Below are positions 1-64,000 of a stretch of DNA of 64,000 bases, piece by piece. The notes under the pieces were generated by a model. The model searched no databases. It was not told the origin of the DNA and saw only the letters and a list, made by a program, of their open reading frames with translations. The number at the start of each line of letters is the position of its first letter. Position 1 is the first letter of the stretch. The stretch lies in sequence record PQ351811. The stretch is one strand, 5' to 3'. The stretch comes from Shigella phage SSG23. The position numbers and the translations under genes were made by a program.

Positions 1-4
1 ATCT

Positions 5-115
5 ATGACTGAACAGGAACGAATGATGTTGATAGGTGGACCGGAGTTCACTAAATTTGATGCAATTCTTATTGCGTTGGGGTTTCTTATGATCTGTTGT
101 ATGGTGGCGCTATGA
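5..115 (+). CDS. small hydrophobic protein (36 aa)
   Basis: ATG at 5, stop TGA 113-115 overlapping next ATG (ATGA coupling); hydrophobic C-terminus; below track size cutoff. Confidence 0.3.
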   Translation: MTEQERMMLIGGPEFTKFDAILIALGFLMICCMVAL

Positions 116-333
116 GTAGCATAAAATATTTTGCTTTCTTGTGTTTTATGATGTTCTTTACATTCTTAGCATGTGTATTCTTTACATGGCTTGCTCATGT
201 TGATAATGCAACCGGACCGTTTTACTTCTTTTGTGTGCTGTCGGTGTTGACTGGTGCTCTTGTTACGTGGATGATTCGAGATTGTTACGGAATGTATAAG
301 TTTGAAAAGACTCGACCGAAATGGGGCAAATGA
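112..333 (+). CDS. small membrane protein
   Basis: Track ORF 97..333, ATG at 112; strongly hydrophobic (2 predicted TM segments). Confidence 0.45.
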   Translation: MSSIKYFAFLCFMMFFTFLACVFFTWLAHVDNATGPFYFFCVLSVLTGALVTWMIRDCYGMYKFEKTRPKWGK

Positions 334-515
334 TGAAACTATTTGCGTGGCTAATTATTTTAAATGTAATTATTAAGACTGTTCTCGCTGGTTTACTGAT
401 GATACATAGCACGGAACCAGAAGAAGCATTAACGTATTGTGTTGCTTATGTGTTGGGATTCTTGCTTACTGCGTGGATGTGTGATGAATATCGAAGAATT
501 GAGGTAAAACCATGA
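321..515 (+). CDS. small membrane protein
   Basis: Track ORF; hydrophobic; start overlaps upstream stop. Confidence 0.45.
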   Translation: MGQMMKLFAWLIILNVIIKTVLAGLLMIHSTEPEEALTYCVAYVLGFLLTAWMCDEYRRIEVKP

Positions 516-730
516 AGATGACTTTTTATATCTTAGCAAGTATCATGCTTGTGATCTCTTCTGCACTATTTGCATTTCTTACCGTTTGGGGGATCTGCAC
601 TGATGCGAAGCCGTGGGATATCGTAGAAAACACTGTTATGTTTATTATCAGTCTCATGTGTCTGTTTGATGCATTTAACTCTATCAAAGAAGAAGATCAA
701 AAACGTCGCGAAAGAAAGCTATATAAATAA
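512..730 (+). CDS. small membrane protein
   Basis: Track ORF; ATGA overlap with upstream ORF; hydrophobic N-terminal two thirds. Confidence 0.5.
   Translation: MKMTFYILASIMLVISSALFAFLTVWGICTDAKPWDIVENTVMFIISLMCLFDAFNSIKEEDQKRRERKLYK
722..729 (+). promoter_or_regulatory. T4-late-type promoter motif TATAAATA
   Basis: Exact TATAAATA overlapping stop codon of ORF 512..730; gp55 late sigma gene is present in window. Confidence 0.4.
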
Positions 731-734
731 TAGT

Positions 735-906
735 GAACTAAAACAGCGCGGTTAGAATGATTTGGACGTCACCTAGCCGCATTTATTGCAGCGTATGGGG
801 TTAATCCGGTACGCTAAAGCATTCACTTGCTAGGCCGCTAGCAGGTTGGAGACAAGGAAGATTCGCTACCTTCCCTATAAGCCACTCTTCGGAGTGGCTT
901 TTTTAT
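735..906 (+). ncRNA. candidate structured noncoding RNA (about 170 nt)
   Basis: No ORF over 15 codons and no SD; three internal hairpins (e.g. TGCTAG-GCCG-CTAGCA); bounded by late-promoter motif and intrinsic terminator. Confidence 0.3.
880..906 (+). terminator. intrinsic terminator
   Basis: AGCCACTC-TTCG-GAGTGGCT stem-loop followed by TTTTTT. Confidence 0.65.
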
Positions 907-932
907 TGCCTAAAATTTTTTAAAAAAAGTTG

Positions 933-961
933 TTGACACCAAATCGTGCCTATAGCATAAT
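933..961 (+). promoter_or_regulatory. sigma70-consensus early promoter (PeSL-like cassette)
   Basis: TTGACA, 17-bp spacer, CATAAT; followed by conserved leader ACACCCATCGAAACGAAACAC and GGAG SD. Confidence 0.7.
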
Positions 962-1007
962 ACACCCATCGAAACGAAACACACTTTCTTAAACGGAGAA
1001 TCAAATT

Positions 1008-1193
1008 ATGGCACGTCGCATCACTAAAGCACTGAAAGCAGTAAGCAAAGAAAACGTAGTAGCTATTCTGGTAATCTGGGGTTATAACGAAGAATCCGCT
1101 AAACAGAAAGTTGAAGCGGGGTTTGAACTGGCAGTAAAAGCAATGCCGAATGATGACTCTGTAGGGCTGGCAAATTATATCGCATATTTCTGA
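1008..1193 (+). CDS. hypothetical early protein
   Basis: Track ORF directly downstream of promoter and GGAGAATCAAATTATG initiation region. Confidence 0.55.
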   Translation: MARRITKALKAVSKENVVAILVIWGYNEESAKQKVEAGFELAVKAMPNDDSVGLANYIAYF

Positions 1194-1201
1194 TAAAAGT
1201 G

Positions 1202-1231
1202 TTGACAGGGGGAGGATAACTCCCCTACAAT
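1202..1231 (+). promoter_or_regulatory. sigma70-like early promoter
   Basis: TTGACA then inverted repeat GGGGAG..CTCCCC in spacer then TACAAT; conserved leader CATCAACGAAACGGGAGAATCAAAATG. Confidence 0.6.
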
Positions 1232-1260
1232 ACAACCATCAACGAAACGGGAGAATCAAA

Positions 1261-1482
1261 ATGATCAACTTTAAAGAAGCAGCGAAAGAAATTATCGACT
1301 TTGAGCGCGAATTGTTTGAAATGGAACCAAATATGAGCAAACTGGAACTGGCTAACCAGATCTGGTACTCTAAAATGAATCCATCTGATCGCCTAGAAGT
1401 TATGAACATTGTAGGCGAAGTGAAAGGTAGTGCACTAATGAAACTCCGCGCTTGCCACGCTTACATCGCTGATCAACTGTAA
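1261..1482 (+). CDS. hypothetical early protein
   Basis: Track ORF after promoter with GGAG SD. Confidence 0.55.
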   Translation: MINFKEAAKEIIDFERELFEMEPNMSKLELANQIWYSKMNPSDRLEVMNIVGEVKGSALMKLRACHAYIADQL

Positions 1483-1493
1483 GAGGGTATATT

Positions 1494-1682
1494 ATGGGGG
1501 AGAAACCATTAGTACAACTAAGAGTACGCTATAACCAGATTTTAGCATTACTTAAGGCTGAGGGTGTAGATCCATCGGACCGCGAGGCTGTAAAAGCGTG
1601 TCTATCTGATACGGTACAACCAAAACAAAACTATGCTTGTTATATGTACTTTCAAAATCGATTGAATAACGTTAAGTGTTGA
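1494..1682 (+). CDS. hypothetical protein
   Basis: Track ORF; SD GAGGG upstream; tiles with neighbours. Confidence 0.5.
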   Translation: MGEKPLVQLRVRYNQILALLKAEGVDPSDREAVKACLSDTVQPKQNYACYMYFQNRLNNVKC

Positions 1683-1691
1683 GGTGATACT

Positions 1692-1880
1692 ATGGAAGAC
1701 AAAATTGAACAATTACGCGAATCCGCTAAAGAGCATGGTATGAGCGAAGAGTTTGTAGAATGGTTTATTTCTAAAAAGGCTGATTCCTGCGGGTGCTTTA
1801 ACTTCATTACTATGTCCATTATGTGGGAAGGTTGGAAAGGTGCAGTAGAAACTGCTCTAGAAATTATGAAAAAAGACTAA
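1692..1880 (+). CDS. hypothetical protein
   Basis: Track ORF; SD GAGGTG upstream. Confidence 0.5.
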   Translation: MEDKIEQLRESAKEHGMSEEFVEWFISKKADSCGCFNFITMSIMWEGWKGAVETALEIMKKD

Positions 1881-1887
1881 AAAAGTT

Positions 1888-1916
1888 GTTGACAATGGGT
1901 CGGGTGTATAGCATAA
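1888..1916 (+). promoter_or_regulatory. sigma70-consensus early promoter (PeSL-like cassette)
   Basis: TTGACA-17-CATAAT; 8-bp inverted repeat GGGTGTAT/ATACACCC straddling -10; conserved leader. Confidence 0.7.
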
Positions 1917-1959
1917 TACACCCATCGAAACGAAACACGAACTACTAAGGAGTATCAAA

Positions 1960-2286
1960 ATGAAACCAGTATCTGTTAAAGTTATCTTCTCTGAATCTTC
2001 TGTATTCGCTAACGCAAACGAAGTATTCCACTTCGAAGACTTCGAGCGTAAAGCACTGGACGCGGCAGCAAAAGCCTATGAAAGCGAATATGACAAAACT
2101 CAAATCGAGGTTACATTCGAAGACGGCACTACTTACGCTTGCCGCCTTGACCTGGGTGATCGTCTGTCTGGCTTCCGTCACCATGTAGAGAAGACAATCG
2201 CTTTCTCTAAAACCGAAAAAGGAAAACACTACTTTTCTGTATTCGGTACTGAAAATCTGGATTTCTTGAAAACGGTTTCTTTCTAA
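1960..2286 (+). CDS. hypothetical early protein
   Basis: Track ORF after promoter and AAGGAG SD. Confidence 0.6.
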   Translation: MKPVSVKVIFSESSVFANANEVFHFEDFERKALDAAAKAYESEYDKTQIEVTFEDGTTYACRLDLGDRLSGFRHHVEKTIAFSKTEKGKHYFSVFGTENLDFLKTVSF

Positions 2287-2294
2287 GGTATATT

Positions 2295-2477
2295 ATGAAA
2301 AAGATTAATTGGTTAGCGAACATAGGCGCGGTATGCGCCTTTAACATCCTCGGATGGATAATGTTACATTTTGATGATCGCGTTTCAAAATGTGAAGGTG
2401 GATTGATTCTAGGATCTGCTAGTGTTTTCATTATGCTGTATGCAATTATAGTTGACTTAAACCGCGAGGATTGTTAA
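2295..2477 (+). CDS. small membrane protein
   Basis: Track ORF; hydrophobic; SD AAGG upstream. Confidence 0.5.
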   Translation: MKKINWLANIGAVCAFNILGWIMLHFDDRVSKCEGGLILGSASVFIMLYAIIVDLNREDC

Positions 2478-2478
2478 T

Positions 2479-2679
2479 ATGAAAATTAATAATAGTGCCA
2501 TCAGATTTTCGAGCGTATATGCTAGTTTCATTGCGCTGGTCTGTATGTTTGTTTTTATTCCTGTTGTACTTCTTGGATATTGTGATATTGAAGTAGCATT
2601 GATTGCTGGGATCTATATGTGGGTTGCGGTCTTTGTTCTTTCAATTGTAATGTGCAAGATTATTGACTATACTGATTAA
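2479..2679 (+). CDS. small membrane protein
   Basis: Track ORF; two hydrophobic segments. Confidence 0.5.
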   Translation: MKINNSAIRFSSVYASFIALVCMFVFIPVVLLGYCDIEVALIAGIYMWVAVFVLSIVMCKIIDYTD

Positions 2680-2697
2680 CTGTGTGAGGATTATATT

Positions 2698-3018
2698 ATG
2701 AGCAAACTGTTTGAAACTCCGCGCGAAATTCTGATTGATAAACTGAAAGAGCGTGGTTTTAAGATCAAAGATGCAACCAAATACAGCAGAATTGATGAAA
2801 TTAAGTTGCATTCTCTTGATGAACTGGTAGAATATGTTGCGGCAGTGGCTGATCCGCAGTTTGATGTTATTGTAGGTGACGTTGAATATCTCGATAATGT
2901 ATATTCATTCTTCACTTATGGTAAAATTGTGTCTGTGAAAATTTCATTCTGTGAAAATGTGGAGGTACTTGCTAGTGAACCAGAAGAACCAACTAACAAC
3001 GGTCCTACGGCAGCGTAA
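2698..3018 (+). CDS. hypothetical protein
   Basis: Track ORF preceded by GAGGATTATATTATG initiation cassette. Confidence 0.55.
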   Translation: MSKLFETPREILIDKLKERGFKIKDATKYSRIDEIKLHSLDELVEYVAAVADPQFDVIVGDVEYLDNVYSFFTYGKIVSVKISFCENVEVLASEPEEPTNNGPTAA

Positions 3019-3289
3019 CAAGGAAGACCGCCTGATTTATGCGCTGGCTGTTATCCTAGAAAAAGAATTACCGGATCTTGAGGTAGTCTTTACTGACAGA
3101 CCAGTAGGCCAACGTTACGGCGGATATGATAGCCTAGTTTATCCTTCATATAGCCTTGAAATGTGGGTAGAAGATTTTAAAAACCTGGCTGATACATCTA
3201 AACCGCTTTATCTATGGGATGTTGAGTATAATTGCGATCCTAACTGGCCTGGTATTAATGTTTATGCGTCTATGACTTTGAAGGTGTGA
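2951..3289 (+). CDS. hypothetical protein (start uncertain)
   Basis: Track ORF in +1 frame overlapping upstream ORF by 68 nt; no SD at annotated start; AAGGAAG at 3020-3026. Confidence 0.3.
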   Translation: MKMWRYLLVNQKNQLTTVLRQRNKEDRLIYALAVILEKELPDLEVVFTDRPVGQRYGGYDSLVYPSYSLEMWVEDFKNLADTSKPLYLWDVEYNCDPNWPGINVYASMTLKV

Positions 3290-3291
3290 TA

Positions 3292-3450
3292 ATGATTGAA
3301 CAAATGTTAACTGCAACGGTAATGGCTTTCTGTATGGTTGTTGTTATGATTGCAATGATCCCTAAAGAGAGAATGAGTCTTCTTGTCGCTGTCTGTGTGG
3401 GTGTTGTTTGCGGATGGTTTGGAATCGCTTTAGAACAAGCTCTGCGTTGA
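3292..3450 (+). CDS. small membrane protein (52 aa)
   Basis: ATG 2 nt after upstream stop; highly hydrophobic; below track cutoff. Confidence 0.4.
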   Translation: MIEQMLTATVMAFCMVVVMIAMIPKERMSLLVAVCVGVVCGWFGIALEQALR

Positions 3451-3511
3451 TTAACAAAGCGGGTAGGGGAATGTACTACCCGCACTAAATTAGCTAACTG
3501 GAGGGCTTTCT

Positions 3512-3700
3512 ATGGCGTTTTATCTATGGTTGATTATAGTATGCTTTGTGCTGGGGTTGTGCTTCTATACTGGCGTATTCTGTTTGATTGGCTGGATAAA
3601 CGGAGGATTCTCTAGTATCATTTTGCTTGCCGGATCAATCGCCTCGTTTCTGTTGATATGGCTTTTTTCTTATTTGTTTGGTGAATGGGATTTATTATGA
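3512..3700 (+). CDS. small membrane protein
   Basis: Track ORF; SD GGAGGG upstream; hydrophobic. Confidence 0.5.
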   Translation: MAFYLWLIIVCFVLGLCFYTGVFCLIGWINGGFSSIILLAGSIASFLLIWLFSYLFGEWDLL

Positions 3701-3876
3701 ACAAATATATGTTTTGGGCGATCCTTGCCTATGTTGTGATTGCGGTAGTCTGGGGACTCTGTGTTATTGTCGCTTCCCTGATCTGGTGGGAATCACTTGG
3801 CGTGGGTTGCTTGATTAGTGGTGCATCCTCTCTTATTATGGGTGTGATTGTTGGGTTTCTTGTGTCGGGGGATTGA
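3697..3876 (+). CDS. small membrane protein
   Basis: Track ORF 3685..3876; ATG 3697 in ATGA overlap with upstream stop; hydrophobic. Confidence 0.5.
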   Translation: MNKYMFWAILAYVVIAVVWGLCVIVASLIWWESLGVGCLISGASSLIMGVIVGFLVSGD

Positions 3877-3878
3877 CA

Positions 3879-4094
3879 ATGGTTTTCTTCGGTCTTATTA
3901 TAATGGTGCTTAATGTCATTTGTGGCGTTGCTATGTTAGCTATGGCCTTTACTGTTCCTATGTCTGTTGATAGCGCCGCATCCGTAGGCGTGTTGGGAAT
4001 TGTAAACCTGTTTACCGCCCTAGCATGTTGGATCACCGGACGAGATGAGGTAATGTATTACTTTTATAAACGTAAACAGAGAAAAGGAAAATAA
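3879..4094 (+). CDS. small membrane protein
   Basis: Track ORF 3873..4094 (TTG); first ATG at 3879; hydrophobic. Confidence 0.5.
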   Translation: MVFFGLIIMVLNVICGVAMLAMAFTVPMSVDSAASVGVLGIVNLFTALACWITGRDEVMYYFYKRKQRKGK

Positions 4095-4095
4095 T

Positions 4096-4287
4096 ATGAG
4101 ATTTGCATTTGGTTTTACCGTGATGTTGATTATTGCTCTGAGTATGTGTACCGGAATGCTTGTATTTGGTCTTGCAAACGGATTTAGCATTTATAATGAT
4201 CCGTGGGTTGATTGGGGGATGGTTGCTGTTAATGCGATCCTGATTGGTGCTAATACAAGAACTCTATGCAGGATCACAGGAATCTAA
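4096..4287 (+). CDS. small membrane protein
   Basis: Track ORF; SD AAAGGAAAA upstream; hydrophobic. Confidence 0.5.
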   Translation: MRFAFGFTVMLIIALSMCTGMLVFGLANGFSIYNDPWVDWGMVAVNAILIGANTRTLCRITGI

Positions 4288-4315
4288 ATATTATCACTCA
4301 CAAAGGGGGTGAATA

Positions 4316-4705
4316 ATGTTTAAATTATCTAAAAGAAGCAAAGATCGGCTTGTTGGCGTACATCCAGACCTGGTAAAAGTCGTTCATCGTGCATTAGAAC
4401 TGACTCCGGTCGATTTTGGTATTACGGAAGGTGTGCGTAGTCTAGAAACGCAAAAGAAATATGTTGCGGAAGGTAAATCTAAGACTATGAAATCTCGTCA
4501 TCTTCACGGTTTCGCGGTTGACGTTGTAGCGTATCCTAAAGATAAGGATACATGGAACATGAAATATTACCGCATGATCGCTGATGCATTTAAACAAGCT
4601 GGTCGAGAATTGGGTGTTCCTGTTGAATGGGGTGGAGATTGGACCAGTTTCAAAGATGGTCCTCATCTACAATTGCCACACAGCAAATACCCAGATCCAA
4701 AATAA
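4316..4705 (+). CDS. peptidase M15-type endolysin (L-alanyl-D-glutamate peptidase / VanY-like)
   Basis: SRHLHGFAVDV (SxHxxGxAxD zinc motif) and C-terminal DGPHLQL His; SD AAAGGGGGTG; sits where T4 has lysozyme e. Confidence 0.8.
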   Translation: MFKLSKRSKDRLVGVHPDLVKVVHRALELTPVDFGITEGVRSLETQKKYVAEGKSKTMKSRHLHGFAVDVVAYPKDKDTWNMKYYRMIADAFKQAGRELGVPVEWGGDWTSFKDGPHLQLPHSKYPDPK

Positions 4706-4767
4706 AATATTAACCATCAACGGGGAGACAATCTAAGGATCTCTCCCCGTTCACTGGAGACTTTACC

Positions 4768-5253
4768 ATGAATATTGATGTAAAATTAGAAAGTAAAGAT
4801 TTGATTTATGCTGCGTGTGTATCTGCCGTAAATGGCATCATAGAACGCCGTAAGCGACGCAATTTTGCTGATGACCTAGATTCCATAGTCTCAATCAATT
4901 TAGGCCGTCAGACAGGGCATACAGACGCTACAATCAAGTTATATGACCATTATACGCGAAAAGGCTATAGTGTCTTTATCGTTTCAACGACGCGGGAACA
5001 TGCCAAAACGATCCGAGATCGCGGTCGCGGTGAAAATGTCAACATTTCAAATGTAGATTGCACGTCGATCCGAACTTTCCTGAATCCGATCACTTGGCGA
5101 GGTCGTAGTCTTGACAAAACAATTTTTATCCTAGATACTACCATGCGCGGATTTACTGACAGCGTATTGCAGTTTTTAGAGTTAAATCGACTTAGTGTTG
5201 GGATGGGTAATGTAGAAGACCAACCTATTTTCATTGGCTTAGGTATCAACTAA
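4768..5253 (+). CDS. hypothetical protein
   Basis: Track ORF; SD GGAGA upstream. Confidence 0.55.
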   Translation: MNIDVKLESKDLIYAACVSAVNGIIERRKRRNFADDLDSIVSINLGRQTGHTDATIKLYDHYTRKGYSVFIVSTTREHAKTIRDRGRGENVNISNVDCTSIRTFLNPITWRGRSLDKTIFILDTTMRGFTDSVLQFLELNRLSVGMGNVEDQPIFIGLGIN

Positions 5254-5390
5254 TGAAAAATAAAGATAGCGTAGCTCGTCGATTCCGTGCTACAATCAAT
5301 AAGAATCGTAAAGTCCAACCTGATAAACTCTATGGGGTTTTGGTTGGAAAAGTTAATGACGAACGTCCTGATCTATAAAAGAGGTGAATT

Positions 5391-5807
5391 ATGGAATTTA
5401 AAGCAATTCAAATCATGAAAGGTGAGCATAAAGGTACTATTATTGGTGGACACTTCGCGCCTATGATTCTGGTATCCGAACCGAAAGCACTGATCGGCGC
5501 TAAAGTAATTGTTAGTAAAACTTTCGCAGAAGACCATGTGATCACCGCAGAAGACGTCGATTCGCTGGAACTGCACACAACTAGCTTCCGTCCTGTTGTT
5601 GTAGATAATGGTGCTCCGGTTGTCGAAGGTGGTCAACACCTAAATGTTAACGTATTGTTACGAGAAATGTTGCTGGACGCGGTTGAACATCCTGAGAAGT
5701 ACCCGCAGCTTACAATTCGCGTTTCTGGTTACGCAGTGCGCTTCAATAGTCTGACTCCAGACCAGCAGCGTGACGTGATCGCGCGTACCTTTACCGAATC
5801 TCTCTAA
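5391..5807 (+). CDS. grcA: autonomous glycyl radical cofactor GrcA/YfiD-like protein
   Basis: C-terminus [49 protein letters not shown] with glycyl-radical motif RVSGYAVRF; SD AGAGGTG. Confidence 0.85.
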
Positions 5808-5817
5808 TTTTTCATCA

Positions 5818-5846
5818 AGCCAATCCGAAAAGGGTTGGCTTTTTCT
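5818..5846 (+). terminator. intrinsic terminator
   Basis: AGCCAATCC-GAAAA-GGGTTGGCT stem-loop followed by TTTTTC. Confidence 0.6.
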
Positions 5847-5893
5847 TTATAGTGTGATACGATGCAATCTCTTAATCAACTGAGGGTTTAATT

Positions 5894-6592
5894 ATGCATA
5901 CAATGGTTAAAATGGTCTTTGGATCTCACTTATACGGCCTTGATACTGAAAATTCCGATAAAGATTATCGTGGTATCTTTGTTCCAACTGCGAAAGAAAT
6001 TATCTTAGGATCGATGAAAGAACACTATGACCAAAGCACTAGCGGTCAAGGTATCAAGAACACCAAAGACGATATTGATGTTAATATGTTCAGTCTAAAA
6101 AGGTTTATCAACCTGGCATGTAAAGGTGATATTGGCGCTATTGACATTGTGCACGCGCCTAGTAACATGTTGATTGAATCCTCCAGAGAATGGGAATACA
6201 TCCGAACACATCGCGATAAATTCTATCATGTTGGTATGTGGGGTTGTTCTGGCTATCTCAAAAAGCAGGTAGCCAAATCTGAAAAGTATTTCAGTAACTG
6301 GAAAGATCTTTCTCATGCTCTGCGTGTTGGTTATCAGCTACTTGAAATCTATCAGACAGGTGATCTACAATTCCCACTCGCTCGACGTTCTTCTATTTTA
6401 GCGTGTAAGTTAGGAGAAAGAACCTTTGATAATGTGCGGGAAGAATTGAAAGATCTCTACGAACGTGTTAAACTCGCGCGTGAAGAGGCAAAGAAAAACG
6501 GGATGCCAGAAGAACCAGATGTTGACTTTTGGAAAGATTTATTAGAATATATTCATCTGACCGTTGTTCTTGAACACTATACCCGTGGTTAG
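5894..6592 (+). CDS. minimal nucleotidyltransferase (pol-beta superfamily fold)
   Basis: N-terminal FGSHLYGLDTENSDKDYRGIF matches hG[GS]x(9-13)DxD NTase motif; downstream DIDV acidic residue. Confidence 0.7.
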   Translation: MHTMVKMVFGSHLYGLDTENSDKDYRGIFVPTAKEIILGSMKEHYDQSTSGQGIKNTKDDIDVNMFSLKRFINLACKGDIGAIDIVHAPSNMLIESSREWEYIRTHRDKFYHVGMWGCSGYLKKQVAKSEKYFSNWKDLSHALRVGYQLLEIYQTGDLQFPLARRSSILACKLGERTFDNVREELKDLYERVKLAREEAKKNGMPEEPDVDFWKDLLEYIHLTVVLEHYTRG

Positions 6593-6613
6593 TTAATATA
6601 GGAGATTAATAAA

Positions 6614-6808
6614 ATGCAAGTTTATACCAATAGCAATAAAGGACAAGATATTACGCCCGGAAAGATGTATGATTTTACCCCGGCACGAGACGACGAAAAT
6701 CCACCGACAATCGGTTACATCAAAGATGATATAGGTTATCGTATTACGATACTTCTTGATGGTGGATGTTCTCATCTTCGCGGTGATAAATGGGAGTTAG
6801 TACCATGA
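6614..6808 (+). CDS. small protein, tandem paralog 1
   Basis: Track ORF; shares GK(M/L)Y.FTP...GYIKDD.GY motif with next ORF. Confidence 0.5.
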   Translation: MQVYTNSNKGQDITPGKMYDFTPARDDENPPTIGYIKDDIGYRITILLDGGCSHLRGDKWELVP

Positions 6809-7050
6809 TGTATGTTATGACACCTTATAGTAGTAGATCTTACATCACCCCAAATAAACTGTATAAGTTTACGCCAGATGAAAGAATGTCTACCTACGGT
6901 TACATCAAAGATGATAAAGGATACGAACTTTTTATTTCTCTGAAAAGTTGTGCATACCTTGATGACCGTCCGTGGACACTGATCGAAAAACCAAAACAAC
7001 CTGAGAATAAAGGTCTTTGGAATGTGCTAAAAAAATTCTTGAAAAAGTAG
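6805..7050 (+). CDS. small protein, tandem paralog 2
   Basis: Track ORF 6790..7050, ATG 6805 after GGGAG SD; paralog of 6614 ORF. Confidence 0.5.
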   Translation: MMYVMTPYSSRSYITPNKLYKFTPDERMSTYGYIKDDKGYELFISLKSCAYLDDRPWTLIEKPKQPENKGLWNVLKKFLKK

Positions 7051-7079
7051 TTGACAGCATGAAACGGGGGTAGTAATAT
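7051..7079 (+). promoter_or_regulatory. sigma70-like early promoter (PeSL-like cassette)
   Basis: TTGACA-17-TAATAT with inverted repeat GGGGGTA/TACCCCC; conserved CATCGAAAC leader. Confidence 0.65.
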
Positions 7080-7110
7080 ACCCCCATCGAAACAACAACG
7101 GAGTATTAAA

Positions 7111-7449
7111 ATGAGTGTTAAAGAAGTGTTTGTTTATACCGACTATGACGGGTGCGCCTATATCACCGCCGGAAAACTTTACCGATGTGAAATTATTCAT
7201 GGTACATTAGGTCGAATTATGTGCGATCCGGTTACAAAATTGTGGAAAAGCAATCCTAGTGAGCGAGAAACTCTTATTAACCTAGATCCAGACGGTTGTT
7301 CACATTTGGACTATAGAAAATGGCATATCGTGACACATGATGCTTATGGTATTCATCTTGCTACTAAAGAATTAACTATAGAGAAATTCAAGTTTAAAGA
7401 AATCCCGTTTGTATACTGGCTTCGCAATTTGTTCAAGAAAGGAGAATAA
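7111..7449 (+). CDS. small protein, tandem paralog 3
   Basis: Track ORF after promoter; GKLY....DPDGCSHLDYRKW resembles paralogs 1 and 2. Confidence 0.55.
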   Translation: MSVKEVFVYTDYDGCAYITAGKLYRCEIIHGTLGRIMCDPVTKLWKSNPSERETLINLDPDGCSHLDYRKWHIVTHDAYGIHLATKELTIEKFKFKEIPFVYWLRNLFKKGE

Positions 7450-7450
7450 A

Positions 7451-7873
7451 ATGGAAACAATTAATGTACATGTTCGTCGTAGCAAGCTGCGTCGATTCTT
7501 CGAAACTGAAATGCGCAAAACTAATGCACAGATCAAAGAAAAGTGCTTGAATGATGGTTACGGTGAGTATATTTTCATTCGCTTTAGTCCGCATATGATC
7601 GACCGTCTAACCGATCGTCATATCGATGAACATAAGACAATGGAACTATTCAATAAGGTAGAAACTCGTTTACCTGAGATCTTCAAGTTCTTGAAAATGG
7701 AAGACCGACCTAACCGACTAGAAATCACTGACGGTAACATGTGGATCGGGATGACAGTAGATCTAATCGAAGACGGTAAACCGTATTACGGGCTATGCTG
7801 CCGAATGATTATAGAGAATCCAAAGCGACTGGCGGGTAAAATGTCGGCGGTTGTTTTGAAAGTGGACCAATAA
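7451..7873 (+). CDS. regB: RegB-like site-specific endoribonuclease
   Basis: METINVHVRRSKLRRFFE..RLEITDGNMWIGMTV..CRMIIENPKRLAGK matches remembered T4 RegB; SD AAGGAG. Confidence 0.75.
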   Translation: METINVHVRRSKLRRFFETEMRKTNAQIKEKCLNDGYGEYIFIRFSPHMIDRLTDRHIDEHKTMELFNKVETRLPEIFKFLKMEDRPNRLEITDGNMWIGMTVDLIEDGKPYYGLCCRMIIENPKRLAGKMSAVVLKVDQ

Positions 7874-7894
7874 TGGAAATTGGTTAAATTAATG

Positions 7895-7924
7895 CTTGAC
7901 TTTCTGGTGATAGGGCTATATTAT
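7895..7924 (+). promoter_or_regulatory. sigma70-like promoter
   Basis: TTGACT, 17/18-bp spacer, TATTAT upstream of 7959 ORF. Confidence 0.5.
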
Positions 7925-7958
7925 GGAATCAGAAAGTTAAGCCAAACAGGAGAAATTG

Positions 7959-8549
7959 ATGTTAAAAGTTCTAAAAGCGATAGTATTGAGTCTGTCACTA
8001 GCCGTTGGTGCTACACACGCATCGACTAGCGCACCGATCAAAAAAGCGCCGATAGACAACTTTACAGCACACCAACTAGATAATTTACATTTCGCCTATC
8101 AATACGGTGAGCAATTCGAGAAAAGCGGTAAGTTGAAAAATGACCATCCGAATATTCGCTATAACGGAAAGGGTTTAGGTCACATCCTGGCGGGTATCGC
8201 ATGGCAAGAATCAAGCGCGGGTGCAAACTTAGCACCAAAGAAAAATCATCATGCTTATGGATTATTTCAAAATTACCTTAAAACGGTGAAAGCGAAAAAT
8301 GCAAAGCGCGGTGTTAAAATGAGTGATCGCCAGACTATCAACTTTATCATGAATCGCGAGGTTTCTGCATTCTACGCGATGGATGAGTTAGCATACTGGC
8401 TGGATGTTCGAAACGGTAATATTCGACTCGCGCTAGCTTCTTACAATGCAGGATGGAACTATAAAGCCGGGTTAGGTTATGCTGATGACGTACTAAAAAA
8501 GGCTAACCATCTAAAGAGTAAAGGCATTCTTAAAACTAAACGCTATTGA
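7959..8549 (+). CDS. secreted soluble lytic transglycosylase (SLT domain) with signal peptide
   Basis: N-terminal signal peptide MLKVLKAIVLSLSLAVGATHA; SLT motifs AWQESS, GLFQ, SYNAG. Confidence 0.75.
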   Translation: MLKVLKAIVLSLSLAVGATHASTSAPIKKAPIDNFTAHQLDNLHFAYQYGEQFEKSGKLKNDHPNIRYNGKGLGHILAGIAWQESSAGANLAPKKNHHAYGLFQNYLKTVKAKNAKRGVKMSDRQTINFIMNREVSAFYAMDELAYWLDVRNGNIRLALASYNAGWNYKAGLGYADDVLKKANHLKSKGILKTKRY

Positions 8550-8556
8550 GGAATCT

Positions 8557-8916
8557 ATGAAAAAGTTGACAGTAATTGCTATGATTGCTATGATGCTCTC
8601 GGCTGGTGCGCTTGCTAGTAATGAGCGCCCTTATCCAAAGTTCGAATACAAAGGGTTTGAGATCAACAAAAAGATCATTAAAACCTTCTGTGATAATGAT
8701 AACATGTGTAGCGATTTTATCGCACTTGAACTTGACGAAGCGTACAAACAAGGTCGAGACGAAAAACGAAAAAATCGAGCGTGGGATCTAAGTATTGCCA
8801 GCTTTGCTAAAACAAAACGTAACTTGTGTGATACTGCCCCGGATAAGCAATTGTGTTTTGCATATCGTGACACACTGTTAAGCCGTTTTATGGCTGGGTT
8901 GTCTTCCCGTGACTAA
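8557..8916 (+). CDS. secreted/periplasmic small Cys-containing protein
   Basis: Signal peptide MKKLTVIAMIAMMLSAGALA; four Cys; no lipobox. Confidence 0.55.
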   Translation: MKKLTVIAMIAMMLSAGALASNERPYPKFEYKGFEINKKIIKTFCDNDNMCSDFIALELDEAYKQGRDEKRKNRAWDLSIASFAKTKRNLCDTAPDKQLCFAYRDTLLSRFMAGLSSRD

Positions 8917-8931
8917 TTAGAGGTTTATATT

Positions 8932-9387
8932 ATGATTATTGATACTGTAAAGGGCGATCTCATCGCCCTGTTTAAACAAGGAAACGGTCATTTAATTCAT
9001 GGTTGTAATTGTTTTCATACTATGGGCGCTGGTATTGCTGCGGATATCGCAAAAGAGTTCCCGCAAGCGTTAGAGATTGACAAGCAAACTTCTCGCGGTA
9101 AGGTAGAAAAGCTGGGTGGGTTTAGTGTCTGGACGCATCAAGTTAATGGTTATAACTGGTGTGGGGTGAATCTCTATACCCAATTCCGACCGGGTCCAAA
9201 TGCTGAATATAGTGCTATCCTGAAAGGATTTGAGTCTCTCAATGATGTTTTTGAAGGTGCTATACAGCCTTTCTATATTCCTAAAATCGGTTGCGGTATC
9301 GGTGGCCTTGAGTGGGAATGCGTAGAAGAAATCATTAATATTGCTACTCCAGATATCAATATTGTGGTGGTTGAATATGGCAAATAA
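8932..9387 (+). CDS. macro domain protein, TARG1/DarG-like
   Basis: Motifs HGCNCFHTMGAGIA and IPKIGCGIGGLEWE match TARG1-type macro domain signature; GAGG-TTTATATTATG start. Confidence 0.75.
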   Translation: MIIDTVKGDLIALFKQGNGHLIHGCNCFHTMGAGIAADIAKEFPQALEIDKQTSRGKVEKLGGFSVWTHQVNGYNWCGVNLYTQFRPGPNAEYSAILKGFESLNDVFEGAIQPFYIPKIGCGIGGLEWECVEEIINIATPDINIVVVEYGK

Positions 9388-9571
9388 AAATGATCTATAT
9401 TCCGGCGATTGGGTTAAACGTCAGACTGTAGAAAACGTAACTTGTTTTCGTTGTTTCACTGAATACAATATAAAAACCGCTCCTGTTAGTGTTCCAAAGA
9501 CAGACGGGTATTATATTAAAGAACCGCATTGCCCTAAATGTAAATGTCGATTATATTGGAGTCATCTATGA
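9377..9571 (+). CDS. small Cys-rich (zinc-ribbon-like) protein
   Basis: Track ORF 9341..9571, ATG 9377; CFRC...CPKCKC. Confidence 0.5.
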   Translation: MANKNDLYSGDWVKRQTVENVTCFRCFTEYNIKTAPVSVPKTDGYYIKEPHCPKCKCRLYWSHL

Positions 9572-9786
9572 AGAAGCCTAATACCGCTCACATGAAGGAA
9601 AACTGCCGATGTGGTAGATGTGGTTGGCCTATTATCTTCACTTGCTGTAACGACGATATGCAGCGTTTACCGTGGGGAATGTGGGATTGGTGGATGTATT
9701 GCAGCAATAAAGGATGTATTCACCATGAAGGCGAAGGAGTGTTTCAAGAAACGCCTGATTGGGTGGAGGTGATAGAAAATGCTTGA
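9568..9786 (+). CDS. small Cys-rich protein
   Basis: Track ORF 9544..9786, ATG 9568 after GGAG; CRCGRCGW..CCND..C..C. Confidence 0.5.
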   Translation: MKKPNTAHMKENCRCGRCGWPIIFTCCNDDMQRLPWGMWDWWMYCSNKGCIHHEGEGVFQETPDWVEVIENA

Positions 9787-10072
9787 GACTATCATTAACC
9801 TTGTTATGTGGACTTTTAATTTCGTTATTGTTATTATTGCGGGTATTGAGATCGTCAAGCAATATCTGTTACAATCCAGAAATAAACATGTTGTAATTGA
9901 TATGGATTCTCAAGGAAATAAGCTGATCCTGCTAGAAGACGGTCGGGAATATTGGGTAGGTTATCCAAAGACACTACGCGGATTTATCTTTGCTATGGGT
10001 GTTTGCTTCTTTTTCCTTTGTATCTGGGTTTATGTTGGTTTAGGTCTTGCTGGATTTTTGGAGATTAATTAA
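9779..10072 (+). CDS. small membrane protein
   Basis: Track ORF; two hydrophobic segments. Confidence 0.5.
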   Translation: MLETIINLVMWTFNFVIVIIAGIEIVKQYLLQSRNKHVVIDMDSQGNKLILLEDGREYWVGYPKTLRGFIFAMGVCFFFLCIWVYVGLGLAGFLEIN

Positions 10073-10668
10073 TGGCTCAACTATATTTCTACTATGCATC
10101 TATGAACGCTGGCAAATCAACTTCCCTGCTACAAAGTGCTTATAACTATACCGAACGTGATATGCGAGTATTAATTCTTAAACCAGCGATTGATAATCGT
10201 GATTCAGATAGTGAAGTTGTTTCCCGAATTGGTCTAAGTGCTCCAGCGATCACCTTCACTAAATCGGATGATCTTTTCGATTTGGTTTATCGTGAATCAC
10301 TGGGTAAGCGTAGACCAGATCGCTGGCGTCCTGATGCTGTATTTGTAGATGAAGCCCAATTTATGACTAAAGAACATGTTTTAGGCTTATGTGCACTGGT
10401 TGATGATGCCAATATCCCTGTTTTGTGCTATGGCCTTCGCACTGACTTTAAAGGCAATCTATTTGAGGGATCTGCGGCATTAATGGCATTGGCTGATAAA
10501 CTGGTTGAAATGAAGGGTATTTGTCATTGCGGTAAGAAAGCAACTATGGTCCTTCGCGTAGATAAAGATGGTAATGTTATTCGCGATGGTGCTCAAATAG
10601 AAGTTGGTGCAGAGGATAAATATGTTTCTGTGTGCCGTAAACATTTTATTGACGGAACTACCAACTAA
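10072..10668 (+). CDS. tk: thymidine kinase
   Basis: Walker A ASMNAGKST, DEAQF, C-terminal Zn Cys cluster CHCGKKAT...CRKHF. Confidence 0.9.
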   Translation: MAQLYFYYASMNAGKSTSLLQSAYNYTERDMRVLILKPAIDNRDSDSEVVSRIGLSAPAITFTKSDDLFDLVYRESLGKRRPDRWRPDAVFVDEAQFMTKEHVLGLCALVDDANIPVLCYGLRTDFKGNLFEGSAALMALADKLVEMKGICHCGKKATMVLRVDKDGNVIRDGAQIEVGAEDKYVSVCRKHFIDGTTN

Positions 10669-10695
10669 GAGTTAATCATAAATAAAGCCCCAGAT

Positions 10696-10703
10696 TATAA
10701 ATA
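10696..10703 (+). promoter_or_regulatory. T4-late-type promoter motif TATAAATA
   Basis: Exact TATAAATA 34 nt upstream of rI-like ORF, inside loop of CCCCAGATT/AATCTGGGG inverted repeat. Confidence 0.5.
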
Positions 10704-10736
10704 TAACTGAATATTTTCAATCTGGGGGAATGACTT

Positions 10737-11039
10737 ATGTCATTTATTCGTAAAACTCTAACAGCGGCAATATGCTTGACTGCGGTCGGAAGTGTCAGTG
10801 CTGATCAATATGATCCAACTGGTGACTTTACTGATTATTTCGACGGTGCAATGATAGTATATGTAAACAAAATATCTCCTTCCATTGAAACCAGCCAGAA
10901 ATTTCATGCCCATATTATGAAGATGTATGCTCGTAGTAAATGTATGGATTCTAAGCAGTGTTTTATTATGGGGGAATATGCCGCAAAACAATTTGTTATG
11001 TTGTATAATGTGGAGAATCGAGAACATGAAATTCAGTGA
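10737..11039 (+). CDS. rI: RI-like periplasmic antiholin
   Basis: Signal/anchor sequence; C-terminal Y..S.C.DS.QC...GEYAAKQF resembles remembered T4 RI; adjacent to tk as in T4. Confidence 0.6.
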   Translation: MSFIRKTLTAAICLTAVGSVSADQYDPTGDFTDYFDGAMIVYVNKISPSIETSQKFHAHIMKMYARSKCMDSKQCFIMGEYAAKQFVMLYNVENREHEIQ

Positions 11040-11424
11040 TTTTCGAAAGACGTCCGAAGAGGGGAAAGCTAATAAAGTTGACCGCTTTATCGGTGAATGT
11101 CTGATGAGTGTTACTTATATGCATTCTGCGCATTTTGGGGTGACTGGTCCAGGATCTTATGCAAAACATAAGGCTCTAGAAGAGTTCTATCTTGAAATGC
11201 AAGAATTGGTTGATAATTTCACTGAAACCAATATTGGGATCACTGGTCGTTATCAACCAACGTTGGTCGTCCGCAAGGAGATTAGCGAAATTGCCTATTT
11301 GCAAGAGTTAACGCAAATGGCTAGTGAGATTTATAATGATGTTGATAGCTCGTTACAGAGCGTTTTAGATGATATCAAAGTTCTATGCTTTAAAACAATT
11401 TATAAACTCACTCGACTGGCTTAA
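11026..11424 (+). CDS. hypothetical protein
   Basis: Track ORF 10927..11424, ATG 11026 after GGAGAATC SD. Confidence 0.5.
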   Translation: MKFSDFRKTSEEGKANKVDRFIGECLMSVTYMHSAHFGVTGPGSYAKHKALEEFYLEMQELVDNFTETNIGITGRYQPTLVVRKEISEIAYLQELTQMASEIYNDVDSSLQSVLDDIKVLCFKTIYKLTRLA

Positions 11425-11445
11425 TGTCAGTCACAAGGGGGATAC

Positions 11446-13593
11446 ATGCCAGCAGAAATTAAAAACACTACAATTAACTCTCAAATTTGGCTTCCTCATA
11501 CTTTTGAATGTTCGATTGTTGCCGAGTCGGATGACCCGGAGAAAAGACGAAAAGGATATTTATGGAAAAAGAACGATAAGTTGATCACAATGACCGATGG
11601 TCCGTCTTTTCCGCTAAAGTCTGTTAAAGAGGAAGATAAAACAGGTTGGTCTGTTAATGTTCGTGGTTTTGCTCAAGATGATGAAAATCTTTCTGGCGAA
11701 TCCGTAGATATCGGTACGGAAAACTTCACCTTTGAACTTTTTGATAATCCATATGTGGAACATGTATACCCGCCTACGTCTTTTAATATTGGTGATGAAA
11801 TCAAGGCAAAGATTGTTTTTCGTAGTCATATCCAGCCTAATATTTCGGTTGACCTTTATTATAATGATGGTTTGGTTGATTCCGTTGACGGTGATCTGGG
11901 GTTAGACCATCGTGAATTTAAAATTGCAAAATTCGCGTGGCCTGAATTTTCCGGTACATATAAAATGGAATTGAGTGATGAACATGGTGAGGTTAAGTTT
12001 GTATATCCTTTCTATGCAAATATCACTGAAAATAAGGAAGTATTCAACGTACAAAAATATGCACCTGCCTATTTTACAGTAGAGGATGATGCACCGAATC
12101 AGGCGGAATATACTATTGTCCGATATCGACTAGAGCGCAATGATGGTAGTTTGGTTTATGAGTCTAAAGATAAGACTCTATACGTGACTAAACACGCTCA
12201 ACCGTCCGATGCTGGGGTTTATATTGCTTTTGTTCGTGCATATAAGGTTGTTAATGGACCTGGTGCTGGGACCGAATATGTGGATGGTGAAAAACATCGA
12301 TTCACAGTTAACGTAAAAGAAAACGAATTTTTTAGCCGTGATTTTAGTGCTATTGATTTTCGTTATCCTTCTGGGTCTACTGTAAACCTTGATATGCCAG
12401 TGATGCAAGCCGATAGCTCATGGAATCGTCATTATGGTATGCTTACTAACAACGTTTACTTTACGTGGATGCTTGGCGGTAAGAAACTACAAAGTAAAAA
12501 ATATGGTGATGAAGGATATGACCGAATCACATTATCTGGATTGCAATATGATAACAGCGTTGCGCTTCAATTGTTGGTTGCTCCTGCCAATCCAGCGGGT
12601 GAACAGGTGATTCCTAACGGTCGCCCATTATTTTATGATCGTCGTATGCTTGAGATTTATGATAAAGAGTATGATTATCGTAATATTGAAGTGGGTGAAC
12701 CGATTGTTCTCAAGATCGTAGATCCTGAACCGCCAGCTAGTGATGATCCTGAACAAACGCGAACTTTGGTTATCACCAAAAACGACGTTAAAGTAACGGA
12801 ACTTCCACTAGGTACTAAGGAATATAAGATCACCGACTCTGCGGACCGAGACCATAACGGCATCTGGGCGCATGAATATCGTGATAGTCCGAGTAAAGAT
12901 CCATTTAGTGCACATACTGATTTTGATATTGCTGGTCGTTCGACCTATCATGTTGAAGTAGTGCCGAATATGGAGTTTGACGGTCCTCATCCTGTGCAGG
13001 TGACGGAGGGTGATACCCTGACGCTAGAAGCAACCATGCTAAAACCGCCAGCCTCATATGTTCCGACTTATGAGTTTAGTAAAAACGGTGTTAAAATGGA
13101 AATGGAAGACCCAAGAAGTCCGATTTACCGTAAAGCAAACGTTACGCTAGAGGATGCTGGTGTTTATCGATTTGTTGCATTTGCTGATAAAAACAGCAAC
13201 GATGAACTAGATCCTGGCGAGATTGTCGGGTATACAAAATATGTTCAGGTTGTAGTTAATAAACGTCCTGTGCGACCGGATGAACCTAGACCGGAAGTTA
13301 AAATTGTTACTATGTTTAACGAGTTTAGCAAAGGTCGATTTAGTCCGTGTCCGTATTGGGTAATTGATGAGCTTGTCGAATTGATGGAAGACCCGCATGG
13401 CTGGATGGATAAACTTGAAGATTCTGTCTACTATGACTGGCAAATCACTATCTTTAATGAGTTCCTAAAAGGCAAGGATTTGTATCTTCAAGATTCGTGT
13501 AATGGTTACTGGGCGATTGTCCGCCAGAAGGATATGTCTATTGAAACTGGCTATGGTCGATTCAAACACTACTATACAAATGGACGTGAATAA
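11446..13593 (+). CDS. large Ig-like-domain protein (715 aa)
   Basis: Repeated Ig-like signatures DAGVYIAFVRAY and DAGVYRFVAFA; candidate virion decoration/adhesin-like protein. Confidence 0.65.
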   Translation: MPAEIKNTTINSQIWLPHTFECSIVAESDDPEKRRKGYLWKKNDKLITMTDGPSFPLKSVKEEDKTGWSVNVRGFAQDDENLSGESVDIGTENFTFELFDNPYVEHVYPPTSFNIGDEIKAKIVFRSHIQPNISVDLYYNDGLVDSVDGDLGLDHREFKIAKFAWPEFSGTYKMELSDEHGEVKFVYPFYANITENKEVFNVQKYAPAYFTVEDDAPNQAEYTIVRYRLERNDGSLVYESKDKTLYVTKHAQPSDAGVYIAFVRAYKVVNGPGAGTEYVDGEKHRFTVNVKENEFFSRDFSAIDFRYPSGSTVNLDMPVMQADSSWNRHYGMLTNNVYFTWMLGGKKLQSKKYGDEGYDRITLSGLQYDNSVALQLLVAPANPAGEQVIPNGRPLFYDRRMLEIYDKEYDYRNIEVGEPIVLKIVDPEPPASDDPEQTRTLVITKNDVKVTELPLGTKEYKITDSADRDHNGIWAHEYRDSPSKDPFSAHTDFDIAGRSTYHVEVVPNMEFDGPHPVQVTEGDTLTLEATMLKPPASYVPTYEFSKNGVKMEMEDPRSPIYRKANVTLEDAGVYRFVAFADKNSNDELDPGEIVGYTKYVQVVVNKRPVRPDEPRPEVKIVTMFNEFSKGRFSPCPYWVIDELVELMEDPHGWMDKLEDSVYYDWQITIFNEFLKGKDLYLQDSCNGYWAIVRQKDMSIETGYGRFKHYYTNGRE

Positions 13594-13605
13594 AACATAA
13601 TCAAA

Positions 13606-13636
13606 AGCCATCCGAAAGGGTGGCTTTTTCGTTTTT
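13606..13636 (+). terminator. intrinsic terminator
   Basis: AGCCATCC-GAAA-GGGTGGCT followed by TTTTTCGTTTTT. Confidence 0.65.
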
Positions 13637-13641
13637 AGGTG

Positions 13642-13670
13642 TTGACAACCGGATCGTGGTATAGCATAAT
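13642..13670 (+). promoter_or_regulatory. sigma70-consensus early promoter (PeSL-like cassette)
   Basis: TTGACA-17-CATAAT; leader CACATCGACAACAAAAGGAGAACCAAAATG. Confidence 0.7.
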
Positions 13671-13700
13671 GCACACATCGACAACAAAAGGAGAACCAAA

Positions 13701-13910
13701 ATGATTAATCCCGTAGCCGCAGCACTTGCTTCCGAAGAAACTTTGAAGTATATGGTAGAACACGCAGCAAAGAAGGGAGAAATTGTTACTGCCGATGAGA
13801 TCGTAGAAACCATGCTTCGCGATCCGAAGGGTAACACAGCAAAGTTTTTCGGTGATCATCTTAAGCTGGCTTACAAAACAATTATGGAGACCGTAAAGAA
13901 TGCAAAATGA
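13701..13910 (+). CDS. hypothetical early protein
   Basis: Track ORF after promoter, GGAG SD. Confidence 0.55.
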   Translation: MINPVAAALASEETLKYMVEHAAKKGEIVTADEIVETMLRDPKGNTAKFFGDHLKLAYKTIMETVKNAK

Positions 13911-14238
13911 TGTAATTGAAGTTATTATGAATCAATATCAAAACCGGATTAAATCGGGGCGAATCACCGAAGAAAAGGCGAAACGGATCATCGAAAGATA
14001 CGCCGAAGCAACTAAAGGCGCGCCATCAGCTAACAGAATCATGATTCTTAAATGTCTGGTGCTTTCTGGTGACGATATGCCTATTCATGCAAAGAGTGCA
14101 ACCGATTTTCATAAGACCTATCGCCAGTGTGATGTAATTTTTACTTCTGGCTTAGGTAGTTATGACTCTATTATGTGGAATTTAATGCACCTTGATCCGA
14201 TTATCTGGGATGTACTTTCAGAGGAGGGCTACAATTGA
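13900..14238 (+). CDS. hypothetical protein
   Basis: Track ORF overlapping upstream stop. Confidence 0.5.
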   Translation: MQNDVIEVIMNQYQNRIKSGRITEEKAKRIIERYAEATKGAPSANRIMILKCLVLSGDDMPIHAKSATDFHKTYRQCDVIFTSGLGSYDSIMWNLMHLDPIIWDVLSEEGYN

Positions 14239-14585
14239 ACATTGATATTCAGCGATTAATTGATCATCTTCATGCGGGAATACCTTATCATGGCGACGTT
14301 ACCCGCGATATTCTTGATGTTCTGGGATATACCCAGCAAGTGATCAACGAAAAGCAAGCATTAGAATCACGGATCGACGAGGCAATAGGAAACATTGCAA
14401 CCGAAGATGAATTAGATAATCACTTTGGACCTGTTCTCGATGCTCTTATGGCTGCGCGTGATACTAAGCTGAAACAAGATAAACAAGAATTTATCCTTGA
14501 TGGTTTAGCTCGTTATCACAATGCAATTGATATTATGAATAACCAGCATGATTATGCTATTAGTGTTTTGAGGGGTATGGCATGA
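14235..14585 (+). CDS. hypothetical protein (TTG start)
   Basis: Track ORF; GAGGAGGG SD 6 nt upstream of TTG. Confidence 0.45.
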   Translation: MNIDIQRLIDHLHAGIPYHGDVTRDILDVLGYTQQVINEKQALESRIDEAIGNIATEDELDNHFGPVLDALMAARDTKLKQDKQEFILDGLARYHNAIDIMNNQHDYAISVLRGMA

Positions 14586-14866
14586 AAGACACAAACGAAT
14601 TTAACGGCATTCAGGTAAGCCCGAATTTTATTGTTCCGTCACTGGTGACTAAGCTGAATGGTCATATGGTCGCTTTGTCTTCCACACCGCCAGAATCAGG
14701 AAAGTTTATTACTATCGTAGTTTATGCAGGGCAAATTTTCTCTCATGATTGCTGCATGAAAAATGGTGAACTGATGGTTGCAAATTATGACTACGGCGAC
14801 CTTGATTGGGAAGTTTTAGGTCTGGCTAAAGGTGCTGAAATTCTGGGCTATCTTCGATTAGTTTAA
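14582..14866 (+). CDS. hypothetical protein
   Basis: Track ORF; SD GAGGGG; ATGA overlap. Confidence 0.5.
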   Translation: MKDTNEFNGIQVSPNFIVPSLVTKLNGHMVALSSTPPESGKFITIVVYAGQIFSHDCCMKNGELMVANYDYGDLDWEVLGLAKGAEILGYLRLV

Positions 14867-14884
14867 AAATTTTCTTAGAAAGTG

Positions 14885-14913
14885 TTGACAGCGATCCGGT
14901 GTTATTGCATAAT
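14885..14913 (+). promoter_or_regulatory. sigma70-consensus early promoter (PeSL-like cassette)
   Basis: TTGACA-17-CATAAT; conserved leader ACACCCATCGAAACGAGATACAC. Confidence 0.7.
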
Positions 14914-14954
14914 ACACCCATCGAAACGAGATACACTTTCTAGGAGAATCAAAA

Positions 14955-15176
14955 ATGGCAACTGTTAAAATTATCAAATCTTCCGCTGGCTTCGGTTTCA
15001 TGCGTGGTGCTAAGTACCCGATGATTATTGAAAACGTTGCCATCGAAGATGGTATGGCTAAAGTGACCAGCCGTCAATTGTTCGAAGCTGGTGTTAAAAC
15101 TGCTGAATCATGGGCGCTTCGCTATCCTAACAAAACATGGTCTTTCTTCCTGAATGGTGAAGCTGAGATCATCTAA
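14955..15176 (+). CDS. hypothetical early protein
   Basis: Track ORF after promoter, AGGAG SD. Confidence 0.55.
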   Translation: MATVKIIKSSAGFGFMRGAKYPMIIENVAIEDGMAKVTSRQLFEAGVKTAESWALRYPNKTWSFFLNGEAEII

Positions 15177-15193
15177 GTAATATTATCAATCAA

Positions 15194-15216
15194 TGCCCCT
15201 TAATTGGGGCTTTTCT
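15194..15216 (+). terminator. intrinsic terminator
   Basis: GCCCC-TTAATT-GGGGC followed by TTTTCTT. Confidence 0.55.
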
Positions 15217-15230
15217 TGTGAGGAAACTTT

Positions 15231-16010
15231 ATGGCAATTAAAGCAGGTTGGGTCGGATCATCGGCTGTGTCCGAGACTGGTCAACGGTGGATGAGCGCCG
15301 CAATGCAAGCTGTACGCTTAGGCCGTCCGGCGTATATGTCAGCGATGGTCGGACGCTCTAAAGAGATTCATTATAGCATTGGCGCTAGTAACTCTTACAA
15401 TAAAGACACTCTTATTAACTGGATGAAAGCACAAGGATCTACTCCGGTAGTAATTACTATCACAGGTAATATTGTTTCCCAATCTACTGGCGTTCCTTGT
15501 CTTGATTTCCCTAGCTCACTAACAAATGAATATGTAACACTCATTATTAACTCTGGTGTTCATGTCTGGGGGCGTGGTGGTAATGGTGGCAATAACTCCG
15601 CTGGTGGTGCTGGTGGTAATGCAATTAACAACGGTATAGGCACACGCTTGCGCATCACAAATAACGGCGCTATTTGCGGTGGCGGTGGCGGCGGTGGCGG
15701 CGGGTATTATTCTCCTTTTTCACAAATGAAATTGACTTTTGGTGGAGGGGGCGGTCGTCCATTTGGTGCTGCTGGTGGGTCTGCTAATATGGAACAGGGT
15801 GCTACTGCTGGTACTATTTCCGCGCCAGGTAAAGGGTCTGTCAACGGTGTATATAATGGCGGTAACGGTGGTGATGCTGGTGGTGCTGGTGGTAAATGTA
15901 ATATCCGTGGACAGGGGTCGGAATATAATGGCGGAGCGGCTGGTAAGGCTGTTACTGGCAATGCCCCTCGCTGGGATAAAGTAGGCACGATCTACGGTGC
16001 TCGTGTGTAA
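15231..16010 (+). CDS. gp38-like receptor-recognizing adhesin (T2-type, glycine-rich motifs)
   Basis: N-terminus GWVGSSAVSETGQRWMS, NEYVTL, GRGGNGGNNSAGGAGG, poly-Gly GGGGGGGGGYY and further GGNGG blocks as remembered for T2-type gp38. Confidence 0.75.
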   Translation: MAIKAGWVGSSAVSETGQRWMSAAMQAVRLGRPAYMSAMVGRSKEIHYSIGASNSYNKDTLINWMKAQGSTPVVITITGNIVSQSTGVPCLDFPSSLTNEYVTLIINSGVHVWGRGGNGGNNSAGGAGGNAINNGIGTRLRITNNGAICGGGGGGGGGYYSPFSQMKLTFGGGGGRPFGAAGGSANMEQGATAGTISAPGKGSVNGVYNGGNGGDAGGAGGKCNIRGQGSEYNGGAAGKAVTGNAPRWDKVGTIYGARV

Positions 16011-16046
16011 TTTTATGGGCTATCCTTCGGGGTAGCCTTTTTTGTT
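16008..16046 (+). terminator. intrinsic terminator
   Basis: GGGCTATCC-TTCG-GGGTAGCC followed by TTTTTTGTTTT. Confidence 0.65.
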
Positions 16047-16053
16047 TTGGGTG

Positions 16054-16081
16054 TTGACAAAGATAATCACAATGCTATAAT
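16054..16081 (+). promoter_or_regulatory. sigma70-consensus early promoter
   Basis: TTGACA-16-TATAAT; leader with AAGGAGAATCAAAGATG. Confidence 0.7.
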
Positions 16082-16110
16082 GCACGCATACCAACTAAGG
16101 AGAATCAAAG

Positions 16111-16401
16111 ATGACCACTGAACAATTAATCAAACATATCCGCAACATTATTTGGGATCTGTCTGGTGATAAAGAGGAACAAGCTGAACGCATTTTAGCT
16201 AAACTCTATAAGCGCCGTGACCGTGGAGTATCAGCAAAGAAAGTGGAAACTTTCAAAGAGTTATCTTTCATCGAAGCTAAAAGGGATGGATTGATTTATC
16301 AGTTGACAGATGGTTACTGGTGCTATGATAATACTCGTTATGACACAGCAACTGATGCATTAAAAGCATGTAATGACCATCTTCGCAAAACTACCATTTG
16401 A
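16111..16401 (+). CDS. hypothetical early protein
   Basis: Track ORF after promoter. Confidence 0.55.
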   Translation: MTTEQLIKHIRNIIWDLSGDKEEQAERILAKLYKRRDRGVSAKKVETFKELSFIEAKRDGLIYQLTDGYWCYDNTRYDTATDALKACNDHLRKTTI

Positions 16402-16411
16402 GGATTATATT

Positions 16412-16609
16412 ATGAAGGTTAAAACATTGGCTGATATGGATGAGATCGAGACTCAAGTACACGCGGCGTTAGTCGGTTATGAGTTCGGTCGATTCCTTAA
16501 TAAGTTCCATGATTATAAATGTTTAAATTGTGGTGCTCATAACGCAATTGGTGCTTGCTGTATTAATCCTGTTATAGTACCATATAAAAGAAATGAAACA
16601 GAAGAGTGA
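16412..16609 (+). CDS. hypothetical protein
   Basis: Track ORF 16373..16609, ATG 16412 after GAGGATTATATTATG cassette; Cys pairs. Confidence 0.5.
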   Translation: MKVKTLADMDEIETQVHAALVGYEFGRFLNKFHDYKCLNCGAHNAIGACCINPVIVPYKRNETEE

Positions 16610-16619
16610 GGAATATAGA

Positions 16620-17054
16620 ATGAAAAAGTTGATGGCGACCTTTCATGATATGCGAGATCTACCAGGTTTAGAACATGTCGATTTTCCTGTTACTATGGAA
16701 GTGTCGGAATATGACGGTTATCATGATATTCTGTTTATTAAAAACACTGAGTTTATCCGCTTATGCGCTAAACCTGCTGTGCTATACCCAGAAGGAAACC
16801 GGACAGCGGTCAGAAAAACAAATTCTGTTAAATTAGCATTTAGTTCAGATGTTGACTTGGAACCAGCTTTCGGATATACTCCGGTCGAGATCACAAAATC
16901 GAATACTTCATTCGTGAAAGTTGGAGAGAAAACGCATATTTCAACTATGCAAGACGGTACACAATACCTATGGTCCGATTTCTGCCAGCGTTATGAGCGT
17001 TTATCATGGGCTACCCGCTTATGGCGTGTTGAGTATAAGGAGATCACAAAATGA
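16620..17054 (+). CDS. hypothetical protein
   Basis: Track ORF 16593..17054, ATG 16620 after GAGGAA SD. Confidence 0.5.
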   Translation: MKKLMATFHDMRDLPGLEHVDFPVTMEVSEYDGYHDILFIKNTEFIRLCAKPAVLYPEGNRTAVRKTNSVKLAFSSDVDLEPAFGYTPVEITKSNTSFVKVGEKTHISTMQDGTQYLWSDFCQRYERLSWATRLWRVEYKEITK

Positions 17055-17305
17055 TCACCGGATATATTCCATATTCAACGACAAAACACATTGTCGGTTT
17101 TGAAAACATAGAAAAGTCTTGCTTTCCTCTCAAGGTTGAAGTAGACTTTATTACAGCGAACGGATGGGCTTACGTTACCGTGGAAGAGATGAAACGCTTA
17201 GGGTGGGAAAATTGCATACACCTACCGCATCTTATCCTAGATGTTCGCGCTGGTGAGATTGATATTGATGGAAAGATCTATGGAGACAATGTAAATGAAA
17301 ATTGA
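17051..17305 (+). CDS. hypothetical protein
   Basis: Track ORF; AAGGAG SD; ATGA overlap. Confidence 0.5.
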   Translation: MITGYIPYSTTKHIVGFENIEKSCFPLKVEVDFITANGWAYVTVEEMKRLGWENCIHLPHLILDVRAGEIDIDGKIYGDNVNEN

Positions 17306-17555
17306 AATTATTGACCGTGCTGGGTATACTTTCATGGAAAAAGTTAAACTTCCTATCATTGTTGAAGGTCGCCCCTACTATCAAGGATTCTTTATAACGA
17401 CCAGAGAACTACGAAAGGCTGGTGTTCCTGTTGAATCCTGTTTCTGTGATGATTATGAATGGTGTTTCAGTGGCTTACGTGCGTGCAAAGCCAAAGAAGA
17501 AGCACGAAAAACATCATGGTTTACTCGCTTTAATAACTGGTTGAGGAAGCTGTGA
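17295..17555 (+). CDS. hypothetical protein
   Basis: Track ORF; GGAGA SD. Confidence 0.5.
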   Translation: MKIEIIDRAGYTFMEKVKLPIIVEGRPYYQGFFITTRELRKAGVPVESCFCDDYEWCFSGLRACKAKEEARKTSWFTRFNNWLRKL

Positions 17556-17893
17556 TGAACGAACCGAAAATGTATTTGTTGCTGAATGATTCAGGATATA
17601 CCTTTCTACAAGGTGTCGAGCGTGATTCCCGTCCGATTGTATATGGCAAGGAACATCCGACCATTCCTGGGGTCATTCTTGTTACGACAACATCACTGCG
17701 TCGAGTGTCGGAAAGTCCATACCTACAAAACGTAAAGCAAGACCGAGAATGGGCTTTCGAGTTAGGTAAAGATCTTGTTGAGTGGGTAAACTGTGAAGAC
17801 AAGAACCAACGAAATCATGAAAAGAAGATTGCACGACTTGAACATAGAAGAAAACTTGATGAAATCAAAAACAGGATTCTACAATCAATGTAA
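17555..17893 (+). CDS. hypothetical protein
   Basis: Track ORF 17552 (GTG), ATG 17555 after GAGGAAG SD. Confidence 0.5.
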   Translation: MNEPKMYLLLNDSGYTFLQGVERDSRPIVYGKEHPTIPGVILVTTTSLRRVSESPYLQNVKQDREWAFELGKDLVEWVNCEDKNQRNHEKKIARLEHRRKLDEIKNRILQSM

Positions 17894-18113
17894 CAGGGTA
17901 TTCATTGTCCTTCTGGATTCAGAAAACTATCCAGAACTCTCTAAAACGCGTTTTCCGTGCGTTGTTGAAGCACACAAGGCATATGCACCAGATAAACAGT
18001 TTATCGTGATGGCGAGCGAAATAGAGCGGTTAGGGGCGATTCCTAAACATGATGAATATGTGTTTCGTAAGGCGTTCTCTGTGCCTCATTTTGGTGTAGA
18101 GTTAATTCACTAA
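17859..18113 (+). CDS. hypothetical protein (start uncertain)
   Basis: Track ORF 17793..18113 overlapping upstream gene; most 3-prime in-frame ATG chosen. Confidence 0.35.
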   Translation: MKSKTGFYNQCNRVFIVLLDSENYPELSKTRFPCVVEAHKAYAPDKQFIVMASEIERLGAIPKHDEYVFRKAFSVPHFGVELIH

Positions 18114-18129
18114 AATCATAAAAAAGTTG

Positions 18130-18158
18130 TTGACAGGGGATCGCCGATCCCCTATACT
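18130..18158 (+). promoter_or_regulatory. sigma70-like early promoter (PeSL-like cassette)
   Basis: TTGACA then palindromic spacer GGGGATCGCCGATCCCC then TATACT; conserved leader. Confidence 0.7.
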
Positions 18159-18199
18159 ACACACATCAAAACGAAACACACTTTTTAAGGAGAATCAAA

Positions 18200-18478
18200 A
18201 TGAGCAACCTGTCTTTCGCTAAAGTAGAAATTTCTAAAACTCGCGGTGGCATCAAAATCAAAACTTCCAATATCACTTCCTGCCGTGGTTGCGACCAGTT
18301 TGCGCGTGACCTTGCTGTGAAGCTGGGTATGAAAACCTTTACGGTGGAGAGCGGATCTAACTGGACCACTCTGATTGTTACTGCCGCTTGGATCAATGGC
18401 GAGTATGTAGAAAAAGCATACTTTGACATTTTCTATGACTATGAAGAAAAATGCTTTTACGCACTGCAAGACATGTAA
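18200..18478 (+). CDS. hypothetical early protein
   Basis: Track ORF after promoter and AAGGAGAATCAAAATG. Confidence 0.55.
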   Translation: MSNLSFAKVEISKTRGGIKIKTSNITSCRGCDQFARDLAVKLGMKTFTVESGSNWTTLIVTAAWINGEYVEKAYFDIFYDYEEKCFYALQDM

Positions 18479-18488
18479 GGAGGATAAT

Positions 18489-18797
18489 GTGACAACACAA
18501 GATATTGTTAATGTGCTTTATATTTGGCCTACTGGTGCAATGATCTCGTATCTTATATTCTGCTTGTATGCCAGATTCGACAAGAACACGAAAGAGATCG
18601 ATACAGGAGCATTTTGTATTGCTGCAATCATCTGGCCTATAACGTGGACCGTAGTTTATGTTGTTATGTGTTATAAAGGGCTGAAATGTTTTGGTTTGAT
18701 GATCGCGGGTAAACCGGAAGCGAAGCCGCGCAAGCATACCGGATTTACCCCAAAACAAGAAGACGACGGTCGATATAAACCGGAAGAAGATTTTTAA
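18489..18797 (+). CDS. small membrane protein (GTG start)
   Basis: Track ORF 18423..18797; AAGGAGG SD 7 nt upstream of GTG 18489; two hydrophobic segments. Confidence 0.45.
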   Translation: MTTQDIVNVLYIWPTGAMISYLIFCLYARFDKNTKEIDTGAFCIAAIIWPITWTVVYVVMCYKGLKCFGLMIAGKPEAKPRKHTGFTPKQEDDGRYKPEEDF

Positions 18798-18805
18798 AAA
18801 AACAG

Positions 18806-18834
18806 TTGACATGAAAATGCGGTTATCCTATAAT
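18806..18834 (+). promoter_or_regulatory. sigma70-consensus early promoter
   Basis: TTGACA-17-TATAAT. Confidence 0.7.
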
Positions 18835-18868
18835 AGCCGCATCAAATGAACGATGTGAGGATTATATT

Positions 18869-19177
18869 ATGTTTATCTCTTCTGCTACTCCAGTTAAAGT
18901 TTATGGCGAAACTGTGTATCTTCCGGCTGGCTATCGCTATGTTATTGTTGACCGTTACGGTGTAGTATATGCTTTTAAAGGCCGTCCGGTTGAGATTGAT
19001 GCTGAATATTGTACATGGGGATATAAAGCCGCATACATGGATATTCCTGATCTTGGAGTGCGCTTAGGAAGATTTGATAATGATGTTAAACCATGCTTGA
19101 TTAAGTATGCATCCTATGGTAAAACTGTTAAACCAAATAGCGTCGGCTGGATTGATGACGGCGTTAACGTGAAATAA
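18869..19177 (+). CDS. hypothetical protein
   Basis: Track ORF after promoter and GAGGATTATATTATG cassette. Confidence 0.55.
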   Translation: MFISSATPVKVYGETVYLPAGYRYVIVDRYGVVYAFKGRPVEIDAEYCTWGYKAAYMDIPDLGVRLGRFDNDVKPCLIKYASYGKTVKPNSVGWIDDGVNVK

Positions 19178-19191
19178 TGTGAGGTGAATTT

Positions 19192-19485
19192 ATGTTGTCT
19201 ACTCGTAAAATGGTTGTTGGTGTCGCTGAAAATGCTTTAGAAATCGCTGATGAGGCTTTGACCGTCGCTTATGTTCGACGTGAAGAACTGCTACTGAAAC
19301 ACGCGGACCTGTTGGCTGAAATGAAAGAGACTGCGAAAGCTGGTAAAAGCACGCTCGCGATCGCCATTAAACTTGCTGGTAGTGAAGATGAGATCGTGGA
19401 TATCCACACTAAGATCAAGGAAGTGGAAAAACACTATGAAATGCTGCGACACAATCTTGATGAACTTGGGGTAAATCATGGCTAA
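19192..19485 (+). CDS. hypothetical protein
   Basis: Track ORF; SD GAGGTG. Confidence 0.5.
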   Translation: MLSTRKMVVGVAENALEIADEALTVAYVRREELLLKHADLLAEMKETAKAGKSTLAIAIKLAGSEDEIVDIHTKIKEVEKHYEMLRHNLDELGVNHG

Positions 19486-19699
19486 GTTACGATCTGGACG
19501 AGTTTTAACTCTGGTTGAATTGAGAGAAAAGGGATTAGACCCCGATTCTGTCGGTATTAGACCTATTAATTACATTCTGTTTCTAGAGGGTAAACTCTTT
19601 ACTAATGCTCATTCAGCATTAAATGCACCACATTTTTATAAGTGCAATGACTTTAACGGCTATATCGTTCCAGAATATTTCTTAGAATTTGATGATTAG
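19478..19699 (+). CDS. hypothetical protein
   Basis: Track ORF overlapping upstream stop. Confidence 0.45.
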   Translation: MAKLRSGRVLTLVELREKGLDPDSVGIRPINYILFLEGKLFTNAHSALNAPHFYKCNDFNGYIVPEYFLEFDD

Positions 19700-19985
19700 T
19701 ATAAAACACTCACCGACCGGAAAGGGGTCGGTGATCTTTAATGACGATAAGCCGTTAATCTTAATTCGAAATGGTGACTGGACATTACATGATACCCGTG
19801 TTACTATCCATTCACCGCCTAAAGAGATTCAACGGGAATTGGTTAGGATTGCCCTAACCGACAAGCATAAAGATGCGGTAGGTTATTCTCTTCTGAAATT
19901 GGGTGTTGACTTTCCTTTCGAGTATACGCTAACATTCAGAGAGCAGTCAGTGAAGCTAACAGAGATTCTATTCTCTGAGATATGA
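19692..19985 (+). CDS. hypothetical protein (start uncertain)
   Basis: Track ORF 19689..19985; no clear SD; hairpin CACCGACC..GGTCGGTG near 5-prime end. Confidence 0.4.
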   Translation: MISIKHSPTGKGSVIFNDDKPLILIRNGDWTLHDTRVTIHSPPKEIQRELVRIALTDKHKDAVGYSLLKLGVDFPFEYTLTFREQSVKLTEILFSEI

Positions 19986-19995
19986 GGATTATATA

Positions 19996-20424
19996 ATGGT
20001 TTATCCAACTCCTAGTAAGATTTACATTGATGATACCCATTTTATGGTTGATATGATGGGTATAAAGTTTAGTGGTAATGTTAAAATTGTAGAGTGGGAA
20101 TTGCACGGTCAACCTGTCATCGATTATGACCATTACATTCCTTTTTTGGGTGATGACAATTTTGTCTCGTTTGACCATGAAGGTTACATGATCTTTGAAC
20201 AGTCTGACGTACCTTTGTATCTGGCAATGATGCAAATTCCTACGAAGGTTTCTGTTGTTGAGGGTGATTGCGATTGCTGCGGTTGGTATACTGTAACAGA
20301 TATTAAGTTGCCATCCGGTAAAGAACTCTACAACGAAGACCATTTTGGAAACTGTAACTTTCCGTGTGATTGGGATGAATTTTTCGAACTGGTAGAAACT
20401 GAAAGAACTTATTTAAGGAAGTGA
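19996..20424 (+). CDS. Cys-rich hypothetical protein
   Basis: Track ORF after GAGGATTATATAATG; GDCDCCGW and C..C motifs. Confidence 0.55.
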   Translation: MVYPTPSKIYIDDTHFMVDMMGIKFSGNVKIVEWELHGQPVIDYDHYIPFLGDDNFVSFDHEGYMIFEQSDVPLYLAMMQIPTKVSVVEGDCDCCGWYTVTDIKLPSGKELYNEDHFGNCNFPCDWDEFFELVETERTYLRK

Positions 20425-20426
20425 TA

Positions 20427-21239
20427 ATGAAGAAAGTATTAGGTTTAATTCCCTATACTGGCAATAAAGAAAAGTTATTACCGACAATTAGTAAGTATTT
20501 CCCTAAGCACTACAAACGCTTTGTTGATGCCTTTTGTGGTGGCTTGAGCGTGTCTCTGTACGTCGAAGGTGATGTGCTGGCTAATGACTATGATCACCAA
20601 TTAATTGACGCTTACAAGGCCATTGACGAGTGTCCTGATCCGGTTTCTACGATCAAGCGGATTATTGCCGAAAATGGTTTGTCTCGCGAAGATAAAGACG
20701 CTTACATGACATTCCGTAAGAAGTATAACGAGAATCCAGATCCGCTATCGCTGTTTGTGTTGATTCAGCATAGTTTTAGCAACATTAACCGCCATAACCG
20801 GAAGGGCGAATTTAATGCTAATTTTGGTCGCCGGACTTTTAACGAAAACGCGGTAGAGCGTGTCCTGAATTTTAAGGAAGAAAACAAAGACGGTCGAATC
20901 ATTTTTACTTCTGGACGATATGACGAGATCGAGATCTTGCCAGGTGATTTCGTTTATTTGGACCCGCCGTATCTTATCACTTCTGCGGAATATAATAAGT
21001 TCTGGAGTGACGAGGAAGAGATTAAATTCTATCAGTGGGTAGAATCTATTATGGCGCGTGGTTTTCAGTTTGGTATCAGTAATGTCACGCATCATAAGGG
21101 AAAGGTAAATGATCATCTTCTTGACTTTATCAAGCGGAATGATCTAAACTGCGTCCTGTTGAATAAGACCTATTGCCTAGATCGTTCAGGTGGCAAGTCT
21201 TCTGATACGCAAGAAGTTTATGTAACTAACGTAGATTGA
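20427..21239 (+). CDS. dam: DNA adenine methyltransferase (Dam, N6-adenine GATC-type)
   Basis: Motif I FCGGLSV and motif IV DPPY; close to remembered T4 Dam along full length. Confidence 0.9.
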   Translation: MKKVLGLIPYTGNKEKLLPTISKYFPKHYKRFVDAFCGGLSVSLYVEGDVLANDYDHQLIDAYKAIDECPDPVSTIKRIIAENGLSREDKDAYMTFRKKYNENPDPLSLFVLIQHSFSNINRHNRKGEFNANFGRRTFNENAVERVLNFKEENKDGRIIFTSGRYDEIEILPGDFVYLDPPYLITSAEYNKFWSDEEEIKFYQWVESIMARGFQFGISNVTHHKGKVNDHLLDFIKRNDLNCVLLNKTYCLDRSGGKSSDTQEVYVTNVD

Positions 21240-21247
21240 GGTATAAT

Positions 21248-21529
21248 ATGGTAGAAATTTTTGGTTTTGAAGGTTACAACTGTAAGTATTGCCAGAATGC
21301 AAAGCGCCTTTGTGAATCGCGTAAGATCCCTTACATCTACATTCCGGTTAATGATGGTGTAGACGAAAACGGTCGTCCGGTAAAGATTGATTCTATCATT
21401 GCCGACATTCAGGATCGCGCAGGGGTAGAAGTTATTGCCACCATGCCGCAGATTTTCTATAATGGTGATTATATAGGTGGTTTTGATGAGTTCAGATCCT
21501 TTGTAGTCAAAAACAAGATTAATGGTTAA
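21248..21529 (+). CDS. nrdC: glutaredoxin/thioredoxin (NrdC-like)
   Basis: Active-site C..C (CKYCQNA) in glutaredoxin-sized 93-aa protein; GAGGTATAATATG start; between dam and gene 49. Confidence 0.7.
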   Translation: MVEIFGFEGYNCKYCQNAKRLCESRKIPYIYIPVNDGVDENGRPVKIDSIIADIQDRAGVEVIATMPQIFYNGDYIGGFDEFRSFVVKNKING

Positions 21530-21553
21530 ATACCTTCTTTGGAGGGTGAATTT

Positions 21554-22027
21554 ATGTTACTGACTGCTAAGAGTGCTAAAGAGTACAAACAAGAACTATT
21601 CGAAAAACAAGGGGGCATTTGCCCCCTTTGTCAATTACCACTTTTTGAGGATATGAGCAAAAACCATCTTGACCATGATCATGATCTAGATGGGAAAGGG
21701 CAAGGCCGCGTAAGGGGATTGCTTCATTCGTGTTGCAACCGCCTAGAAGGATCGTTGACCGGAGACTTTAAACGGTTTGGTGTTGGTGCTTTAGGTGCTG
21801 ATTTCGTTGTTTGGGCTACAAACTATGTTAATTACATCAAAGGAGACTACACCAACAATCATTTACATCCTCAATATGCTGTTGATAAAGTAAAACGATT
21901 TTCACGCTTGACACGCGCGGAGATGGTTGCTATTATGGACGCAGAAGGTTTCGATTACTGCGACGCTGATACACGAGAAGAAATCACGAAGAAGTATAAG
22001 AAACAATTCATACAAAGATTAAGATAG
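21554..22027 (+). CDS. 49: recombination endonuclease VII (Holliday junction resolvase)
   Basis: MLLTAKSAKEY...CPLCQ..NHLDHDHDL..GKGQGRVRGLLHSCCN matches remembered T4 gp49 zinc/H-N-H region. Confidence 0.85.
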   Translation: MLLTAKSAKEYKQELFEKQGGICPLCQLPLFEDMSKNHLDHDHDLDGKGQGRVRGLLHSCCNRLEGSLTGDFKRFGVGALGADFVVWATNYVNYIKGDYTNNHLHPQYAVDKVKRFSRLTRAEMVAIMDAEGFDYCDADTREEITKKYKKQFIQRLR

Positions 22028-22030
22028 TAG

Positions 22031-22059
22031 TTGACAATAAGAAATGGGAGTAGTAAAAT
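22031..22059 (+). promoter_or_regulatory. sigma70-like early promoter (PeSL-like cassette)
   Basis: TTGACA-17-TAAAAT with inverted repeat GGGAGTA/TACTCCC. Confidence 0.65.
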
Positions 22060-22090
22060 ACTCCCATCTAATCAAGAAGGAGAATCAACA

Positions 22091-22351
22091 ATGCGTAAGA
22101 TGTTTAAAGCTGGTGTGGCCTATGTTTTTAAATCTGAGCAAGCACATAAAGACTTCTTAGATGATGAATACGAAGGGGTGAAAGATACCTACGAAGTCAT
22201 CAAGAATGGGTTTACTGTTCTTAAAGTGTCACCTGTTGGTTATGTAAGTGAAATAGCGGTTGATGGGAAAACATACACCGCTAAAGACTTTGACCCGCGT
22301 TGGGAATTTATGCTGCTTCCGTGTGAGCGCATTCTGTTCCGTGCTGTTTAA
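22091..22351 (+). CDS. paralog family B member (single N-module)
   Basis: Track ORF 22031..22351, ATG 22091 after AAGGAGAATCAACAATG; GFTVLKV..DGKTYTAKDF module. Confidence 0.55.
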   Translation: MRKMFKAGVAYVFKSEQAHKDFLDDEYEGVKDTYEVIKNGFTVLKVSPVGYVSEIAVDGKTYTAKDFDPRWEFMLLPCERILFRAV

Positions 22352-22377
22352 TTAGTGAAATGATAGAGGATTATATT

Positions 22378-22938
22378 ATGGTACAGAAAACGTATAAATT
22401 GTATCCGGCTAAGTCTTCAAATGATGCTGTTTTTGAACGAGGTCGTTATTACACTTTCCGTAGTGCAGAAACAGCCGCAGAATTTATCAAACGATGTCCG
22501 CAACATAATAAGTTCTTGTATGACGTGCTTTGTAACGGCTTTAAAGTTCTCACTGTTGATGCGATGGGGCGTGTGTATCTGGTAGAAACTCATGGGTATG
22601 AAGGTGCATCTGTTCTGATTGCTGCAAACGAGCGCAAATACTTTAAACGCATCACTAAAAAGCAGTTTGAAGAAATGAAACCAGTTAAGAAAGAAGAATC
22701 TCTGGAAGATCTGATTAACTTGTTTGGTAAAGTTCGCTCTATCTCCTTTGCGATTGAAGATGACATTACCGACAATAAAATCTTTGTCAAGAACGCGGAA
22801 GACCTGAAAGAGTTCCTTATTGAAAATAGATCTCGACTGGAAACCTTTCTTGAAAGTGAAATTATTCGACATGATACCTACGCTAAATTCAGCGCCGAGA
22901 AAGTGGAAGAACTGAAAGAGATTAAAAAGTCACTTTAA
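22378..22938 (+). CDS. paralog family B member
   Basis: ATG after GAGGATTATATTATG; GFKVLTVD..NERKYFKRI.. plus helical C-module LEDLINLFG...LKEFL. Confidence 0.55.
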   Translation: MVQKTYKLYPAKSSNDAVFERGRYYTFRSAETAAEFIKRCPQHNKFLYDVLCNGFKVLTVDAMGRVYLVETHGYEGASVLIAANERKYFKRITKKQFEEMKPVKKEESLEDLINLFGKVRSISFAIEDDITDNKIFVKNAEDLKEFLIENRSRLETFLESEIIRHDTYAKFSAEKVEELKEIKKSL

Positions 22939-22941
22939 CGC

Positions 22942-22970
22942 TTGACATGATGAAACGGGAGTAGTAAGAT
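22942..22970 (+). promoter_or_regulatory. sigma70-like early promoter (PeSL-like cassette)
   Basis: TTGACA-17-TAAGAT with GGGAGTA/TACTCCC inverted repeat. Confidence 0.65.
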
Positions 22971-23001
22971 ACTCCCATCTAAACAACGAGAGGATTATAT
23001 T

Positions 23002-24180
23002 ATGGCTAAATTCTTTGAAGGTCATTACTATGCATTCCGTGAAGGCGGTAAAGATGAGTTTCTAGACTTTTCTCGCTATTCAATTATTCTGACCGATGCT
23101 TCGCGCCGTGGTCATATTCGAGTTGCTGAAATCGTAGAAAAGGGCTTTAAAGTATTAGAAAAAGATGACCACGGTCATGTTATTACTATTGAAGCTGGAG
23201 ATGTAGTTTATTCCGCTGAGGATATCGTTTATTATTGGTCTACTATGATTATGCACAATGAGCGCAAATACTTTAAACGTATCTCAAAAGAGGCATACGA
23301 AGCGATGAACAAGAAAGAGGATGCAATGCCGACTTACTTTGAAAAAGGTAAATGTTATTCGTTTACCCCAGAAGGTTTGCAAGAATTTAAGCGATTCTGG
23401 GGAGAGCATGACCCAGAACACAAAGAAGCCATGAAACTTGCTGATTTTGTCGAATATGGCTTTTTGGTTGAAGAAGAATTGCACGGATCAGCTACCATGA
23501 TCACCGCGAAAGGTGAAACCGTTAAGGCAGATCGTTTTTGTGATCAATGGGCTTGTGTGTTTGACGGTGGCGAATTTGAATACTTCGCGGAAATCACCAA
23601 CCATCAATTTCATTCTATGCAAGCGGAAGGTCAGCGATTTAAAGTAGGCGAACGCTACAAGCCAAATCAGCATAATTTGCCTCATTGGTTTAACACTGAA
23701 ACCGTATCCAGCCATGTTATTGAAATTGTTCAAAAGCTGGAACATGGATTTAAGGTAACTAAAGTAGATCCTTTCGGAAGTGTTGACGCGGTTGAAGTTG
23801 ATGGTGTAGAATATACTCCCAAATCTTTCGGGCTTTGCTGGTATCATCTGATCAGCAATGATGAACGTTATAACTTTGTTGAACTGCCATCTGAACCGGA
23901 AGAAGCACTAGAGGATCATGATCATCTATCTGAACTGGTTAAGCTGTTTGGTGATCTGCCGGATGGTGTAGGGGTGGCGGTAATGGGTGAAGGTGCGGTT
24001 ATCCGAAACCTGAAAGACTTTAAAAAGTTCTTGATTGACATGCTGCCTAAACTTGATGATAATCTCGATACAGATATTCAGAATCGCAAAGAAATTGTTA
24101 AAGAGACTGAAAAAGAGATCGAAGCGATTCGAGCAATTCGCCAGAAGGTGAAAGCAGTAAAGAAAAAAGTTCGTGCTTGA
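23002..24180 (+). CDS. paralog family B member (multi-module, 392 aa)
   Basis: Repeated GFKV..D..G.V...V.G..Y modules, NERKYFKRI, C-terminal LSELVKLFG..LKDFKKFL helical module. Confidence 0.6.
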   Translation: MAKFFEGHYYAFREGGKDEFLDFSRYSIILTDASRRGHIRVAEIVEKGFKVLEKDDHGHVITIEAGDVVYSAEDIVYYWSTMIMHNERKYFKRISKEAYEAMNKKEDAMPTYFEKGKCYSFTPEGLQEFKRFWGEHDPEHKEAMKLADFVEYGFLVEEELHGSATMITAKGETVKADRFCDQWACVFDGGEFEYFAEITNHQFHSMQAEGQRFKVGERYKPNQHNLPHWFNTETVSSHVIEIVQKLEHGFKVTKVDPFGSVDAVEVDGVEYTPKSFGLCWYHLISNDERYNFVELPSEPEEALEDHDHLSELVKLFGDLPDGVGVAVMGEGAVIRNLKDFKKFLIDMLPKLDDNLDTDIQNRKEIVKETEKEIEAIRAIRQKVKAVKKKVRA

Positions 24181-24205
24181 CATGCGAAGGGAGTATGCTA
24201 TAATA
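24177..24205 (+). promoter_or_regulatory. sigma70-consensus early promoter
   Basis: TTGACA (overlapping upstream stop), spacer with GGGAGTAT/ATACTCCC repeat, TATAAT. Confidence 0.7.
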
Positions 24206-24234
24206 CTCCCACTTAACAACGAGAGGATTATATT

Positions 24235-24729
24235 ATGTGGGTACAAGATGTTTGGTATACTGTAACTAAAGAAAACCTTGACGCATTCAGCGACCAATCT
24301 TGCGCTAATAGTTCAATTGCTGGTATCCTTACTGATGTGTTTGGTGGTGTTGATAAAATTCGTTTTAAAGTTGTTGTTGGTTCGATGGGGGGTGTAAAAG
24401 ACCTATACACCGAAGATAAAGACCTTGATCTTGAACTTCGTCTTCGTATTGATAATGCAAGTCTAGGTTATTGGTTTGAAGATAACGAATATGAATACTT
24501 CACCCCAGCAATTAAAGTTTTTGCGACTAAACTGGAAGCTGTACTAAATATCCGACCAATTAATGTTGACGGTTATATTATCAAAAATATTCAGGATTGG
24601 GAGTTGTATCTAGATCAGATTATCCGAAATAGTAAGCAGGAAGCCGCTAATAAGAAGCGACAAGAGATTAAACAGCTTAAGGCTGAACTGGAAGCTAAAG
24701 AAAAAGAATTAGCAGAACTGGTAAAATAA
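24235..24729 (+). CDS. hypothetical protein, paralog-family-like
   Basis: ATG after GAGGATTATATTATG; WFEDNEYEYF motif; coiled-coil C-terminus. Confidence 0.55.
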   Translation: MWVQDVWYTVTKENLDAFSDQSCANSSIAGILTDVFGGVDKIRFKVVVGSMGGVKDLYTEDKDLDLELRLRIDNASLGYWFEDNEYEYFTPAIKVFATKLEAVLNIRPINVDGYIIKNIQDWELYLDQIIRNSKQEAANKKRQEIKQLKAELEAKEKELAELVK

Positions 24730-24737
24730 CTATCAAC

Positions 24738-24760
24738 GAGCGGGAGAAATCCCGCTTTTT
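24738..24760 (+). terminator. intrinsic terminator
   Basis: AGCGGGA-GAAA-TCCCGCT followed by TTTTTC. Confidence 0.65.
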
Positions 24761-24773
24761 CATAGGTGATACA

Positions 24774-26636
24774 ATGGAAAAACTAATCAAAGACATTACA
24801 GAGATCGCAACGGGTAAAGAAAACGAAGTAAGCAAAGAGAACGCGAACAAAGACGCGCGAACATTCCCGACACGTCGAGATCTGATTGCTGGTGCTGTGT
24901 CTAAACAGATTGCTAAAACCGTGTTACCTGAGCACATCTATAAAGCGCATGTAGACGGTGATATTCATTATCATGATATGGATTATGCACCCGCTATGCC
25001 GTTTACTAACTGCTGTCTTGTTAATCTCAAAGACATGTTAGAGAATGGTTTTAAATTGGGTAGCGCACAAATCGAAAGTCCTAAATCGATCGGCGTTGCT
25101 TGTGCTGTAACCGCTCAAATTATCGCACAGGTGGCAAGTCATCAATATGGCGGGACCACAATTGCAAACATCGATCAGGTTTTAGCGCCATACGTTGAGA
25201 AAACATATCATAAACACCTTGCTGATGCAGAAACCTACGGAATCAAAGCTGATACTCTCTATGCACAAGAGAAGACAGAAAAAGAAACGCTAGACGGATA
25301 TCAGGCGTTGGAATATGAGATCAACACTTTGTTCTCTACCAACGGTCAAACACCTTTTGTGACTTTAACCTTTGGTATGGGTACTAGCTGGGAAGAAAAA
25401 CTGATTCAGAAAGCGATCCTGAAAGTTCGAACTAAAGGTTTAGGTAAAGATGGTATAACTCCGGTGTTTCCTAAGCTGGTGATGTTCTTAGAAGAAGGAT
25501 TAAACCTTAAACCGGAAGATCCGAACTACGACATTAAGCAACTTGCATTGGAATGTTCTAGTAAGCGTCTTTACCCTGATTATATCTCTGCGAAGAATAA
25601 CCGTAGTATCACTGGATCTAGTGTTCCGGTTAGCCCGATGGGTTGTCGTAGCTTCCTGGGTGTGTGGCATAATGAGAAAGGCGAAGAAGTATTAGATGGA
25701 CGTAATAACTTAGGTGTTGTGACTCTGAATCTTCCGCGTATTGCACTTATTGCCGCGCGTCGTGCTGGTAAAGCGTCTGTAATGCGCAGAATTGAGCTAT
25801 TCGAACAAGAGCTAGCTAATCGTCTGCCTATTTGCTTTGATGCGCTCATGAGTCGCGTAGACGCTTTAAAAGGGGCTAAAGCCAATGTTGCTCCTGTACT
25901 GTATACCGAAGGTGCATTTTTCCGTATTCATCAAAACGATGAAATTTTGGAAGTGCTGAAAGATGGTCGCGCTAGTATCTCTCTTGGGTATATTGGTTTA
26001 CATGAAGTGTTGAGCGTCCTGTTTGGTGTTCATCCGTTTGATTCGGAAGATGCGCAGCGATACGGTAAACATATTCTTAAAATCCTGCGTCATTATACTG
26101 AAAAATGGAAGGACGAAACCGGACTTGGGTTTAGTCTTTACGGCACGCCAGCCGAGAGCCTTTGTTATCGATTTAATCGACTGGACCGAGAGCAATTTGG
26201 TATTGTTAAGGGTGCTACCGATAAAGACTGGTACACCAACTCATTCCACCTTGACGTAGACCGGAAAGTTACACCGTTTGAGAAAATCGACTTTGAGAAA
26301 GACTATCACTGGCTGGCGTCTGGTGGTATGATCTCTTATGTTGAGTTCCCGGACATGAAAAACAACATTAAAGGGCTTGAAACTGTAGTAGACTATGCAA
26401 TGGATAAATTGCACTACTTCGGTGTTAATACTCCTTCTGATGTATGTCATGTATGCGGATCTACTAAGGAAATGAGAGCGACCGAGTCTGGTTTTGTTTG
26501 CCCTGATTGCGGCAATGACAATCTGGAAAAGATGAATGTTATCCGTCGCGTTAGTGGATATCTTGGATCTGTTGACCTGCGTCCATTCAACCACGGGAAA
26601 CACTCCGAGATGGTAAACCGCGTTAAACACATGTAA
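24774..26636 (+). CDS. nrdD: anaerobic ribonucleoside-triphosphate reductase
   Basis: 620 aa; C-terminal Zn site CHVCGS..CPDCG and glycyl-radical motif RVSGYLG. Confidence 0.92.
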   Translation: MEKLIKDITEIATGKENEVSKENANKDARTFPTRRDLIAGAVSKQIAKTVLPEHIYKAHVDGDIHYHDMDYAPAMPFTNCCLVNLKDMLENGFKLGSAQIESPKSIGVACAVTAQIIAQVASHQYGGTTIANIDQVLAPYVEKTYHKHLADAETYGIKADTLYAQEKTEKETLDGYQALEYEINTLFSTNGQTPFVTLTFGMGTSWEEKLIQKAILKVRTKGLGKDGITPVFPKLVMFLEEGLNLKPEDPNYDIKQLALECSSKRLYPDYISAKNNRSITGSSVPVSPMGCRSFLGVWHNEKGEEVLDGRNNLGVVTLNLPRIALIAARRAGKASVMRRIELFEQELANRLPICFDALMSRVDALKGAKANVAPVLYTEGAFFRIHQNDEILEVLKDGRASISLGYIGLHEVLSVLFGVHPFDSEDAQRYGKHILKILRHYTEKWKDETGLGFSLYGTPAESLCYRFNRLDREQFGIVKGATDKDWYTNSFHLDVDRKVTPFEKIDFEKDYHWLASGGMISYVEFPDMKNNIKGLETVVDYAMDKLHYFGVNTPSDVCHVCGSTKEMRATESGFVCPDCGNDNLEKMNVIRRVSGYLGSVDLRPFNHGKHSEMVNRVKHM

Positions 26637-26641
26637 ATTTC

Positions 26642-26674
26642 AGCCGATCCGAAAGGGTCGGCTTTTTCGTTTTG
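26642..26674 (+). terminator. intrinsic terminator
   Basis: AGCCGATCC-GAAA-GGGTCGGCT followed by TTTTTCGTTTT. Confidence 0.7.
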
Positions 26675-26679
26675 GGGTG

Positions 26680-26707
26680 TTGACAACATGATTAGATAAT
26701 GTATAAT
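26680..26707 (+). promoter_or_regulatory. sigma70-consensus early promoter
   Basis: TTGACA-16-TATAAT; leader CACATCGAAAACAACGAGAGGACAACATG. Confidence 0.7.
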
Positions 26708-26739
26708 GCTCACATCGAAAACAACGAGAGGACAACATG

Positions 26740-27276
26740 ATGATGTTTTGTGTACTGAGCAAAGAAGTTAAACTTCGTAAACTGGAAATTGGCGATGGTG
26801 TTGTTGTTAAAATGCACGCTAGCACATTGACTAGTTTTAATTTAAAGGAAAGTTTTTTTATTAGAGGAACGGTGGTTAATATCTGCTGGAGTAAAGGCGA
26901 AGGAATCCGTAGCTTTTGCGTAATTGACGATGATAATAACCTGTATGTGATTCGCTATCATAATAATTCTATATTGGTCTATACCGACAATTCACGAGAA
27001 TTGTATACTCTTGAATTTGTTAAGCGTACTGATTGCGATCGATTTGTTCGTGCTTATGAAGAAGATGGCTGTTTTGCGACTGAAACAGAAACACATGAAT
27101 ATGTTCCTATGGAAGTAGGAGCCGAAATTAAACACAAGATCACGGATCGTATTTTTAAGGTTGTGGCGGTTGCTCATACTCAATTTGTAGCGCAAGCGCC
27201 GGATGAAGAATTTATTATCTACAATATTGGTAATGCAAGTTCTCACTTTCATAATGTACAATATCGCGATCTTTGA
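26740..27276 (+). CDS. hypothetical protein
   Basis: Track ORF 26737..27276; GAGAGGA SD 7 nt upstream of second ATG. Confidence 0.55.
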   Translation: MMFCVLSKEVKLRKLEIGDGVVVKMHASTLTSFNLKESFFIRGTVVNICWSKGEGIRSFCVIDDDNNLYVIRYHNNSILVYTDNSRELYTLEFVKRTDCDRFVRAYEEDGCFATETETHEYVPMEVGAEIKHKITDRIFKVVAVAHTQFVAQAPDEEFIIYNIGNASSHFHNVQYRDL

Positions 27277-27293
27277 AATAATGTGAGGTGACT

Positions 27294-27839
27294 ATGAAAT
27301 CATTAAACCGTAAACGTAAAGCACAACGACACATGGAACACGCAAAATCAATTAATGTTGATATGACATTAGAACATATTGATGATGATTCATGTTATGA
27401 TGATGAACCAACAAATAAGATCCCTGTATGGATGGTTACGGTAAGAATTGACAATAAACAGATCGAAGAGACACACGATGCTTTAGCCTTGTTTCACGAA
27501 TGGCATCCGGTTAATATCGGGTGGGAGGAAAACAAAGCAAAAGGTCAATACTTCCTCACCTGTTCGTGTGGTGTAGCCGGATGCGCTGGGTATTGGGAAC
27601 CTGTTGTGATTCGGGTTAAAAAGGATACTGTACAATGGTCTGTGCGTAAAGAGCAGGGATACAGCAAAGGTGTGATCGGTACTGGCGAGAATGTGATTTA
27701 TCTTAAACGTAAAGATTACGAAGAGTGCCGGAAGTTTATTTTGAATATGCTGCGTTCTTATCCAGATGACAATTTCATGTTTGCCGGAGAGTACCTACCA
27801 GGCCGCCTGTGGTTGAAATCTCTCGAAAAATTTAAATAA
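27294..27839 (+). CDS. hypothetical protein
   Basis: Track ORF 27288 (GTG), ATG 27294 after GAGGTG SD; CSCGVAGCAGYW Cys cluster. Confidence 0.55.
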   Translation: MKSLNRKRKAQRHMEHAKSINVDMTLEHIDDDSCYDDEPTNKIPVWMVTVRIDNKQIEETHDALALFHEWHPVNIGWEENKAKGQYFLTCSCGVAGCAGYWEPVVIRVKKDTVQWSVRKEQGYSKGVIGTGENVIYLKRKDYEECRKFILNMLRSYPDDNFMFAGEYLPGRLWLKSLEKFK

Positions 27840-27843
27840 ATGC

Positions 27844-27872
27844 TTGACGGGGATCGCGAGATCCCCTATACT
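27844..27872 (+). promoter_or_regulatory. sigma70-like early promoter (PeSL-like cassette)
   Basis: TTGACG then palindromic spacer GGGGATCGCGAGATCCCC then TATACT; conserved leader. Confidence 0.65.
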
Positions 27873-27914
27873 ACACACATCAAGACGAGATACAACTTTA
27901 CAGGAGAATCAAAT

Positions 27915-28067
27915 ATGTGGACTTTACTGATTTGGGAAACTGAAAACGCACAAGTAGAAATCCGTGAATACGAATACCTAAGCCCAGCTTATCTATTGGC
28001 ATCTCGCGGCGGTTACTATAAAGCGCAGATTGTAAACGAGTTCGGGGTAATTGAATATGAGTTCTGA
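27915..28067 (+). CDS. small hypothetical early protein (50 aa)
   Basis: ATG after AGGAGAATCAAATATG; within track ORF 27840..28067. Confidence 0.45.
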   Translation: MWTLLIWETENAQVEIREYEYLSPAYLLASRGGYYKAQIVNEFGVIEYEF

Positions 28068-28560
28068 TACATACGGCAAACTACGCTATGCCGATATTAA
28101 AGATTGTGATATGGTTAATGGTGAGGGAGTGAGAGTCTCCCTTTACGTTACCGGATGTTCACACGCATGTGATGGTTGCTTTAATTCCAGTATACTCAAT
28201 CCTAAGAACGGGGAACCATTCACCGATGATACAATGGGATTGATTCTGGATCTGCTTAGACCTGATTTTATTCAGGGGCTAACATTCTTAGGTGGAGATC
28301 CACTGTATAAACGCAATTTAAAGGGTGTACAGCGGATCATCGATGAAGTAAAATCATGGATGCCAAATAAAGATATTTGGCTATGGTCCGGTTATACCCT
28401 TGACCAATTGAATGATGAGCAAAGAAAAATTGTAGAATCGGTTGACATGTTCATCGATGGGCGTTATATTAAAGATATGCCAACGAAGAAGCCGTGGCGG
28501 GGGTCTGACAATCAAGTACAATACAAGATTGTTAATAGTATTCCCGTGAAAATTATTTGA
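28057..28560 (+). CDS. nrdG: anaerobic ribonucleotide reductase activating protein (radical SAM)
   Basis: Cys cluster GCSHACDGCFN (CxxxCxxC-type); track ORF 28051 (TTG), ATG 28057. Confidence 0.88.
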   Translation: MSSDTYGKLRYADIKDCDMVNGEGVRVSLYVTGCSHACDGCFNSSILNPKNGEPFTDDTMGLILDLLRPDFIQGLTFLGGDPLYKRNLKGVQRIIDEVKSWMPNKDIWLWSGYTLDQLNDEQRKIVESVDMFIDGRYIKDMPTKKPWRGSDNQVQYKIVNSIPVKII

Positions 28561-28570
28561 GGTGATTATT

Positions 28571-29098
28571 ATGGAATGGGAAGTTGGTAAAACTTACAAG
28601 ATTGAATGCGAAGCGTCGAAAGCCGAACTGACTAAATTTTCGTCGTCTATTAACAGATGTATTGTTGACTTGTTGGCTGGTCGCCCGTTTAGGGTAGAAG
28701 ACCTTGACGATGATGGTGATGTTAGAGAAATTACTATTATTGGTAGTAATTTCGACTCTATGACGTTAAAAGAATCCCCTATTGGTTGTTCTGGTGTGTG
28801 GTTTTGGTCGGGTGAGCGTCGTTTCTTTACCGAAGTTACTATTGAACCTAAGATTCCAGAATCGGAAGAAAAAGAAGAAGACCTAACTTTAGAACGTCTG
28901 GGTCTGCTTATGGAAGCCTACGACATTCAGTTGATCGATAAGACAGGATTGCACAATAGCATTGCTAAAATCACTACCCTAGAAGGTATTAAGAGCGTAC
29001 TGGATGGTATGCCTAGCCGGATCGGTGCTATCCGCGAATACAAGCAAACGCGCGACCGTATGATCCAATTAGAATCACGTATCAAAAATGAGAGATGA
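28571..29098 (+). CDS. paralog family A member 1
   Basis: MEWEVGKTYK...RPFRV..WFWSGERRFFTEV module plus helical C-module; GAGGTG SD. Confidence 0.6.
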   Translation: MEWEVGKTYKIECEASKAELTKFSSSINRCIVDLLAGRPFRVEDLDDDGDVREITIIGSNFDSMTLKESPIGCSGVWFWSGERRFFTEVTIEPKIPESEEKEEDLTLERLGLLMEAYDIQLIDKTGLHNSIAKITTLEGIKSVLDGMPSRIGAIREYKQTRDRMIQLESRIKNER

Positions 29099-29102
29099 TA
29101 AT

Positions 29103-29588
29103 ATGAAATGGGAAGAAGGTAAGACCTATAAGTTGGGTGGAGAATACGAAAAGAGTATTTTGCGTGATTGTTGGCGTTACGAACGAAGACCTAATATTGA
29201 TGGTATGTTTACATATCTCGATAAACCATTTATTGTTGCTACGGTAGACCGTTGGGGTAATGTACGTTCAATCTATAATCACGAAGGGGATTATATTAGT
29301 TCTATCGATGTTGGTGATAATATATGGTTTTCCGATGGCGACCGAGCGTGCTTCAAAGAAGTTTTATTGCCTGGTCATGAGCATGATCTAATTGATCTTC
29401 TCAAATTGGCGATGGATAATTATAAAATTCGCTTTGAATGCAAATCACATGCGGCTATCGGTGCTAATGCATTGCGTCATATCTCCAGTTTTGAAGAGTT
29501 GAAAGATTTTCTTGACAAAATGCCGGAAAGAGTGCAAGCTATACAGGAAGCAGAGAAAGCATTAAACGAACTTGATAAAATCGGTTAA
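29103..29588 (+). CDS. paralog family A member 2
   Basis: MKWEEGKTYK...KPFIV..WFSDGDRACFKEV; C-module FLDKMPERVQAIQEAE. Confidence 0.6.
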   Translation: MKWEEGKTYKLGGEYEKSILRDCWRYERRPNIDGMFTYLDKPFIVATVDRWGNVRSIYNHEGDYISSIDVGDNIWFSDGDRACFKEVLLPGHEHDLIDLLKLAMDNYKIRFECKSHAAIGANALRHISSFEELKDFLDKMPERVQAIQEAEKALNELDKIG

Positions 29589-29600
29589 GGGGAATATATT

Positions 29601-30425
29601 ATGAAATGGGAAATTGGTAAAACTTACACTTGGAAAGATGAAAAAGCTAAAACTGAGTTTATTACTAACGGTGAAGGTGTTCTTTCTCCACTTAACAGCG
29701 ATATTAGTGCAGCTATTGGTGACAAGCCATTTACCATCATCGAGATCGAGGGTAATGGTTGGATTGATGTAATAGAACTCGATGGGGTTGAGCATACGGC
29801 GAAAACTGCTACAGGAAAAGACATTTGGACTGCAACATATTTCTTTAGTCCATTCGATAGAAAATTCTTTCGTGAAGTTGAAGAAGTTCCCCAGAAATGG
29901 GAGGTTGGTAAAACTTATACTTGGAAAGATGCGAATGCTATGACCGACTTCTGTCATTATGCTGAAAACGTATCTAATCTTAATTATGTTATTGCACGAG
30001 CAATAAATTATAGACCTTTTACTGTTAAAAATGTTCGTCCATGTGGGCAAATTGATGTAATTGAAATTGATGGTAAAGACCATACTCTAATGAGTGCAAC
30101 CGAAGATAGCGACCATAAAGGAACTAGCTGGTTTATTGATTCTGATAGAAAATTCTTTCAAGAAGTAGAAGAATTGGAAGTTATAACCACTGATTCTAAG
30201 ATCGTTGGGCAATTGAAGCGTCTGTTTAGTAGTCGTTATGGCCTAACAATGGTTAAATTTGGCGAAGCAAATGAAGGTAAAACCTTTGAACGTTTCGATG
30301 ATTTCATCACAGCACTTGACAAGATGGACGAAATCATGCAAGATCGACAGAAGATTAAAGACCTTCAAGAAGACATTAACCGTCGTGAAGTTGAATTTTT
30401 GATTGGTAAAGAGCGAGGATGGTAA
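29601..30425 (+). CDS. paralog family A member 3 (internally duplicated N-module)
   Basis: Two copies of WE.GKTYTWKD...RPFT...IDVIE.DG...FDRKFF.EVEE (residues 1-95 and 97-190) plus C-module. Confidence 0.65.
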   Translation: MKWEIGKTYTWKDEKAKTEFITNGEGVLSPLNSDISAAIGDKPFTIIEIEGNGWIDVIELDGVEHTAKTATGKDIWTATYFFSPFDRKFFREVEEVPQKWEVGKTYTWKDANAMTDFCHYAENVSNLNYVIARAINYRPFTVKNVRPCGQIDVIEIDGKDHTLMSATEDSDHKGTSWFIDSDRKFFQEVEELEVITTDSKIVGQLKRLFSSRYGLTMVKFGEANEGKTFERFDDFITALDKMDEIMQDRQKIKDLQEDINRREVEFLIGKERGW

Positions 30426-30426
30426 T

Positions 30427-30909
30427 ATGTTTGTTGCTGGCGTGACCTATCAGTGGAAAGATAAGAAAACGAGAGAAGATTTTGCAAACTTTAGCGTTGC
30501 AAATGATGCAATAGCAGAGTTTATCGGCGACCGTCCATTTAAAGTTATTGCATTTGATCACCATGCATCGGATGTGGATTATGTTTCTGTGATTGAAATT
30601 GATGGCAAGGTGTACACCTGCTGCAATGTTGATGATGTACGGGAATACGCGCACAACTGGTTTTTGCAATCAGAAGAACGTCATTTTAAAGTGGTATCGG
30701 CAGAACTGACCACTGATGCAATGTTGGAACAATTTTTTAACAACTACGAAGTTTCTGTACGTCGATATGGTGAAGAGGAAGTATTTAAAATTGATGACTA
30801 TAATCAGTTTAAACGAGTATTCGCCACTAAGATCCAACGTGATATTGAACGCGAGAAGCGCATCAAGGAACTGGAAGAAGAACTGGAAAGATTAAAGGCT
30901 GAGAAATGA
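30427..30909 (+). CDS. paralog family A member 4
   Basis: Track ORF 30403..30909, ATG 30427 after GAGCGAGGATGG; VTYQWKDKK...RPFKV..VIEIDG..WF; coiled-coil C-terminus. Confidence 0.55.
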   Translation: MFVAGVTYQWKDKKTREDFANFSVANDAIAEFIGDRPFKVIAFDHHASDVDYVSVIEIDGKVYTCCNVDDVREYAHNWFLQSEERHFKVVSAELTTDAMLEQFFNNYEVSVRRYGEEEVFKIDDYNQFKRVFATKIQRDIEREKRIKELEEELERLKAEK

Positions 30910-31175
30910 TCGAGATATACGGCATACCGAAAGAGGCTTATCATTGTTATGGTTGTATTGGTGCAATGAAGCTACTGGATGATCTGGGTATTCCGTATAC
31001 ACTTAAACCAGTATTCAAGCAGGTCGGGGTTGACATTATTCCCGACCGTGATATGATTGAAGAACTGGCGGGGAGGCTGAACTCAAAGAGCCTCCGGTTT
31101 GTATACCCCCAGATATTCATTGACAACGAGCACATTGGAGGCTATAAAGAACTGAGGGCGATTTATGATTATTGA
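30906..31175 (+). CDS. glutaredoxin-like protein (NrdH-like redoxin)
   Basis: CYGC active site at N-terminus of 89-aa protein; ATGA overlap; position corresponds to T4 nrdH. Confidence 0.7.
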   Translation: MIEIYGIPKEAYHCYGCIGAMKLLDDLGIPYTLKPVFKQVGVDIIPDRDMIEELAGRLNSKSLRFVYPQIFIDNEHIGGYKELRAIYDY

Positions 31176-31323
31176 GAATTTAGTTTCGGTGTTCATTATT
31201 GCTTTATTTGCTATAATGGCTTTACCGTTGAATAAGTGTAAACACTGTAACGGAACAGGATTGCGTGGTGATGGGTGTTGCGCTCATTGTCATGGATCTG
31301 GTAAAGTAAGTATCATTAAGTAA
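31165..31323 (+). CDS. small TM protein with CxxC-x11-CCxxC tail (52 aa)
   Basis: GAGGG SD 6 nt upstream; hydrophobic N-terminus then CKHC...CCAHCHG; overlaps glutaredoxin stop. Confidence 0.35.
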   Translation: MIIENLVSVFIIALFAIMALPLNKCKHCNGTGLRGDGCCAHCHGSGKVSIIK

Positions 31324-31344
31324 TTCTTGAGCGAGGAATATATT

Positions 31345-31632
31345 ATGTTAGTACACAATGCAATCGCACACATGGTTTACTCTCGATTTGGACGCATGGA
31401 AGAAATCAGTATTACCGATGCAGATTTAGATCTGATGCAAGTAGAAGGTCAGACATATCTGAAAAATAACGGCGTGAATATCGGTAAAGCGCGTGTGCGT
31501 GAATTGTTGGTTGAATATATTCTCTCTGAATTTGGCATTAGTGCTTTCGGTGTGAAAGAGATTGCACCAAAGCGAGAAATCTCTGATAAGATGATCAAGA
31601 AATGCCAGAAAGCACGACGTAAGGGTTTCTAA
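31345..31632 (+). CDS. hypothetical protein
   Basis: Track ORF 31327 (TTG), ATG 31345 after GAGGAATATATTATG. Confidence 0.5.
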   Translation: MLVHNAIAHMVYSRFGRMEEISITDADLDLMQVEGQTYLKNNGVNIGKARVRELLVEYILSEFGISAFGVKEIAPKREISDKMIKKCQKARRKGF

Positions 31633-33101
31633 TGAAGATTGAAACATTAATCGCATTGCCAGCGGCGGGGAAAACTGATGCTATACTTTCCCACGTCCTA
31701 GAGACAAAAGAAAAAGCGGTTATTGCTTCGCCATCTCGTGTTTTAAGTGAACAATCTTACAATAAGTTTAAAAGAATGGGCGGTCGTGCTGTCTTGATTG
31801 ATAGCACAAGACTAAGAAGCCTTAAGACAGTGCAAGCGTCGATAATGCAATCAGTTAAAGACGGCGCTGATGTGATATTCATTACACACACCGCGTTATC
31901 TAATATGGAACGTTCAAAAATGTTTGGTGAATATGCTCTTTACATTGATGAAGTTCCTCAACTGGTCGAATTTAATGAATATCCGTTTAAGTCTAATCTT
32001 GAACTTATCACGAAGCATTGCGAACCAATCGCCGATGAATCAGAATGCCTACAGAACCTAGTTCTAAAAGATTCTGAGAAGTCCGCTATCAAAGAAAAGA
32101 TAGAAAGTGCGAAGGATGGTACTGATATGATCGATTCTTCGCTTAGAGGGCTTTATGAGGCGTTATTAGAGAAGAAAATCAACGTTATGGTAAAACATAA
32201 CGAAGGACACCGGAAGAATGGGTCGAAAATTGTTTTCTTGAACGATAACAAACACGGTACGTGGGGAGACTTTAAAAAGGTTACGATAGCATGTGCAAAT
32301 CTCTTTGATACATACAGCGGAAAGTATCTACGATACTATGCAAATTGCGATTTTGTTCCTAGTGCGCTAGAATCGCGGTTGTATTTTAAAGAATACAAAA
32401 ATACCGATAGAGTTAATATCGTGCTAATGACCGATTCTGAAAGATGGTCCCGTCATCAATCAGAAACAAATAATACCTTTGAACGTTTGGTTGATATGGT
32501 TAAAGATGAATGTGGTGACAATTTCATATATACCGTTAACCGCGACCGAGAGGCGTGCACAAATGGTATTGGTGAGCGGATACCATACGGATCATATGGC
32601 CTTAACTCTTACATTCATCATAAAAATGTTGCTGTGATGTTCAGCTTTAACCCTCAACGGTGGGAGATTGACATTTTAAAAGGATTGGCGCATAGTTGCG
32701 ATCTCCCGACAAATGAGTTTTTGAAAGCGCGTCATGTTTCTGACTATCTGGAACCAGCATTTCAATTATGTTTGCGTTGCAACCTTAGAGACAACGAGAG
32801 CAAAGAGAAGGTTAATTTATATGTTCCTGATTGGGCGTTAGTGGACTATCTAAAAACTTTTCTTCCTAACGCCAATGTTATAACAGACCGCATGATCTCT
32901 TTAGAATGTGGTGAGCGCAAAGGTCGAAAATCGTTTAAGAAGATGTTCGATTTTAACGAGAAGGAGAACGCCAGATTTAATGGATTCAAGCACCGCATGA
33001 AGAAAAAAGGAAAAACTCTTGATCCGTCTGATGGTGAATCGGTAGAGATGGTTAGAGTGTGGATAACTAAGCAAAGAAAGTATAATAGTAATGGGGAATA
33101 G
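31632..33101 (+). CDS. P-loop NTPase of unknown function (489 aa)
   Basis: Walker A LPAAGKTDA and Walker B-like LYIDEV; occupies T4 alpha-gt slot between nrdH-like and gene 55. Confidence 0.6.
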   Translation: MKIETLIALPAAGKTDAILSHVLETKEKAVIASPSRVLSEQSYNKFKRMGGRAVLIDSTRLRSLKTVQASIMQSVKDGADVIFITHTALSNMERSKMFGEYALYIDEVPQLVEFNEYPFKSNLELITKHCEPIADESECLQNLVLKDSEKSAIKEKIESAKDGTDMIDSSLRGLYEALLEKKINVMVKHNEGHRKNGSKIVFLNDNKHGTWGDFKKVTIACANLFDTYSGKYLRYYANCDFVPSALESRLYFKEYKNTDRVNIVLMTDSERWSRHQSETNNTFERLVDMVKDECGDNFIYTVNRDREACTNGIGERIPYGSYGLNSYIHHKNVAVMFSFNPQRWEIDILKGLAHSCDLPTNEFLKARHVSDYLEPAFQLCLRCNLRDNESKEKVNLYVPDWALVDYLKTFLPNANVITDRMISLECGERKGRKSFKKMFDFNEKENARFNGFKHRMKKKGKTLDPSDGESVEMVRVWITKQRKYNSNGE

Positions 33102-33141
33102 CCCGAAAGGGTTATTTCCTAAATAATAGCGAGGGTGCGAA

Positions 33142-33675
33142 GTGTCTGATTATGTAAACAATAAAGAGCTTTACGAAGAAATTTGTCGTTGGAAACAACG
33201 AATTGCAGCCGAAGGTCGACAAGTGCCAATGAGCAACCAAATCGGCCTAGCAATTATGCAAATCTCTAAAAATCTATCACGGCGTTTTAACTTTTCTGGC
33301 TATAGTCAAACGTGGCGCGAAGAAATGATCGACGATGGAATCGAAGCGGCGGTCAAGGGTTTGATTAATTTTGACGAGACAAAGTATAAAAATCCTCATG
33401 CTTACATTACGCAAGCGTGCTTTAATGCCTTTGTACAGCGCATTAAAAAAGAAAGAACAGCAACCGCCGCAAAATACAAATATTTTGTGCATCATGTGTA
33501 TGACGAACGCGACGCTGATATGTGCCAGATTGCGGATGAGGCATTCATACAGGACATTTACGATAAGATCAACAACTACGAGGAATCGGTCAATAAACCG
33601 AAAGCGCCAAAGGTTGAAGATGTATTGACCGAGGAATTGCCTAGCCTGGACCAATTTTATGAGATTGAAAATTAA
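33142..33675 (+). CDS. 55: late-transcription sigma factor gp55
   Basis: GTG start after GAGGG; [66 protein letters not shown] matches remembered T4 gp55. Confidence 0.9.
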
Positions 33676-33892
33676 CATTTCCCGTTTGCTGGAAGAAGCA
33701 GAGTTTGAAACTGACCTTGTGCCGTATTTCTCCAAATTATTTTTGAGAGATTGCGGCGTTCCGGTGATTATCGATCCGTGTAATATCAAGTCACCGGATC
33801 TTGAGGTCTTGACGGGTACAATCTCACATAGCTATAATGTATCAGAAGATGAATTTTCTTTAATCATCGACTATATCCCAGAAGGAAAATAA
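33659..33892 (+). CDS. hypothetical protein (overlaps gene 55 end)
   Basis: Track ORF; ATG inside 3-prime end of gene 55 in +1 frame; no SD. Confidence 0.35.
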
Positions 33893-33893
33893 T

Positions 33894-34181
33894 ATGACTC
33901 ACAATGAACAACATGAGCAAATTGCTGTGAATGAAGTAGACAAAGTTCAAGCAGACCTAGAGGCGAAAGCCGCTAAAAAGGCTGGAAAGATCCTGCGTAA
34001 GAACGCGCGAGAGATTGAACGCCTTAAATTGTGGGCTGAAAAGGCTATCATCGATGATAACCGTGATGCGTATATCTACGCTATCGGAAAGTTACGTGAT
34101 ATCTACAAACAGCCACACACGCCAGAACTGCTTTCTGCTATGTGGATTAGTACACGGCAAACGGTATTAAGTATGCTGTAA
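33894..34181 (+). CDS. hypothetical protein
   Basis: Track ORF; SD GAAGGAAAATAATATG. Confidence 0.5.
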   Translation: MTHNEQHEQIAVNEVDKVQADLEAKAAKKAGKILRKNAREIERLKLWAEKAIIDDNRDAYIYAIGKLRDIYKQPHTPELLSAMWISTRQTVLSML

Positions 34182-34192
34182 TGGCTTTATAA

Positions 34193-34228
34193 GGGAGACT
34201 CCGAAAGGGGTTTCCCTTTTTATTTTTC
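34193..34228 (+). terminator. intrinsic terminator
   Basis: GGGAGACTCC-GAAA-GGGGTTTCCC followed by TTTTTATTTTTC. Confidence 0.65.
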
Positions 34229-34271
34229 TATGATATAGTGAGAGCATCGAAAACGAAGAGAGGAAGAGACT

Positions 34272-35297
34272 ATGAAAATTTTGCTTTTGGGTGATCTGCA
34301 TACTGGTATCGGTGGCGATGATCCGTGGGTGCATGAGTATATTTTAGACACGATCAAGAAAGCGGTTGATTATTCTAAAGAAAATGGTATTAAGACATGG
34401 ATTCAAACAGGGGATTGGTTTGATTGCCGCAAGGCGATAACTCATGAAACCATGAAGTTTAACCGTACTAAGGTCATCCCATTACTGGAAGAGGCTGGAA
34501 TTACTTGTTATATCACGGTCGGGAATCATGATATGTTTAAACGAAACAAGATCCAGCCTAACGCACCGCGTGAAGTGTTAAGCCAGTATGATTGCATTAA
34601 GGTCATCGATAAGCCGGAAACAGTTACCTTTGATGGTGTATCGTTTGATCTGTTCCCGTGGTTTTGTGATGATAATAAATCAGAGGTTTTAGAGTTTATT
34701 CAAAATTCATTCAGCGAATATTGTGTAGGCCATTGGGAATTGTCTGGTTACTATTTCTATAAAGGTCTAAAATCCGAAGGTTATAGCGCGGACTTCCTCA
34801 AGAAATACCGTGAAGTGTTTTCCGGTCACTTTCATACTATCAGTGATGGCGGTAACGTAACGTATATTGGCACACCATACACACTAACGGCGGGTGACGA
34901 AAACGATCCGCGTGGTTTTTGGGTATTCGATACCGATACACACAAAAAAGAGTTTATCCAGAATGATAAAACATATCATGTGCGTATCACTTACCCGTCA
35001 GATGATAAAATCGACGTAGAACGCTATAAGGGGCTTAGTGTGCGTCTTATCGCAACGGTCGCTGATAATGGGTTAACTAAGTTAGAAAGCGCGTTAGAAG
35101 CCGTTGTGCATAAGCTAAAAGTGGTCCATAAGCTGGAGAGTAGCGCATCACAGGAAACAGGTGTTATTGAAGTTAAAAGCACTATTCAGATGGTCTATGA
35201 ATATCTGGAAGAACAAAACCTAGAACCGGAAGAACTTGCGGCAGTTAAGCGCATCTCTGATGAACTTTTAGCCGAAGTAAATAGCGCAAAAAGTTAG
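34272..35297 (+). CDS. 47: recombination endonuclease subunit gp47 (Mre11/SbcD-like)
   Basis: Phosphoesterase motifs LLLGDLHTG, GDWFD, GNHD, GHWE, GHFH; close to remembered T4 gp47. Confidence 0.9.
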   Translation: MKILLLGDLHTGIGGDDPWVHEYILDTIKKAVDYSKENGIKTWIQTGDWFDCRKAITHETMKFNRTKVIPLLEEAGITCYITVGNHDMFKRNKIQPNAPREVLSQYDCIKVIDKPETVTFDGVSFDLFPWFCDDNKSEVLEFIQNSFSEYCVGHWELSGYYFYKGLKSEGYSADFLKKYREVFSGHFHTISDGGNVTYIGTPYTLTAGDENDPRGFWVFDTDTHKKEFIQNDKTYHVRITYPSDDKIDVERYKGLSVRLIATVADNGLTKLESALEAVVHKLKVVHKLESSASQETGVIEVKSTIQMVYEYLEEQNLEPEELAAVKRISDELLAEVNSAKS

Positions 35298-35326
35298 TTG
35301 ACGCGGGGAGAAATCCCCGTTATACT
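35298..35326 (+). promoter_or_regulatory. sigma70-like early promoter
   Basis: TTGACG then spacer with CGGGGA-GAAA-TCCCCG hairpin then TATACT. Confidence 0.6.
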
Positions 35327-35350
35327 CTCTAAAAATTGATGGAGGTTATT

Positions 35351-35602
35351 ATGATTACTGATGCACTGAAAGAATTTAACGCAAGTTTAGAGAAGTTCAC
35401 TAAGATCCGAGTTTTTGAGGTTGTTCGGAATGGTCAACATATGCTATCCTTCCGTTCTAACTACGGGATGTGGACACATGACGAAATCCCGTTTGATCGT
35501 GATAATATCACTAGACTGGAACTAGCAACCATTGTATCCCGTAAGATTGCTGATATTACCCAGAATGTTATTGCGCGTGGGTCTATGGAGTCTGTACGAT
35601 GA
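35351..35602 (+). CDS. hypothetical protein
   Basis: Track ORF 35336..35602, ATG 35351 after GGAGGTT SD. Confidence 0.5.
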   Translation: MITDALKEFNASLEKFTKIRVFEVVRNGQHMLSFRSNYGMWTHDEIPFDRDNITRLELATIVSRKIADITQNVIARGSMESVR

Positions 35603-35916
35603 AAACACTTGCACAAAAAGTAATGGAATTTAATGCAGCGTTGCCTATGTTCGCTCGACGTAAGGGGATCTCCGTTGATGTATGGTATTCCAAAGAGCAT
35701 GAAGAAGTTCGGATGATGCTCGAAAAGCGACTCACTGACACTACCGTTAAGTGTAAGATTCGTTCTATTCCTCGCGAGGAAATAGAATTTGATGAAAGCT
35801 ATTACTTTACGCTGCGTCATGTGCTGAAACAAGCAATGGATGAACTTTTAGAAGACCTGAAACAATATGAGATTGAAGGGGGAACATATTATGAATATGA
35901 CTATGGTCGAGGCTGA
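35599..35916 (+). CDS. hypothetical protein
   Basis: Track ORF; ATGA overlap. Confidence 0.5.
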   Translation: MKTLAQKVMEFNAALPMFARRKGISVDVWYSKEHEEVRMMLEKRLTDTTVKCKIRSIPREEIEFDESYYFTLRHVLKQAMDELLEDLKQYEIEGGTYYEYDYGRG

Positions 35917-36463
35917 TTCTGATTCGCTGGTAATGGAACATTTTATTGAATTGGTACACACATACACAATAAAACAATCATATCACAAGAATCCGATCTA
36001 TGGCTATCTGAAAGCGCGTATTGCTAAAATGTGGGGTCAGCCAGTGGTTAAGATGTGGTATGATGACGGTTATCGTCGTTACCTTAAAGTTATTCATCCA
36101 CAGGATTTGATGGTAACTATGGACATTGGCGACTTTGTAAAAGACAAAGTAGAATCCATTATTAAGAGTGTGGTTGGTGAATATAATCCGATTGTATATG
36201 GTGCTTTCGTCCAGTGGATACAATCCAGCAAGTATTATTTTCCGAATACTCCATTGACGCTAACAGGTTGGATCTCTGTCATGCATAGCGGTGTATTCCT
36301 GGAAGCGTCAGAGACAATGTACAAGGGATATATTCTCCCGCATCGACTGGTGAAATGTGATCACCGCTTGACTGTAGGTGAATTTCGCGATATTCTGGAA
36401 CAGCAAGCGGAAGACCTGCAAGGTGAAATTGAAGAATTTTTAGAGGAACATAAACTAAAATGA
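35891..36463 (+). CDS. hypothetical protein
   Basis: Track ORF 35867..36463, ATG 35891 after AGGGGG SD. Confidence 0.5.
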   Translation: MNMTMVEADSDSLVMEHFIELVHTYTIKQSYHKNPIYGYLKARIAKMWGQPVVKMWYDDGYRRYLKVIHPQDLMVTMDIGDFVKDKVESIIKSVVGEYNPIVYGAFVQWIQSSKYYFPNTPLTLTGWISVMHSGVFLEASETMYKGYILPHRLVKCDHRLTVGEFRDILEQQAEDLQGEIEEFLEEHKLK

Positions 36464-36723
36464 TTCTATCGATGACCTACCTTAGACATAGGGTTATAGA
36501 AGGTCTTCGCGAATATCTGGCATTGAATAAAGGGATTTACATTGATCCCTTTATGACATATGATCCGGCGACACTGGATTATGTGGTCATGTTGCCAGAT
36601 CGCAGAGACACACTAGTTAAAGTGAAGGCGGCAAGTGTTTACAACATTGATGAAGATGTGTTAGCATTTAATATTATGGAATGTGTGATCGCGGAGTGGA
36701 TTAATGGCAAAGTTAAATTTTAA
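36460..36723 (+). CDS. hypothetical protein
   Basis: Track ORF; ATGA overlap. Confidence 0.5.
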   Translation: MILSMTYLRHRVIEGLREYLALNKGIYIDPFMTYDPATLDYVVMLPDRRDTLVKVKAASVYNIDEDVLAFNIMECVIAEWINGKVKF

Positions 36724-38386
36724 AACCTTGCGCTATCAGAATATAATGAGCGTAGGTGCTGAACCTGTAGAGATTCAGCTAGACGGATTCAAAAAGACAC
36801 TAATCACTGGTGTTAACGGTGCTGGTAAATCAACAATGATCGAGGCGCTTTGCTTTGTATTGTTTGGTAAACCGTTTCGTAGTATCAAGAAAGGCCAATT
36901 GATTAACAGCGTCAACAAAAAGAAACTGTTAGTCGAAGTCTGGTTTGAACTGGACGGGAAAGAATTTTATATTAAACGTGGTCAAAAGCCGGAAGTATTC
37001 GAAGTGCATCGCGACGGTCAAAAGATCGACGAGAGCGCGAGCACCAAAGACTTTCAGGAATATTTTGAAGGTATCATAGGCATGAACCTAGCCAGCTTTA
37101 AGCAGATTGTTGTTTTAGGCACTGCTGGTTATGTTCCGTTTATGAGTCTTCCGGCAGCGGGTCGCCGTAAGCTGGTCGAGGATTTGCTTGATATTGCCAC
37201 ATTAGGAGAAATGGACAAGCTGAATAAAGCGTATGTGCGCGAGATTACCCAGAATATCCAAATGCAGGAAATGAAAGCTAATCACGTTCAGCAACAAATC
37301 AACACTCATAAAAAGTACATAGAAGACGCTAGCAAGGCGAGTGCCGAGAATCTCCAGCGTTTACAGAATATGTATGATAAAGAGGTAGAATCGGCTAAAG
37401 CATTTAAAGCCGAAGAAACGCGCTTGACCGATGAGCTATTGGCTGTTGTTATGCCGGAAGATCCCAGCGCGGCATTGGCTAAAATTAATACGGCTATCGC
37501 ACAGATTGGTGCACAGATCCAGAACTTTGACCGTGTTATCCATATGCACGAGAAAGGCGGGGTTTGTCCTACGTGTACACAACCGATCATTCAGGGTAAT
37601 GATCATGCTGTACGCGAACAAAAAGCACAAGCAGAACATAAGCTGTCTCTGATTGACGAGAAACGCGTAGAATACGCAGAGAAAGCCAATTCTTTCCAGA
37701 CAGCACAAACTAAGGTCTTGGAAATTAAACGCGCTATAGAGTCACAGAGAGCGAATTTAACGGCATCTGTAGGTCGGGCTAAACAGATCCAGAAAGCAAT
37801 TCAGGAATTACAAAAAGAAAGGGTTGACAATTCCGAAGAACTTGCTAAACTGGAGCACGAACTGGTAGAGATTACCAATGAAAAATCAAAACTAGTTCTT
37901 GAAAAATATCATCGTGGATTTGTAACAGAAATGTTGAAGGATTCCGGTGTTAAGGCGTCTATCGTCAAGAAATATATTCCATATTTCAATGATCGAATTG
38001 CTTATTATCTGGAGATCATGGAAGCGGATTATATCTTTACGCTAGATGAAGAGTTTAACGAAACAATCAAATCACGGGGGCGTGAATCGTTTTCGTATAC
38101 ATCATTCAGTCAAGGCGAAAAAGCACGTATTGATCTTGCGATGCTCTTTACATGGCGTGATGTTGCTGGTAAAGTATCTGGTACTAATATCTCTTTGTTG
38201 GTACTCGATGAAATTTATGATGGGGCTACTGACGTTCAAGGCGTAAAAGCACTTGATTCCATCATTGACAAGTTAGATGATAACGTGTATATTATCAGCC
38301 ATCGTGACCATAACCCTGATGATTTTAGCCGTCATCTCAAGATGGTTAAACGTGGGCGATTCACTGAAATGAATGTTAACATTTGA
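36704..38386 (+). CDS. 46: recombination endonuclease subunit gp46 (Rad50/SbcC-like ATPase)
   Basis: Walker A GVNGAGKST, coiled-coil with CPTC zinc hook, signature FSQGEKARIDLA, Walker B LVLDE. Confidence 0.92.
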   Translation: MAKLNFKTLRYQNIMSVGAEPVEIQLDGFKKTLITGVNGAGKSTMIEALCFVLFGKPFRSIKKGQLINSVNKKKLLVEVWFELDGKEFYIKRGQKPEVFEVHRDGQKIDESASTKDFQEYFEGIIGMNLASFKQIVVLGTAGYVPFMSLPAAGRRKLVEDLLDIATLGEMDKLNKAYVREITQNIQMQEMKANHVQQQINTHKKYIEDASKASAENLQRLQNMYDKEVESAKAFKAEETRLTDELLAVVMPEDPSAALAKINTAIAQIGAQIQNFDRVIHMHEKGGVCPTCTQPIIQGNDHAVREQKAQAEHKLSLIDEKRVEYAEKANSFQTAQTKVLEIKRAIESQRANLTASVGRAKQIQKAIQELQKERVDNSEELAKLEHELVEITNEKSKLVLEKYHRGFVTEMLKDSGVKASIVKKYIPYFNDRIAYYLEIMEADYIFTLDEEFNETIKSRGRESFSYTSFSQGEKARIDLAMLFTWRDVAGKVSGTNISLLVLDEIYDGATDVQGVKALDSIIDKLDDNVYIISHRDHNPDDFSRHLKMVKRGRFTEMNVNI

Positions 38387-38603
38387 CAGAGTAACGCAGC
38401 CGGAGTTAGAATTGTATACATTAATCAATCTATATTCCGGTGAAGAATATGTAGTTAGTATGGGGGATATGAAAAACAGCATATACAGCGATGCAGACAT
38501 AACAAAAATGTTGTCTTGTCGTCATCATGAGTTTATGCTGGTCCCCAACTTTGATAAACTTGATTACCCTGATGCTGGGGTTGCAACAAACTTTAGAACG
38601 TGA
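38373..38603 (+). CDS. hypothetical protein (start uncertain)
   Basis: Track ORF overlapping gene 46 end; alternative internal ATG after GGGGG. Confidence 0.3.
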   Translation: MLTFDRVTQPELELYTLINLYSGEEYVVSMGDMKNSIYSDADITKMLSCRHHEFMLVPNFDKLDYPDAGVATNFRT

Positions 38604-38633
38604 TATACTGATTTTATTTTGGAGATTAATATT

Positions 38634-39011
38634 ATGACTACTTCCGCAAACCTGGCTAAAATTACCGTAGCAGACATTCAGAACAAGAAAACCAGTCTCG
38701 AATTTGACCGAGCAATGAACAAGATCCGTAAAGCGTGGGTACTTCAAATGCCGGAAAGCGAGAAAGCTAAAATGAAGGTTATCCCACAGCAAGCACGCTT
38801 TGAACTATACGCGCATATTGATGATATGGTGCAAAAAGAATGGATCGCGGCAATGCGCAAGTATTACGATGATTCAATTGCTAAAGGCGCTAAAACTATT
38901 CGAGGTAAAGATATTCTCGAAAAGGGTTATCAGATTGACACTGATGAACTGCTGATTGAAGCCGCTAGCGCAGTAGTAACTCGTCTAATCGCAATTGCTG
39001 ATGGGAAGTGA
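38634..39011 (+). CDS. rpbA: RNA polymerase-binding protein RpbA-like
   Basis: Track ORF 38619..39011, ATG 38634 after GGAGATTAATATTATG; position between 46 and 45 as T4 rpbA. Confidence 0.55.
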   Translation: MTTSANLAKITVADIQNKKTSLEFDRAMNKIRKAWVLQMPESEKAKMKVIPQQARFELYAHIDDMVQKEWIAAMRKYYDDSIAKGAKTIRGKDILEKGYQIDTDELLIEAASAVVTRLIAIADGK

Positions 39012-39015
39012 TAGA

Positions 39016-39393
39016 ATGAAACGTATGAGCCTAAAAGAACAATTAATGTTTATCGAACTTGACTATAAACTATTCCCGATACCGTTTGATTATGTCAAAC
39101 GTGGCAGTGTGGTTAATTTTGATATTGGAACCGATAGCAACATTTGGCATTTTGTTGTTGATGAGTTTGTTGATAATGTGATTCGTCGTAAACTTGCTTT
39201 TGAACCTTGCGGTGATCTGGTATATCTCGAAGGCAAGAAGACCGCAAAGAACCCTGTTACTGTCTATGCTCTGCAACAATACTTGACAGCATATATTGGA
39301 TTCAGATATACTCATACTATTGATGAGAAAGCTGCGGAAAACTTCCAAAACAAAATGCTCAAGATTCGTAACGAACACGAAGTAAACCCGTAA
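39016..39393 (+). CDS. hypothetical protein
   Basis: Track ORF 38995..39393, ATG 39016 after GGAAGTGATAGAATG. Confidence 0.5.
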   Translation: MKRMSLKEQLMFIELDYKLFPIPFDYVKRGSVVNFDIGTDSNIWHFVVDEFVDNVIRRKLAFEPCGDLVYLEGKKTAKNPVTVYALQQYLTAYIGFRYTHTIDEKAAENFQNKMLKIRNEHEVNP

Positions 39394-39423
39394 TTAATTG
39401 ATTAACATGATAAAGGTGATTTG

Positions 39424-40110
39424 ATGAAACTGACTAAAGAAACTATTGCTACTCTGAAAAACTTTTCCGCTATTAACCCAGGTATCATCCTGAAAAAAGG
39501 AAATGTGCTGATCACCAAAAACATGACAAACGTTGTATATGGTGAAGCGACTCTGAATCAAGAACTGGAACACGAAATTGGGATCTATGATCTTAACTCT
39601 TTCCTGGGTATTCTGAATCTGGTAGGCGATGAAGCAGATATTACGGTTGATAACCGCACTGGAAACATTCGTGTGTCTAACGATCGTCTGAAAATTAACT
39701 ATCCTGGTGCTAGTGCTGCCGCTATCGTATCACCGAAAGGCCGAGTTACTCCACCTGCAAGCGATGTAGATTACGAACTGAGCAACGACGATCTGAAACA
39801 GCTTATGAAAATGAGCAATCAGCTTAAAGTGGACCGCCTTGAATTTCTACCGATTGATGGTCGTCTGATGATCAAAGGCTGGGAAGAGATTGACAAAAAC
39901 AATCCTAATGAGATGTTTTGTCTTGACATGGGCGAATATACCGGAACCGCCGACTTCCATTTCTTTATTCGTAAAGACAACATGAAACTGGTTGCTACTG
40001 ACTTCGGCGATTACAAACTGAGCTTCACTCGCCGTAAGGCTGTATGGCTGGCAAGTGAAACCGTGTCTTACATGATCGCGTGTGACCTTGACTCCAGCTA
40101 CACCGACTAA
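39424..40110 (+). CDS. 45: sliding clamp gp45
   Basis: MKLTKETIATLKNFSAINPGIILKKG... matches remembered T4 gp45 N-terminus; 228 aa; SD AAAGGTGA. Confidence 0.9.
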   Translation: MKLTKETIATLKNFSAINPGIILKKGNVLITKNMTNVVYGEATLNQELEHEIGIYDLNSFLGILNLVGDEADITVDNRTGNIRVSNDRLKINYPGASAAAIVSPKGRVTPPASDVDYELSNDDLKQLMKMSNQLKVDRLEFLPIDGRLMIKGWEEIDKNNPNEMFCLDMGEYTGTADFHFFIRKDNMKLVATDFGDYKLSFTRRKAVWLASETVSYMIACDLDSSYTD

Positions 40111-40123
40111 TATAATGTTTGTG

Positions 40124-40146
40124 GGGAGTGTAAATACTCCCTTTTT
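40124..40146 (+). terminator. hairpin plus T-run (candidate attenuator between genes 45 and 44)
   Basis: GGGAGT-GTAAAT-ACTCCC followed by TTTTTAATG. Confidence 0.4.
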
Positions 40147-40174
40147 AATGATGTAATTTGTGAGAGGTGATTAT

Positions 40175-41149
40175 ATGCTGAGTGTTAATGAAAATGAGTT
40201 TCAGTGGGAACAGAAATACCGTCCGAAATCAATTTCTGAATGTATTCTGCCGGAAGCAGATAAAAAGATCTTCGCGCAGATCGTTAAACAAGGCCGAATC
40301 CCTTCAATGATTCTGCATAGCCCATCGCCGGGTACTGGTAAAACAACCGTTGCTAAGGCGCTTTGTGAAGATGTGGGTGTTGATTATCTGTTTGTTAACG
40401 GCGCAGATTGTAAGATTGACTTTATCCGCGATGAGATTACACGCTTTGCGCAGAGTGTATCACTCGATGAAGAAAAACGAGAAAAAGGCAAAGTTGTTAT
40501 TATCGATGAGTATGACCGAGCGGGGCTGGCTGATGCTCAAAGACACTTGCGTAGTTTCTCTGAGGCATACTCAAACAATGTGACATTCATTATCACAGCA
40601 AACGATCTAGAAGGTATTATCCCAGCGTTGAGATCTCGATTTGATCCAATCACGTTTGGATCTCCGACTAAAGATGATCAGCTTCGCATGATGAAAGAAA
40701 TGATCGTCCGGTGTAAAGCAATTCTTGATAAAGAAGGTGTTCCAGTAGAAGAAATGCGCGTATTGGCGGAACTGGTTAAGCAGAACTTCCCAGATTTCCG
40801 GCGCGTAATGAAACTTTTGGACCGTTACGCAAAACACGGTAAAATTGATGCTGGCGTATTGAGCATGGTTATCGAAAGTAGCAATACCGAAGTAACCGAT
40901 GTGGTGGAAGCACTTAAAACTAAACAGTTTGCTAATGTGCGTAAACTTGCGCCACGATATACCAATACATACGCTCAATTTGTCAAGAAACTTTATAATG
41001 AGTTGTATACTCAAGTTAAGCCAGCGTCGATTATTCGTCTCACTGAGATCATCGGTGAAAATAATCAGATGTTTGCACACGCGGCTGATAAAGAGATTCA
41101 CATTGTCTTTTTGTTAATGCAATTAATGGTTGAATTGGAGTTCGTATAA
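40175..41149 (+). CDS. 44: clamp loader large subunit gp44 (AAA+)
   Basis: Walker A SPSPGTGKTT, Walker B VVIIDEYD; ATG 40175 after GAGAGGTG. Confidence 0.9.
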   Translation: MLSVNENEFQWEQKYRPKSISECILPEADKKIFAQIVKQGRIPSMILHSPSPGTGKTTVAKALCEDVGVDYLFVNGADCKIDFIRDEITRFAQSVSLDEEKREKGKVVIIDEYDRAGLADAQRHLRSFSEAYSNNVTFIITANDLEGIIPALRSRFDPITFGSPTKDDQLRMMKEMIVRCKAILDKEGVPVEEMRVLAELVKQNFPDFRRVMKLLDRYAKHGKIDAGVLSMVIESSNTEVTDVVEALKTKQFANVRKLAPRYTNTYAQFVKKLYNELYTQVKPASIIRLTEIIGENNQMFAHAADKEIHIVFLLMQLMVELEFV

Positions 41150-41727
41150 TGTTAGGTCAATTTTTCGGTGAAGATGATACACAATTAAACGAGCATGAAA
41201 TTGCATGGCGCTCTCGTGATTGGGAAAAGGTGTCTGAACTAGCGGACACATTCACCGAGAAAACCGACAATGCATTATTTGCTCTGATGGATCATATCAC
41301 CTTAGATAAACAGCGCGTTAATGTGGGAAACAATTCTGCATATAACCAGAGATGGATTAACACCGCTCTTTCCCAGCACGCAGATTGTCTATATAGCGCG
41401 TATGTGATGAATTTAATCGGTCATGGCCTCCCAGATCAAATGCATTTTGATTATCTCTTACAGAGTATTTCTAAGGGGAAACGATACGGTAAATGGGCTA
41501 AACTAACAGAAGAATTGGACCAAAAATTGGTTTTAATGGCAGTGGCGAAAGCATATTGTGTAAATATGGATGACGCCCGGTTTTATCTCGATTTGGCTAA
41601 TGAAAAGGGATATATGGACAAGTTATTGAAGCACATTAAACCGTATGCGACCGATGAACTTTTGGCGGGTGTTACTAAGAATCAGACAGAAAGGAAACGA
41701 CTTAAAAAGATTATAGAAAGGTGGTAA
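41149..41727 (+). CDS. 62: clamp loader small subunit gp62
   Basis: ATGA overlap with gene 44 stop; position and size match T4 gp62. Confidence 0.8.
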   Translation: MLGQFFGEDDTQLNEHEIAWRSRDWEKVSELADTFTEKTDNALFALMDHITLDKQRVNVGNNSAYNQRWINTALSQHADCLYSAYVMNLIGHGLPDQMHFDYLLQSISKGKRYGKWAKLTEELDQKLVLMAVAKAYCVNMDDARFYLDLANEKGYMDKLLKHIKPYATDELLAGVTKNQTERKRLKKIIERW

Positions 41728-41728
41728 A

Positions 41729-42091
41729 ATGATTGAAATTAATTTGATTAATCCTGAAAACTTCCTTAAAATTAAGGAGACTTTAACCCGCTGCGGCATT
41801 GCCAACAATCGAGACAAGACGCTGTATCAGTCTTGTCATATTCTCCAGAAGAAGGGGCGTTATTACATCGTTCATTTCAAGGAGTTGTTGAAATTAGATG
41901 GTCGTAGTGTTAAAATGACGTGGGAAGATGAATTACGCCGTAATAACATTGCAAAACTTCTTGCGCAGTGGAATCTATGCACCCTGATTGATAGTGATTT
42001 TGAAACTACCGAAGTTAATAATTTCCGCGTACTGTCTTTTAAACAGAAAGAAGAGTGGACGCTGATCGAGAAATATCAGATCGGACGCTAA
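41729..42091 (+). CDS. regA: translational repressor RegA
   Basis: KETLTRCGIANNRDKTLYQSCHILQKKGRYYIVHFKE..NNFRVLSFKQKEEW matches remembered T4 RegA. Confidence 0.88.
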   Translation: MIEINLINPENFLKIKETLTRCGIANNRDKTLYQSCHILQKKGRYYIVHFKELLKLDGRSVKMTWEDELRRNNIAKLLAQWNLCTLIDSDFETTEVNNFRVLSFKQKEEWTLIEKYQIGR

Positions 42092-42112
42092 GATACTGAT
42101 GGGATAGGGGTG

Positions 42113-42141
42113 TTGACAAACTAGTTCGACTCCCCTATAAT
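42113..42141 (+). promoter_or_regulatory. sigma70-consensus promoter upstream of gene 43
   Basis: TTGACA-17-TATAAT. Confidence 0.7.
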
Positions 42142-42173
42142 GAGTGTCTTTCGTAAGTGAAGGAGTTTATATT

Positions 42174-44852
42174 ATGTATTTTCTGTCATGTGAGCGAGTA
42201 GGTGATAAGATCTACGAGCGTTATATTGATGATGCTGGACAAGAACAAGAGCGTTACGTTGAATATACGCCAACATTATTTCATCATGCCGCGCCTGGTA
42301 TGGTTACTAATTATAAAGATATCTATGGCAAGCCTTGCATTGCTAAAAAATTCCCATCTATGAACGAGGCCAACAAATGGCGTAAAAAGATGGGGGAAAT
42401 GGGGCAAGAGGCACTAGGGATGGATGATTTTATCATCTCCTATCTGTCTGATACATATAAAGGTGAGATTCGATATGACCGAAATAAAATCCGTGTAGCA
42501 TGGGTTGATATTGAGGTCACTGCACCGGAATTTCCTAAACCAGAAGAGGCGAAATATCCTATCGATGCAATTACGCATTATGACTCCGTACATGATCGTT
42601 TCTTTGTATTTGATTTGAAAGGAAAAAACGGTGAAATCTGGGAAGCAAGAAAGTCTATTCTTCGACCTGATATTGTAGAGCGCGTTGTTTATAACGTCTA
42701 TGATACAGAAGATGAATTGCTATTAGAATACATCCGATTCTTTGAGGAAAATCGACCAGTTGGCTTCACTGGCTGGAACACAGAAACATTCGATATCCCG
42801 TATATCATTAAGCGTATCAGTAATAAGTTTGGAAGTCGAACGGCAAACCGTTTAAGCCCGTGCGGTAAGATTAAATCCCGAATCTCACAGGATGATTTTG
42901 GCAACGAGCGTGAAGCATTTACGATCATGGGGATCGAAAGCCTTGATTACATTGACCTGTACAAGAAATTTAGCTTTACGACTCAACCAACATATGCATT
43001 AGATTATGTTGCTGAATATGAGACAGGAATCGGTAAGGTTGATTATGATGGTCCGTTAAAGAAATTGCGTGATGACAACCATCAACTTTACATCGATTAT
43101 AACATCGGCGACGTTGACCGTGTGCTGGCGATTGATAAAAAACGTGGTTTTATTGATCTGGTGTATAGCCTATGTTTCTATGCAAAAATTAAATTTAACC
43201 ATGTTTATAATCCGATGAAAGTATGGGATGCTATTATCTTCGGATCTCTGAAAGCAGAGGGTAAAGTAGTACCGGAAAATAAGATACAGCCTAAGCAGAC
43301 TTATCCCGGCGCATTTGTAAAAGAACCTGTGCCGAATGCTTACCGTTGGATGATGAGCTTTGACTTAACAAGTCTTTATCCATCTATTATTCGACAGGTT
43401 AATATTTCGCCGGAAACTATCGCTGGGTCTTTTGATGCTGCACCGATGCACGAGTATATCAATAAAACTGCCCCGCGTCCGAGTGATGAGTATTCTTGCT
43501 CGCCTAACGGATGGATGTATCGAAAAGATATTCATGGTATCGTACCGATTGAGATTAAAAAGGTATTCGACCAGCGTAAGCAGTACAAAAACATGATGTT
43601 GGCATGTGATCGCAATGCTGAACTCTGTAAAGCGATTCTACACGATGAAAATCATGTTTATGGGGGAACCATTAGCTATAGCGTTGAAGTTCGTCATGAC
43701 TTCGATGAAGCGTTTAAATCTATGCTTTCGGAATTGAGCAAAGATACCCTAGAAAAATTGCTGGAAGAATGTAAAGACGAGTCGATCTTGTGCAACACAA
43801 ACCAGCTTTCTCGAAAAGTTTTGATCAACTCCCTTTATGGTGCGTTGGGGAATCCTAAATTCCGCTTTTATGATCTCCGTAACGCTAGTGCGATCACATT
43901 GTTTGGTCAGCTTGCAATTCAGTGGATTGAGCGTAAGATTAACGAATACTTAAACGAGCTTTGCGGAACAACTGATTTTGCATATGTTCGTTATTGTGAT
44001 ACTGACTCCGTTTATGTGCTGGTTAACAATGTTGTTGATAAGGTTGGCGGGGAAGACCGTTTCGACGATACCGAAAAACTTGTTGACTTCCTTGATAATT
44101 TCGGTAAGCATAGAATGGAACCGATTATCGACAAGGGATATCGCGAGTTATGCGAGTACATGAACAACTATGAGCACTTGATGTTTATGGACCGTGAGGC
44201 AATTGCCGGACCGCCTTTGAAGTCTGCGGGTATCGGTGGATTCTGGACTGGTAAAAAGCGTTATGCTCTTAATGTTTGGGATATGGAAGGAACGCGCTTT
44301 GCTGAACCTAAGCTAAAAATCATGGGCTTGGAAACACAACGTAGTTCTACTCCTAAAGCATGTCAGAAATCACTGAAAGAATGTATTCGTCGTATGTTGC
44401 AGGAAGGTGAAGAGTCATTGCAGGAATACTACGGTATTTTTGAGCAAGAATTTAGAAAACTTGACTATCTTGAGGTTGCTGCGGTATCATCTGCAAACAA
44501 CCTACAGAAATACAGCGATTCAAACGGGTATCCGATTAAGGGTTGTCCGTATGCGGTTAAGAGTGTATTGTGTTATAATCGTAATGCTCGAAAATTCGGA
44601 CTAGATCCGATTCGTGAGGGCGAGAAAGTTATGATCGTACCGCTCAAAGATCGAAATCCGTTTGGAGAAATCTGTTTTGGTTGGTTGTCTGGTACTCGTA
44701 TTCCGCCAGAAATTGAATCAGAAGTGTTAAAGTGGTTAGACTGGCCTTTGTTGTTTAATAAGACTTTCGTCAAACCACTGGAGAACATTACCACGGCTGC
44801 AAAGCTGCAATATGAAAAAGTTGCTTCTCTGACTGACCTGTTTGACATTTAA
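42174..44852 (+). CDS. 43: DNA polymerase gp43 (family B)
   Basis: Exo motifs VAWVDIEV and YNIGDVD; pol motifs DLTSLYPSII, CDTDS; ATG 42174 after AAGGAG (track start 42144 is GTG). Confidence 0.95.
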   Translation: MYFLSCERVGDKIYERYIDDAGQEQERYVEYTPTLFHHAAPGMVTNYKDIYGKPCIAKKFPSMNEANKWRKKMGEMGQEALGMDDFIISYLSDTYKGEIRYDRNKIRVAWVDIEVTAPEFPKPEEAKYPIDAITHYDSVHDRFFVFDLKGKNGEIWEARKSILRPDIVERVVYNVYDTEDELLLEYIRFFEENRPVGFTGWNTETFDIPYIIKRISNKFGSRTANRLSPCGKIKSRISQDDFGNEREAFTIMGIESLDYIDLYKKFSFTTQPTYALDYVAEYETGIGKVDYDGPLKKLRDDNHQLYIDYNIGDVDRVLAIDKKRGFIDLVYSLCFYAKIKFNHVYNPMKVWDAIIFGSLKAEGKVVPENKIQPKQTYPGAFVKEPVPNAYRWMMSFDLTSLYPSIIRQVNISPETIAGSFDAAPMHEYINKTAPRPSDEYSCSPNGWMYRKDIHGIVPIEIKKVFDQRKQYKNMMLACDRNAELCKAILHDENHVYGGTISYSVEVRHDFDEAFKSMLSELSKDTLEKLLEECKDESILCNTNQLSRKVLINSLYGALGNPKFRFYDLRNASAITLFGQLAIQWIERKINEYLNELCGTTDFAYVRYCDTDSVYVLVNNVVDKVGGEDRFDDTEKLVDFLDNFGKHRMEPIIDKGYRELCEYMNNYEHLMFMDREAIAGPPLKSAGIGGFWTGKKRYALNVWDMEGTRFAEPKLKIMGLETQRSSTPKACQKSLKECIRRMLQEGEESLQEYYGIFEQEFRKLDYLEVAAVSSANNLQKYSDSNGYPIKGCPYAVKSVLCYNRNARKFGLDPIREGEKVMIVPLKDRNPFGEICFGWLSGTRIPPEIESEVLKWLDWPLLFNKTFVKPLENITTAAKLQYEKVASLTDLFDI

Positions 44853-44913
44853 GATAAAGTGTGTATAATGGCGGGTGTTGGGTGACGATACCCGCCAATG
44901 TGAGAAATATACT

Positions 44914-45102
44914 ATGAGAGACATTGAAAAGATTAAACGTGAACGAGAGGAAGGTATAGAGCATTTCAAGAAAGTTCACGGAAATCACAGCAACGAAGTA
45001 TTTGTGACGATCGATGTTGATGCGATGAAAAAGTTAATTCAAGAGCACTACAAAGATCGAATAACAATGAAGCAATTAAAGTATTACGGATTAACTGAAT
45101 AG
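44914..45102 (+). CDS. small hypothetical protein
   Basis: Track ORF 44875..45102; ATG 44914 chosen; only ORF in the 43-uvsX gap. Confidence 0.45.
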   Translation: MRDIEKIKREREEGIEHFKKVHGNHSNEVFVTIDVDAMKKLIQEHYKDRITMKQLKYYGLTE

Positions 45103-45113
45103 AGGTATTAATA

Positions 45114-46184
45114 ATGTCTGTACTGGAAAAACTGAAAAAGAACTCTACCCTGAAAACTACTGCGGTACTGTCTAAATCCAGCTTCTTTAACGAAAAAACA
45201 AATACTCGCACTAAGATCCCGATGCTGAATATTGCGTTTTCTGGTGATCTTAAAAAAGGCTTTCAATCTGGTCTGATTTTCTTTGCTGGTCCGTCTAAGC
45301 ACTTTAAATCAAACATGGGATTAACTTGTGTTAGTGCATACATGAAACAGAATCCTGATGCGGCTTGCTTGTTCTTTGATTCTGAGTTTGGTATTACTTC
45401 CGCATATCTGGAATCTATGGGAGTAGATCCTGATCGCGTGGTGCATGTTCCAATCAAGAACATCGAAGAACTTAAATTTGAAATCATGAACCAGCTTGAG
45501 CAAATTACCCGCGAAGATAAAGTGATTATCTTTATTGACTCAATCGGTAACTTAGCAAGTAAAAAAGAAGTTGAAGACGCGATTAATGAGAAATCCGCGC
45601 AGGATATGACGCGAGCTAAAGCACTTAAAGGCTTGTTCCGTATGGTTACGCCATATCTGACTATGAATGATATCCCGTGCATCGCCATTAACCACACTTA
45701 CGAAACGCAAGAAATGTTTAGTAAGACCGTTATGTCCGGCGGTACTGGCGCGATGTATTCAGCCAATGAAGTTTTCATTATCGGTCGTCGTCAGCAGAAA
45801 GAAGGAACCGAAATTACTGGTTATGATTTTATCCTGAATGCGGAAAAATCACGAACCGTTAAAGAAAAATCTAAGTTCCCGATTAGCGTAACCTTTAGCG
45901 GTGGTATCGATCCATATTCTGGCTTGCTGGAATTGGCTGTAGAGTTAGGTTGGGTAGTGAAACCGTCAAACGGCTGGTATTCTCGTTCCATCCTGAATAC
46001 AGAGACCGGAGAGATGGAAACCGAAGAACGCAAGTTCCGTGCTAAAGAAACCAATAGTATTGAGTTCTGGAAACCACTTCTGACAAACGATAAGTTTAAC
46101 GAAGCAATCAACGATCATTATAAGCTGGGACAAGTGATCAGCAATGAAGCAGTTGACAAAGAAATCGAAGATATGTTAGCATAA
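45114..46184 (+). CDS. uvsX: recombinase UvsX (RecA-like)
   Basis: Walker A GPSKHFKSN, Walker B IIFIDS; 356 aa; SD GAGGTA. Confidence 0.92.
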   Translation: MSVLEKLKKNSTLKTTAVLSKSSFFNEKTNTRTKIPMLNIAFSGDLKKGFQSGLIFFAGPSKHFKSNMGLTCVSAYMKQNPDAACLFFDSEFGITSAYLESMGVDPDRVVHVPIKNIEELKFEIMNQLEQITREDKVIIFIDSIGNLASKKEVEDAINEKSAQDMTRAKALKGLFRMVTPYLTMNDIPCIAINHTYETQEMFSKTVMSGGTGAMYSANEVFIIGRRQQKEGTEITGYDFILNAEKSRTVKEKSKFPISVTFSGGIDPYSGLLELAVELGWVVKPSNGWYSRSILNTETGEMETEERKFRAKETNSIEFWKPLLTNDKFNEAINDHYKLGQVISNEAVDKEIEDMLA

Positions 46185-46194
46185 CAATGGTAGT

Positions 46195-46217
46195 AAAGGG
46201 GCTACTTGCCCCTTTTT
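46195..46217 (+). terminator. intrinsic terminator
   Basis: AAGGGGC-TACTT-GCCCCTT followed by TTTC. Confidence 0.55.
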
Positions 46218-46239
46218 CATATCTAGAGAGGATTATATT

Positions 46240-46557
46240 ATGGATAAGAAACCAACAAGTTTAGAAGAAGCACACGGCTTGATTCAAGAAGCAATGAAGA
46301 CAGTTATTCAGGAATTGATAATTGTTGATGAAGAGGGAGAGCATCATATTGTCTATATTCATAATGTTGAATACGATCCAGACACTAAAGGTATTGTGGT
46401 CGACTACTCCACGCCGTCAGATCGTGATGTGGTATATCCTCACGTCATTAAGGCGTTAACCGCGCAGATCAAAGAAGCAGAAGAAAAGTTGAAAAAGGAA
46501 ACTTTCTGGTATAAACTCAAGACCTTTGTTATGCGTGTAGTCGGGGGCTATGTATGA
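46240..46557 (+). CDS. 40: gp40-like head vertex assembly chaperone
   Basis: 105-aa ORF between uvsX and gene 41 as in T4; GAGGATTATATTATG start. Confidence 0.55.
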   Translation: MDKKPTSLEEAHGLIQEAMKTVIQELIIVDEEGEHHIVYIHNVEYDPDTKGIVVDYSTPSDRDVVYPHVIKALTAQIKEAEEKLKKETFWYKLKTFVMRVVGGYV

Positions 46558-47966
46558 TTAAAACTATCTTTTCACAGTTGATTTACAATGGCGCATTCTT
46601 TACGAATGTATGGCCTCACCTTAAAGCGGACTACTTCACCGAAGACGAAGAAAAACTGATTTATAAGCTGATTAAAAAGCACGTAGACGAATATTCTAAT
46701 ATTCCTACGCCAACTGCATTACAGATTGCTTTAGACAAGGAGAGAGGCAATCAGACAACATATGAAGGGGCTAAAACTCTTCTCGATTCGCTGGAGAATA
46801 CACCGGAAGACCTTGATTGGTTAATGAAGGAAACCGAAAAATTTATCCGCGACCGCGCTATGTATAATGCAATGTCACGGGCGCTAGAGATTCAGGCGAA
46901 CGCACAACTACCAAAAGAGAAACAGAATAAGAAATTGCCAAGTGAAGGCGCTATTCCTGAGATCATGCAGGAAGCACTATCCATTACGTTTGATTCTGAT
47001 GTAGGTCATGACTGGTTTAATGACTTTGAAAAACGATTCTTGTTATATCAGACTAAAGCGAATAAGATCCCGTTTAAGCTGTCTATTCTGAATAAAATCA
47101 CGAAAGGCGGGGCAGAGAAAAAGACATTGAATGTTTTACTTGCTGGTGTAAACGTTGGTAAATCGTTGGGATTGTGTTCTCTTGCTGCGGATTATATGGA
47201 ATGTGGTTATAATGTTCTGTATATCTCAATGGAGATGGCAGAGCATGTCGTAGCCAAACGTATTGACGCAAATTTGCTTGACATTACCTTAGATGAATTG
47301 GATGATGGCAATGTTTCCTTTGCTGAATATTCCGCACGCATGAAACGCGTCAAGAATAAGAAAGCTGGAGAACGTCCAATCGGCAAGCTGATGATCAAAC
47401 AGTATCCGACTGGTGGCGCGAACTCCAATCACTTTGAGGCGTTAATGAATGAATTGCGACTCAAGAAACAGTTTAAACCTGATGTTGTGATTGTTGACTA
47501 TCTGGGGATTTGCGCATCGTCTCGCTTGCGTGTATACTCTGAAAATAGTTACACACTAGTTAAGGCTATTGCGGAAGAACTTCGCGGATTTTTTGTTAAG
47601 TGGGATGTTGTTGGTTGGACTGCGGCACAGACTACCCGCGCGGGTTGGGATGCTTCCGACCTTAACATGAGTGATACCGCTGAATCAGCAGGTCTTCCGG
47701 CTACAGCCGATTTTATGTTGGGTGTAATTGAGACCGAAGATCTTGCAAAAATGGGTGTTCAATTACTCAAGCAGATTAAATCTCGTTACGGTGATAAGAA
47801 CTATTATTCACGGTTTAACGTTGGTGTGAAAAAAGGCAATCAGCGTTGGTATGAAGTCCCAAACCAGATCGCAGATCAGGAGAATGCACAAGTTAAACCA
47901 CAAAGCGCACAGCAAGCCGAGAAACGAGAAAAACTCGACGAGCTAGCAAATAACATGACTTTCTAA
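46554..47966 (+). CDS. 41: replicative DNA helicase gp41 (DnaB-like)
   Basis: Walker A GVNVGKS, Walker B VVIVDYLG; 470 aa. Confidence 0.92.
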   Translation: MIKTIFSQLIYNGAFFTNVWPHLKADYFTEDEEKLIYKLIKKHVDEYSNIPTPTALQIALDKERGNQTTYEGAKTLLDSLENTPEDLDWLMKETEKFIRDRAMYNAMSRALEIQANAQLPKEKQNKKLPSEGAIPEIMQEALSITFDSDVGHDWFNDFEKRFLLYQTKANKIPFKLSILNKITKGGAEKKTLNVLLAGVNVGKSLGLCSLAADYMECGYNVLYISMEMAEHVVAKRIDANLLDITLDELDDGNVSFAEYSARMKRVKNKKAGERPIGKLMIKQYPTGGANSNHFEALMNELRLKKQFKPDVVIVDYLGICASSRLRVYSENSYTLVKAIAEELRGFFVKWDVVGWTAAQTTRAGWDASDLNMSDTAESAGLPATADFMLGVIETEDLAKMGVQLLKQIKSRYGDKNYYSRFNVGVKKGNQRWYEVPNQIADQENAQVKPQSAQQAEKREKLDELANNMTF

Positions 47967-48016
47967 TAAAATGCGCCCTACGGGGCGCTGGTGAATGATT
48001 TGATAGGAGATATAAC

Positions 48017-48652
48017 ATGATCGCTAATGCTTTACCGCCAAAATGGATCGTAAGTCGTTTTTATACTCTCAAGGAAGGTAACGCACCTGATGGTCGTCCG
48101 ATCCGAGATCTGTTTCTGGAGATGACTACAGCCGAAGCACAGTTTTATAATGATCTGACAGACGATAAGCCATTTCTCGTAAATTCGGTGGACCTTGATG
48201 GTAATGTTACGTCAATTATCGCACATGGTGGGGAAGTGAAAAATATTACTTCCTTGCGTGATCACGGTTGGGAAATTGCTTGTGTATTTCCTGCGGATGT
48301 ACGCGGATTCTTTGATGAGGTATCTGATATTAAAGTAAATGCACTGGAACCATATGACGAGAACCCACCACTGAAAGAAGAAAAAGAGTTGACACCGGAA
48401 GATGTAGGCAGTATACTACAACCCGACCTGTTTAAAAAGATTAGCGGTTTATGGACTATTACCCTGTATCCAACCGCATTAGGTTTAGAATTGGGTATGC
48501 CAACTTATTCTGATATTGATAATTGGACTAAGCACATTGATAAAGATGTTGAAAAACAGCGAAACAATGCTAAACTACAGTTGAAAGAGAAACGCAAAGA
48601 TCTTGAACGACAACTGAAAGAAACAAAACATTTGCTTTCTACGTTCGCTTGA
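48017..48652 (+). CDS. hypothetical protein with paralog-family-A-like module
   Basis: KPFLVNSVDLDGNV...GWEIACVFPADVRGFFDEV resembles modules at 28571-30909; coiled-coil C-terminus. Confidence 0.55.
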   Translation: MIANALPPKWIVSRFYTLKEGNAPDGRPIRDLFLEMTTAEAQFYNDLTDDKPFLVNSVDLDGNVTSIIAHGGEVKNITSLRDHGWEIACVFPADVRGFFDEVSDIKVNALEPYDENPPLKEEKELTPEDVGSILQPDLFKKISGLWTITLYPTALGLELGMPTYSDIDNWTKHIDKDVEKQRNNAKLQLKEKRKDLERQLKETKHLLSTFA

Positions 48653-48682
48653 TCTATAATGAAACTCTAAGGAGACTATATT

Positions 48683-49057
48683 ATGAAAAATATGATTACA
48701 CCGGAAGATGTAGCATTTAAAACCGCAAATAACGGAGACATTCTTATCTTTATTAACGGTAAACATGCTGGTATGGTTGAACCGGAAGGACGCTGGGGAG
48801 TCGCCGAACTTTATGATGTGGCTGGTGTAGATCCGAAAACTGCAATTGTTTTTCTGGCTGATAAAGATCAAATGCGTCGAAAAATTGCTGCGCTCTATAA
48901 TGAAGCAGTATATTTCTACGAACCGTTTCATCGTATTAAAACGATCTCCCGCGTGACTCGAAAAGATGTTAACGCTTGTATTATCAAGATTGTAGAGAAT
49001 CAGGATAAACTGACGAAAGACCAGATCGTTGACTTACTGAAAGAGATTATTCTATGA
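48683..49057 (+). CDS. hypothetical protein
   Basis: Track ORF after AAGGAGACTATATTATG. Confidence 0.55.
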   Translation: MKNMITPEDVAFKTANNGDILIFINGKHAGMVEPEGRWGVAELYDVAGVDPKTAIVFLADKDQMRRKIAALYNEAVYFYEPFHRIKTISRVTRKDVNACIIKIVENQDKLTKDQIVDLLKEIIL

Positions 49058-49230
49058 TTGGCTTTAAACAGTTTGTTGAAGAAAATAAACTCAAAGAAGA
49101 TATGACCGCTGGCGATGCTGGCGGCAATCCTGAGAAGATCGCAGCAGGGGAAACGAGCGGATCTATTACCAATCGTGGACCTAGCGTAGTGGGTAAAGAA
49201 AAACGCAAGAAGGAGAAAGACGGTGCTTAG
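49054..49230 (+). CDS. small hypothetical protein (58 aa)
   Basis: ATGA overlap with upstream stop; Gly/Lys-rich; below track cutoff. Confidence 0.3.
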   Translation: MIGFKQFVEENKLKEDMTAGDAGGNPEKIAAGETSGSITNRGPSVVGKEKRKKEKDGA

Positions 49231-49381
49231 TATCATCATGTTTATCGTTGGCTTGCTGTCCGCTATTATCGGTGTTGTTGTTTTCGGATTATCTGGACAC
49301 AAAACAAAAACAGAAAAGTTATCCGAGATCACAATGTATGTTGGTGTAGTTCTCATTCTGTTATCGGTGGCGCTTAAATGA
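49223..49381 (+). CDS. small membrane protein (GTG start)
   Basis: AGGAG SD 7 nt upstream of GTG; single TM helix; ATGA overlap with next ORF. Confidence 0.35.
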   Translation: MLSIIMFIVGLLSAIIGVVVFGLSGHKTKTEKLSEITMYVGVVLILLSVALK

Positions 49382-49581
49382 TTACGATGAAATGTCTTAA
49401 AAGCACATATGCACTTTTTGAAGCCGGAAAAGAATATGAATTTACAGAACTTGATCCGGTAGGCCGTTTTCGTGTATTCTCTTACACATCGCCAGATGGT
49501 AGTGTCTACAAATTTGGCTTAGATGAGAACGGAGAGAATGAAAATGAAAGTGTTGGAACTTTCATGAAATTTGAGCTATAA
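49378..49581 (+). CDS. small hypothetical protein
   Basis: Track ORF. Confidence 0.45.
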   Translation: MITMKCLKSTYALFEAGKEYEFTELDPVGRFRVFSYTSPDGSVYKFGLDENGENENESVGTFMKFEL

Positions 49582-49590
49582 GAGGTTATT

Positions 49591-50619
49591 ATGATTTACT
49601 ACGCAGATTATGAAATAGCGGAAAAAGCCATATACGGCGAACGAAATTTTAAACGGTTGCATACTAGCTCATTTACGCTGGTCTGTAGTTGTCCGATCTG
49701 CGGTGACTCAAAGAAAAATCATACTCAAGCGCGATTCCGTATCTATACCTATAAGGATAGTTTGCGTTGTGGTTGTTTCAACTGTAACTACAATCAGCCG
49801 TTAGGTGAATTTCTCAAACAGTATAAGCCGGACCTATTCAGGGAATGGCTTATGGAACGACGGAAGGAACAAGGCGACCACAAGAACACCACGTTCAAGC
49901 CACTGAAAAAGGTAGAAAAGCCGGAGATTAAGAAAGTGCAAACATTGCCTTTCTGCGAGAGATTAGATACTCTTCCGGCTAATCATCCTATAATAAAGTA
50001 TGTCAGTGATCGTTGCATTCCCAACGATAAATGGGATCTTCTGTATTTCACGAGAGAATGGCAAAAGGTAGCAAATCACATTAAAGCGGATACCTTCAAG
50101 AATCCGCAACCTGAACCGCGTTTAGTGATTCCTATCTTTAACCGTGAGAACAAGATAGAATCCATTCAGGGGCGAGCATTGAGAAAGGATTACGGAAAGA
50201 CCAAATATATGACGATTAAAACTCATGAGTTAGCGAGTAAGGTCTACGGTCTTGAACGTGCTGATCCGAGCAAACCAGTGTACTTCTTAGAGGGTCCGAT
50301 AGATTCCCTGTTCATTGATAATGGATGTGCTATCACTGGCGGTACTTTGGGATTGGATGAAATTCCTTTCCCTGATCAGCGAGTGTTTGTACTTGACGCC
50401 GAACCACGGTCAGCCGATACAATGCACCGACTGGAAAAGTTTATCAATGCAGGGGAAAAGATTGTATTGTGGGATCGTTGCCCGTGGCATTCTAAAGACG
50501 TTAACGCCATGATTCAGGACGAGGGCGCTACACGCGACCAGATCATGGAATATATCAAAGAGAACACCGTACAAGGTCTGATGGCTAAAATGCGGTTTAT
50601 GAAATATTGTAAATTTTAA
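49591..50619 (+). CDS. 61: DNA primase gp61
   Basis: N-terminal zinc ribbon CSCPICGDS...CGCFNCNY, TOPRIM-like EGPIDSLF and VLDAEPR; close to remembered T4 gp61. Confidence 0.9.
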   Translation: MIYYADYEIAEKAIYGERNFKRLHTSSFTLVCSCPICGDSKKNHTQARFRIYTYKDSLRCGCFNCNYNQPLGEFLKQYKPDLFREWLMERRKEQGDHKNTTFKPLKKVEKPEIKKVQTLPFCERLDTLPANHPIIKYVSDRCIPNDKWDLLYFTREWQKVANHIKADTFKNPQPEPRLVIPIFNRENKIESIQGRALRKDYGKTKYMTIKTHELASKVYGLERADPSKPVYFLEGPIDSLFIDNGCAITGGTLGLDEIPFPDQRVFVLDAEPRSADTMHRLEKFINAGEKIVLWDRCPWHSKDVNAMIQDEGATRDQIMEYIKENTVQGLMAKMRFMKYCKF

Positions 50620-50633
50620 TTAATGAGGTGAAT

Positions 50634-51152
50634 ATGTCAGAATTTAATTCTTGCGCTGGTCTGGTTAGCGACGAAACTATGTCTAAAGCTGGTATTGCGT
50701 ATTCCGAGGCAATCACTAGCGGCAAAGATCCGCTGCAAGTAATGTTAGATATGCAAAAAGGCTTACAGGTCGCACTAGCTGATAAATTTGAGTGGGTGCC
50801 GCATCCTGATAAGCTGGAAACTTGCGGGGAGATCCTTGATTGGATGAAGTTGTGGGATGACGCAATCGACGACGAGACACGAGAACTTTATGTTGCCCTG
50901 GGTGGCATGTCAAATGGCAAAGATGCAAGCGCAATTACTAAAGTGTGGAAGAAGAACCACGGCGAAGCACGAGCGCGTAAATTTGCTGATCTGTCAGATG
51001 ACGATAAAATCGAAATTGCGATGGAATTGATCGATATCTGGCATTTCGTGCTGATTAAAATGCTGGGCTTAGGTTTAACCGCTAAGGATATCTTCAAGCT
51101 GTACTACCTGAAAAATGCTGAAAATTTCGCCCGTCAAGAACGCGGCTACTAA
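50634..51152 (+). CDS. 56: gp56-like dCTP/dUTP pyrophosphatase (MazG-like)
   Basis: KDPLQVMLDMQ, HPDKLET, ELIDIWHFVL, KLYYLKNAENFARQ resemble remembered T4 gp56; adjacent to gene 61 as in T4. Confidence 0.65.
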   Translation: MSEFNSCAGLVSDETMSKAGIAYSEAITSGKDPLQVMLDMQKGLQVALADKFEWVPHPDKLETCGEILDWMKLWDDAIDDETRELYVALGGMSNGKDASAITKVWKKNHGEARARKFADLSDDDKIEIAMELIDIWHFVLIKMLGLGLTAKDIFKLYYLKNAENFARQERGY

Positions 51153-51159
51153 AAATTAG

Positions 51160-51188
51160 TTGACACTACTCTATAATGGTTTTATTAT
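51160..51188 (+). promoter_or_regulatory. sigma70-like promoter with leader hairpin
   Basis: TTGACA-17-TATTAT; leader GCCTCC-CGTCGAAAGATT-GGAGGC + TTTTTATT sequesters the SD. Confidence 0.55.
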
Positions 51189-51220
51189 GCCTCCCGTCGA
51201 AAGATTGGAGGCTTTTTATT

Positions 51221-51724
51221 ATGCAATTCACACCAGAAGAACTTAACATCATTGATGAAGTGATGAACTCTAAAGAAAATATCGATATGTCGATCCTTAA
51301 TGGATTGATTGAAAAGACTGAACGGTTAGTGCATCACGAAGCCTTGTATCGCGGTGTGAGCAAAAGAGAAGGCCGTAAGCTGGATACCTTAATTGTGGGT
51401 GATTCTTTCGTTGTAGAGCGTCCTATGAGCTTTACGCCACTACAATCAACAGCAGAGGACTTTGCAACCGATGTTTATGCAACAGGAAAGATTATTGCAG
51501 TAAAACCTACCAAGCCTTGCATGAATTATTACGAACATGCTATAGACCGAGTGGTGTCTAAAGAGTATGACAATCCGACTACTCGACTGTCTTTGTATGC
51601 TATGTTGGCTGATGAGCGCGAGTGCATATACAAGACAGGGACGACCATGATCCTTGATGAGATCGAGGAAGTTTACGCGTGCAATGGCGACCTGATAGAG
51701 ATTTACAAATTTTCTTTAATTTAA
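51221..51724 (+). CDS. candidate ADP-ribosyltransferase (ModA/ModB-like)
   Basis: Possible R-S-ExE triad: ALYRGV, SFTPLQST, DEIEE, with ART-like spacing; position matches T4 modA/modB region. Confidence 0.4.
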   Translation: MQFTPEELNIIDEVMNSKENIDMSILNGLIEKTERLVHHEALYRGVSKREGRKLDTLIVGDSFVVERPMSFTPLQSTAEDFATDVYATGKIIAVKPTKPCMNYYEHAIDRVVSKEYDNPTTRLSLYAMLADERECIYKTGTTMILDEIEEVYACNGDLIEIYKFSLI

Positions 51725-51727
51725 GTG

Positions 51728-51756
51728 TTGACAGCACAAACCAGATAGACAATAAT
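51728..51756 (+). promoter_or_regulatory. sigma70-like early promoter
   Basis: TTGACA-17-AATAAT; leader ACACACATACCAACTAAGGAGAATCAATTATG. Confidence 0.65.
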
Positions 51757-51785
51757 ACACACATACCAACTAAGGAGAATCAATT

Positions 51786-52541
51786 ATGAAACTGTTTGCT
51801 TTTAAATCTAACGAAGAATTGGCGCTGGTTGTTTTCCGTTTGAACTCTATCATGGCTGGCGCTTCTCGTCGTAACAAAGACTTCTCTATGAGCTTAGTCA
51901 CTGTGCGTAACATCTATCGCCAGACTCATTGCGCATATTCAGGTGAGGCGTTCGGTGAAGGTGATGATGGACTCTCCTTAGAGCGCATTGATTGCAATCT
52001 GGGCTATGTTGATGGCAATGTGATTCCGGTTAAACTGAAATACAATTCTTTCCGTGGTAATCACACTATCGAATCTCTTAAAGAGATCCAGGAACTAGGA
52101 ACTAACGGTAAACTTTCTGATGATGAGATCGCCCTACGTGCAAAGTACATCGAGTGGATCGAACTTAACGAGAATCGCATCAAGAATCAGGAAATGGCGA
52201 TTGAAGAAAAGAAATTAGCGGTAGAACGCCACAAAAAGCACAATGAACCGGAGAAAGCAGAGGCAGCAGAGAAAGCAATTAAAAACACTCTCTTCCGTAT
52301 GGAAGAACGTTATCAGAAAATTGCAGATCTCAAGCAAGCCCTTAGCGAAATCAACAAGAAAGAGGAAAAACTTAAGGCTATTGCAAATAATACCGAAATC
52401 GTGCTAAAATATACCAGCGTTTTGATTGAATCTCTTTCTAAGTATGAGAACTTAACGCCAGCACAAAAAGAACGCGTGAAATACGGGCTTCCGATTGATG
52501 CGTCGTGGATTGAATTGATGAAAGCGAAGGTAGGTTTATAA
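51786..52541 (+). CDS. hypothetical protein with degenerate HNH-like motif and coiled-coil tail
   Basis: HCAYSGEAF...LERIDCNLGYVDGNVIPV..N resembles HNH_3-type motif lacking some catalytic residues. Confidence 0.55.
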   Translation: MKLFAFKSNEELALVVFRLNSIMAGASRRNKDFSMSLVTVRNIYRQTHCAYSGEAFGEGDDGLSLERIDCNLGYVDGNVIPVKLKYNSFRGNHTIESLKEIQELGTNGKLSDDEIALRAKYIEWIELNENRIKNQEMAIEEKKLAVERHKKHNEPEKAEAAEKAIKNTLFRMEERYQKIADLKQALSEINKKEEKLKAIANNTEIVLKYTSVLIESLSKYENLTPAQKERVKYGLPIDASWIELMKAKVGL

Positions 52542-52855
52542 TGCATGTATTTGCTGTATGTTATCGTGATAAAGACGGATTCTTTCAATACTCAGTGGAC
52601 GCGAAAGGTCGCGTCCTAACTTGCGAAACACATGATGCAGCGTTAGCGTCAATGTGTGATCAGATAGATTATTGTGAGAGTCTATTGGCAGGTGAACCGA
52701 AATACAAGGTTGTGCCTAAACGAAAATTTGGTATAATCCGGTCTTCTGAAATTGTTCGGGATGGTGTAGAATACAAAATTCCAGACTATGAAAAAGAGCG
52801 GGTACGACGAGAACTCAATACTATCTGTGTTCGCAAGGTGAGGATTTTAGGATAA
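52541..52855 (+). CDS. hypothetical protein
   Basis: Track ORF; ATGA-type overlap with neighbours. Confidence 0.5.
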   Translation: MHVFAVCYRDKDGFFQYSVDAKGRVLTCETHDAALASMCDQIDYCESLLAGEPKYKVVPKRKFGIIRSSEIVRDGVEYKIPDYEKERVRRELNTICVRKVRILG

Positions 52856-54246
52856 TGAGCAGAGTATTAACTTTCGATATGTTGACAGACGGACAAAAAC
52901 ATGCTTTCGATGTTCTGATGAAACGCATTGAACAAAAGAAACATACAACTGTCCGAGGTGCGGCGGGTACTGGTAAAACCGCAATGATGAAATTCATTGT
53001 TCAGGAAATGGTCCGCCGTGGTGTAACTGGTGTGGTTTTGGCAACGCCTACCCACCAGGCTAAAAAAGTTTTGAGTAAGGCGGTAGGTCGTCAAGCATTT
53101 ACTTTACATGCTTTATTGCGTCTTAATCCGACCAATTATGAAGATACTCAAGTATTTGAACAAAAAGATACTCCTAAGCTAGATGATGTTCAGATCATCA
53201 TTGTTGATGAAGCGAGTATGGTCGATAAGAAGTTATTTGATATTCTCATGAAGAGTATCAACGGGCGAATTGTTATTATTGCCGTGGGTGATCCGCACCA
53301 GTTACGACCAGTTGATCCGAGCGGTGCAACGTCAATTTCTCCTTTCTTCACGGTTGAAGAGTTTCAGAACGTGGAGTTAACAGAAATTAAAAGGTCTAAT
53401 GCACCAATAATTGATGTGGCGACCGCTGTCCGTAACGGTAAATGGGTATTCGAAAAGCAGTGCGGTAACGAGGGTGTATTCCATAGCTCAACTCTACCGG
53501 AGTTTATGACTCGTTATTTTGAAGCAGTGAAAACGCCGGAAGACCTTCTAGAAAACCGTATTCTGGCTTACACTAATAAGAGTGTCGAAAAACTCAATGA
53601 AATTGTGCGTAAGCGCATTTACAATACAGAAGATCCGGTCATTGTAGATGAAATTCTGGTTACTCAGGAACCGTTGATCGAATATCTGCGAGATGAACGC
53701 GGGAAGAAGATTCCTAATGTGATTTTTAACAACGGTGAGATGATCCGAGTTAAAGAGGTTATACCGCGCGAATTTACATTACGTTGCACGGGGGTAGATC
53801 CGCAACCAGTTTTAGGGTATACTCTTAAAGTCGAAAGCGTCGATAATGACGAAGACAAAGAGATCCTGAATCAGAAAGTTGGTTTAGATGCAGTCGGAAT
53901 CACTACCGACAAACCGGATTTAGTAGAAATCAATATTCTGACAGAACAACGACAGAAGAACATTTTCTCTATCTACCTGAATACGGTAGCCGGACAATAT
54001 CGCGAAATGAAGAAAGAGAATCCAAACTTTAAACCAGATTGGGATTCTTTCTGGACGATGAAACGTATGTTCCTTAATGTAAAAGCATTACCAGCTTGCA
54101 CTATTCATAAGTCACAAGGGATCAGCGTAGACCGCGTGTTCCTGTATACTCCTTGCATGTGTACAGATAATGTTGACTTTGAACTGGCAATGCAGTTATT
54201 ATATGTGGGTGTTACCCGTGCACGTTATCGGGTAGACTATATTTGA
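52855..54246 (+). CDS. dda: DNA helicase Dda (SF1B)
   Basis: Walker A GAAGTGKT, Walker B IIIVDEASM, C-terminal LYVGVTRAR; close to remembered T4 Dda. Confidence 0.92.
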   Translation: MSRVLTFDMLTDGQKHAFDVLMKRIEQKKHTTVRGAAGTGKTAMMKFIVQEMVRRGVTGVVLATPTHQAKKVLSKAVGRQAFTLHALLRLNPTNYEDTQVFEQKDTPKLDDVQIIIVDEASMVDKKLFDILMKSINGRIVIIAVGDPHQLRPVDPSGATSISPFFTVEEFQNVELTEIKRSNAPIIDVATAVRNGKWVFEKQCGNEGVFHSSTLPEFMTRYFEAVKTPEDLLENRILAYTNKSVEKLNEIVRKRIYNTEDPVIVDEILVTQEPLIEYLRDERGKKIPNVIFNNGEMIRVKEVIPREFTLRCTGVDPQPVLGYTLKVESVDNDEDKEILNQKVGLDAVGITTDKPDLVEINILTEQRQKNIFSIYLNTVAGQYREMKKENPNFKPDWDSFWTMKRMFLNVKALPACTIHKSQGISVDRVFLYTPCMCTDNVDFELAMQLLYVGVTRARYRVDYI

Positions 54247-54256
54247 GGAAACTATT

Positions 54257-54424
54257 ATGATTATGCGAAATATCCCCGAATTTGACGAAGTGACGGTACG
54301 CCGTCACAATGGAACTGTTACCATGTGTTTTAGTTGGGGTCATTATGGATGGAACGTGTCCGGCGACAGTGAAGCTGAATGTATCAATAAAATGATCGAA
54401 CATTTCACTAAGCGAGGTTTTTGA
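54257..54424 (+). CDS. small hypothetical protein (55 aa)
   Basis: GAGGAAACTATTATG start; below track cutoff. Confidence 0.4.
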   Translation: MIMRNIPEFDEVTVRRHNGTVTMCFSWGHYGWNVSGDSEAECINKMIEHFTKRGF

Positions 54425-54425
54425 T

Positions 54426-54668
54426 ATGGTTGTTATTAACGATATCTCTAAGGTAATTCATCTTGAATCAATTGTCGCGTGGAACCGTCAAAAGATTCAT
54501 TGTGACTATGCACAACATGTAATGAATTTTAACAACAAGGTACGCGCATACATGGCAACGGACCGACTGTTAACCGATAATTACGGTAAAGGAATTATTG
54601 ATTGTAGCGGTTTCATTCTGGACAAAAACGATCTTGAGTTGTTCCGGCATATAGCGGAGGATATTTAA
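54426..54668 (+). CDS. hypothetical protein
   Basis: Track ORF. Confidence 0.5.
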   Translation: MVVINDISKVIHLESIVAWNRQKIHCDYAQHVMNFNNKVRAYMATDRLLTDNYGKGIIDCSGFILDKNDLELFRHIAEDI

Positions 54669-54669
54669 A

Positions 54670-55338
54670 ATGCTTCCAGTGGATTTAATGATTGACTTTG
54701 AAAGTTTAGGTTATCCGCCTGATGGGGCGGTAATCAATATGGCGGCAATCGGATTTAAAGAAGATCCACACAATCCACCGACATTTAAAGAACTGGTTGA
54801 TAATTCCTTTCTGGTAAAATTTGATATTCCTTCCCAGAAAGGTGTAAGGATCTTTGATCATGGTGTGGTTGAATGGTGGAAGAATACCGCCTCAGAAGGC
54901 ATGAGAAAGCAATTAATCACAAATGGGACGGAAGTATCAACCAAAGAAGGTTTAGCGCGTTTTAACGCATTCTGTGAATCCGTGGGAGTAGATCCGGTTA
55001 AATCCGTAATGTGGTCACGCGGTAATGCGTTTGATATTCCGTTGCTAGTTGATATGATTCGACGCGCTCATAATACCCGTGAGACGTTCACTCTTGAACC
55101 TGTGCGATTCTGGAACATCCGAGATGTTCGCACCGCCATTGAGCGTACATTAATGCATCGTGGTATGTGTGAGTGTCCGCTACCAATGGGTACATTAGAC
55201 GGATTCATCGCACATGATGCAATTCACGATTGCGCTCGCGATATTCTTATGCTAATCTATGCACAACGTTATGCTATGGGTCTGGAAGACCTGCCAGAAA
55301 ATCCAGACCCAAATTCAGTTAAGAAACAAAGGGGATAA
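54670..55338 (+). CDS. dexA: exonuclease DexA-like (DEDD 3-prime-5-prime exonuclease)
   Basis: N-terminal LMIDFESLG (Exo I D-x-E), later HDAIHDCARD; position next to dda as in T4. Confidence 0.7.
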   Translation: MLPVDLMIDFESLGYPPDGAVINMAAIGFKEDPHNPPTFKELVDNSFLVKFDIPSQKGVRIFDHGVVEWWKNTASEGMRKQLITNGTEVSTKEGLARFNAFCESVGVDPVKSVMWSRGNAFDIPLLVDMIRRAHNTRETFTLEPVRFWNIRDVRTAIERTLMHRGMCECPLPMGTLDGFIAHDAIHDCARDILMLIYAQRYAMGLEDLPENPDPNSVKKQRG

Positions 55339-55339
55339 T

Positions 55340-55513
55340 ATGCCATTATACGATTATTCTTGTGAAGAACACGGTCAATTTCAGAAAATCCGCAAAATTT
55401 CCGAGCGTGAAAAGGCAGAATGTCCTGAATGTGGGAAAGAATGTAAACAGGGATTAACTGCCCCGCGCGGTATTAATGGCGGGTATTACGATAAAAATGT
55501 GCGCGTGTCATGA
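55340..55513 (+). CDS. FmdB-family zinc-ribbon protein
   Basis: MPLYDYSCEEHGQF...CPECGK matches FmdB-type zinc ribbon; track ORF 55259 has upstream extension. Confidence 0.55.
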   Translation: MPLYDYSCEEHGQFQKIRKISEREKAECPECGKECKQGLTAPRGINGGYYDKNVRVS

Positions 55514-55612
55514 GTCATATACTTGACAATCACTCAATTTTTAATATGATTGTTGCAGCCGTCTTTGTGGCGGTTGCAGTAAGTTATGGTTATGTTATGA
55601 AGAGGTTTAATA

Positions 55613-57436
55613 ATGAGTGAGTTCCGCATTTTATCGGATCGTGAACATGTCCTTAAGCGTGCAGGAATGTACATAGGATCAACTACTTATGAAGAACATC
55701 AACGTTTCCTGTTCGGTAAGTGGACAAAAATTTCATACGTTCCTGGACTGGTTAAAATCATTGATGAGATCATCGACAACTCTGTAGATGAGGCGATCCG
55801 CACTAACTTTGAATTTGCCAATGTGATTAGCGTCGATATCCAAAACAATATTGTTACGGTAACAGACAATGGTCGCGGTATTCCTCAACATATGGTTACT
55901 ACTCCAGAGGGTACGCAGATTCCGCAACCTGTAGCCGCATGGACACGAACAAAAGCCGGGTCTAACTTTGATGATACCAATCGATTAACGCAAGGGATGA
56001 ACGGCGTAGGATCGTCGTTGTCAAATTTCTTTAGCGATTGGTTTACTGGTGTAACCTGTGACGGTGAAACAGAAATGACCGTTCAATGCACAAATGGTGC
56101 TGAAAATATCACATGGTCATCAAAACCATCAAAATTAAAGGGAACAAAGGTTACATTTTGTCCAGACTTCGATCACTTCGAAGGTTATATGATGGACAAC
56201 TCTGTTTTAGATATCGTTCATGATCGTCTGCAATCATTGAGCGTAATATTTCCGAAGATCACGTTTAAGTTTAATGGTAAACGTATTGTTAGTAAGTTCA
56301 AGGAGTATGCTAAACTCTATAATGATGATCCGTTTGTCATTGAAGATAAAAACTTTTCACTTGCCCTAGTTCCTGCGGTTGAGGGTGAAGGTTTTAAATC
56401 TGTATCCTTTGCTAATGGTCTGTTTACCAAAAACGGGGGAACACACGTTGATTATGTGATGGATGATCTTTGTGAAGAGATTGTAAAACGAATCAAGAAA
56501 GAATATAAGGTTGATGTTACTAAAGCTGCGGTTAAGTCTGGTTTGACCTGTATCCTTATTGTTCGTGAATTGCCTAACCTTCGTTTTGATTCACAGACAA
56601 AAGAGCGATTGACTAACCCGACTGGTGATATCAAGCGTCATATTGATCTGGACTTTAAAAAACTGGCTAAGGTCATTGCTAAGAAAGAAAACATTATCAT
56701 GCCTATTATTGCTGTAGTTCTAGCACGCAAAGAGGCAGCAGATAAAGCGGCAGCGACTAAGGCAGCAAAGGCAGCAAAACGGGCTAAGGTTGCAAAACAC
56801 GTTAAAGCTAACCTTATTGGAACTGACGCAGAAACTACCCTGTTTCTGACGGAAGGTGATTCCGCAATCAACTATCTGATTTCTGTACGTGATCAAGATT
56901 TACATGGCGGTTTCCCGTTGCGAGGTAAAACTCTTACAACGTGGGAACAACCGGAGGCAAAGATCGTTAAGAATGCCGAAATTTTTAACATCATGGCGAT
57001 CACTGGCTTGCAATTTGGTGTTGATGCATTGGAAGTTATGCAATACAAAAATATTGCGATTATGACTGACGCGGATACTGACGGGATCGGATCTATTAAG
57101 CCTAGTCTGATCTCTTTCTTTGCACGTTGGCCTGAATTGTTCGAAGATGGACGAATCCGGTTTATCAAAACACCTATTATCATTGCAGAACCAAAGAAAG
57201 GTGATGATGTTCGATGGTATTATGACCTAGAAGATTTCGAGAACGACCGAGATAATATCAAAGGTTATAACATTCGATATATCAAAGGGTTAGCATCGCT
57301 TACAGAATCAGATTATCATCGCGTGATCAATGATCCTGTCATGGAGATCATCACGTTACCGGAAAACTATAAAGAGCTATTCGATTTGCTCTATAGCGAA
57401 GATTCAGACCGCCGTAAAGAGTGGATGTGTAGCTAA
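55613..57436 (+). CDS. 39: DNA topoisomerase II large subunit (gp39, apparently fused with gp60 region)
   Basis: GHKL ATPase motifs DNSVDEA, DNGRGIP, GMNGVGSS; TOPRIM LFLTEGDSA and MTDADTDG; 607 aa. Confidence 0.9.
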   Translation: MSEFRILSDREHVLKRAGMYIGSTTYEEHQRFLFGKWTKISYVPGLVKIIDEIIDNSVDEAIRTNFEFANVISVDIQNNIVTVTDNGRGIPQHMVTTPEGTQIPQPVAAWTRTKAGSNFDDTNRLTQGMNGVGSSLSNFFSDWFTGVTCDGETEMTVQCTNGAENITWSSKPSKLKGTKVTFCPDFDHFEGYMMDNSVLDIVHDRLQSLSVIFPKITFKFNGKRIVSKFKEYAKLYNDDPFVIEDKNFSLALVPAVEGEGFKSVSFANGLFTKNGGTHVDYVMDDLCEEIVKRIKKEYKVDVTKAAVKSGLTCILIVRELPNLRFDSQTKERLTNPTGDIKRHIDLDFKKLAKVIAKKENIIMPIIAVVLARKEAADKAAATKAAKAAKRAKVAKHVKANLIGTDAETTLFLTEGDSAINYLISVRDQDLHGGFPLRGKTLTTWEQPEAKIVKNAEIFNIMAITGLQFGVDALEVMQYKNIAIMTDADTDGIGSIKPSLISFFARWPELFEDGRIRFIKTPIIIAEPKKGDDVRWYYDLEDFENDRDNIKGYNIRYIKGLASLTESDYHRVINDPVMEIITLPENYKELFDLLYSEDSDRRKEWMCS

Positions 57437-57441
57437 AACAC

Positions 57442-57469
57442 TTGACATACAAGGGAGATTCTCTATAAT
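57442..57469 (+). promoter_or_regulatory. sigma70-consensus promoter
   Basis: TTGACA-16-TATAAT followed by GGGAGTCTCCC hairpin and T-run. Confidence 0.6.
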
Positions 57470-57503
57470 GGGAGTCTCCCTTTTCTTTTATGAGGATTTA
57501 ATA

Positions 57504-57803
57504 ATGAGCAAAAAGAATAACATGATGATGAGCATGGCAAAGTTCATGGAAGCAGACCTGATCAAAAATACAGTACAGCATGAACGTCAGCGAGAAGCCG
57601 CAGTGATTGCAGAACAAGGTTTTCAGGTTATCCGCAATCCACCTAAAGACACGGTTAAATCGAAATACAGAGACGATTTGAAAGACCATGAAGTACGGGA
57701 ACTGGTTAATGATCTGCGTGACATTGCTATCAAATATCATGGTTATCAGTGCTTAAGAGAACTGATTGCAGAGCGAGTAATGGATGCACTGAAAAAAGAT
57801 TAA
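57504..57803 (+). CDS. hypothetical protein
   Basis: Track ORF 57330..57803 runs through promoter; ATG 57504 after GAGGATTTAATAATG. Confidence 0.5.
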   Translation: MSKKNNMMMSMAKFMEADLIKNTVQHERQREAAVIAEQGFQVIRNPPKDTVKSKYRDDLKDHEVRELVNDLRDIAIKYHGYQCLRELIAERVMDALKKD

Positions 57804-57810
57804 AAAGTTG

Positions 57811-57839
57811 TTGACGCTGGATCGGGGATATAGCATAAT
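57811..57839 (+). promoter_or_regulatory. sigma70-like early promoter (PeSL-like cassette)
   Basis: TTGACG-17-CATAAT; inverted repeat GGGGATAT/ATATCCCC straddling -10; leader CATCGAAAAC. Confidence 0.65.
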
Positions 57840-57860
57840 ATCCCCATCGAAAACAAAAGG

Positions 57861-58064
57861 TTGACTTATATGAAACCGTTTAAGAATGAAGAAACTCAAA
57901 AATTTTGTGAAAAAATTGCAGAAATCTACTTGACAGGAGAGAAGGAAAAGGCTAATATTATGTTCAAAGAGGCAGTTTCCTTGATGAAAGTAGCACGCTG
58001 GGAACTGATTGCAATGCAAGACCAAATTCGTTATCTAGTAACAAAGGAGAATCAAAATGCGTAA
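57861..58064 (+). CDS. hypothetical early protein
   Basis: Track ORF after promoter. Confidence 0.5.
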   Translation: MTYMKPFKNEETQKFCEKIAEIYLTGEKEKANIMFKEAVSLMKVARWELIAMQDQIRYLVTKENQNA

Positions 58065-58251
58065 CCATTACATCGAACTGGCAAGCCGTAAAGTTTCCGA
58101 TCTGAAAGGCGTAATTGCTTACTATGAAGAAGTCCTGAAAAACGAAATTGCTGATTGGGAACGTAAAGAATACAGCAAGTGCTTAGAGAAAAGCCGCGCT
58201 GAATTGGTTGACGCAGAAGCCCATCTGCAATGGGTGATTGAAAATGTGTAA
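58057..58251 (+). CDS. hypothetical protein
   Basis: Track ORF; AAGGAGAATCAAAATG start. Confidence 0.5.
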   Translation: MRNHYIELASRKVSDLKGVIAYYEEVLKNEIADWERKEYSKCLEKSRAELVDAEAHLQWVIENV

Positions 58252-58261
58252 GGAGTAGAAA

Positions 58262-58519
58262 ATGAGTCGAAGTTTTGATTTTATGTTCGCCAAGTATCAT
58301 CGAGACAAGAAATCGATGGACCTGTTTATGGAATGTTTGAGGTATGAATATGCTCACCTTCGGAAGAACAAAATTGATCCGCAAGTTTCCTACGAAAACA
58401 TCAAGAAATATGCGAAAGAAGTGATTGACAATAATTGCACCGTGACATATAATGCGTTTATTGATTTATGGGCGTGGGATGTAATCTACGCAGAGATGGA
58501 CAAAGAAGATTTTAATTAA
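58262..58519 (+). CDS. hypothetical protein
   Basis: Track ORF; AAGGAG SD. Confidence 0.5.
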   Translation: MSRSFDFMFAKYHRDKKSMDLFMECLRYEYAHLRKNKIDPQVSYENIKKYAKEVIDNNCTVTYNAFIDLWAWDVIYAEMDKEDFN

Positions 58520-58533
58520 GTGAGGATTATATT

Positions 58534-60642
58534 ATGAAAATGCATATTGATAATGAAGAAGTATTTGGCAGTGACCTGAGCGGTGCGGTTGATTTTTCAC
58601 TGAAAGCAAGTAGCAAGGCTTTTATGGTGCTTTCTAAGAACACATATCAATATTGTGAGCGTGCTTGCGTCCGTGAGTATTCGTGCAATGCTACCGACAC
58701 TCACAAAGAAGCCGGAACCTTAGATCGTCCGTTTGATATTCATTTGCCGACTGCAATCGAACCGTATTTCTCTGTACGTGATTATGGTACTGGTATTCCA
58801 TCTAAGAAAGAATTAGAACAACTGTTTACGGTTTACTTTGAATCAACCAAAGACCAGACTAATGACTATATCGGATCTTTTGGTTTGGGTGCGAAGTCTG
58901 CTTATAGCTACACCGACACCTTTACAATCGTGAACTATTACAATGGTCGCGCTTATGGCTTTACTGCATTCGTGCAAAACTCTATGCCGAAAATGGTGCA
59001 GATTTTCGACGAACCAACCTATGAAGACAATGGTCTGAAAATCACTATTCCGGTGAAAGAGAAAGATATTCAGACATGGCATCGAGAAGCACAATTTGTA
59101 CTGCGTCATTTTGGGGAACATAAACCGAATATCAACGCAATCGAAATTAATTATTTCCCTAGCTTTGATAATTATTATGTGTGTAATGGACGTGATAACG
59201 ATTCCTATGTGGTATATGCAATCATGGGTAAGATCCAGTATCCGATCCCGTATGAATATGTTCGCGGAACATGGTTAGAAGCTGTAAACCGCCAGCACCA
59301 GACCATTTACATTAATTTTGAGTTGGGTGATCTGGACCTGATGCCATCGCGTGAAGAAGTTCACTTGTCAATTGAGACTAAAGCGAACATCGAAAAACGT
59401 ATTGCAGAAATCAATGAAATGATGTTGGAAAAGGTTAAAGAGAAGATCGCCAGCATTGAAACGGAGCGTAAACTCGCGCAATTTATGAGCGAGTATTCAT
59501 CGACTCAACGCAATATTATTAGCAAGATGGGTAAGATCGGACAATGGGACGATCCGGTAGCAATCTATAACAAGTTTGTAAATGCTGGTAAAGATTCGCC
59601 TAATGACGTAGAAGGTCAAGTGTATACTCTGTATCGTACTCGACACACAATCAGCAAATTGCGCCCTGCTTTCGTTAGCAGTCAATACAACATTACGCAC
59701 TTTGTATGGATTCATAAAGAAGATATTCTATGTGTAATTGATGATACGGATAAACCGAAACTGCGTGCACTGACTCTTAACGGCATGGTCCAGGAATACG
59801 GCATCAATAAAAAGGTACTGGTGTTCCGTCAGAGCAACGAAAAACACATGGAGACTTTCGAGTACATCAAACAGTATTATGATGAATCGGAAATGACCGT
59901 GATTAAGGTATCCGAGGCCGATGATCTGCGTGCTAAAGCAGTTAAGCCGGAGAAGACCGAACGTGCACAGCGTGAAGCTACTCCTAAGCTGCCTAACGTG
60001 TATATCATGGAAAAGATTGGTGACAGTTGGCATAAAACCAGCCATCATATGAAAGCGGCAGAGATTCGCGAGTTATCAGGCTTGCACATGTTCCGCGTGG
60101 GTGATGCATTCGAAAGCCGTAGCCGTCAATCGATCTATAGTGAAGATACCTTACACACGGCGCTTGACTACTTCGGGGTAACAAAGTATATTATTACCAG
60201 AAACGAGACACAAAAATATCTCGTTGACGAACAACTGGAATGCGCGCTAGAATTTGTTCGCGGTAAGCTGGCTGGTCTGGCTAAGAAGGTTAAGACCAAT
60301 CATCTGGGGTATGGCGAATATCTGGGTGTGATCACTATGTTGTTTCATGACGATGAATTAGAACGCTGTATTCCAGAATTTATTGACAGACTCTATGGTC
60401 GTCATTATAATAAAGAGGTTTCCAAGTTGCTCCTTCGTACTCGTTGGATTATGGACGAAGAAACTAAGAAGATCTGCGATGAAAAATTCACGGCAGCAAA
60501 CGAACGAATTAAAGCAGTTTGTGCGAAGTTTAAAGAGAATAGCCCGTTACTGTATGATATTGTAGATAACTGGTATCGTATTCTGCATAATGACAAACGC
60601 GCACAAGACTTTATGAAACTGGTTAAGAATGTTAAATTTTAA
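58534..60642 (+). CDS. rIIA: rIIA protein (GHKL-type ATPase fold N-terminus)
   Basis: 702 aa; DYGTGIP and GSFGLGAKS ATP-lid motifs; precedes rIIB as in T4. Confidence 0.8.
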   Translation: MKMHIDNEEVFGSDLSGAVDFSLKASSKAFMVLSKNTYQYCERACVREYSCNATDTHKEAGTLDRPFDIHLPTAIEPYFSVRDYGTGIPSKKELEQLFTVYFESTKDQTNDYIGSFGLGAKSAYSYTDTFTIVNYYNGRAYGFTAFVQNSMPKMVQIFDEPTYEDNGLKITIPVKEKDIQTWHREAQFVLRHFGEHKPNINAIEINYFPSFDNYYVCNGRDNDSYVVYAIMGKIQYPIPYEYVRGTWLEAVNRQHQTIYINFELGDLDLMPSREEVHLSIETKANIEKRIAEINEMMLEKVKEKIASIETERKLAQFMSEYSSTQRNIISKMGKIGQWDDPVAIYNKFVNAGKDSPNDVEGQVYTLYRTRHTISKLRPAFVSSQYNITHFVWIHKEDILCVIDDTDKPKLRALTLNGMVQEYGINKKVLVFRQSNEKHMETFEYIKQYYDESEMTVIKVSEADDLRAKAVKPEKTERAQREATPKLPNVYIMEKIGDSWHKTSHHMKAAEIRELSGLHMFRVGDAFESRSRQSIYSEDTLHTALDYFGVTKYIITRNETQKYLVDEQLECALEFVRGKLAGLAKKVKTNHLGYGEYLGVITMLFHDDELERCIPEFIDRLYGRHYNKEVSKLLLRTRWIMDEETKKICDEKFTAANERIKAVCAKFKENSPLLYDIVDNWYRILHNDKRAQDFMKLVKNVKF

Positions 60643-60653
60643 GAGGTGATATT

Positions 60654-60785
60654 ATGACTAAACTGACCGCTATCCAGAAAGAAACTATTCGTAAACAATA
60701 CGCTCGCGGCTTGACTAAAGGCGAACTGGCACGAATCTATAATGTATCAGACCGCACAATCCGCAAGGTTGTCGAAGCAAAATAA
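60654..60785 (+). CDS. small HTH protein paralogous to rIIB N-terminus (43 aa)
   Basis: AGAGGTG SD; ELARIYNVSDRTIRKV resembles ALAAAFGVSRRTASRVL at rIIB N-terminus. Confidence 0.45.
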   Translation: MTKLTAIQKETIRKQYARGLTKGELARIYNVSDRTIRKVVEAK

Positions 60786-60846
60786 TTCTGGTATAATGAT
60801 GTGAATCGGGCGGCGATAGTCGCCCACTAATAGAGGAATGAATACT

Positions 60847-61839
60847 ATGACTAAAGCAAAAATCACCGTCTCTGACCGTAACGTTCAATGCCTGGACTCT
60901 GCGAAACAAATCAAACTGGCTAAACAGTGGGGCGAAGGTAAGTTTACTACCCGCGAAGCACTTGCGGCAGCATTTGGTGTATCTCGTCGCACTGCCTCCC
61001 GTGTATTACTGATTCAGAAAGACGCAGTAGCGGAAGGTCGCAAGGCACTGGAAAACCGTAAAGCACGCCGTAAAACCAGTAAAGGAAAAGGCGGTGAACG
61101 CGCAAAAAAGCCCGTGACTACTTCCTCAAAAATCGTAGCAATAGCCTCATCTAAATTCATTACTATTACATGTGGTGACATTGTTTATACTGCTGACCCA
61201 TCACATGTTAACTTTAATGAAGCACTGGAAGCGATTAAACAAAATGATTTCATCAAAGCTATTACGCTGATTGACATTAAGAAAGCGGTTGAAGTATATT
61301 ATCACGGCGCTTTCCGTATCGAAAATGGCATTGTGTATTATCATAATATTGTTCTTGATAATAATCTGACTCGTCGAGTTGTTGAGTCGATTAAAGAGAA
61401 TAAGCCATATACGCACTATCTGAACTTCTTTGAGAAGTGCAAGAAAAACCCTAGCCGTAAGGCGGTAGATCGTCTGTTTGACTTCTTAGAGCACAACGAC
61501 ATTGAGATCGGGGAAGATGGTTGTTTCTATGCATGGAAACGTGTTGATGTTGATTATAAAGATTTCTTTACGCATACGTTTGATAATAGCCCAGGGCGCA
61601 CGGTTAAAATGAAGCGTAAAGACGTGGACCCAGATGATGACCGCACTTGCTCTAATGGCCTCCATGTTGCAGCGAAACACTACATTCCGCACTATGGCGG
61701 TGGACGAGGCCGAATCATTAAATGCAAAGTTGATCCGCGTCACGTTGTAAGTATTCCGAAAGATTATGCGAATGCCAAAATGCGCTGTCATCGTTACTAT
61801 GTGGTTGAAGATGTAACCGAAGGTTTTAGCCATTACTAA
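60847..61839 (+). CDS. rIIB: rIIB protein
   Basis: SKKAVDRLFDFLEHNDIEI..DGCFYAWK..NGLHVAAKHYIPHYGG..PRHVVSIPKDYANAKMR matches remembered T4 rIIB; ATG 60847 after GAGG. Confidence 0.88.
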   Translation: MTKAKITVSDRNVQCLDSAKQIKLAKQWGEGKFTTREALAAAFGVSRRTASRVLLIQKDAVAEGRKALENRKARRKTSKGKGGERAKKPVTTSSKIVAIASSKFITITCGDIVYTADPSHVNFNEALEAIKQNDFIKAITLIDIKKAVEVYYHGAFRIENGIVYYHNIVLDNNLTRRVVESIKENKPYTHYLNFFEKCKKNPSRKAVDRLFDFLEHNDIEIGEDGCFYAWKRVDVDYKDFFTHTFDNSPGRTVKMKRKDVDPDDDRTCSNGLHVAAKHYIPHYGGGRGRIIKCKVDPRHVVSIPKDYANAKMRCHRYYVVEDVTEGFSHY

Positions 61840-61853
61840 CAGAGGAATTGATT

Positions 61854-62171
61854 ATGATTGATATGAAGGTTACTTGCGAAAGTGCACATGTTGAAGTAGA
61901 ACAGGTATTATATCCATCTCAACGCGTTACGGTGACTTTAGACGAGGTGGATCTGGCTAATAGTGTTACCGTTGAAGATATTGCTAACGAGTATGACCAT
62001 GATGAACTGTTAGATGCAATCCCTGAACATGTTGTCATTCAGCATGTAGTAAGCAATAATGATCCATCGACTTTCATTAAAGAATATGGCGCTGATGAAA
62101 TGCTCGATGAAATTGGCGAAAAGATTGTTATTGCATGGCTTGAAAACAACGGTTATACTGTAGAACAATAA
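61854..62171 (+). CDS. acidic hypothetical protein
   Basis: Track ORF 61848 (TTG), ATG 61854 after AGAGGAA. Confidence 0.5.
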   Translation: MIDMKVTCESAHVEVEQVLYPSQRVTVTLDEVDLANSVTVEDIANEYDHDELLDAIPEHVVIQHVVSNNDPSTFIKEYGADEMLDEIGEKIVIAWLENNGYTVEQ

Positions 62172-62178
62172 TCAACAT

Positions 62179-62200
62179 AGGCCGCTTTGCGCGGCCTTTC
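62179..62200 (+). terminator. intrinsic terminator
   Basis: AGGCCGC-TTTGC-GCGGCCT followed by TTCTT. Confidence 0.5.
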
Positions 62201-62216
62201 TTAGAGGGAATATATT

Positions 62217-62510
62217 ATGACGGTCACGATTATTACCAAATACGACGACGAAAATGTGATTTACGGTGATGTGGTTGTTGTTCACGGTCGTAGCATGAAA
62301 GTTACTGGTAATTGTAAAGATGGTGCTATTATTTGCGGTGAACTTGTGCGAACCGTCAATCCTATCACCGACGAACAAAAGCGAGACATTATCAGAAAAT
62401 TTAAAGACAGCGGATATTGTAACGTTGTGGTGATTCAAGAAAAATTTGAAGTAGGACACCTATACACAAACCAGAAAACAATTCCAGTATCAATGATGAA
62501 AGGCGGTTAA
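62217..62510 (+). CDS. hypothetical protein
   Basis: Track ORF after AGAGGGAATATATTATG. Confidence 0.5.
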   Translation: MTVTIITKYDDENVIYGDVVVVHGRSMKVTGNCKDGAIICGELVRTVNPITDEQKRDIIRKFKDSGYCNVVVIQEKFEVGHLYTNQKTIPVSMMKGG

Positions 62511-62512
62511 TA

Positions 62513-62875
62513 ATGCTAGGTCATTCTAAAATAGAAGATTGCTCATTCAGAGCAATGAAAGATGATTTTTCTGTCCTGTATGCGTCTATCCGAGAATTGT
62601 TTGTAGATTTTAAGCAATTCAGGGAATACAAAGGCGTTAAGATGCGGGAGTGGGTATTCTGGCCTTTCTATATCATTACTCTGTTTTCTATGGTATTTTG
62701 TTTTGTCGGGATCACTATCGCTAGCTTTGTCACTTGCGTTTTCCTGATTATCCGGTGTATCATGTTTGCTTTGATTGCTGCCCCGTTTATTGTTTCAATC
62801 CTTCCGTTAAAATGGCTATTGGATTGGGCTGATAAATCTGATAAAGTAAAGAATGTGATTTGTAAGCGTGTATGA
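62513..62875 (+). CDS. membrane protein
   Basis: Track ORF; two strongly hydrophobic segments. Confidence 0.5.
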   Translation: MLGHSKIEDCSFRAMKDDFSVLYASIRELFVDFKQFREYKGVKMREWVFWPFYIITLFSMVFCFVGITIASFVTCVFLIIRCIMFALIAAPFIVSILPLKWLLDWADKSDKVKNVICKRV

Positions 62876-62882
62876 GGTGAAG

Positions 62883-64000
62883 ATGGATAAAATTAGTCAA
62901 ATTATAAACACAATTACTTACCGTAGCCTTGAAAGCATTGTACACAATGAAGCTAAGGAATATGCGATCTATTCTGCCGAGGAACGCGGGATTCCTCAAT
63001 TAGTAGATGGGCTTAAACCAGTGCAACGCTTTGTTATGGAATGTGCTTTGCAAAAGAGTAAAGGCGACCGTAAGAAATTCCGTAAGATGGCAGATATTGG
63101 ATCTGGTGTTGCTGAGTTGGGGTATCACCACGGGGAAACTAATGCCGTAGAAGCTGGATCACTCATGGCGAATACATGGAGCAATAATACTCCACTGCTT
63201 GACGGTCAAGGTAACTTTGGATCGCGTTTAGTCCAGAAAGCGGGGGCAGCACGTTATATCTTTGCTCGTGTGCATGAAAACTTCTTTAAAATCTATAAAG
63301 ATATGAATTGCGCACCTAAGCACGAAGATCTGGAACACATCCCGCCAGCATTCTACTTGCCAGTCGTGCCAATGGTATTAGCTAATGGTATTAGTGGTAT
63401 TGCTACAGGGTACAAAACTGACATTTTACCGCATTCACTGGAAAGCCTCATTGAATGCACAGAGCTAGCACTTGCCGGAAAACTGGATAAAGAACCTACT
63501 GTTCAATTCCCGAAATTCACGGGTAAAGTTATCCCGCGAGATGATCGCGATGGTGTGATTCTTGAGGGTACATATGAACTAAACGGCAAGACTAAGCTGA
63601 CAATAACGGAAGTTCCTTATAAGTTCGACCGTGAAGAATATGTAGCGGTACTGGATGCGCTGGAAGAAAAAGATCTGATTGTATCGTATAATGACCGTTG
63701 CTCTAAGGACGGATTCAGATTTGAAGTAACCCTGAAACGCGATTATTTCAAAAGTGAAGATGAATCCGCTCGACATGAGCAGATCATGAAGGATTTTAAG
63801 TTAACGCAGCTAGTAGCACAGAATATCGTAGTAGTTAACGAACGTGGTTTAGTTGAAGTATTCGAGAAAGCGAGCGATCTGATCCGTCGATTCGTCGAAA
63901 TCAGATTAGGCTATGTAGATAAACGCATTGAATTGATGCAAGCCGAAACACTGGAAGCATACAATTATGCAATGGCTAAAGCAGAATTTATCGACCGCGT
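62883..64000 (+). CDS. 52: DNA topoisomerase II medium subunit gp52 (partial, runs off window)
   Basis: ATG after GAGGTG; GLKPVQRFV, GYHHGE, LLDGQGNFGSR, RYIFARV match GyrA/ParC-like gp52; no stop before window end. Confidence 0.85.
   Translation, partial: MDKISQIINTITYRSLESIVHNEAKEYAIYSAEERGIPQLVDGLKPVQRFVMECALQKSKGDRKKFRKMADIGSGVAELGYHHGETNAVEAGSLMANTWSNNTPLLDGQGNFGSRLVQKAGAARYIFARVHENFFKIYKDMNCAPKHEDLEHIPPAFYLPVVPMVLANGISGIATGYKTDILPHSLESLIECTELALAGKLDKEPTVQFPKFTGKVIPRDDRDGVILEGTYELNGKTKLTITEVPYKFDREEYVAVLDALEEKDLIVSYNDRCSKDGFRFEVTLKRDYFKSEDESARHEQIMKDFKLTQLVAQNIVVVNERGLVEVFEKASDLIRRFVEIRLGYVDKRIELMQAETLEAYNYAMAKAEFIDR

Follow-up and report, generated by a model that had tools for sequence, protein, structure and literature searches.

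The four small open reading frames (ORFs) between genes 47 and 46 of this phage are probably an orphan-gene cassette, headed by a promoter/stem-loop element of the PeSL class and lodged in a slot of Krischvirus whose content varies between T4-like lineages. They would be early-expressed accessory genes, and their promoter would also feed gene 46. The window, a stretch of 64,000 nt, is a segment of a Krischvirus (RB49-like, Straboviridae) genome. Over the 4.1 kb from gene 47 to gene 46 it is 100% identical to the Shigella phage SFHK24 (SFHK24 position minus 35341 gives the window position) and 90–97% identical to 57 other Krischvirus records.

The slot is bordered upstream by gene 47 (34272–35297), which encodes the SbcD/Mre11-like nuclease subunit of 341 aa (phrog_100, E=1.9e-124; Pfam Metallophos), and downstream by gene 46 (36704–38386) for the SbcC/Rad50-like ATPase subunit of 560 aa (phrog_77, E=3.9e-179; Pfam AAA_23/SMC_N). 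Between them, on the same plus strand, lie the PeSL cassette (35283–35350) and ORFs A to D. ORF A (35351–35602; 83 aa, RB49p038, phrog_15867) is the most variable gene in the block. It is followed by ORF B (35599–35916; 105 aa, RB49p037, phrog_15856), the two-domain ORF C (35891–36463; 190 aa, RB49p036, phrog_16328) and ORF D (36460–36723; 87 aa, RB49p035, phrog_14972). The A/B and C/D junctions are ATGA stop-start overlaps, ORFs B and C overlap by 26 nt, and the final 20 nt of ORF D form the start of gene 46. Shine-Dalgarno sequences precede the ORF starts, and the GC content of the block (0.37–0.43) is the same as that of its flanks. The same four ORFs are annotated as hypothetical proteins in the records of SFHK24, RB49 (RB49p035-038) and GEC-3S. 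The four ORF starts and the flanking genes had been placed correctly in the earlier note, as had the overlap of the last ORF with gene 46.

The cassette at the head of the block consists of an A-rich stretch containing the stop codon of gp47, a -35 hexamer, a spacer with a hairpin, a -10 hexamer, a short leader and a Shine-Dalgarno sequence. The AT-rich sequence GCAAAAAGTTAG, with the gp47 stop codon TAG, directly adjoins the -35 hexamer TTGACG (35298–35303), which is separated by 17 nt from the -10 hexamer TATACT (35321–35326). A GGAGG Shine-Dalgarno sequence (35341–35345) lies 5 nt upstream of the ORF A ATG at 35351. The promoter agrees with the consensus at 10 of 12 positions, and the pattern TTGAC-N18-TATAMT occurs ten times in the window, always on the plus strand, against 0.16 copies expected; the TTGACG promoter that the earlier note had set before the block is thus borne out. 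In GenBank, the GEC-3S record has a promoter annotated at this very site.

The spacer itself folds into a hairpin, CGGGGA-GAAA-TCCCCG (35304–35319), that is present in both the MFE and the centroid folds and is followed by UUAUACUCUCU, which is no clean U-tract. This hairpin is absent from the earlier note. Two further copies of the pattern, at 18130 and 27844, have the same GGGG...CCCC spacer hairpin and align with the element of the block. Across the repeated promoter cassettes of the window, the A-rich upstream part, -35, spacer and -10 match, and the leader of the block's element is shorter and different.

Metagenomic relatives of the locus preserve the element in altered form. In one of intermediate divergence (L012) a compensatory T-A replaces the closing C-G pair of the hairpin. 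L007 has a different but intact stem (GGGGGA/TCCCCC), and its promoter, TTGACA-17-TATAAT, fits the consensus at all 12 positions; in L009 the hexamers read TTGACA...TATACT. Rfam and tRNA scans of the window gave no matches, and no late promoter (TATAAATA) was found within or close to the block.

On these sequence features, the head element belongs to the PeSL class, which Arbiol, Comeau, Kutateladze, Adamia and Krisch defined in RB49 and phi1 in 2010 (PMC2839356). PeSLs are strong sigma-70 early promoters combined with a stem-loop that acted as a terminator or attenuator in reporter assays; both promoter and terminator activity were demonstrated only for PeSL193/192, 206/205 and 211/210 (PMC2839356). 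They fall into five subclasses by the placement of the hairpin, of which a position between -35 and -10 is a common one (PMC2839356). Most lie upstream of orphan ORFs, and a few lie within the conserved replication module, adjoining genes of unknown function (PMC2839356).

By analogy with the published PeSLs, host RNA polymerase would start about 7 nt after position 35326, immediately upon infection. The hairpin lies upstream of this predicted start and would therefore be transcribed only in RNA reading through from gene 47, which it may attenuate or terminate. On the same analogy, the new transcript would carry ORFs A to D and then gene 46. Between 35327 and 36704 no terminator-like site was found on the plus strand; a weak one lies inside gene 46 (36841–36857), and a strong hairpin follows only at 40123, beyond gene 45. 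Gene 46 is thus probably co-transcribed with the block, and the overlaps between stops and starts point to translational coupling from one gene to the next. RB49-type phages have neither MotA nor middle promoters, and promoters of novel ORFs sometimes drive downstream early genes of T4-like phages (Nolan et al. 2006, PMC1524935). Since MotA-dependent middle-mode transcription is missing from these phages, the cassette promoter is probably also a main source of gene 46 mRNA.

All four ORFs are intact in 58 of 58 Krischvirus records, where each occurs at a single place, always between genes 47 and 46. A tblastn search of 50,697 phage records with the four proteins returned no match outside these 58 genomes. 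Searches of 5.8 billion and 1.8 billion proteins found only close relatives and three divergent metagenomic loci. The ORF D search of the 5.8 billion proteins gave three close clusters only, the ORF B profile search gave four clusters, and an exhaustive HMMER search of 1.8 billion representatives with ORF C gave two close and two distant clusters (40% and 46% identity). A scan of IMG/VR with the ORF B profile found only two near-identical Krischvirus contigs. One further match to ORF C, an 836-aa clostridial-toxin-like repeat protein (P0008, E=9.5e-5), was rejected as a repeat and composition artefact caused by its KYYF repeats. Within the databases searched, the four ORFs are therefore confined to Krischvirus and a small number of metagenomic relatives.

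Every distant or intermediate relative is a metagenomic contig, and the gene context is unchanged. Those of intermediate divergence (L012/13/14) have a four-ORF layout identical to that of the window. In L009 gp47 is followed by a PeSL, a 94-aa ORF, an ORF B homologue, a split ORF C and an ORF D homologue, the last being 26–30% identical to ORF D of the window, depending on the alignment. L007 runs from gp47 through a PeSL, an 84-aa ORF and homologues of ORFs B and C to a 53-nt spacer and gene 46; ORF D is absent here, with gp46 and gp47 intact. L007 and L009 have related ORFs in the first position. In the 53-nt spacer of L007 lie a TTGACA hexamer and an ATCCCC/GGGGAT inverted repeat. As a second PeSL this spacer was rejected, since it fails the promoter consensus scan; it is possibly a PeSL remnant.

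The gene 47–46 junction is occupied differently across the T4-like phages. In Jiaodavirus and Tulanevirus it is empty, and 47 and 46 directly overlap. One ORF is found in RB43 (054w, phrog_7762), in Vibrio phage D527 (a weak Lar-like match) and in cyanophage S-RIM8 (DUF3110), whereas Tequatrovirus and Kanagawavirus have two (Y03C/46.2 and DUF5487/46.1), as does Acinetobacter phage Acj9 (a 79-aa ORF and a phosphoesterase). In several T4-like lineages a single small ORF is tightly overlapped between 47 and 46. Among the records inspected, only Krischvirus combines four ORFs with an intergenic gap and a promoter. Kinship of ORFs A to D with the slot ORFs of T4 (46.1/46.2), RB43 (054w), Acj9, D527, S-RIM8 and CIP9 was considered and discarded, as no similarity was found; the Pfam models of Y03C and DUF5487 match T4-like and Kanagawavirus proteins at E=1e-10 to 1e-49 and none of ORFs A to D. 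The junction is a recurrent insertion slot across T4-like phages that holds from zero to four unrelated small ORFs. The pattern that the earlier note had named as speaking against its proposal, homologous ORFs with known and unrelated functions in the slot of most T4-like phages, was not found, because the slot ORFs elsewhere are non-homologous and likewise uncharacterised.

That the block is a mobile module, inserted, excised or exchanged through recombination between PeSLs as in the mini-circles of Arbiol et al., with its location between 47 and 46 accidental, is the best of the alternatives, though an unlikely one. Recombination at PeSLs flanking orphan ORFs, with mini-circles as products, is documented (PMC2839356), and the loss of ORF D in L007, beside a possible PeSL remnant, would fit such events. 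The mosaic alleles of ORF A among Krischvirus isolates would fit them too, as would the sharp dips in nucleotide identity within ORF A and the N-terminal half of ORF C. However, only a single PeSL flanks the block in the window and the gene 46 side has none, the block sits at the same site in every one of the 58 genomes and at no other location in any genome searched, its GC content is that of its flanks, and the L007 spacer fails the promoter scan. Any insertion must thus be ancient, and we see no sign of current mobility of the block as a whole.

Pairwise dN/dS values were calculated by the Nei-Gojobori method between the window and five related loci. They are 0.21–0.27 for ORF A, 0.10–0.19 for ORF B, 0.15–0.24 for ORF C and 0.10–0.18 for ORF D, in comparison with 0.04–0.09 for gp47 and 0.02–0.03 for gp46. 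Judged by this substitution pattern, all four ORFs truly encode proteins and are under purifying selection. Between the window and L007, gp47 and gp46 are each 88% identical, whereas ORF B retains 51% and ORF C 38% identity, and the first-position ORF of L007 has no significant similarity to ORF A (E=0.16). The homologues of 38–51% identity keep length and frame. The comparisons show that the genes of the block evolve several-fold faster than the nuclease genes that flank them.

The rate is uneven along the block. ORF A is 78% identical to its RB49 counterpart, and its profile resolves into 17 clusters at 90% identity, with high allelic diversity and mosaic blocks among Krischvirus isolates. 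Nucleotide identity within the genus dips to about 80% in ORF A and the N-terminal half of ORF C; it is 94–100% from the C-terminal half of ORF C through ORF D to the 5' part of gene 46. ORF D is 98% identical to its RB49 counterpart and 94–98% identical within the genus, on a par with core genes.

These rates bear on a second alternative, that the four proteins serve gp46/gp47 as accessory or regulatory subunits peculiar to this lineage, for example as adaptors that target or restrain the nuclease. This reading would explain why the genes are embedded between those of both subunits and translationally linked to gene 46. In its favour, the block has the same place in each of the 58 Krischvirus genomes and in the three divergent metagenomic loci, ORF D is strongly conserved in the genus with a 20-nt overlap into gene 46, ORF B and the C-terminal half of ORF C are predicted to fold like small dimeric chaperones that bind proteins (see below), and several other T4-like lineages also hold a tightly overlapped small ORF in the slot. 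Against it, the block does not co-occur with gp46/47 across the T4-like phages: in eight other lineages the slot is empty, as in Jiaodavirus and Tulanevirus, or holds ORFs from unrelated families such as Y03C, DUF5487, DUF3110 and phrog_7762. Towards L007 the block proteins are reduced to 38–51% identity or are unrecognisable while gp46/47 stay at 88%, and ORF D has been lost altogether. Moreover, no sequence or fold match to known Mre11/Rad50 partners was found. We therefore regard a role as nuclease subunits as improbable, rather more so than mobility of the block.

The preferred reading, a PeSL-headed cassette of accessory genes, has to accommodate some of the same observations. Retention of the block in 58 of 58 genomes and the 98% conservation of ORF D, which equals that of core genes, speak against it and imply that the genes are not freely dispensable in Krischvirus; the fixed position beside gene 46 and the overlap with it are compatible with a link to the nuclease. 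The want of a clean U-tract behind the hairpin likewise counts against the proposed attenuator. Its least certain part concerns what the products do. They may be small soluble alpha/beta proteins, early and dispensable accessory factors that would bind host or phage proteins in the style of host take-over or counter-defence, and they would not be constitutive subunits of the gp46/gp47 nuclease. Early accessory, host-directed or counter-defence-type binders are favoured over nuclease subunits because of the restriction to one genus, the fast mosaic evolution and the loss of ORF D. The replacement or extreme divergence of ORF A, and a slot that elsewhere contains unrelated ORFs or none, point the same way. 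A literature search on the RB49 protein accessions, on Krischvirus anti-defence and on T4 46.1/46.2 found nothing relevant.

The synteny and homology checks proposed in the earlier note thus divide its interpretation. Its suggestion of an inserted accessory module that uses the cassette promoter gains from the PeSL-class head element, the genus-restricted orphan ORFs and the lineage-variable slot. Its other suggestion, accessory factors of the nuclease complex, loses ground: co-occurrence does not extend beyond Krischvirus and close metagenomic relatives, the block evolves faster, and ORF D is absent in L007.

Sequence searches with ORFs A to D against Pfam, NCBIfam, PADLOC and the PDB gave nothing below threshold, and their PHROG matches are only to genus-specific families without known function. 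We modelled ORFs B and C with AlphaFold2, in the case of ORF B from shallow alignments. The ORF B model is confident overall (mean pLDDT 83) and predicts an alpha-beta3-alpha sandwich, with a helix at residues 4–13, a short helix at 17–21, strands at 25–31, 36–44 and 50–58 and a long helix at 68–94; the C-terminal motif YDYGRG is invariant. For ORF C the mean pLDDT is 58, with residues 1–91 below 50 and residues 96–190 at 72–93. Its N-terminal half (1–95) is variable and poorly predicted, and its C-terminal half (96–190) is again predicted to be an alpha-beta3-alpha sandwich (helix 100–112, strands 123–129, 134–139 and 152–155, helix 162–186). The boundary between the confident and unconfident parts coincides with the point at which the gene is split in L009, where ORF C is represented by separate genes of 86/90 aa and 99 aa, with a GGAGGA Shine-Dalgarno sequence and an ATG at the boundary. 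ORF C is a fusion of two domains, which one relative encodes as separate genes.

In fold searches, the predicted structures of ORF B and of the C-terminal half of ORF C match the same small dimeric protein-binding chaperone folds, those of class I type III secretion chaperones and YbjN-like proteins (ExsC, 3kxy; SycN, 1xkp; AvrPphF ORF1, 1s28). The phage modules comprise only alpha-beta3-alpha, whereas the class I type III chaperone/YbjN fold is alpha-beta3-alpha-beta2-alpha; identities are 5–14% and Z scores below 8, and the phage side lacks a secretion-system context. LptE and a ribosome hibernation factor, which are unrelated two-layer sandwiches, score almost equally well, and we therefore take the similarity as a resemblance at the level of the fold and not as membership of the chaperone family. 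A search of BFVD with the ORF B fold returned uncharacterised proteins only, at E of 4e-3 or higher.

In a bolder reading, ORFs A and B, both halves of ORF C and ORF D descend from five ancient duplicates of one alpha-beta3-alpha secretion-chaperone-like module, by now too divergent for their sequences to show it, and form rapidly diversifying adaptors or decoys that modulate the adjacent Mre11/Rad50-type nuclease early in infection or shield it from a host factor by which it is sensed or inhibited. If true, the phage would possess its own equivalent of an Nbs1-like third component, or the block would represent a new anti-defence family tied to the recombination nuclease. Neither hhalign profile-profile comparison nor blastp detected significant paralogy among the four ORF families, and a tandem repeat of one domain is thus demoted to speculation of very low probability. 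Finally, the ORFs might be open frames that arose by chance, or artefacts of annotation, within a long spacer of intergenic or regulatory character. This could be argued from the lack of Pfam, NCBIfam and PDB matches and from four PHROG families that are all without known function, but the reading is effectively refuted by dN/dS values of 0.10–0.27 in all four, and also faces intact frames in 58 of 58 genomes, conserved length and frame in homologues of 38–51% identity, Shine-Dalgarno sequences ahead of the starts and the confident model of ORF B.

The structural side of this picture is already public. The four ORFs appear as hypothetical genes in RB49 and every Krischvirus genome since, the PeSL class was described and tested in 2010 (PMC2839356), and the general rule that a core early gene can be served by the promoter of orphan ORFs upstream of it dates from 2006 (PMC1524935). 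The modest additions made here are the recurrence of the slot, its fast-evolving occupants in Krischvirus, the fusion and splitting of ORF C, and the chaperone-like fold common to two modules. The block offers reasonable, if not outstanding, candidates for screens of early accessory or counter-defence genes of phages.

When comparing the block with other known gene arrangements, the closest in position are T4 46.2 (Y03C, PF25721) and 46.1 (DUF5487, PF17589), small early ORFs that occupy the same slot and, like ORFs A to D, are tightly tiled with its flanking genes 47 and 46. On the sequence level there is no relationship between the two sets by Pfam, PHROG or blastp. Whereas Krischvirus has four slot ORFs behind a promoter, T4-type phages have two, with no promoter annotated after gene 47 in the records inspected, going by their annotations only.

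The head element closely follows the PeSLs of RB49 and phi1, which belong to the same genus. Like these, it has an A-rich upstream part, a sigma-70 -35/-10 pair whose spacer holds a G-tract/C-tract hairpin, and it is sited between the stop codon of an upstream gene and the Shine-Dalgarno sequence and start of an orphan ORF. Its leader after -10 is short, without the conserved ACACCCATCGAAACGAAA sequence that most PeSLs of the window carry there. The cassettes of PeSL plus ORFan in RB49 and phi1 were treated by Arbiol et al. in 2010 and by Comeau et al. in 2014 (PMC2839356; PMC4122927). In contrast to cassettes with a single ORFan, the PeSL of the block heads four genes and a core gene; unlike other such cassettes, the block has no second flanking PeSL and no presence/absence polymorphism in the genus. 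The 2006 description of novel-ORF operons by Nolan et al. is generic and does not discuss the 47–46 block (PMC1524935). The block nevertheless resembles these operons in being co-oriented with early genes, in having its own early promoter and in its genome-like GC content, and in them too a conserved early gene further downstream is sometimes transcribed from the ORF promoter, as gene 46 probably is here.

ORF B (35599-35916) and ORF C (35891-36463) overlap. At window positions 35876-35916 the same nucleotides encode the tail of ORF B, supply the Shine-Dalgarno sequence of ORF C and specify the first codons of the latter (MNMTM/MTMTM). ORF B ends in an invariant C-terminal motif, Y-[ED]-YDYGRG, which persists even where overall identity is only 46-51%, and this extreme conservation may be due to dual coding with the start of ORF C. 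In L009, a metagenomic relative from ENA, ORF C is present as two genes of 86/90 aa and 99 aa. At their junction (contig positions 1080-1130) the two share 11 nt, and the second ATG is preceded by a GGAGGA Shine-Dalgarno sequence. This split is known from one contig and could reflect a sequencing frameshift.

Nucleotide conservation is unusually high across window positions 36360-37160, a stretch that runs from the C-terminal half of ORF C through ORF D into the 5' end of gene 46. Whereas dS for gene 46 ranges from 0.13 to 0.35, the values for ORF D are only 0.04-0.16. Promoter-like sites are located within ORF D at 36536 and 36638. The high conservation may stem from a recombination sweep in the recent past, or gene 46 expression may impose constraint at the nucleotide level.

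Downstream, a 125-aa ORF (39016-39393) lies between rpbA and gene 45. Its product shares only 66% identity with those of RB49 and GEC-3S, whereas the flanking rpbA and gp45 are 98-100% identical to their counterparts in the same two phages. The ORF is a second hypervariable small gene within the replication module. Similarly, the 489-aa ORF 5' of gene 55 (31632-33101) is only 69% identical to its copy in L012, a relative of intermediate divergence, whereas gp55 reaches 97%. This ORF, whose L012 copy gives a weak Pfam match to DEAD-helicase, is a further fast-evolving gene adjoining a core gene.

The window contains approximately ten PeSL-type promoter/stem-loop cassettes, all on the + strand (900-28000 and 57790-57870), which cluster in the first 28 kb, the hyperplastic region. 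Repeat families D1-D3 and D5 correspond to their conserved 50-77-nt cores. At 28566-29950, several neighbouring genes are marked by repeat families D7 and D17. The motif ATGAAATGGGAAGxxGGTAAAACTTA, common to the starts of these genes, points to a small family of tandem paralogues located downstream of the PeSL at 27844.

Upstream of gene 47 (34185-34271), a strong terminator hairpin (34191-34218) is followed by a T-run, and the gene 47 leader, CATCGAAAACGAAGAGAGGAAGAGACT-ATG, resembles the conserved PeSL leader. The HNH homing-endonuclease gene RB49p040 is absent from the window. In RB49, it begins at exactly the same leader and ATG (L002 1260-1904), and gene 47 is pushed downstream by it.

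Follow-up and report, generated by a model that had tools for sequence, protein, structure and literature searches.

The phage genome examined here is that of an RB49-like phage whose cytosine is, with high probability, unmodified; the enzymes it retains would make up an hmC-free pathway, and its DNA would be protected without hypermodification of its bases. The prediction of unmodified cytosine is based on the gene content of the whole genome, an Asn residue in thymidylate synthase (Td), the avoidance of palindromes, and the published chemistry of RB49 and TB34. Among T4 relatives, RB49-type phages have served since the late 1990s as the standard case of unmodified cytosine DNA. As a discovery the finding carries little weight: it is correct yet describes an ordinary, well-documented trait of RB49-like phages, and the gene pattern was already known (Petrov 2010, PMC2993671; Nikulin & Zimin 2021, PMC8056088; AEM 2026). 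The new element of this analysis is the palindrome avoidance.

The window, that is, the whole stretch of 64,000 bases that was analysed, matches Shigella phage SFHK24 base for base (PQ351812.1, record positions 35,342–99,341, + strand), which made a whole-genome search for gene 42 feasible. It covers the arm of the genome devoted to replication and nucleotide metabolism. The taxonomy line of this record reads Straboviridae; Krischvirus, and the recorded host is Shigella flexneri. For the search, the complete, circularly permuted record of 168,820 bp was put together from its four segments. A megablast search with window positions 42000–47000 matched 62 phage records, the best being SFHK24 at 100% identity, and 58 records span at least 80% of this 5-kb query. 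RB49 shares 96.9% nucleotide identity over the 5 kb around 43–uvsX; this high identity, together with collinearity with RB49, places the phage in Krischvirus. The Krischvirus ('pseudo-T-even') phages RB49, phi1, and JSE show the same order of gene 43, one small ORF, and uvsX, with the 62-aa product of this ORF 98%–100% identical, and they differ from SFHK24 at the strain level.

Several further features of the window were recorded. A 715-aa ORF with a weak Ig-like match occupies 11446–13593 (+), and the segment 11539–13554 has no counterpart in the Krischvirus phage SAP, representing a strain-specific replacement; smaller SFHK24-specific segments relative to SAP lie at 2483–2682, 27340–27822, and 29130–29388. 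An ORF at 15231–16010 (+) matches the tail-fibre adhesin Gp38 over the full length of its domains (PF05268, E = 2.6e-73, and Gp38_N). It sits in the early-gene region, distant from the cluster of long tail fibre genes, where only a 79-aa ORF follows the distal fibre gene at the site normally taken by gene 38. The large topoisomerase II subunit is encoded by a single 607-aa ORF (55613–57436, +), which corresponds to a fusion of T4 genes 39 and 60 and has neither the mobA insertion nor the gene 60 bypass element.

Sequence analysis of the junction between gene 43 and uvsX revealed the following features.
42174–44852, + strand: gene 43 DNA polymerase, 55% identical to T4 gp43 over 903 aa, as annotated in PQ351812.1
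44842–44869, + strand: sigma-70 early promoter TTGACA-N16-TATAAT, matching the consensus at 12 of 12 positions and overlapping the gene 43 stop codon
44869–44897, + strand: 12-bp G+C-rich stem-loop directly 3' of the –10 box, MFE –27 kcal/mol, z = –6.2 versus shuffles
44914–45102, + strand: 62-aa ORF, PHROG 12120 (E = 4e-42), the sole gene in the 43–uvsX gap
45114–46184, + strand: uvsX recombinase, 64% identical to T4 UvsX

The gap between the two genes measures 261 bp (44853–45113) and contains the single ORF of 62 residues plus a stop codon, in keeping with the 260 bp and one 63-codon ORF reported in the preliminary description. In T4, the same interval spans 3,635 bp; its record agrees with the earlier statement that imm, 42, and bgt (b-gt) lie there, and adds imm.1 and segA. 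The distant T4 relative Aeromonas phage 31.2 has gene 42 directly after gene 43, which suggests that the 43–42 linkage is old. Most simply, the Krischvirus state would reflect loss or replacement at this junction. In the corresponding region of phage 31.2 (L015:1761-4482), gene 43 is annotated as two DNA polymerase ORFs, and gene 42 is followed by gene 40, not uvsX.

The promoter at 44842–44869 is one of nine perfect TTGACA-N16–18-TATAAT matches in the window (16054–60411). Chance alone would give 0.12, and every one of the nine lies on the + strand, in agreement with the early promoters of RB49 and phi1, which have been described as near-perfect sigma-70 sequences. The 43–uvsX gap has no match to any Rfam family. 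The stem-loop at 44869–44897 likely serves gene 43 transcripts as a 3' end, a stabiliser, or a terminator, and with the promoter it would form a PeSL-like composite. PeSL cassettes, described in RB49 and phi1 by Krisch's group and linked by them to module shuffling in these phages, consist of a G+C stem-loop that immediately precedes a near-perfect sigma-70 promoter, with a Shine–Dalgarno sequence and a start codon coming next (PMC4122927). The segment 44842–44897 likewise combines a promoter and a strong stem-loop, but here the stem-loop comes after the –10 box and not before the –35 box.

The 62-aa ORF is at least 96.8% identical at the amino-acid level across 58 Krischvirus records. Its relatives outside this group, at 45%–50% identity, are found in Akiravirus and Jedunavirus, unrelated phages with genomes of about 45–49 kb; the Akiravirus relative is a stand-alone ORF, and the one in Klebsiella Jedunavirus forms the first 52 residues of a DUF2800/PD-(D/E)XK nuclease. 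A role as a recombination accessory protein was considered and dropped, since these relatives are insufficient to assign a function. An Imm analog was ruled out, as the protein bears no similarity to T4 imm or imm.1.

Two further loci, at which T4 carries alpha-gt and denB/ndd, were compared in the same manner.
31632–33101, + strand: 489-aa DEAD-like P-loop protein (Pfam DEAD, E = 1.4e-6; PHROG 2467)
33142–33675, + strand: gene 55 late sigma factor, 61% identical to T4 gp55
33659–33892 and 33894–34181, + strand: homologs of T4 a-gt.5 and a-gt.4 (tblastn E = 2e-7 and 8e-12)
34182–34271, + strand: empty alpha-gt slot, a spacer of 90 bp ahead of gene 47 that contains a terminator-like hairpin and a T-run
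34272–35297, + strand: gene 47 (SbcD-like nuclease subunit), 56% identical to T4 gp47
60838–61839, + strand: rIIB, 44% identical to T4 RIIB
61854–62875, + strand: three small ORFs (105, 97, and 120 aa) in PHROGs 14049, 14759, and 16033, families of unknown function
62883–64000, + strand, running off the window: gene 52 topoisomerase subunit, 51% identical to T4 gp52

At the position of the 90-bp spacer, T4 carries a-gt.3, a-gt.2, mobB, a-gt, and 47.1. An unrelated P-loop protein had been assigned to the alpha-gt slot; this assignment does not hold, as the interval between genes 55 and 47 consists of the a-gt.5 and a-gt.4 homologs plus the spacer, and the DEAD-like protein lies upstream of gene 55, in the 55.x region of T4. 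Between rIIB and gene 52, T4 encodes denB.1, denB, ndd.6–ndd.1, ndd, stp, ac, and 52.1. Only the three small ORFs occupy this interval in SFHK24, and T4 denB and ndd have no match genome-wide, confirming the reported absence of denB/ndd. The three T4 intervals of 3,635, 3,152, and 2,760 bp correspond to 261, 596, and 1,043 bp, respectively, in SFHK24.

We then turned to the complete genome. A six-frame tblastn search of all 168,820 bp with T4 proteins found no homolog of gp42, a-gt, b-gt, alc, denB, ndd, or arn, nor of imm, imm.1, motA, or asiA; the genome-wide search for gene 42 suggested in the preliminary description therefore came back empty. The only match of T4 gp42 was a weak one (E = 0.013) to td, with the same result in SAP. 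The T4 a-gt and b-gt queries gave no tblastn match (E > 0.6) across the genome. Pfam searches of 30 proteins, mostly large hypotheticals, revealed no glycosyltransferase, TET/JBP, or second TS-family enzyme, and scans of over 30 proteins with Pfam, NCBIfam, and PHROG revealed no sugar-nucleotide enzyme, with many proteins falling into no family; overall, roughly half of the ORFs could be placed in none. In sum, of the T4-type hmC system, gp42, the glucosyltransferases, and alc/denB/arn are missing, and gp56 is present. The accessory genes alc, denB, and arn serve to discriminate against cytosine DNA or to shield hmC DNA, and these three, like ndd, would be of use only alongside hmC DNA. Furthermore, the specificity motif of Td, PFNVAS, has Asn at the position where gp42 has Asp, and its catalytic Cys is intact. 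Asn at this position specifies dUMP in thymidylate synthase, and dCMP hydroxymethylase has Asp. The td gene itself (PQ351812.1 121510-122742, outside the window) encodes 410 aa, with an in-frame insertion of about 120–145 aa after the YG..W motif, where E. coli ThyA proceeds almost directly to DQI; the insertion is also found in SAP (97.8% identical) and may be an enlarged small domain or the degenerate remnant of a mobile element.

This gene content agrees with that published for the group. Genes 42, denB, and alc are confined to the T-even, JS98, RB69, CC31, Acinetobacter, and 44RR-type phages (Petrov et al., Table 4, PMC2993671), and the RB43 and RB49 groups have only homologs of DenA and the dCTPase-dUTPase, plus group-specific cytosine methyltransferases (Nikulin & Zimin, PMC8056088). 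Like SFHK24, RB49-type phages have been described without gene 42, glucosyltransferases, alc, and denB and with genes 56 and denA (PMC2993671, PMC8056088). The absence of hmC genes at syntenic positions in Krischvirus was stated explicitly in 2026 (PMC13390438).

The chemistry of close relatives points in the same direction. HpaII and NheI cut RB49 DNA but not T4 DNA, and RB49 served as the unmodified control in that work (Yaung et al., PMC4041780); LC-MS of Krischvirus TB34 detected only canonical bases (PMC13390438).

The enzymes retained in the window that bear on nucleotide metabolism and methylation are as follows.
20427–21239, + strand: Dam-family N6-adenine DNA methyltransferase, 46% identical to T4 Dam, at a non-syntenic position
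49591–50619, + strand: gene 61 primase (by annotation), 14 bp upstream of gene 56, with the dam slot of T4 empty
50634–51152, + strand: gp56 ortholog (dCTPase/dUTPase family, all-alpha NTP pyrophosphatase), 51% identity, 173 aa, E = 1.5e-53

Both a gp56-like NTP pyrophosphatase and Dam had been recognized at these coordinates, and both identifications are borne out. The former is homologous to T4 gp56 over its full length; it scores 23.3 against Pfam dUTPase_2 (cut-off 22.9), matches PHROG 173 (E = 6e-32), and conserves the acidic metal-binding motifs IDDE(F/T)RE and EL(V/I)DI(F/W)HF in the alignment with T4. A PDB sequence search with this protein gave no informative match. The Dam protein scores 155.8 against TIGR00571 (cut-off 114.85) and matches Pfam MethyltransfD12 (PF02086, E = 7e-32), with DPPY at residue 179. 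Its position differs from that in T4: T4 dam lies between genes 61 and 56, and the SFHK24 gene is about 30 kb away, adjoining gene 49. Other orthologs found by tblastn are Cd, DenA, and Frd, which are 56%, 49%, and 34% identical to their T4 counterparts, respectively; no trimeric Dut homolog was found in the genome with an approximate query sequence.

Gene 56 is present in nearly all T4 relatives, including those without gene 42 (PMC2993671, Table 4), and its presence is therefore no sign of an hmC system. Giant T4-like phages without gene 56 carry a host-like dUTPase instead (Petrov et al., PMC2993671), an indication that dUTPase activity is what has been conserved in gp56. We propose a putative scheme for nucleotide supply in SFHK24. 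The gp56 ortholog would hydrolyze dUTP and dUDP, and probably some dCTP and dCDP, to the monophosphates; Cd would convert dCMP to dUMP, and Td, backed by Frd, would convert dUMP to dTMP. Acting together, gp56, Cd, and Td would keep uracil out of DNA and adjust the pools to a genome of 60% A+T, and the DNA would be made with ordinary dCTP. Two points count against this explanation: a strong dCTPase would be wasteful for a cytosine-DNA phage, and DenA is retained in a phage presumed to have cytosine DNA. T4 DenA (endonuclease II) attacks cytosine DNA.

To test the DNA chemistry from sequence alone, all 64 six-base palindromes were counted against a fourth-order Markov expectation in the SFHK24 genome, the window, and T4 (95 kb). 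The observed/expected ratios, grouped by the number of G/C positions in the palindrome, are given below.
SFHK24 genome: 0.86 with no G/C, 0.76 with two, 0.32 with four, and 0.21 with six
Window only: 0.88 with no G/C, 0.74 with two, 0.29 with four, and 0.33 with six
T4 (95 kb): 0.90 with no G/C, 0.94 with two, 1.00 with four, and 0.66 with six

In the 168.8-kb SFHK24 genome, 22 of the 64 palindromes are absent, all of them containing C/G, despite expected counts of up to 70. They include TCCGGA (0 observed/70.5 expected), GAATTC (0/47.6), AAGCTT (0/38.8), GGATCC (0/34.0), AGCGCT (0/29.1), and CCGCGG (0/27.5); non-palindromic hexamers have a median ratio of 1.00. T4 displays no such hexamer avoidance, with 52 GAATTC and 58 AAGCTT sites against zero of each in SFHK24. 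As T4-like cytosine hypermodification would remove type II selection against C-containing sites, the avoidance can be read as a signature of restriction-exposed, unmodified cytosine, and long exposure of a lineage's cytosines to restriction enzymes would be expected to leave this pattern. GATC shows no avoidance (969 observed versus 919 expected). Moreover, TGATCA, the BclI site that Dam blocks, persists (92/98), whereas GGATCC, the BamHI site, which is insensitive to Dam, is lost (0/34). The retention of GATC and TGATCA fits, as indirect evidence, a phage Dam that would protect GATC. In T4 the opposite holds, GATC being three-fold under-represented (106 observed versus 324 expected).

Escape from restriction in SFHK24 involves the elimination of sites. 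Dam methylation of GATC would probably add to it, judging from the family membership of the enzyme and the non-avoidance of its site, and two further site-specific methyltransferases encoded outside the window may contribute. Taken together, our results favor the first of the two readings in the preliminary description, namely unmodified cytosine DNA with gp56 acting mainly as a dUTPase. It is supported by the lack of a hydroxymethylase or glycosyltransferase, the Asn of Td, and the site avoidance, as well as by the RB49 digests (PMC4041780), the TB34 LC-MS (PMC13390438), and the lack of a Dut homolog. The preliminary description as a whole proved essentially right: the gap, denB/ndd, gp56, and Dam stood, and the P-loop gene did not.

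Three other explanations were weighed against the main one. That the hmC genes only seem missing, through a fragmentary window or a gap in assembly or annotation, was a natural concern as long as the sequence at hand covered 64 of some 169 kb; the probability of this is now negligible, as the search of the complete 168,820-bp record and of the complete SAP genome has already refuted it, and 58 related records share the arrangement of 43, ORF, and uvsX. The second earlier reading, a different cytosine modification encoded elsewhere, survives weakly, in the form of site-specific methyltransferases and in the unexplained claim for SAP discussed below. Methylation of a subset of cytosines at specific sites (5mC/N4mC) by methyltransferases encoded outside the window would be compatible with the main explanation, and we regard it as possible but rather doubtful. 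The best candidate is a 238-aa protein (PQ351812.1 141951-142667) that resembles C5-methyltransferases in its FDGSG (motif I), FPPCTN (Pro-Cys of motif IV), and IENP (motif VI) sequences, matches PHROG 757 'DNA methyltransferase' (E = 6e-91), and is annotated in TB34 as a hypothetical C-5 cytosine methylase; a DNA-cytosine methyltransferase is also listed as specific to the RB49 group (PMC8056088). However, searches of Pfam, NCBIfam, and PDB sequences gave no match to this protein, which shows no evident target-recognition domain. A second enzyme, a 279-aa NPPF methyltransferase, is more likely an adenine methyltransferase. In addition, TB34 showed no modified bases in LC-MS (PMC13390438), and the HpaII and NheI sites of RB49 are cut (PMC4041780). 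The gene of the NPPF enzyme (L004:19645-20484, – strand, outside the window) is Eco57I/MTS-like and sits among baseplate genes with two small ORFs. Two genes downstream of the 238-aa protein (PQ351812.1 141951-143516 region), a 172-aa protein carries a GmrSD_N/DUF262 domain (E = 8.6e-20); speculatively, such a GmrS-like domain could let a phage whose own DNA is unmodified attack hmC phages that infect the same cell.

A more radical alternative is that some or all Krischvirus phages make (glycosyl-)hmC DNA via a pathway unrelated to gp42 and the glucosyltransferases, with its genes among the ORFs of unknown function shared with the window and with gp56, Cd, and dNMP kinase feeding it. It stems from a report on Krischvirus SAP, whose cytosine was found by HPLC/MS and BrxU sensitivity to be fully replaced, about 1/3 by 5-hmdC and about 2/3 by alpha-gentiobiosyl-mdC (PMC13390438). 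The same 2026 paper gives SAP as 99.96% identical to TB34 and offers neither candidate genes nor an explanation (PMC13390438). In our comparison, the complete SAP genome likewise has no gp42, a-gt, b-gt, alc, denB, or ndd, repeating the gene pattern of SFHK24, and its gp56, Td, Cd, Dam, and methyltransferases are 96%–98% identical to those of SFHK24. A hidden pathway in SAP could accordingly extend to SFHK24, and the many ORFs without a Pfam match would leave room for it. Nevertheless, we consider it very improbable. Despite its 99.96% identity to SAP, TB34 is unmodified (PMC13390438), as is RB49 (PMC4041780), and no second TS-family enzyme or glycosyltransferase was detected. SAP also lacks the same 22 C-containing hexamer palindromes, with two more absent, a loss that would have no selective reason were all its cytosines glucosylated; T4 shows no such avoidance. 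The palindromes thus provide an argument against the SAP claim from sequence alone. Given that SAP shares its modification profile with seven Tequatrovirus phages from the collection it belongs to (PMC13390438), a mixed or swapped lysate suggests itself, and a mixed or swapped SAP stock appears more likely than a hidden pathway. Over the first 50 kb compared, SAP and TB34 differ by 8 mismatches and 11 gaps. In the TB34 record (OX001802.1), the essential genes uvsW, gp29, gp4, gp7, and inh are split, although SAP and SFHK24 have each of them in one piece; many of the differences between SAP and TB34 thus probably reflect erroneous indels in the assembly of TB34 and not biology.

In summary, this study describes SFHK24 as an RB49-like phage with predicted unmodified cytosine and a restriction-site avoidance that partly answers the question of Petrov et al. 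of how unmodified genomes escape host restriction (PMC2993671). Phages with unmodified cytosine are sensitive to classical restriction and Cas9, and their DNA is readily cloned and sequenced; RB49-type phages also transduce plasmids, which is relevant to the safety of phage therapy (PMC12115623). A different genus, Pseudotevenvirus (RB43, RB16), compared here by publication only, has likewise been described without hmC genes and with homologs of DenA and the dCTPase-dUTPase, but has ndd and a canonical C5-cytosine methylase (PMC8056088, PMC12115623). T4 dC mutants, like RB49, show high plasmid transduction (PMC12115623).

The comparison with T4 itself shows a shared backbone from which the hmC system is missing. 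The two genomes are collinear through nrdD, 55, 47, 46, 45, 44, 62, regA, 43, and uvsX, and onward through 40, 41, 61, 56, modA, srd, dda, dexA, 39, rIIA, rIIB, and 52, and the orthologs gp56, Cd, Td, Frd, DenA, and Dam are 34%–56% identical. T4 has 42, a-gt, b-gt, alc, denB, ndd, arn, imm, motA, and asiA, whereas SFHK24 has none of them. T4 dC mutants (56-, denA-, denB-, alc-) package cytosine DNA, for which genes 56 and denA must be inactivated. These mutants resemble SFHK24 in carrying out T4-type replication on cytosine DNA without Alc and endonuclease IV. They differ in that they have lost 56 and denA, both of which SFHK24, as a presumed natural cytosine-DNA phage, keeps; the activities or the regulation of the two retained enzymes would thus have to suit cytosine DNA.

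Follow-up and report, generated by a model that had tools for sequence, protein, structure and literature searches.

The single Mod ADP-ribosyltransferase (ART) gene of a Krischvirus phage, read here in a 64,000-nucleotide stretch of Shigella phage SSG23 (PQ351811; this whole stretch is called the window below), probably lies behind a promoter-terminator cassette of the PeSL (promoter-early stem-loop) type, in which transcription starts past the 5' arm of a stable hairpin and expression is tied to the gene's own promoter. The hairpin stands mostly upstream of the predicted start of the gene it precedes, and most likely blocks read-through from upstream rather than acting on the gene's own mRNA. 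Expression would be conditional on the point at which the transcript begins, a point predicted here from promoter geometry and from a match to the RB49 early-promoter HMM.

The window belongs to Krischvirus (RB49-like T4-type phages) and, over the 2 kb searched, it is 100% identical to Shigella phage SFHK24. The gene order is 41...61-56-ART-srd-Y01A(dda.1)-dda-dexA, in exact synteny with the modB/modA position of T4, so that the placement of the ORF at the T4 modA/modB site by an earlier preliminary description holds (Table 1). Direct reading confirms the ORF as described, with its ATG at 51221, its stop codon at 51722-51724 and 167 aa. Another ATG at 51176, which would open a 182-aa ORF, was considered and rejected as the start: its position falls within the promoter spacer and the -10 region, it has no Shine-Dalgarno sequence (SD), and in every record the CDS begins at the base equivalent to 51221. 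The intergenic space ahead of the ORF measures 68 nt, and the gene 56 homologue on its far side closes the 41-61-56 replication unit, whose transcripts enter the hairpin. No hairpin was found in the interval between the ART gene and srd, and ART transcripts should therefore run on into srd, Y01A and dda.

Table 1. Features of the ART locus, in coordinates of the window, with the basis of each call
Feature	Position	Strand	Basis
Gene 56 homologue (dCTPase / NTP pyrophosphohydrolase)	50628..51152	+	PHROG 173 at 6e-32; Krischvirus records: dCTP pyrophosphatase
-35 box TTGACA of early sigma-70-type promoter	51160..51165	+	11/12 match; A/T-rich taaaaattag upstream
-10 box TATTAT, 17-nt spacer	51183..51188	+	promoter scan; GEC-3S annotation
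Hairpin GCCUCC-C-GUC-GAAA-GAU-U-GGAGGC	51189..51212	+	fold, covariation, TransTerm
Hairpin parts: outer stem; inner stem; GAAA tetraloop	51189-51194/51207-51212; 51196-51198/51203-51205; 51199-51202	+	
Predicted transcription start (G)	51196	+	promoter geometry; RB49 early-promoter HMM 'nucleotide 0' maps here
Shine-Dalgarno GGAGG, 9 nt from ATG, most of 3' arm	51207..51211	+	RBS annotated in Ec_Makalu_003
U-run TTTTTATT, terminator tail and SD-AUG spacer	51213..51220	+	sequence
Mod-family R-S-ExE arginine-type mono-ADP-ribosyltransferase, 167 aa	51221..51724	+	homology, predicted fold, alignment
Catalytic codons R44; S70; E132; E134	51350-51352; 51428-51430; 51614-51616; 51620-51622	+	alignment
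Second early promoter TTGACA-17-AATAAT, ahead of srd	51728..51756	+	promoter scan
srd	51786-52541	+	PHROG 1400 at 9.8e-74

On sequence comparison the product is an R-S-ExE ADP-ribosyltransferase of the Mod family, homologous to T4 ModB and ModA. PHROG 832 ('RNA polymerase ADP-ribosylase') matches the ORF at 1.2e-20, BLASTP gives 33% identity to T4 ModB (1e-10) and 23% to T4 ModA over the full length (1e-6), and PF26816 (Mod_ADP_RT) is the precomputed label on relatives of 38-98% identity. Sequence homology and predicted fold thus both support the ART assignment of the preliminary description, which was already known: RB49-type phages have this gene annotated as modB, the identical protein stands in GenBank as 'RNA polymerase ADP-ribosylase' or 'ModB ADP-ribosylase', and the predicted fold agrees with this annotation. 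NCBIfam and Pfam searches of the ORF (the Pfam models without PF26816) found no family, a PDB sequence search found nothing and hence offers no solved Mod structure for comparison by sequence, and the ORF was unmatched by the PADLOC defence models. Three relatives were retrieved by a word-indexed protein search and 21 clusters by an exhaustive one; the ART family is therefore small. The ORF is under strong purifying selection, with a dN/dS of 0.05-0.14 against its relatives.

A 22-sequence family alignment shows R44, G45, S70, F81, E132 and E134 to be invariant. The YRG and SFT motifs put forward in the preliminary description correspond to Y43-R44-G45 and S70-F71-T72, which the alignment places on the catalytic R and S of T4 ModB and ModA: R44, within LYRG on a predicted strand (42-45), matches R73 of ModB and R72 of ModA, and S70 belongs to an S-x-S/T motif on another predicted strand (69-72). 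The third motif proposed there, EIEE at about residue 150, has to be abandoned, since residues 147-150 are unconserved beyond the closest relatives. The true ExE is E132-R133-E134, which stands just ahead of predicted strand 135-137 and aligns with the EQE of ModB (171-173) and ModA (163-165), a correction useful for mutant design. Fold prediction, suggested earlier as a check on the assignment, returns an ART fold (AlphaFold2 pLDDT 94.1, pTM 0.87). In a PDB fold search the best 50 of 111 matches (E <= 0.001) are all R-S-E ARTs with probability 1.00, and the matches listed include Certhrax, VIP2, CDTa, C3, iota, HopU1 and ExoS/T, with TMq up to 0.62; against predicted structures of viral proteins, the model matches ModB and ModA at TM 0.85-0.93. 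Like ModA and ModB, the protein would act early in infection, using NAD to modify host proteins of transcription or translation, and would be specific for arginine.

The likeness to the T4 enzymes comprises the same catalytic R, S and ExE (E132 and E134 standing for E171 and E173 of ModB), the predicted fold, the slot between gene 56 and srd and an early promoter ahead of the gene. T4 has two mod genes whereas there is only one here, and the Krischvirus product is shorter (167 aa, compared with 200 and 207 for T4 ModA/ModB) and is without their ~30 N-terminal residues. In the trimmed alignment it shares 26% identity with ModB and 24% with ModA, and a neighbour-joining tree puts it and five metagenomic relatives into a separate clade. 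Because of this low identity to either paralogue and the separate clade, the 'ModB' label in GenBank is to be read as a best-hit name, which by itself points to none of the possible targets, RNAP alpha, S1/EF-Tu or RNAylation. By sequence, the Krischvirus enzyme may represent a third, short Mod clade, with targets that may differ from those of ModA and ModB. The targets of ModB are S1, EF-Tu and trigger factor, and the enzyme has RNAylation activity too. Experimentally, R73 of ModB is needed for both ADP-ribosylation and RNAylation (PMC10468400).

The ORF at 8932 encodes a DarG/TARG1-type macro domain and lies 42 kb from the ART gene. Macro domains of the DarG/TARG1 class reverse the ADP-ribosylation of DNA thymidine and of acidic residues, not the arginine linkage of ExE-type ARTs. 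At this distance and with this class of macro domain, the functional pairing of the two proteins suggested in the preliminary description is unsupported.

The coordinate 51160, at which the preliminary description began the locus, is the first base of a -35 box, although the promoter itself had been missed. With 11 of 12 matching positions this promoter is the joint best, with that of srd, in the 7 kb scanned, and in the record of phage GEC-3S its boxes carry minus_35 and minus_10 annotations. Its -10 box ends one base ahead of the hairpin, whose 5' arm takes up positions -6 to -1. A TATAAT at 51172-51177 was also considered as the -10 box and rejected: it is only 6 nt from the TTGACA, lacks a -35 partner and is unconserved, for example in JSE and L005. 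The RB49 supplementary tables contain a predicted early promoter, Pe:9496, at 9446-9496(-) with a modest HMM score of 11.3, which maps by alignment to 51146-51196 of the window. The start predicted in this way is the eighth base of the hairpin, right after the 5' arm. The RB49 early-promoter consensus agrees with 5' ends mapped for early transcripts of RB49 (Nolan et al.).

The hairpin is present as it had been described, with 12 nt between GCCTCC and GGAGGC, then TTTTTATT and the ATG; the SD does lie within its 3' arm, and the resemblance to an intrinsic terminator stands, with a GC-rich stem, a U-run and a TransTerm call in RB49. Within the 12-nt 'loop' three further base pairs form an inner stem, with the GAAA tetraloop at its tip. 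The hairpin folds with an MFE of -15.0 kcal/mol (z = -4.6), a stability reached by one of 200 shuffles. The hairpin is not new: TransTerm predicted it in 2006 in RB49 as the terminator 'modB<--56' (9430-9453, equivalent by alignment to 51189-51212) with 100% confidence, and a 'terminator' feature is annotated at this place in two GenBank records (the Ec_Makalu records, plus TB34 under the match). A simple terminator scan did not list it, because its loop rule of 3-8 nt ignores an interrupted stem, and an Rfam search of the region gave no match at E <= 1. The GC-rich stem, the stable GNRA tetraloop and the U5AUU directly after it are features of intrinsic terminators in general, but the predicted terminator here differs from these in overlapping the promoter start region and the SD of the next gene. 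In read-through RNA the pairing probability of the SD is 1.00, the highest among 19 promoter-gene pairs in the window, compared with 0.64, in weak pairing, for RNA starting at 51196 (partition function). Opening the ribosome site is predicted to cost 13.3 kcal/mol in the read-through RNA versus 3.2-4.1 in RNAs that start at 51194-51197, and the RNA that begins at 51196 has less structure than its shuffles.

Relatives conserve the arrangement. Down to 39% protein identity the -10 box is kept in place as TATTAT, TATGAT, TATAAT or TATACT, always 0-2 nt from the stem, and the U-run is kept as T5-6(A/G)TT. The stem itself is maintained by covariation (U-A, C-G and A-U at one and the same pair), with compensatory changes at 75, 62, 49 and 39% protein identity and with 93% of cells paired versus 33-58% in slid controls. 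This test comprises six sequences, because family-alignment scans of viral and metagenome contigs contributed hardly any further diversity. In the relative L010 (38% identity) a separate SD comes after the hairpin and T-run, and the terminator role therefore appears to be the primary one.

In the proposed working of the cassette, the GC-rich hairpin and U-run (51189-51220) adjoin, without a gap, the downstream end of a strong sigma-70 early promoter (51160-51188). A polymerase arriving from the 41-61-56 unit would copy the whole hairpin and terminate at the U-run, and in any RNA that read through the GGAGG would be locked in the stem. A polymerase from the ART promoter would begin at about 51196, past the 5' arm, and would meet neither hairpin nor termination; its mRNA would present an open SD on a 25-nt leader. 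Since the gene's own transcripts would be without the 5' arm and read-through would be either terminated or masked, ART synthesis would depend solely on the gene's own early promoter.

PeSL cassettes were described in RB49 and phi1 by Arbiol et al. (2010), with about 51 in RB49, and in reporter assays of other PeSLs the promoters were strong and one stem-loop (211/210) was an efficient terminator in vivo (PMC2839356). The ART cassette shares their general organization, namely an intergenic AT-rich stretch with a consensus sigma-70 promoter and a stable stem-loop, followed by an SD and an ATG, and since its hairpin begins 1 nt past the -10 it resembles the subclass 'downstream of the -10' (PMC2839356). 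At least ten similar cassettes are found on the + strand of the window. There are also differences: the stem here is C-rich and then G-rich (GCCTCC...GGAGGC), whereas the usual PeSL, like most of those in the window, has a G-tract and then a C-tract; the commonest PeSL stems span or precede the -10 box; and the cassette is placed in the conserved replication and early core, not in a hyperplastic region. Furthermore, the 3' arm here is the SD itself, which is the case in no other promoter-gene pair of the window.

The cassette can also be compared with the T4 genes e, soc, 49 and I-TevI, for which upstream transcripts with both arms of a hairpin are untranslated and transcripts from a nested promoter, without the 5' arm, are translated (PMC3014915). 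An SD paired in the long transcripts and a start past the 5' strand are both predicted for the ART gene, and the predicted difference of 10 kcal/mol has the size that accompanies the ~100-fold effect reported for gene e. In the T4 genes, however, the nested promoter is a late one (TATAAATA) and delays expression, whereas the early sigma-70 promoter here would confine expression to itself; moreover, the ART hairpin has a U-run and hence would be a terminator too. A search for the late promoter TATAAATA found none within 40 kb, and a late promoter was accordingly rejected as the source of read-through. On this model, the ART cassette works like the control of e, soc, 49 and I-TevI and is not of the same class.

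Three other explanations were weighed. The preliminary description had taken the hairpin as part of the ART's own 5' leader, where it would attenuate transcription or gate translation and act as a sensor or safety catch on a toxic enzyme. A stable, covarying hairpin that holds the SD and ends in a U-run would suit such a role, and cloned ModA and ModB are reportedly toxic. This reading nevertheless appears improbable: the sole good promoter ends at 51188, and a start before the stem would need a different, distant promoter; the abutment of -10 box and stem is kept in every relative examined; the published promoter model puts the start at the eighth base of the hairpin; and the promoter would be self-defeating if all its transcripts ended at a terminator 25 nt downstream. 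The region also has no Rfam family. With the 5' arm upstream of the predicted start and the RNA from 51196 unstructured, attenuation of the gene's own expression by a leader hairpin is not upheld. The cassette might instead matter at the DNA level, as a PeSL recombination hotspot for the insertion, deletion and swapping of cassettes, with RNA effects secondary. PeSLs have been proposed to mediate modular shuffling, and mini-circles were demonstrated in RB49 and phi1 (PMC2839356). Gene content does shift exactly at the ART cassette: in JSE a homing endonuclease is inserted directly upstream with the cassette intact, and in L009 and L010 Mom-like and methyltransferase genes replace gene 56 upstream of the ART. 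Between the window and L004 there are only 2 differences in the 64-nt cassette, whereas the coding DNA next to it is 70% identical, with dS above 2. On the other hand, compensatory changes that keep the stem indicate selection on a folded single strand and not on mere sequence identity, and the U-run and the SD overlap are meaningful only at the RNA level. We therefore hold a primary DNA-level role to be possible but rather unlikely; a hotspot role would be compatible with the promoter-terminator explanation and would not replace it.

It could also be supposed that the protein is a degenerate, non-catalytic member of the ART fold, for example a binding protein or a decoy. Its 167 aa, short of T4 ModA and ModB by the N-terminal ~30 residues, and the unmatched NCBIfam and Pfam searches (the latter again without PF26816) would be in keeping with this. 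The invariance of the catalytic R, S and ExE across the family, the strong purifying selection and the confident, compact ART fold, with R44 and S70 on successive strands and the ExE at a strand start, make this supposition very improbable.

The same arrangement was seen in other T4-like phages. It is present in 11 leaders of modB-type first mod genes, which come from nine named genera (listed as Tequatrovirus, Dhakavirus, Gelderlandvirus, Mosigvirus, Kanagawavirus, Mosugukvirus, Marfavirus, an unassigned group and Krischvirus) and two unassigned contigs: a hairpin has its 5' arm next to the -10 box or overlapped by it, and its 3' arm contains GGAGG and usually the AUG too. These hairpins have energies of -15 to -25 kcal/mol with z-scores of -3 to -8, and the sequences of their arms vary between genera in a matching way. 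Six modA-type leaders are unstructured. The comparison between genera is one of per-sequence folds, as L010 and Potts1 are out of register in the MAFFT alignment. That an SD-masking hairpin on the gene's own early promoter is a family-wide control of Mod ART genes in T4-like phages, T4 included, is a proposal to which we give an even chance; if true, a toxic host-modifying enzyme would be made only from transcripts of its own promoter. A review of post-transcriptional control in T4 gives only e, soc, 49 and I-TevI for such control (PMC3014915). A search of the more recent literature found no description of it for modB.

For the locus itself the finding changes little, as the gene was annotated, the terminator predicted in 2006 and the cassette class described in 2010. 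What is altered is the reading of the hairpin, which, being ahead of the predicted start, should work as an insulator that shields the gene from upstream transcription and should not throttle its own mRNA. The compact dual-use design, in which the 3' arm of the terminator is the SD, could interest phage genome engineers and builders of insulated expression cassettes. If the arrangement in the Mod leaders is confirmed, it would add an early-gene case to a mechanism of control that has until now been documented for late-promoter genes, and it would bear on the dosing of ModB, an RNAylating enzyme, during infection.

The ART gene of SSG23 lies in the order helicase 41 through primase 61, dCTPase 56, the ART ORF, srd, Y01A (dda.1), dda and dexA. 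Gene order and direction match those of T4, where modB and modA occupy the slot of the ART ORF, as the preliminary description had it. Over a 2-kb query around the locus, Shigella phage SFHK24 is 100% identical to the window, and identity is 91–99% for 57 other Krischvirus genomes, RB49, phi1, GEC-3S and JSE among them. The srd homologue matches PHROG 1400 at 9.8e-74 and, more weakly, HNH endonucleases in its N-terminal part (PHROG 3118, 2.2e-12).

The ART (167 aa) is named in GenBank records as 'RNA polymerase ADP-ribosylase', 'ModB ADP-ribosylase' or 'ModA or ModB ADP-ribosyltransferase'. It matches PHROG 832 at 1.2e-20, T4 ModB by BLASTP with 33% identity over residues 2–113 (1e-10) and T4 ModA with 23% identity over the full length (1e-6). 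No model matched in the Pfam copy searched or in NCBIfam; PF26816 (Mod_ADP_RT) is the precomputed Pfam assignment of its close relatives. The family is small and restricted to phages, with only 21 clusters at E <= 0.001 among 1.84 billion representatives in an exhaustive HMMER search, and dN/dS against relatives is 0.05–0.14. M1, K18, R44, G45, S70, F81, E132 and E134 are invariant in a 22-sequence alignment, where R44 is the counterpart of ModB R73, essential by experiment (PMC10468400), and of ModA R72, and E132/E134 align with the EQE of ModB 171–173 and ModA 163–165. The arginine and serine of the catalytic motif proposed earlier are thus R44 and S70, while its 'EIEE at about 150' was misplaced, the motif being E132-R-E134. 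An AlphaFold2 model built on a 21-sequence alignment (pLDDT 94.1, pTM 0.87) has R44 on strand 42–45, S70 on strand 69–72 and the ExE just ahead of strand 135–137. Foldseek against the PDB gave 111 matches at E <= 0.001, of which the best 50 are all R-S-E ARTs, with Certhrax, VIP2, CDTa, C3, iota, HopU1 and ExoS/T among the matches listed; in a set of structure predictions for viral proteins, the model matched ModB of phage CBH8 (TM 0.91) and Sf22 ModA (TM 0.85). Since the model matches ARTs, the fold check named in the preliminary description, in which a non-ART fold would count against the assignment, returned an ART fold; on sequence and modelled fold the assignment is correct, and it is not new, the gene being already annotated. 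Identity to ModA is 24% and to ModB 26%; the protein starts without the approximately 30 N-terminal residues of both and forms with five metagenomic relatives a clade of its own, so that its sequence assigns it to neither the ModA nor the ModB type of behaviour.

The preliminary description also paired the ART with the ORF at 8932 (151 aa), which is indeed a macro domain (Pfam Macro 7.6e-7, above cut-off) with best matches to the DarG antitoxin macro domain (NCBIfam 1.1e-13, PADLOC 5.1e-15). The two genes are 42 kb apart. The ADP-ribose that macro domains of the DarG/TARG1 type strip off is bound to thymidine in DNA or to acidic residues, whereas its removal from arginine is the work of ARH/DraG-type hydrolases. 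A partnership is therefore unlikely, and a candidate role in counter-defence against DNA ADP-ribosylation by host DarT is more plausible.

Features of the ART locus and comparable leaders and cassettes
Feature	Position	Strand	Sequence or remark
ART ORF	51221–51724	+	
Early promoter	-35 box starts 51160; -10 box ends 51188		TTGACA-N17-TATTAT, 11/12 match
Hairpin	GCCTCC 51189–51194; GGAGGC 51207–51212		12 nt between arms; followed by TTTTTATT, ATG
srd homologue	51786–52541		
Macro domain ORF	8932–9387	+	
PeSL-like cassettes	1202, 7051, 18806, 22031, 22942, 24177, 40088, 42113, 44842, 57442	+	
First mod gene leaders	L003:3380–3413; L017, L018, L019, L020, L021, L022, L023, L025, L026		L003, T4 modB leader; others, other T4-like phages

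The hairpin ahead of the ART gene reads as previously described in its arms and 12-nt spacing, except that the 12 nt are no plain loop and comprise a 3-bp inner stem and a GAAA tetraloop. As a whole it reaches -15.0 kcal/mol (z = -4.6), and it is the centroid structure when folded with 111 nt of context. It is kept with compensatory changes in relatives with ART identities of 75, 62, 49 and 39%: the fourth pair of the outer stem occurs as U-A, C-G or A-U, A-U replaces the C-U mismatch, and four of five relatives have a GAAA or GAGA tetraloop (AAAC in L008). Paired cells amount to 93% against 33–58% with slid partners, and covariation in these six sequences is suggestive, its direction clear though short of statistical proof. 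Between the window (51160–51223) and the relative L004 (634–697) just 2 positions of the 64-nt cassette differ; the coding DNA beside it is only 70% identical, with dS above 2. This near-identity of the cassette suggests very strong constraint or its recent exchange.

The promoter is, jointly with that of srd, the best in the 7 kb scanned; its -35 box coincides with the coordinate (51160) at which the preliminary description began, and the GEC-3S record annotates exactly the same boxes. JSE has a homing endonuclease gene, oppositely oriented, inserted immediately upstream (L007:1–300 compared with window 51100–51160), yet its cassette is intact from TTGACA to ATG. TATAAT at 51172 is a decoy, absent in JSE, rather than the -10 box. 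The stem begins directly after the -10 box. In RB49, the early promoter Pe:9496 (9446–9496, minus strand) and a TransTerm terminator 'modB<--56' (9430–9453, 100% confidence, 10-bp stem) are listed in supplementary tables (Nolan et al., 2006), and by alignment they correspond to 51146–51196 and 51189–51212 of the window. That promoter model ends at 'nucleotide 0', the putative start, and 5' ends mapped for RB49 early transcripts are stated to fit the early-promoter consensus of this phage (Nolan et al., 2006); carried over to the window, the model therefore predicts a start at G51196, the eighth hairpin base, just beyond the 5' arm.

This arrangement is that of the promoter-early stem-loop (PeSL) cassettes, about 50 of which were described in RB49 and phi1; PeSLs other than that of the ART proved to be strong promoters and terminated transcription at a level comparable to rrnB T1 (Arbiol et al., 2010, PMC2839356). 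The ART hairpin is thus a known predicted terminator inside a known cassette type. The window holds at least 10 further PeSL-like cassettes, and in most of the ten tabulated a G-tract/C-tract hairpin has the -10 box in its loop; no late promoter (TATAAATA) was found in the window beyond 10.7 kb. Gene content changes exactly at the ART cassette, in line with the shuffling model for PeSLs; L009 and L010 have Mom-like and N6/N4-methyltransferase genes upstream of the ART gene.

The preliminary description read the hairpin as a leader that attenuates or conditions translation. Given the predicted start, the position of the hairpin relative to the promoter argues against this mechanism, and the following working is proposed from sequence. 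Transcripts reading in from gene 56 would carry both arms and terminate at the U-run, and any RNA reading through would have its SD fully paired; the predicted pairing probability of 1.00 is the highest among 19 promoter–gene pairs in the window, and opening the ribosome site is computed to cost 13.3 kcal/mol. RNAs starting at 51194–51197, without the 5' arm, need 3.2–4.1 kcal/mol and show less structure than shuffled versions of themselves, so that mRNA from the ART's own promoter would be unhindered. Conditional translation may thus hold only in that it depends on the promoter from which the RNA came. The difference of approximately 10 kcal/mol is of the kind that goes with what is reported for T4 gene e, where the effect is approximately 100-fold (PMC3014915); T4 genes e, soc, 49 and I-TevI follow the same logic, but with a late promoter where that of the ART is early. 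L010, the most distant relative examined, has a separate SD after the hairpin and T-run, which indicates that the hairpin serves termination first, and that its overlap with the SD in this phage puts those bases to an additional use. No hairpin was found between the ART gene and srd, and thus the cassette would divide a replication unit (41-61-56) from an ART-srd-dda unit. The SD also holds GGAG (51207–51210), the recognition motif of the T4-type endoribonuclease RegB, which inactivates early mRNAs; regB is present in RB49 (PMC3014915), and cleavage there could provide a further means of shutting off ART mRNA.

Leaders of the first mod gene were also folded from T4, JS98, S16, a Mosigvirus, a Kanagawavirus, PM2, Potts1 and three IMG/VR genomes. 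In T4 and seven other T4-like genera an early promoter (GTTTACA-N16/17-TATGAT or similar) overlaps the hairpin 5' arm in every case, the -10 box being part of that arm. These hairpins reach -15 to -25 kcal/mol (z -3 to -8) with GGAGG and AUG in the 3' arm; the bases between SD and AUG vary by genus (CUAUC, UCAU, UCUAUC, UCAUC, CCAU, AUACUAAC) and the 5' arm changes to match. Leaders of modA type were unstructured in all six folded. A terminator is predicted just upstream of modB in RB69 (Nolan et al., 2006, supplementary tables); no description of the modB promoter–hairpin arrangement was found in the searchable literature, the older T4 literature lying outside the search. Apart from the ExE position, the original observation is real. 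With the ART already annotated and its hairpin already a predicted terminator in a known cassette type, its overall interest is low; the modB hairpin shared across genera is a modest lead.
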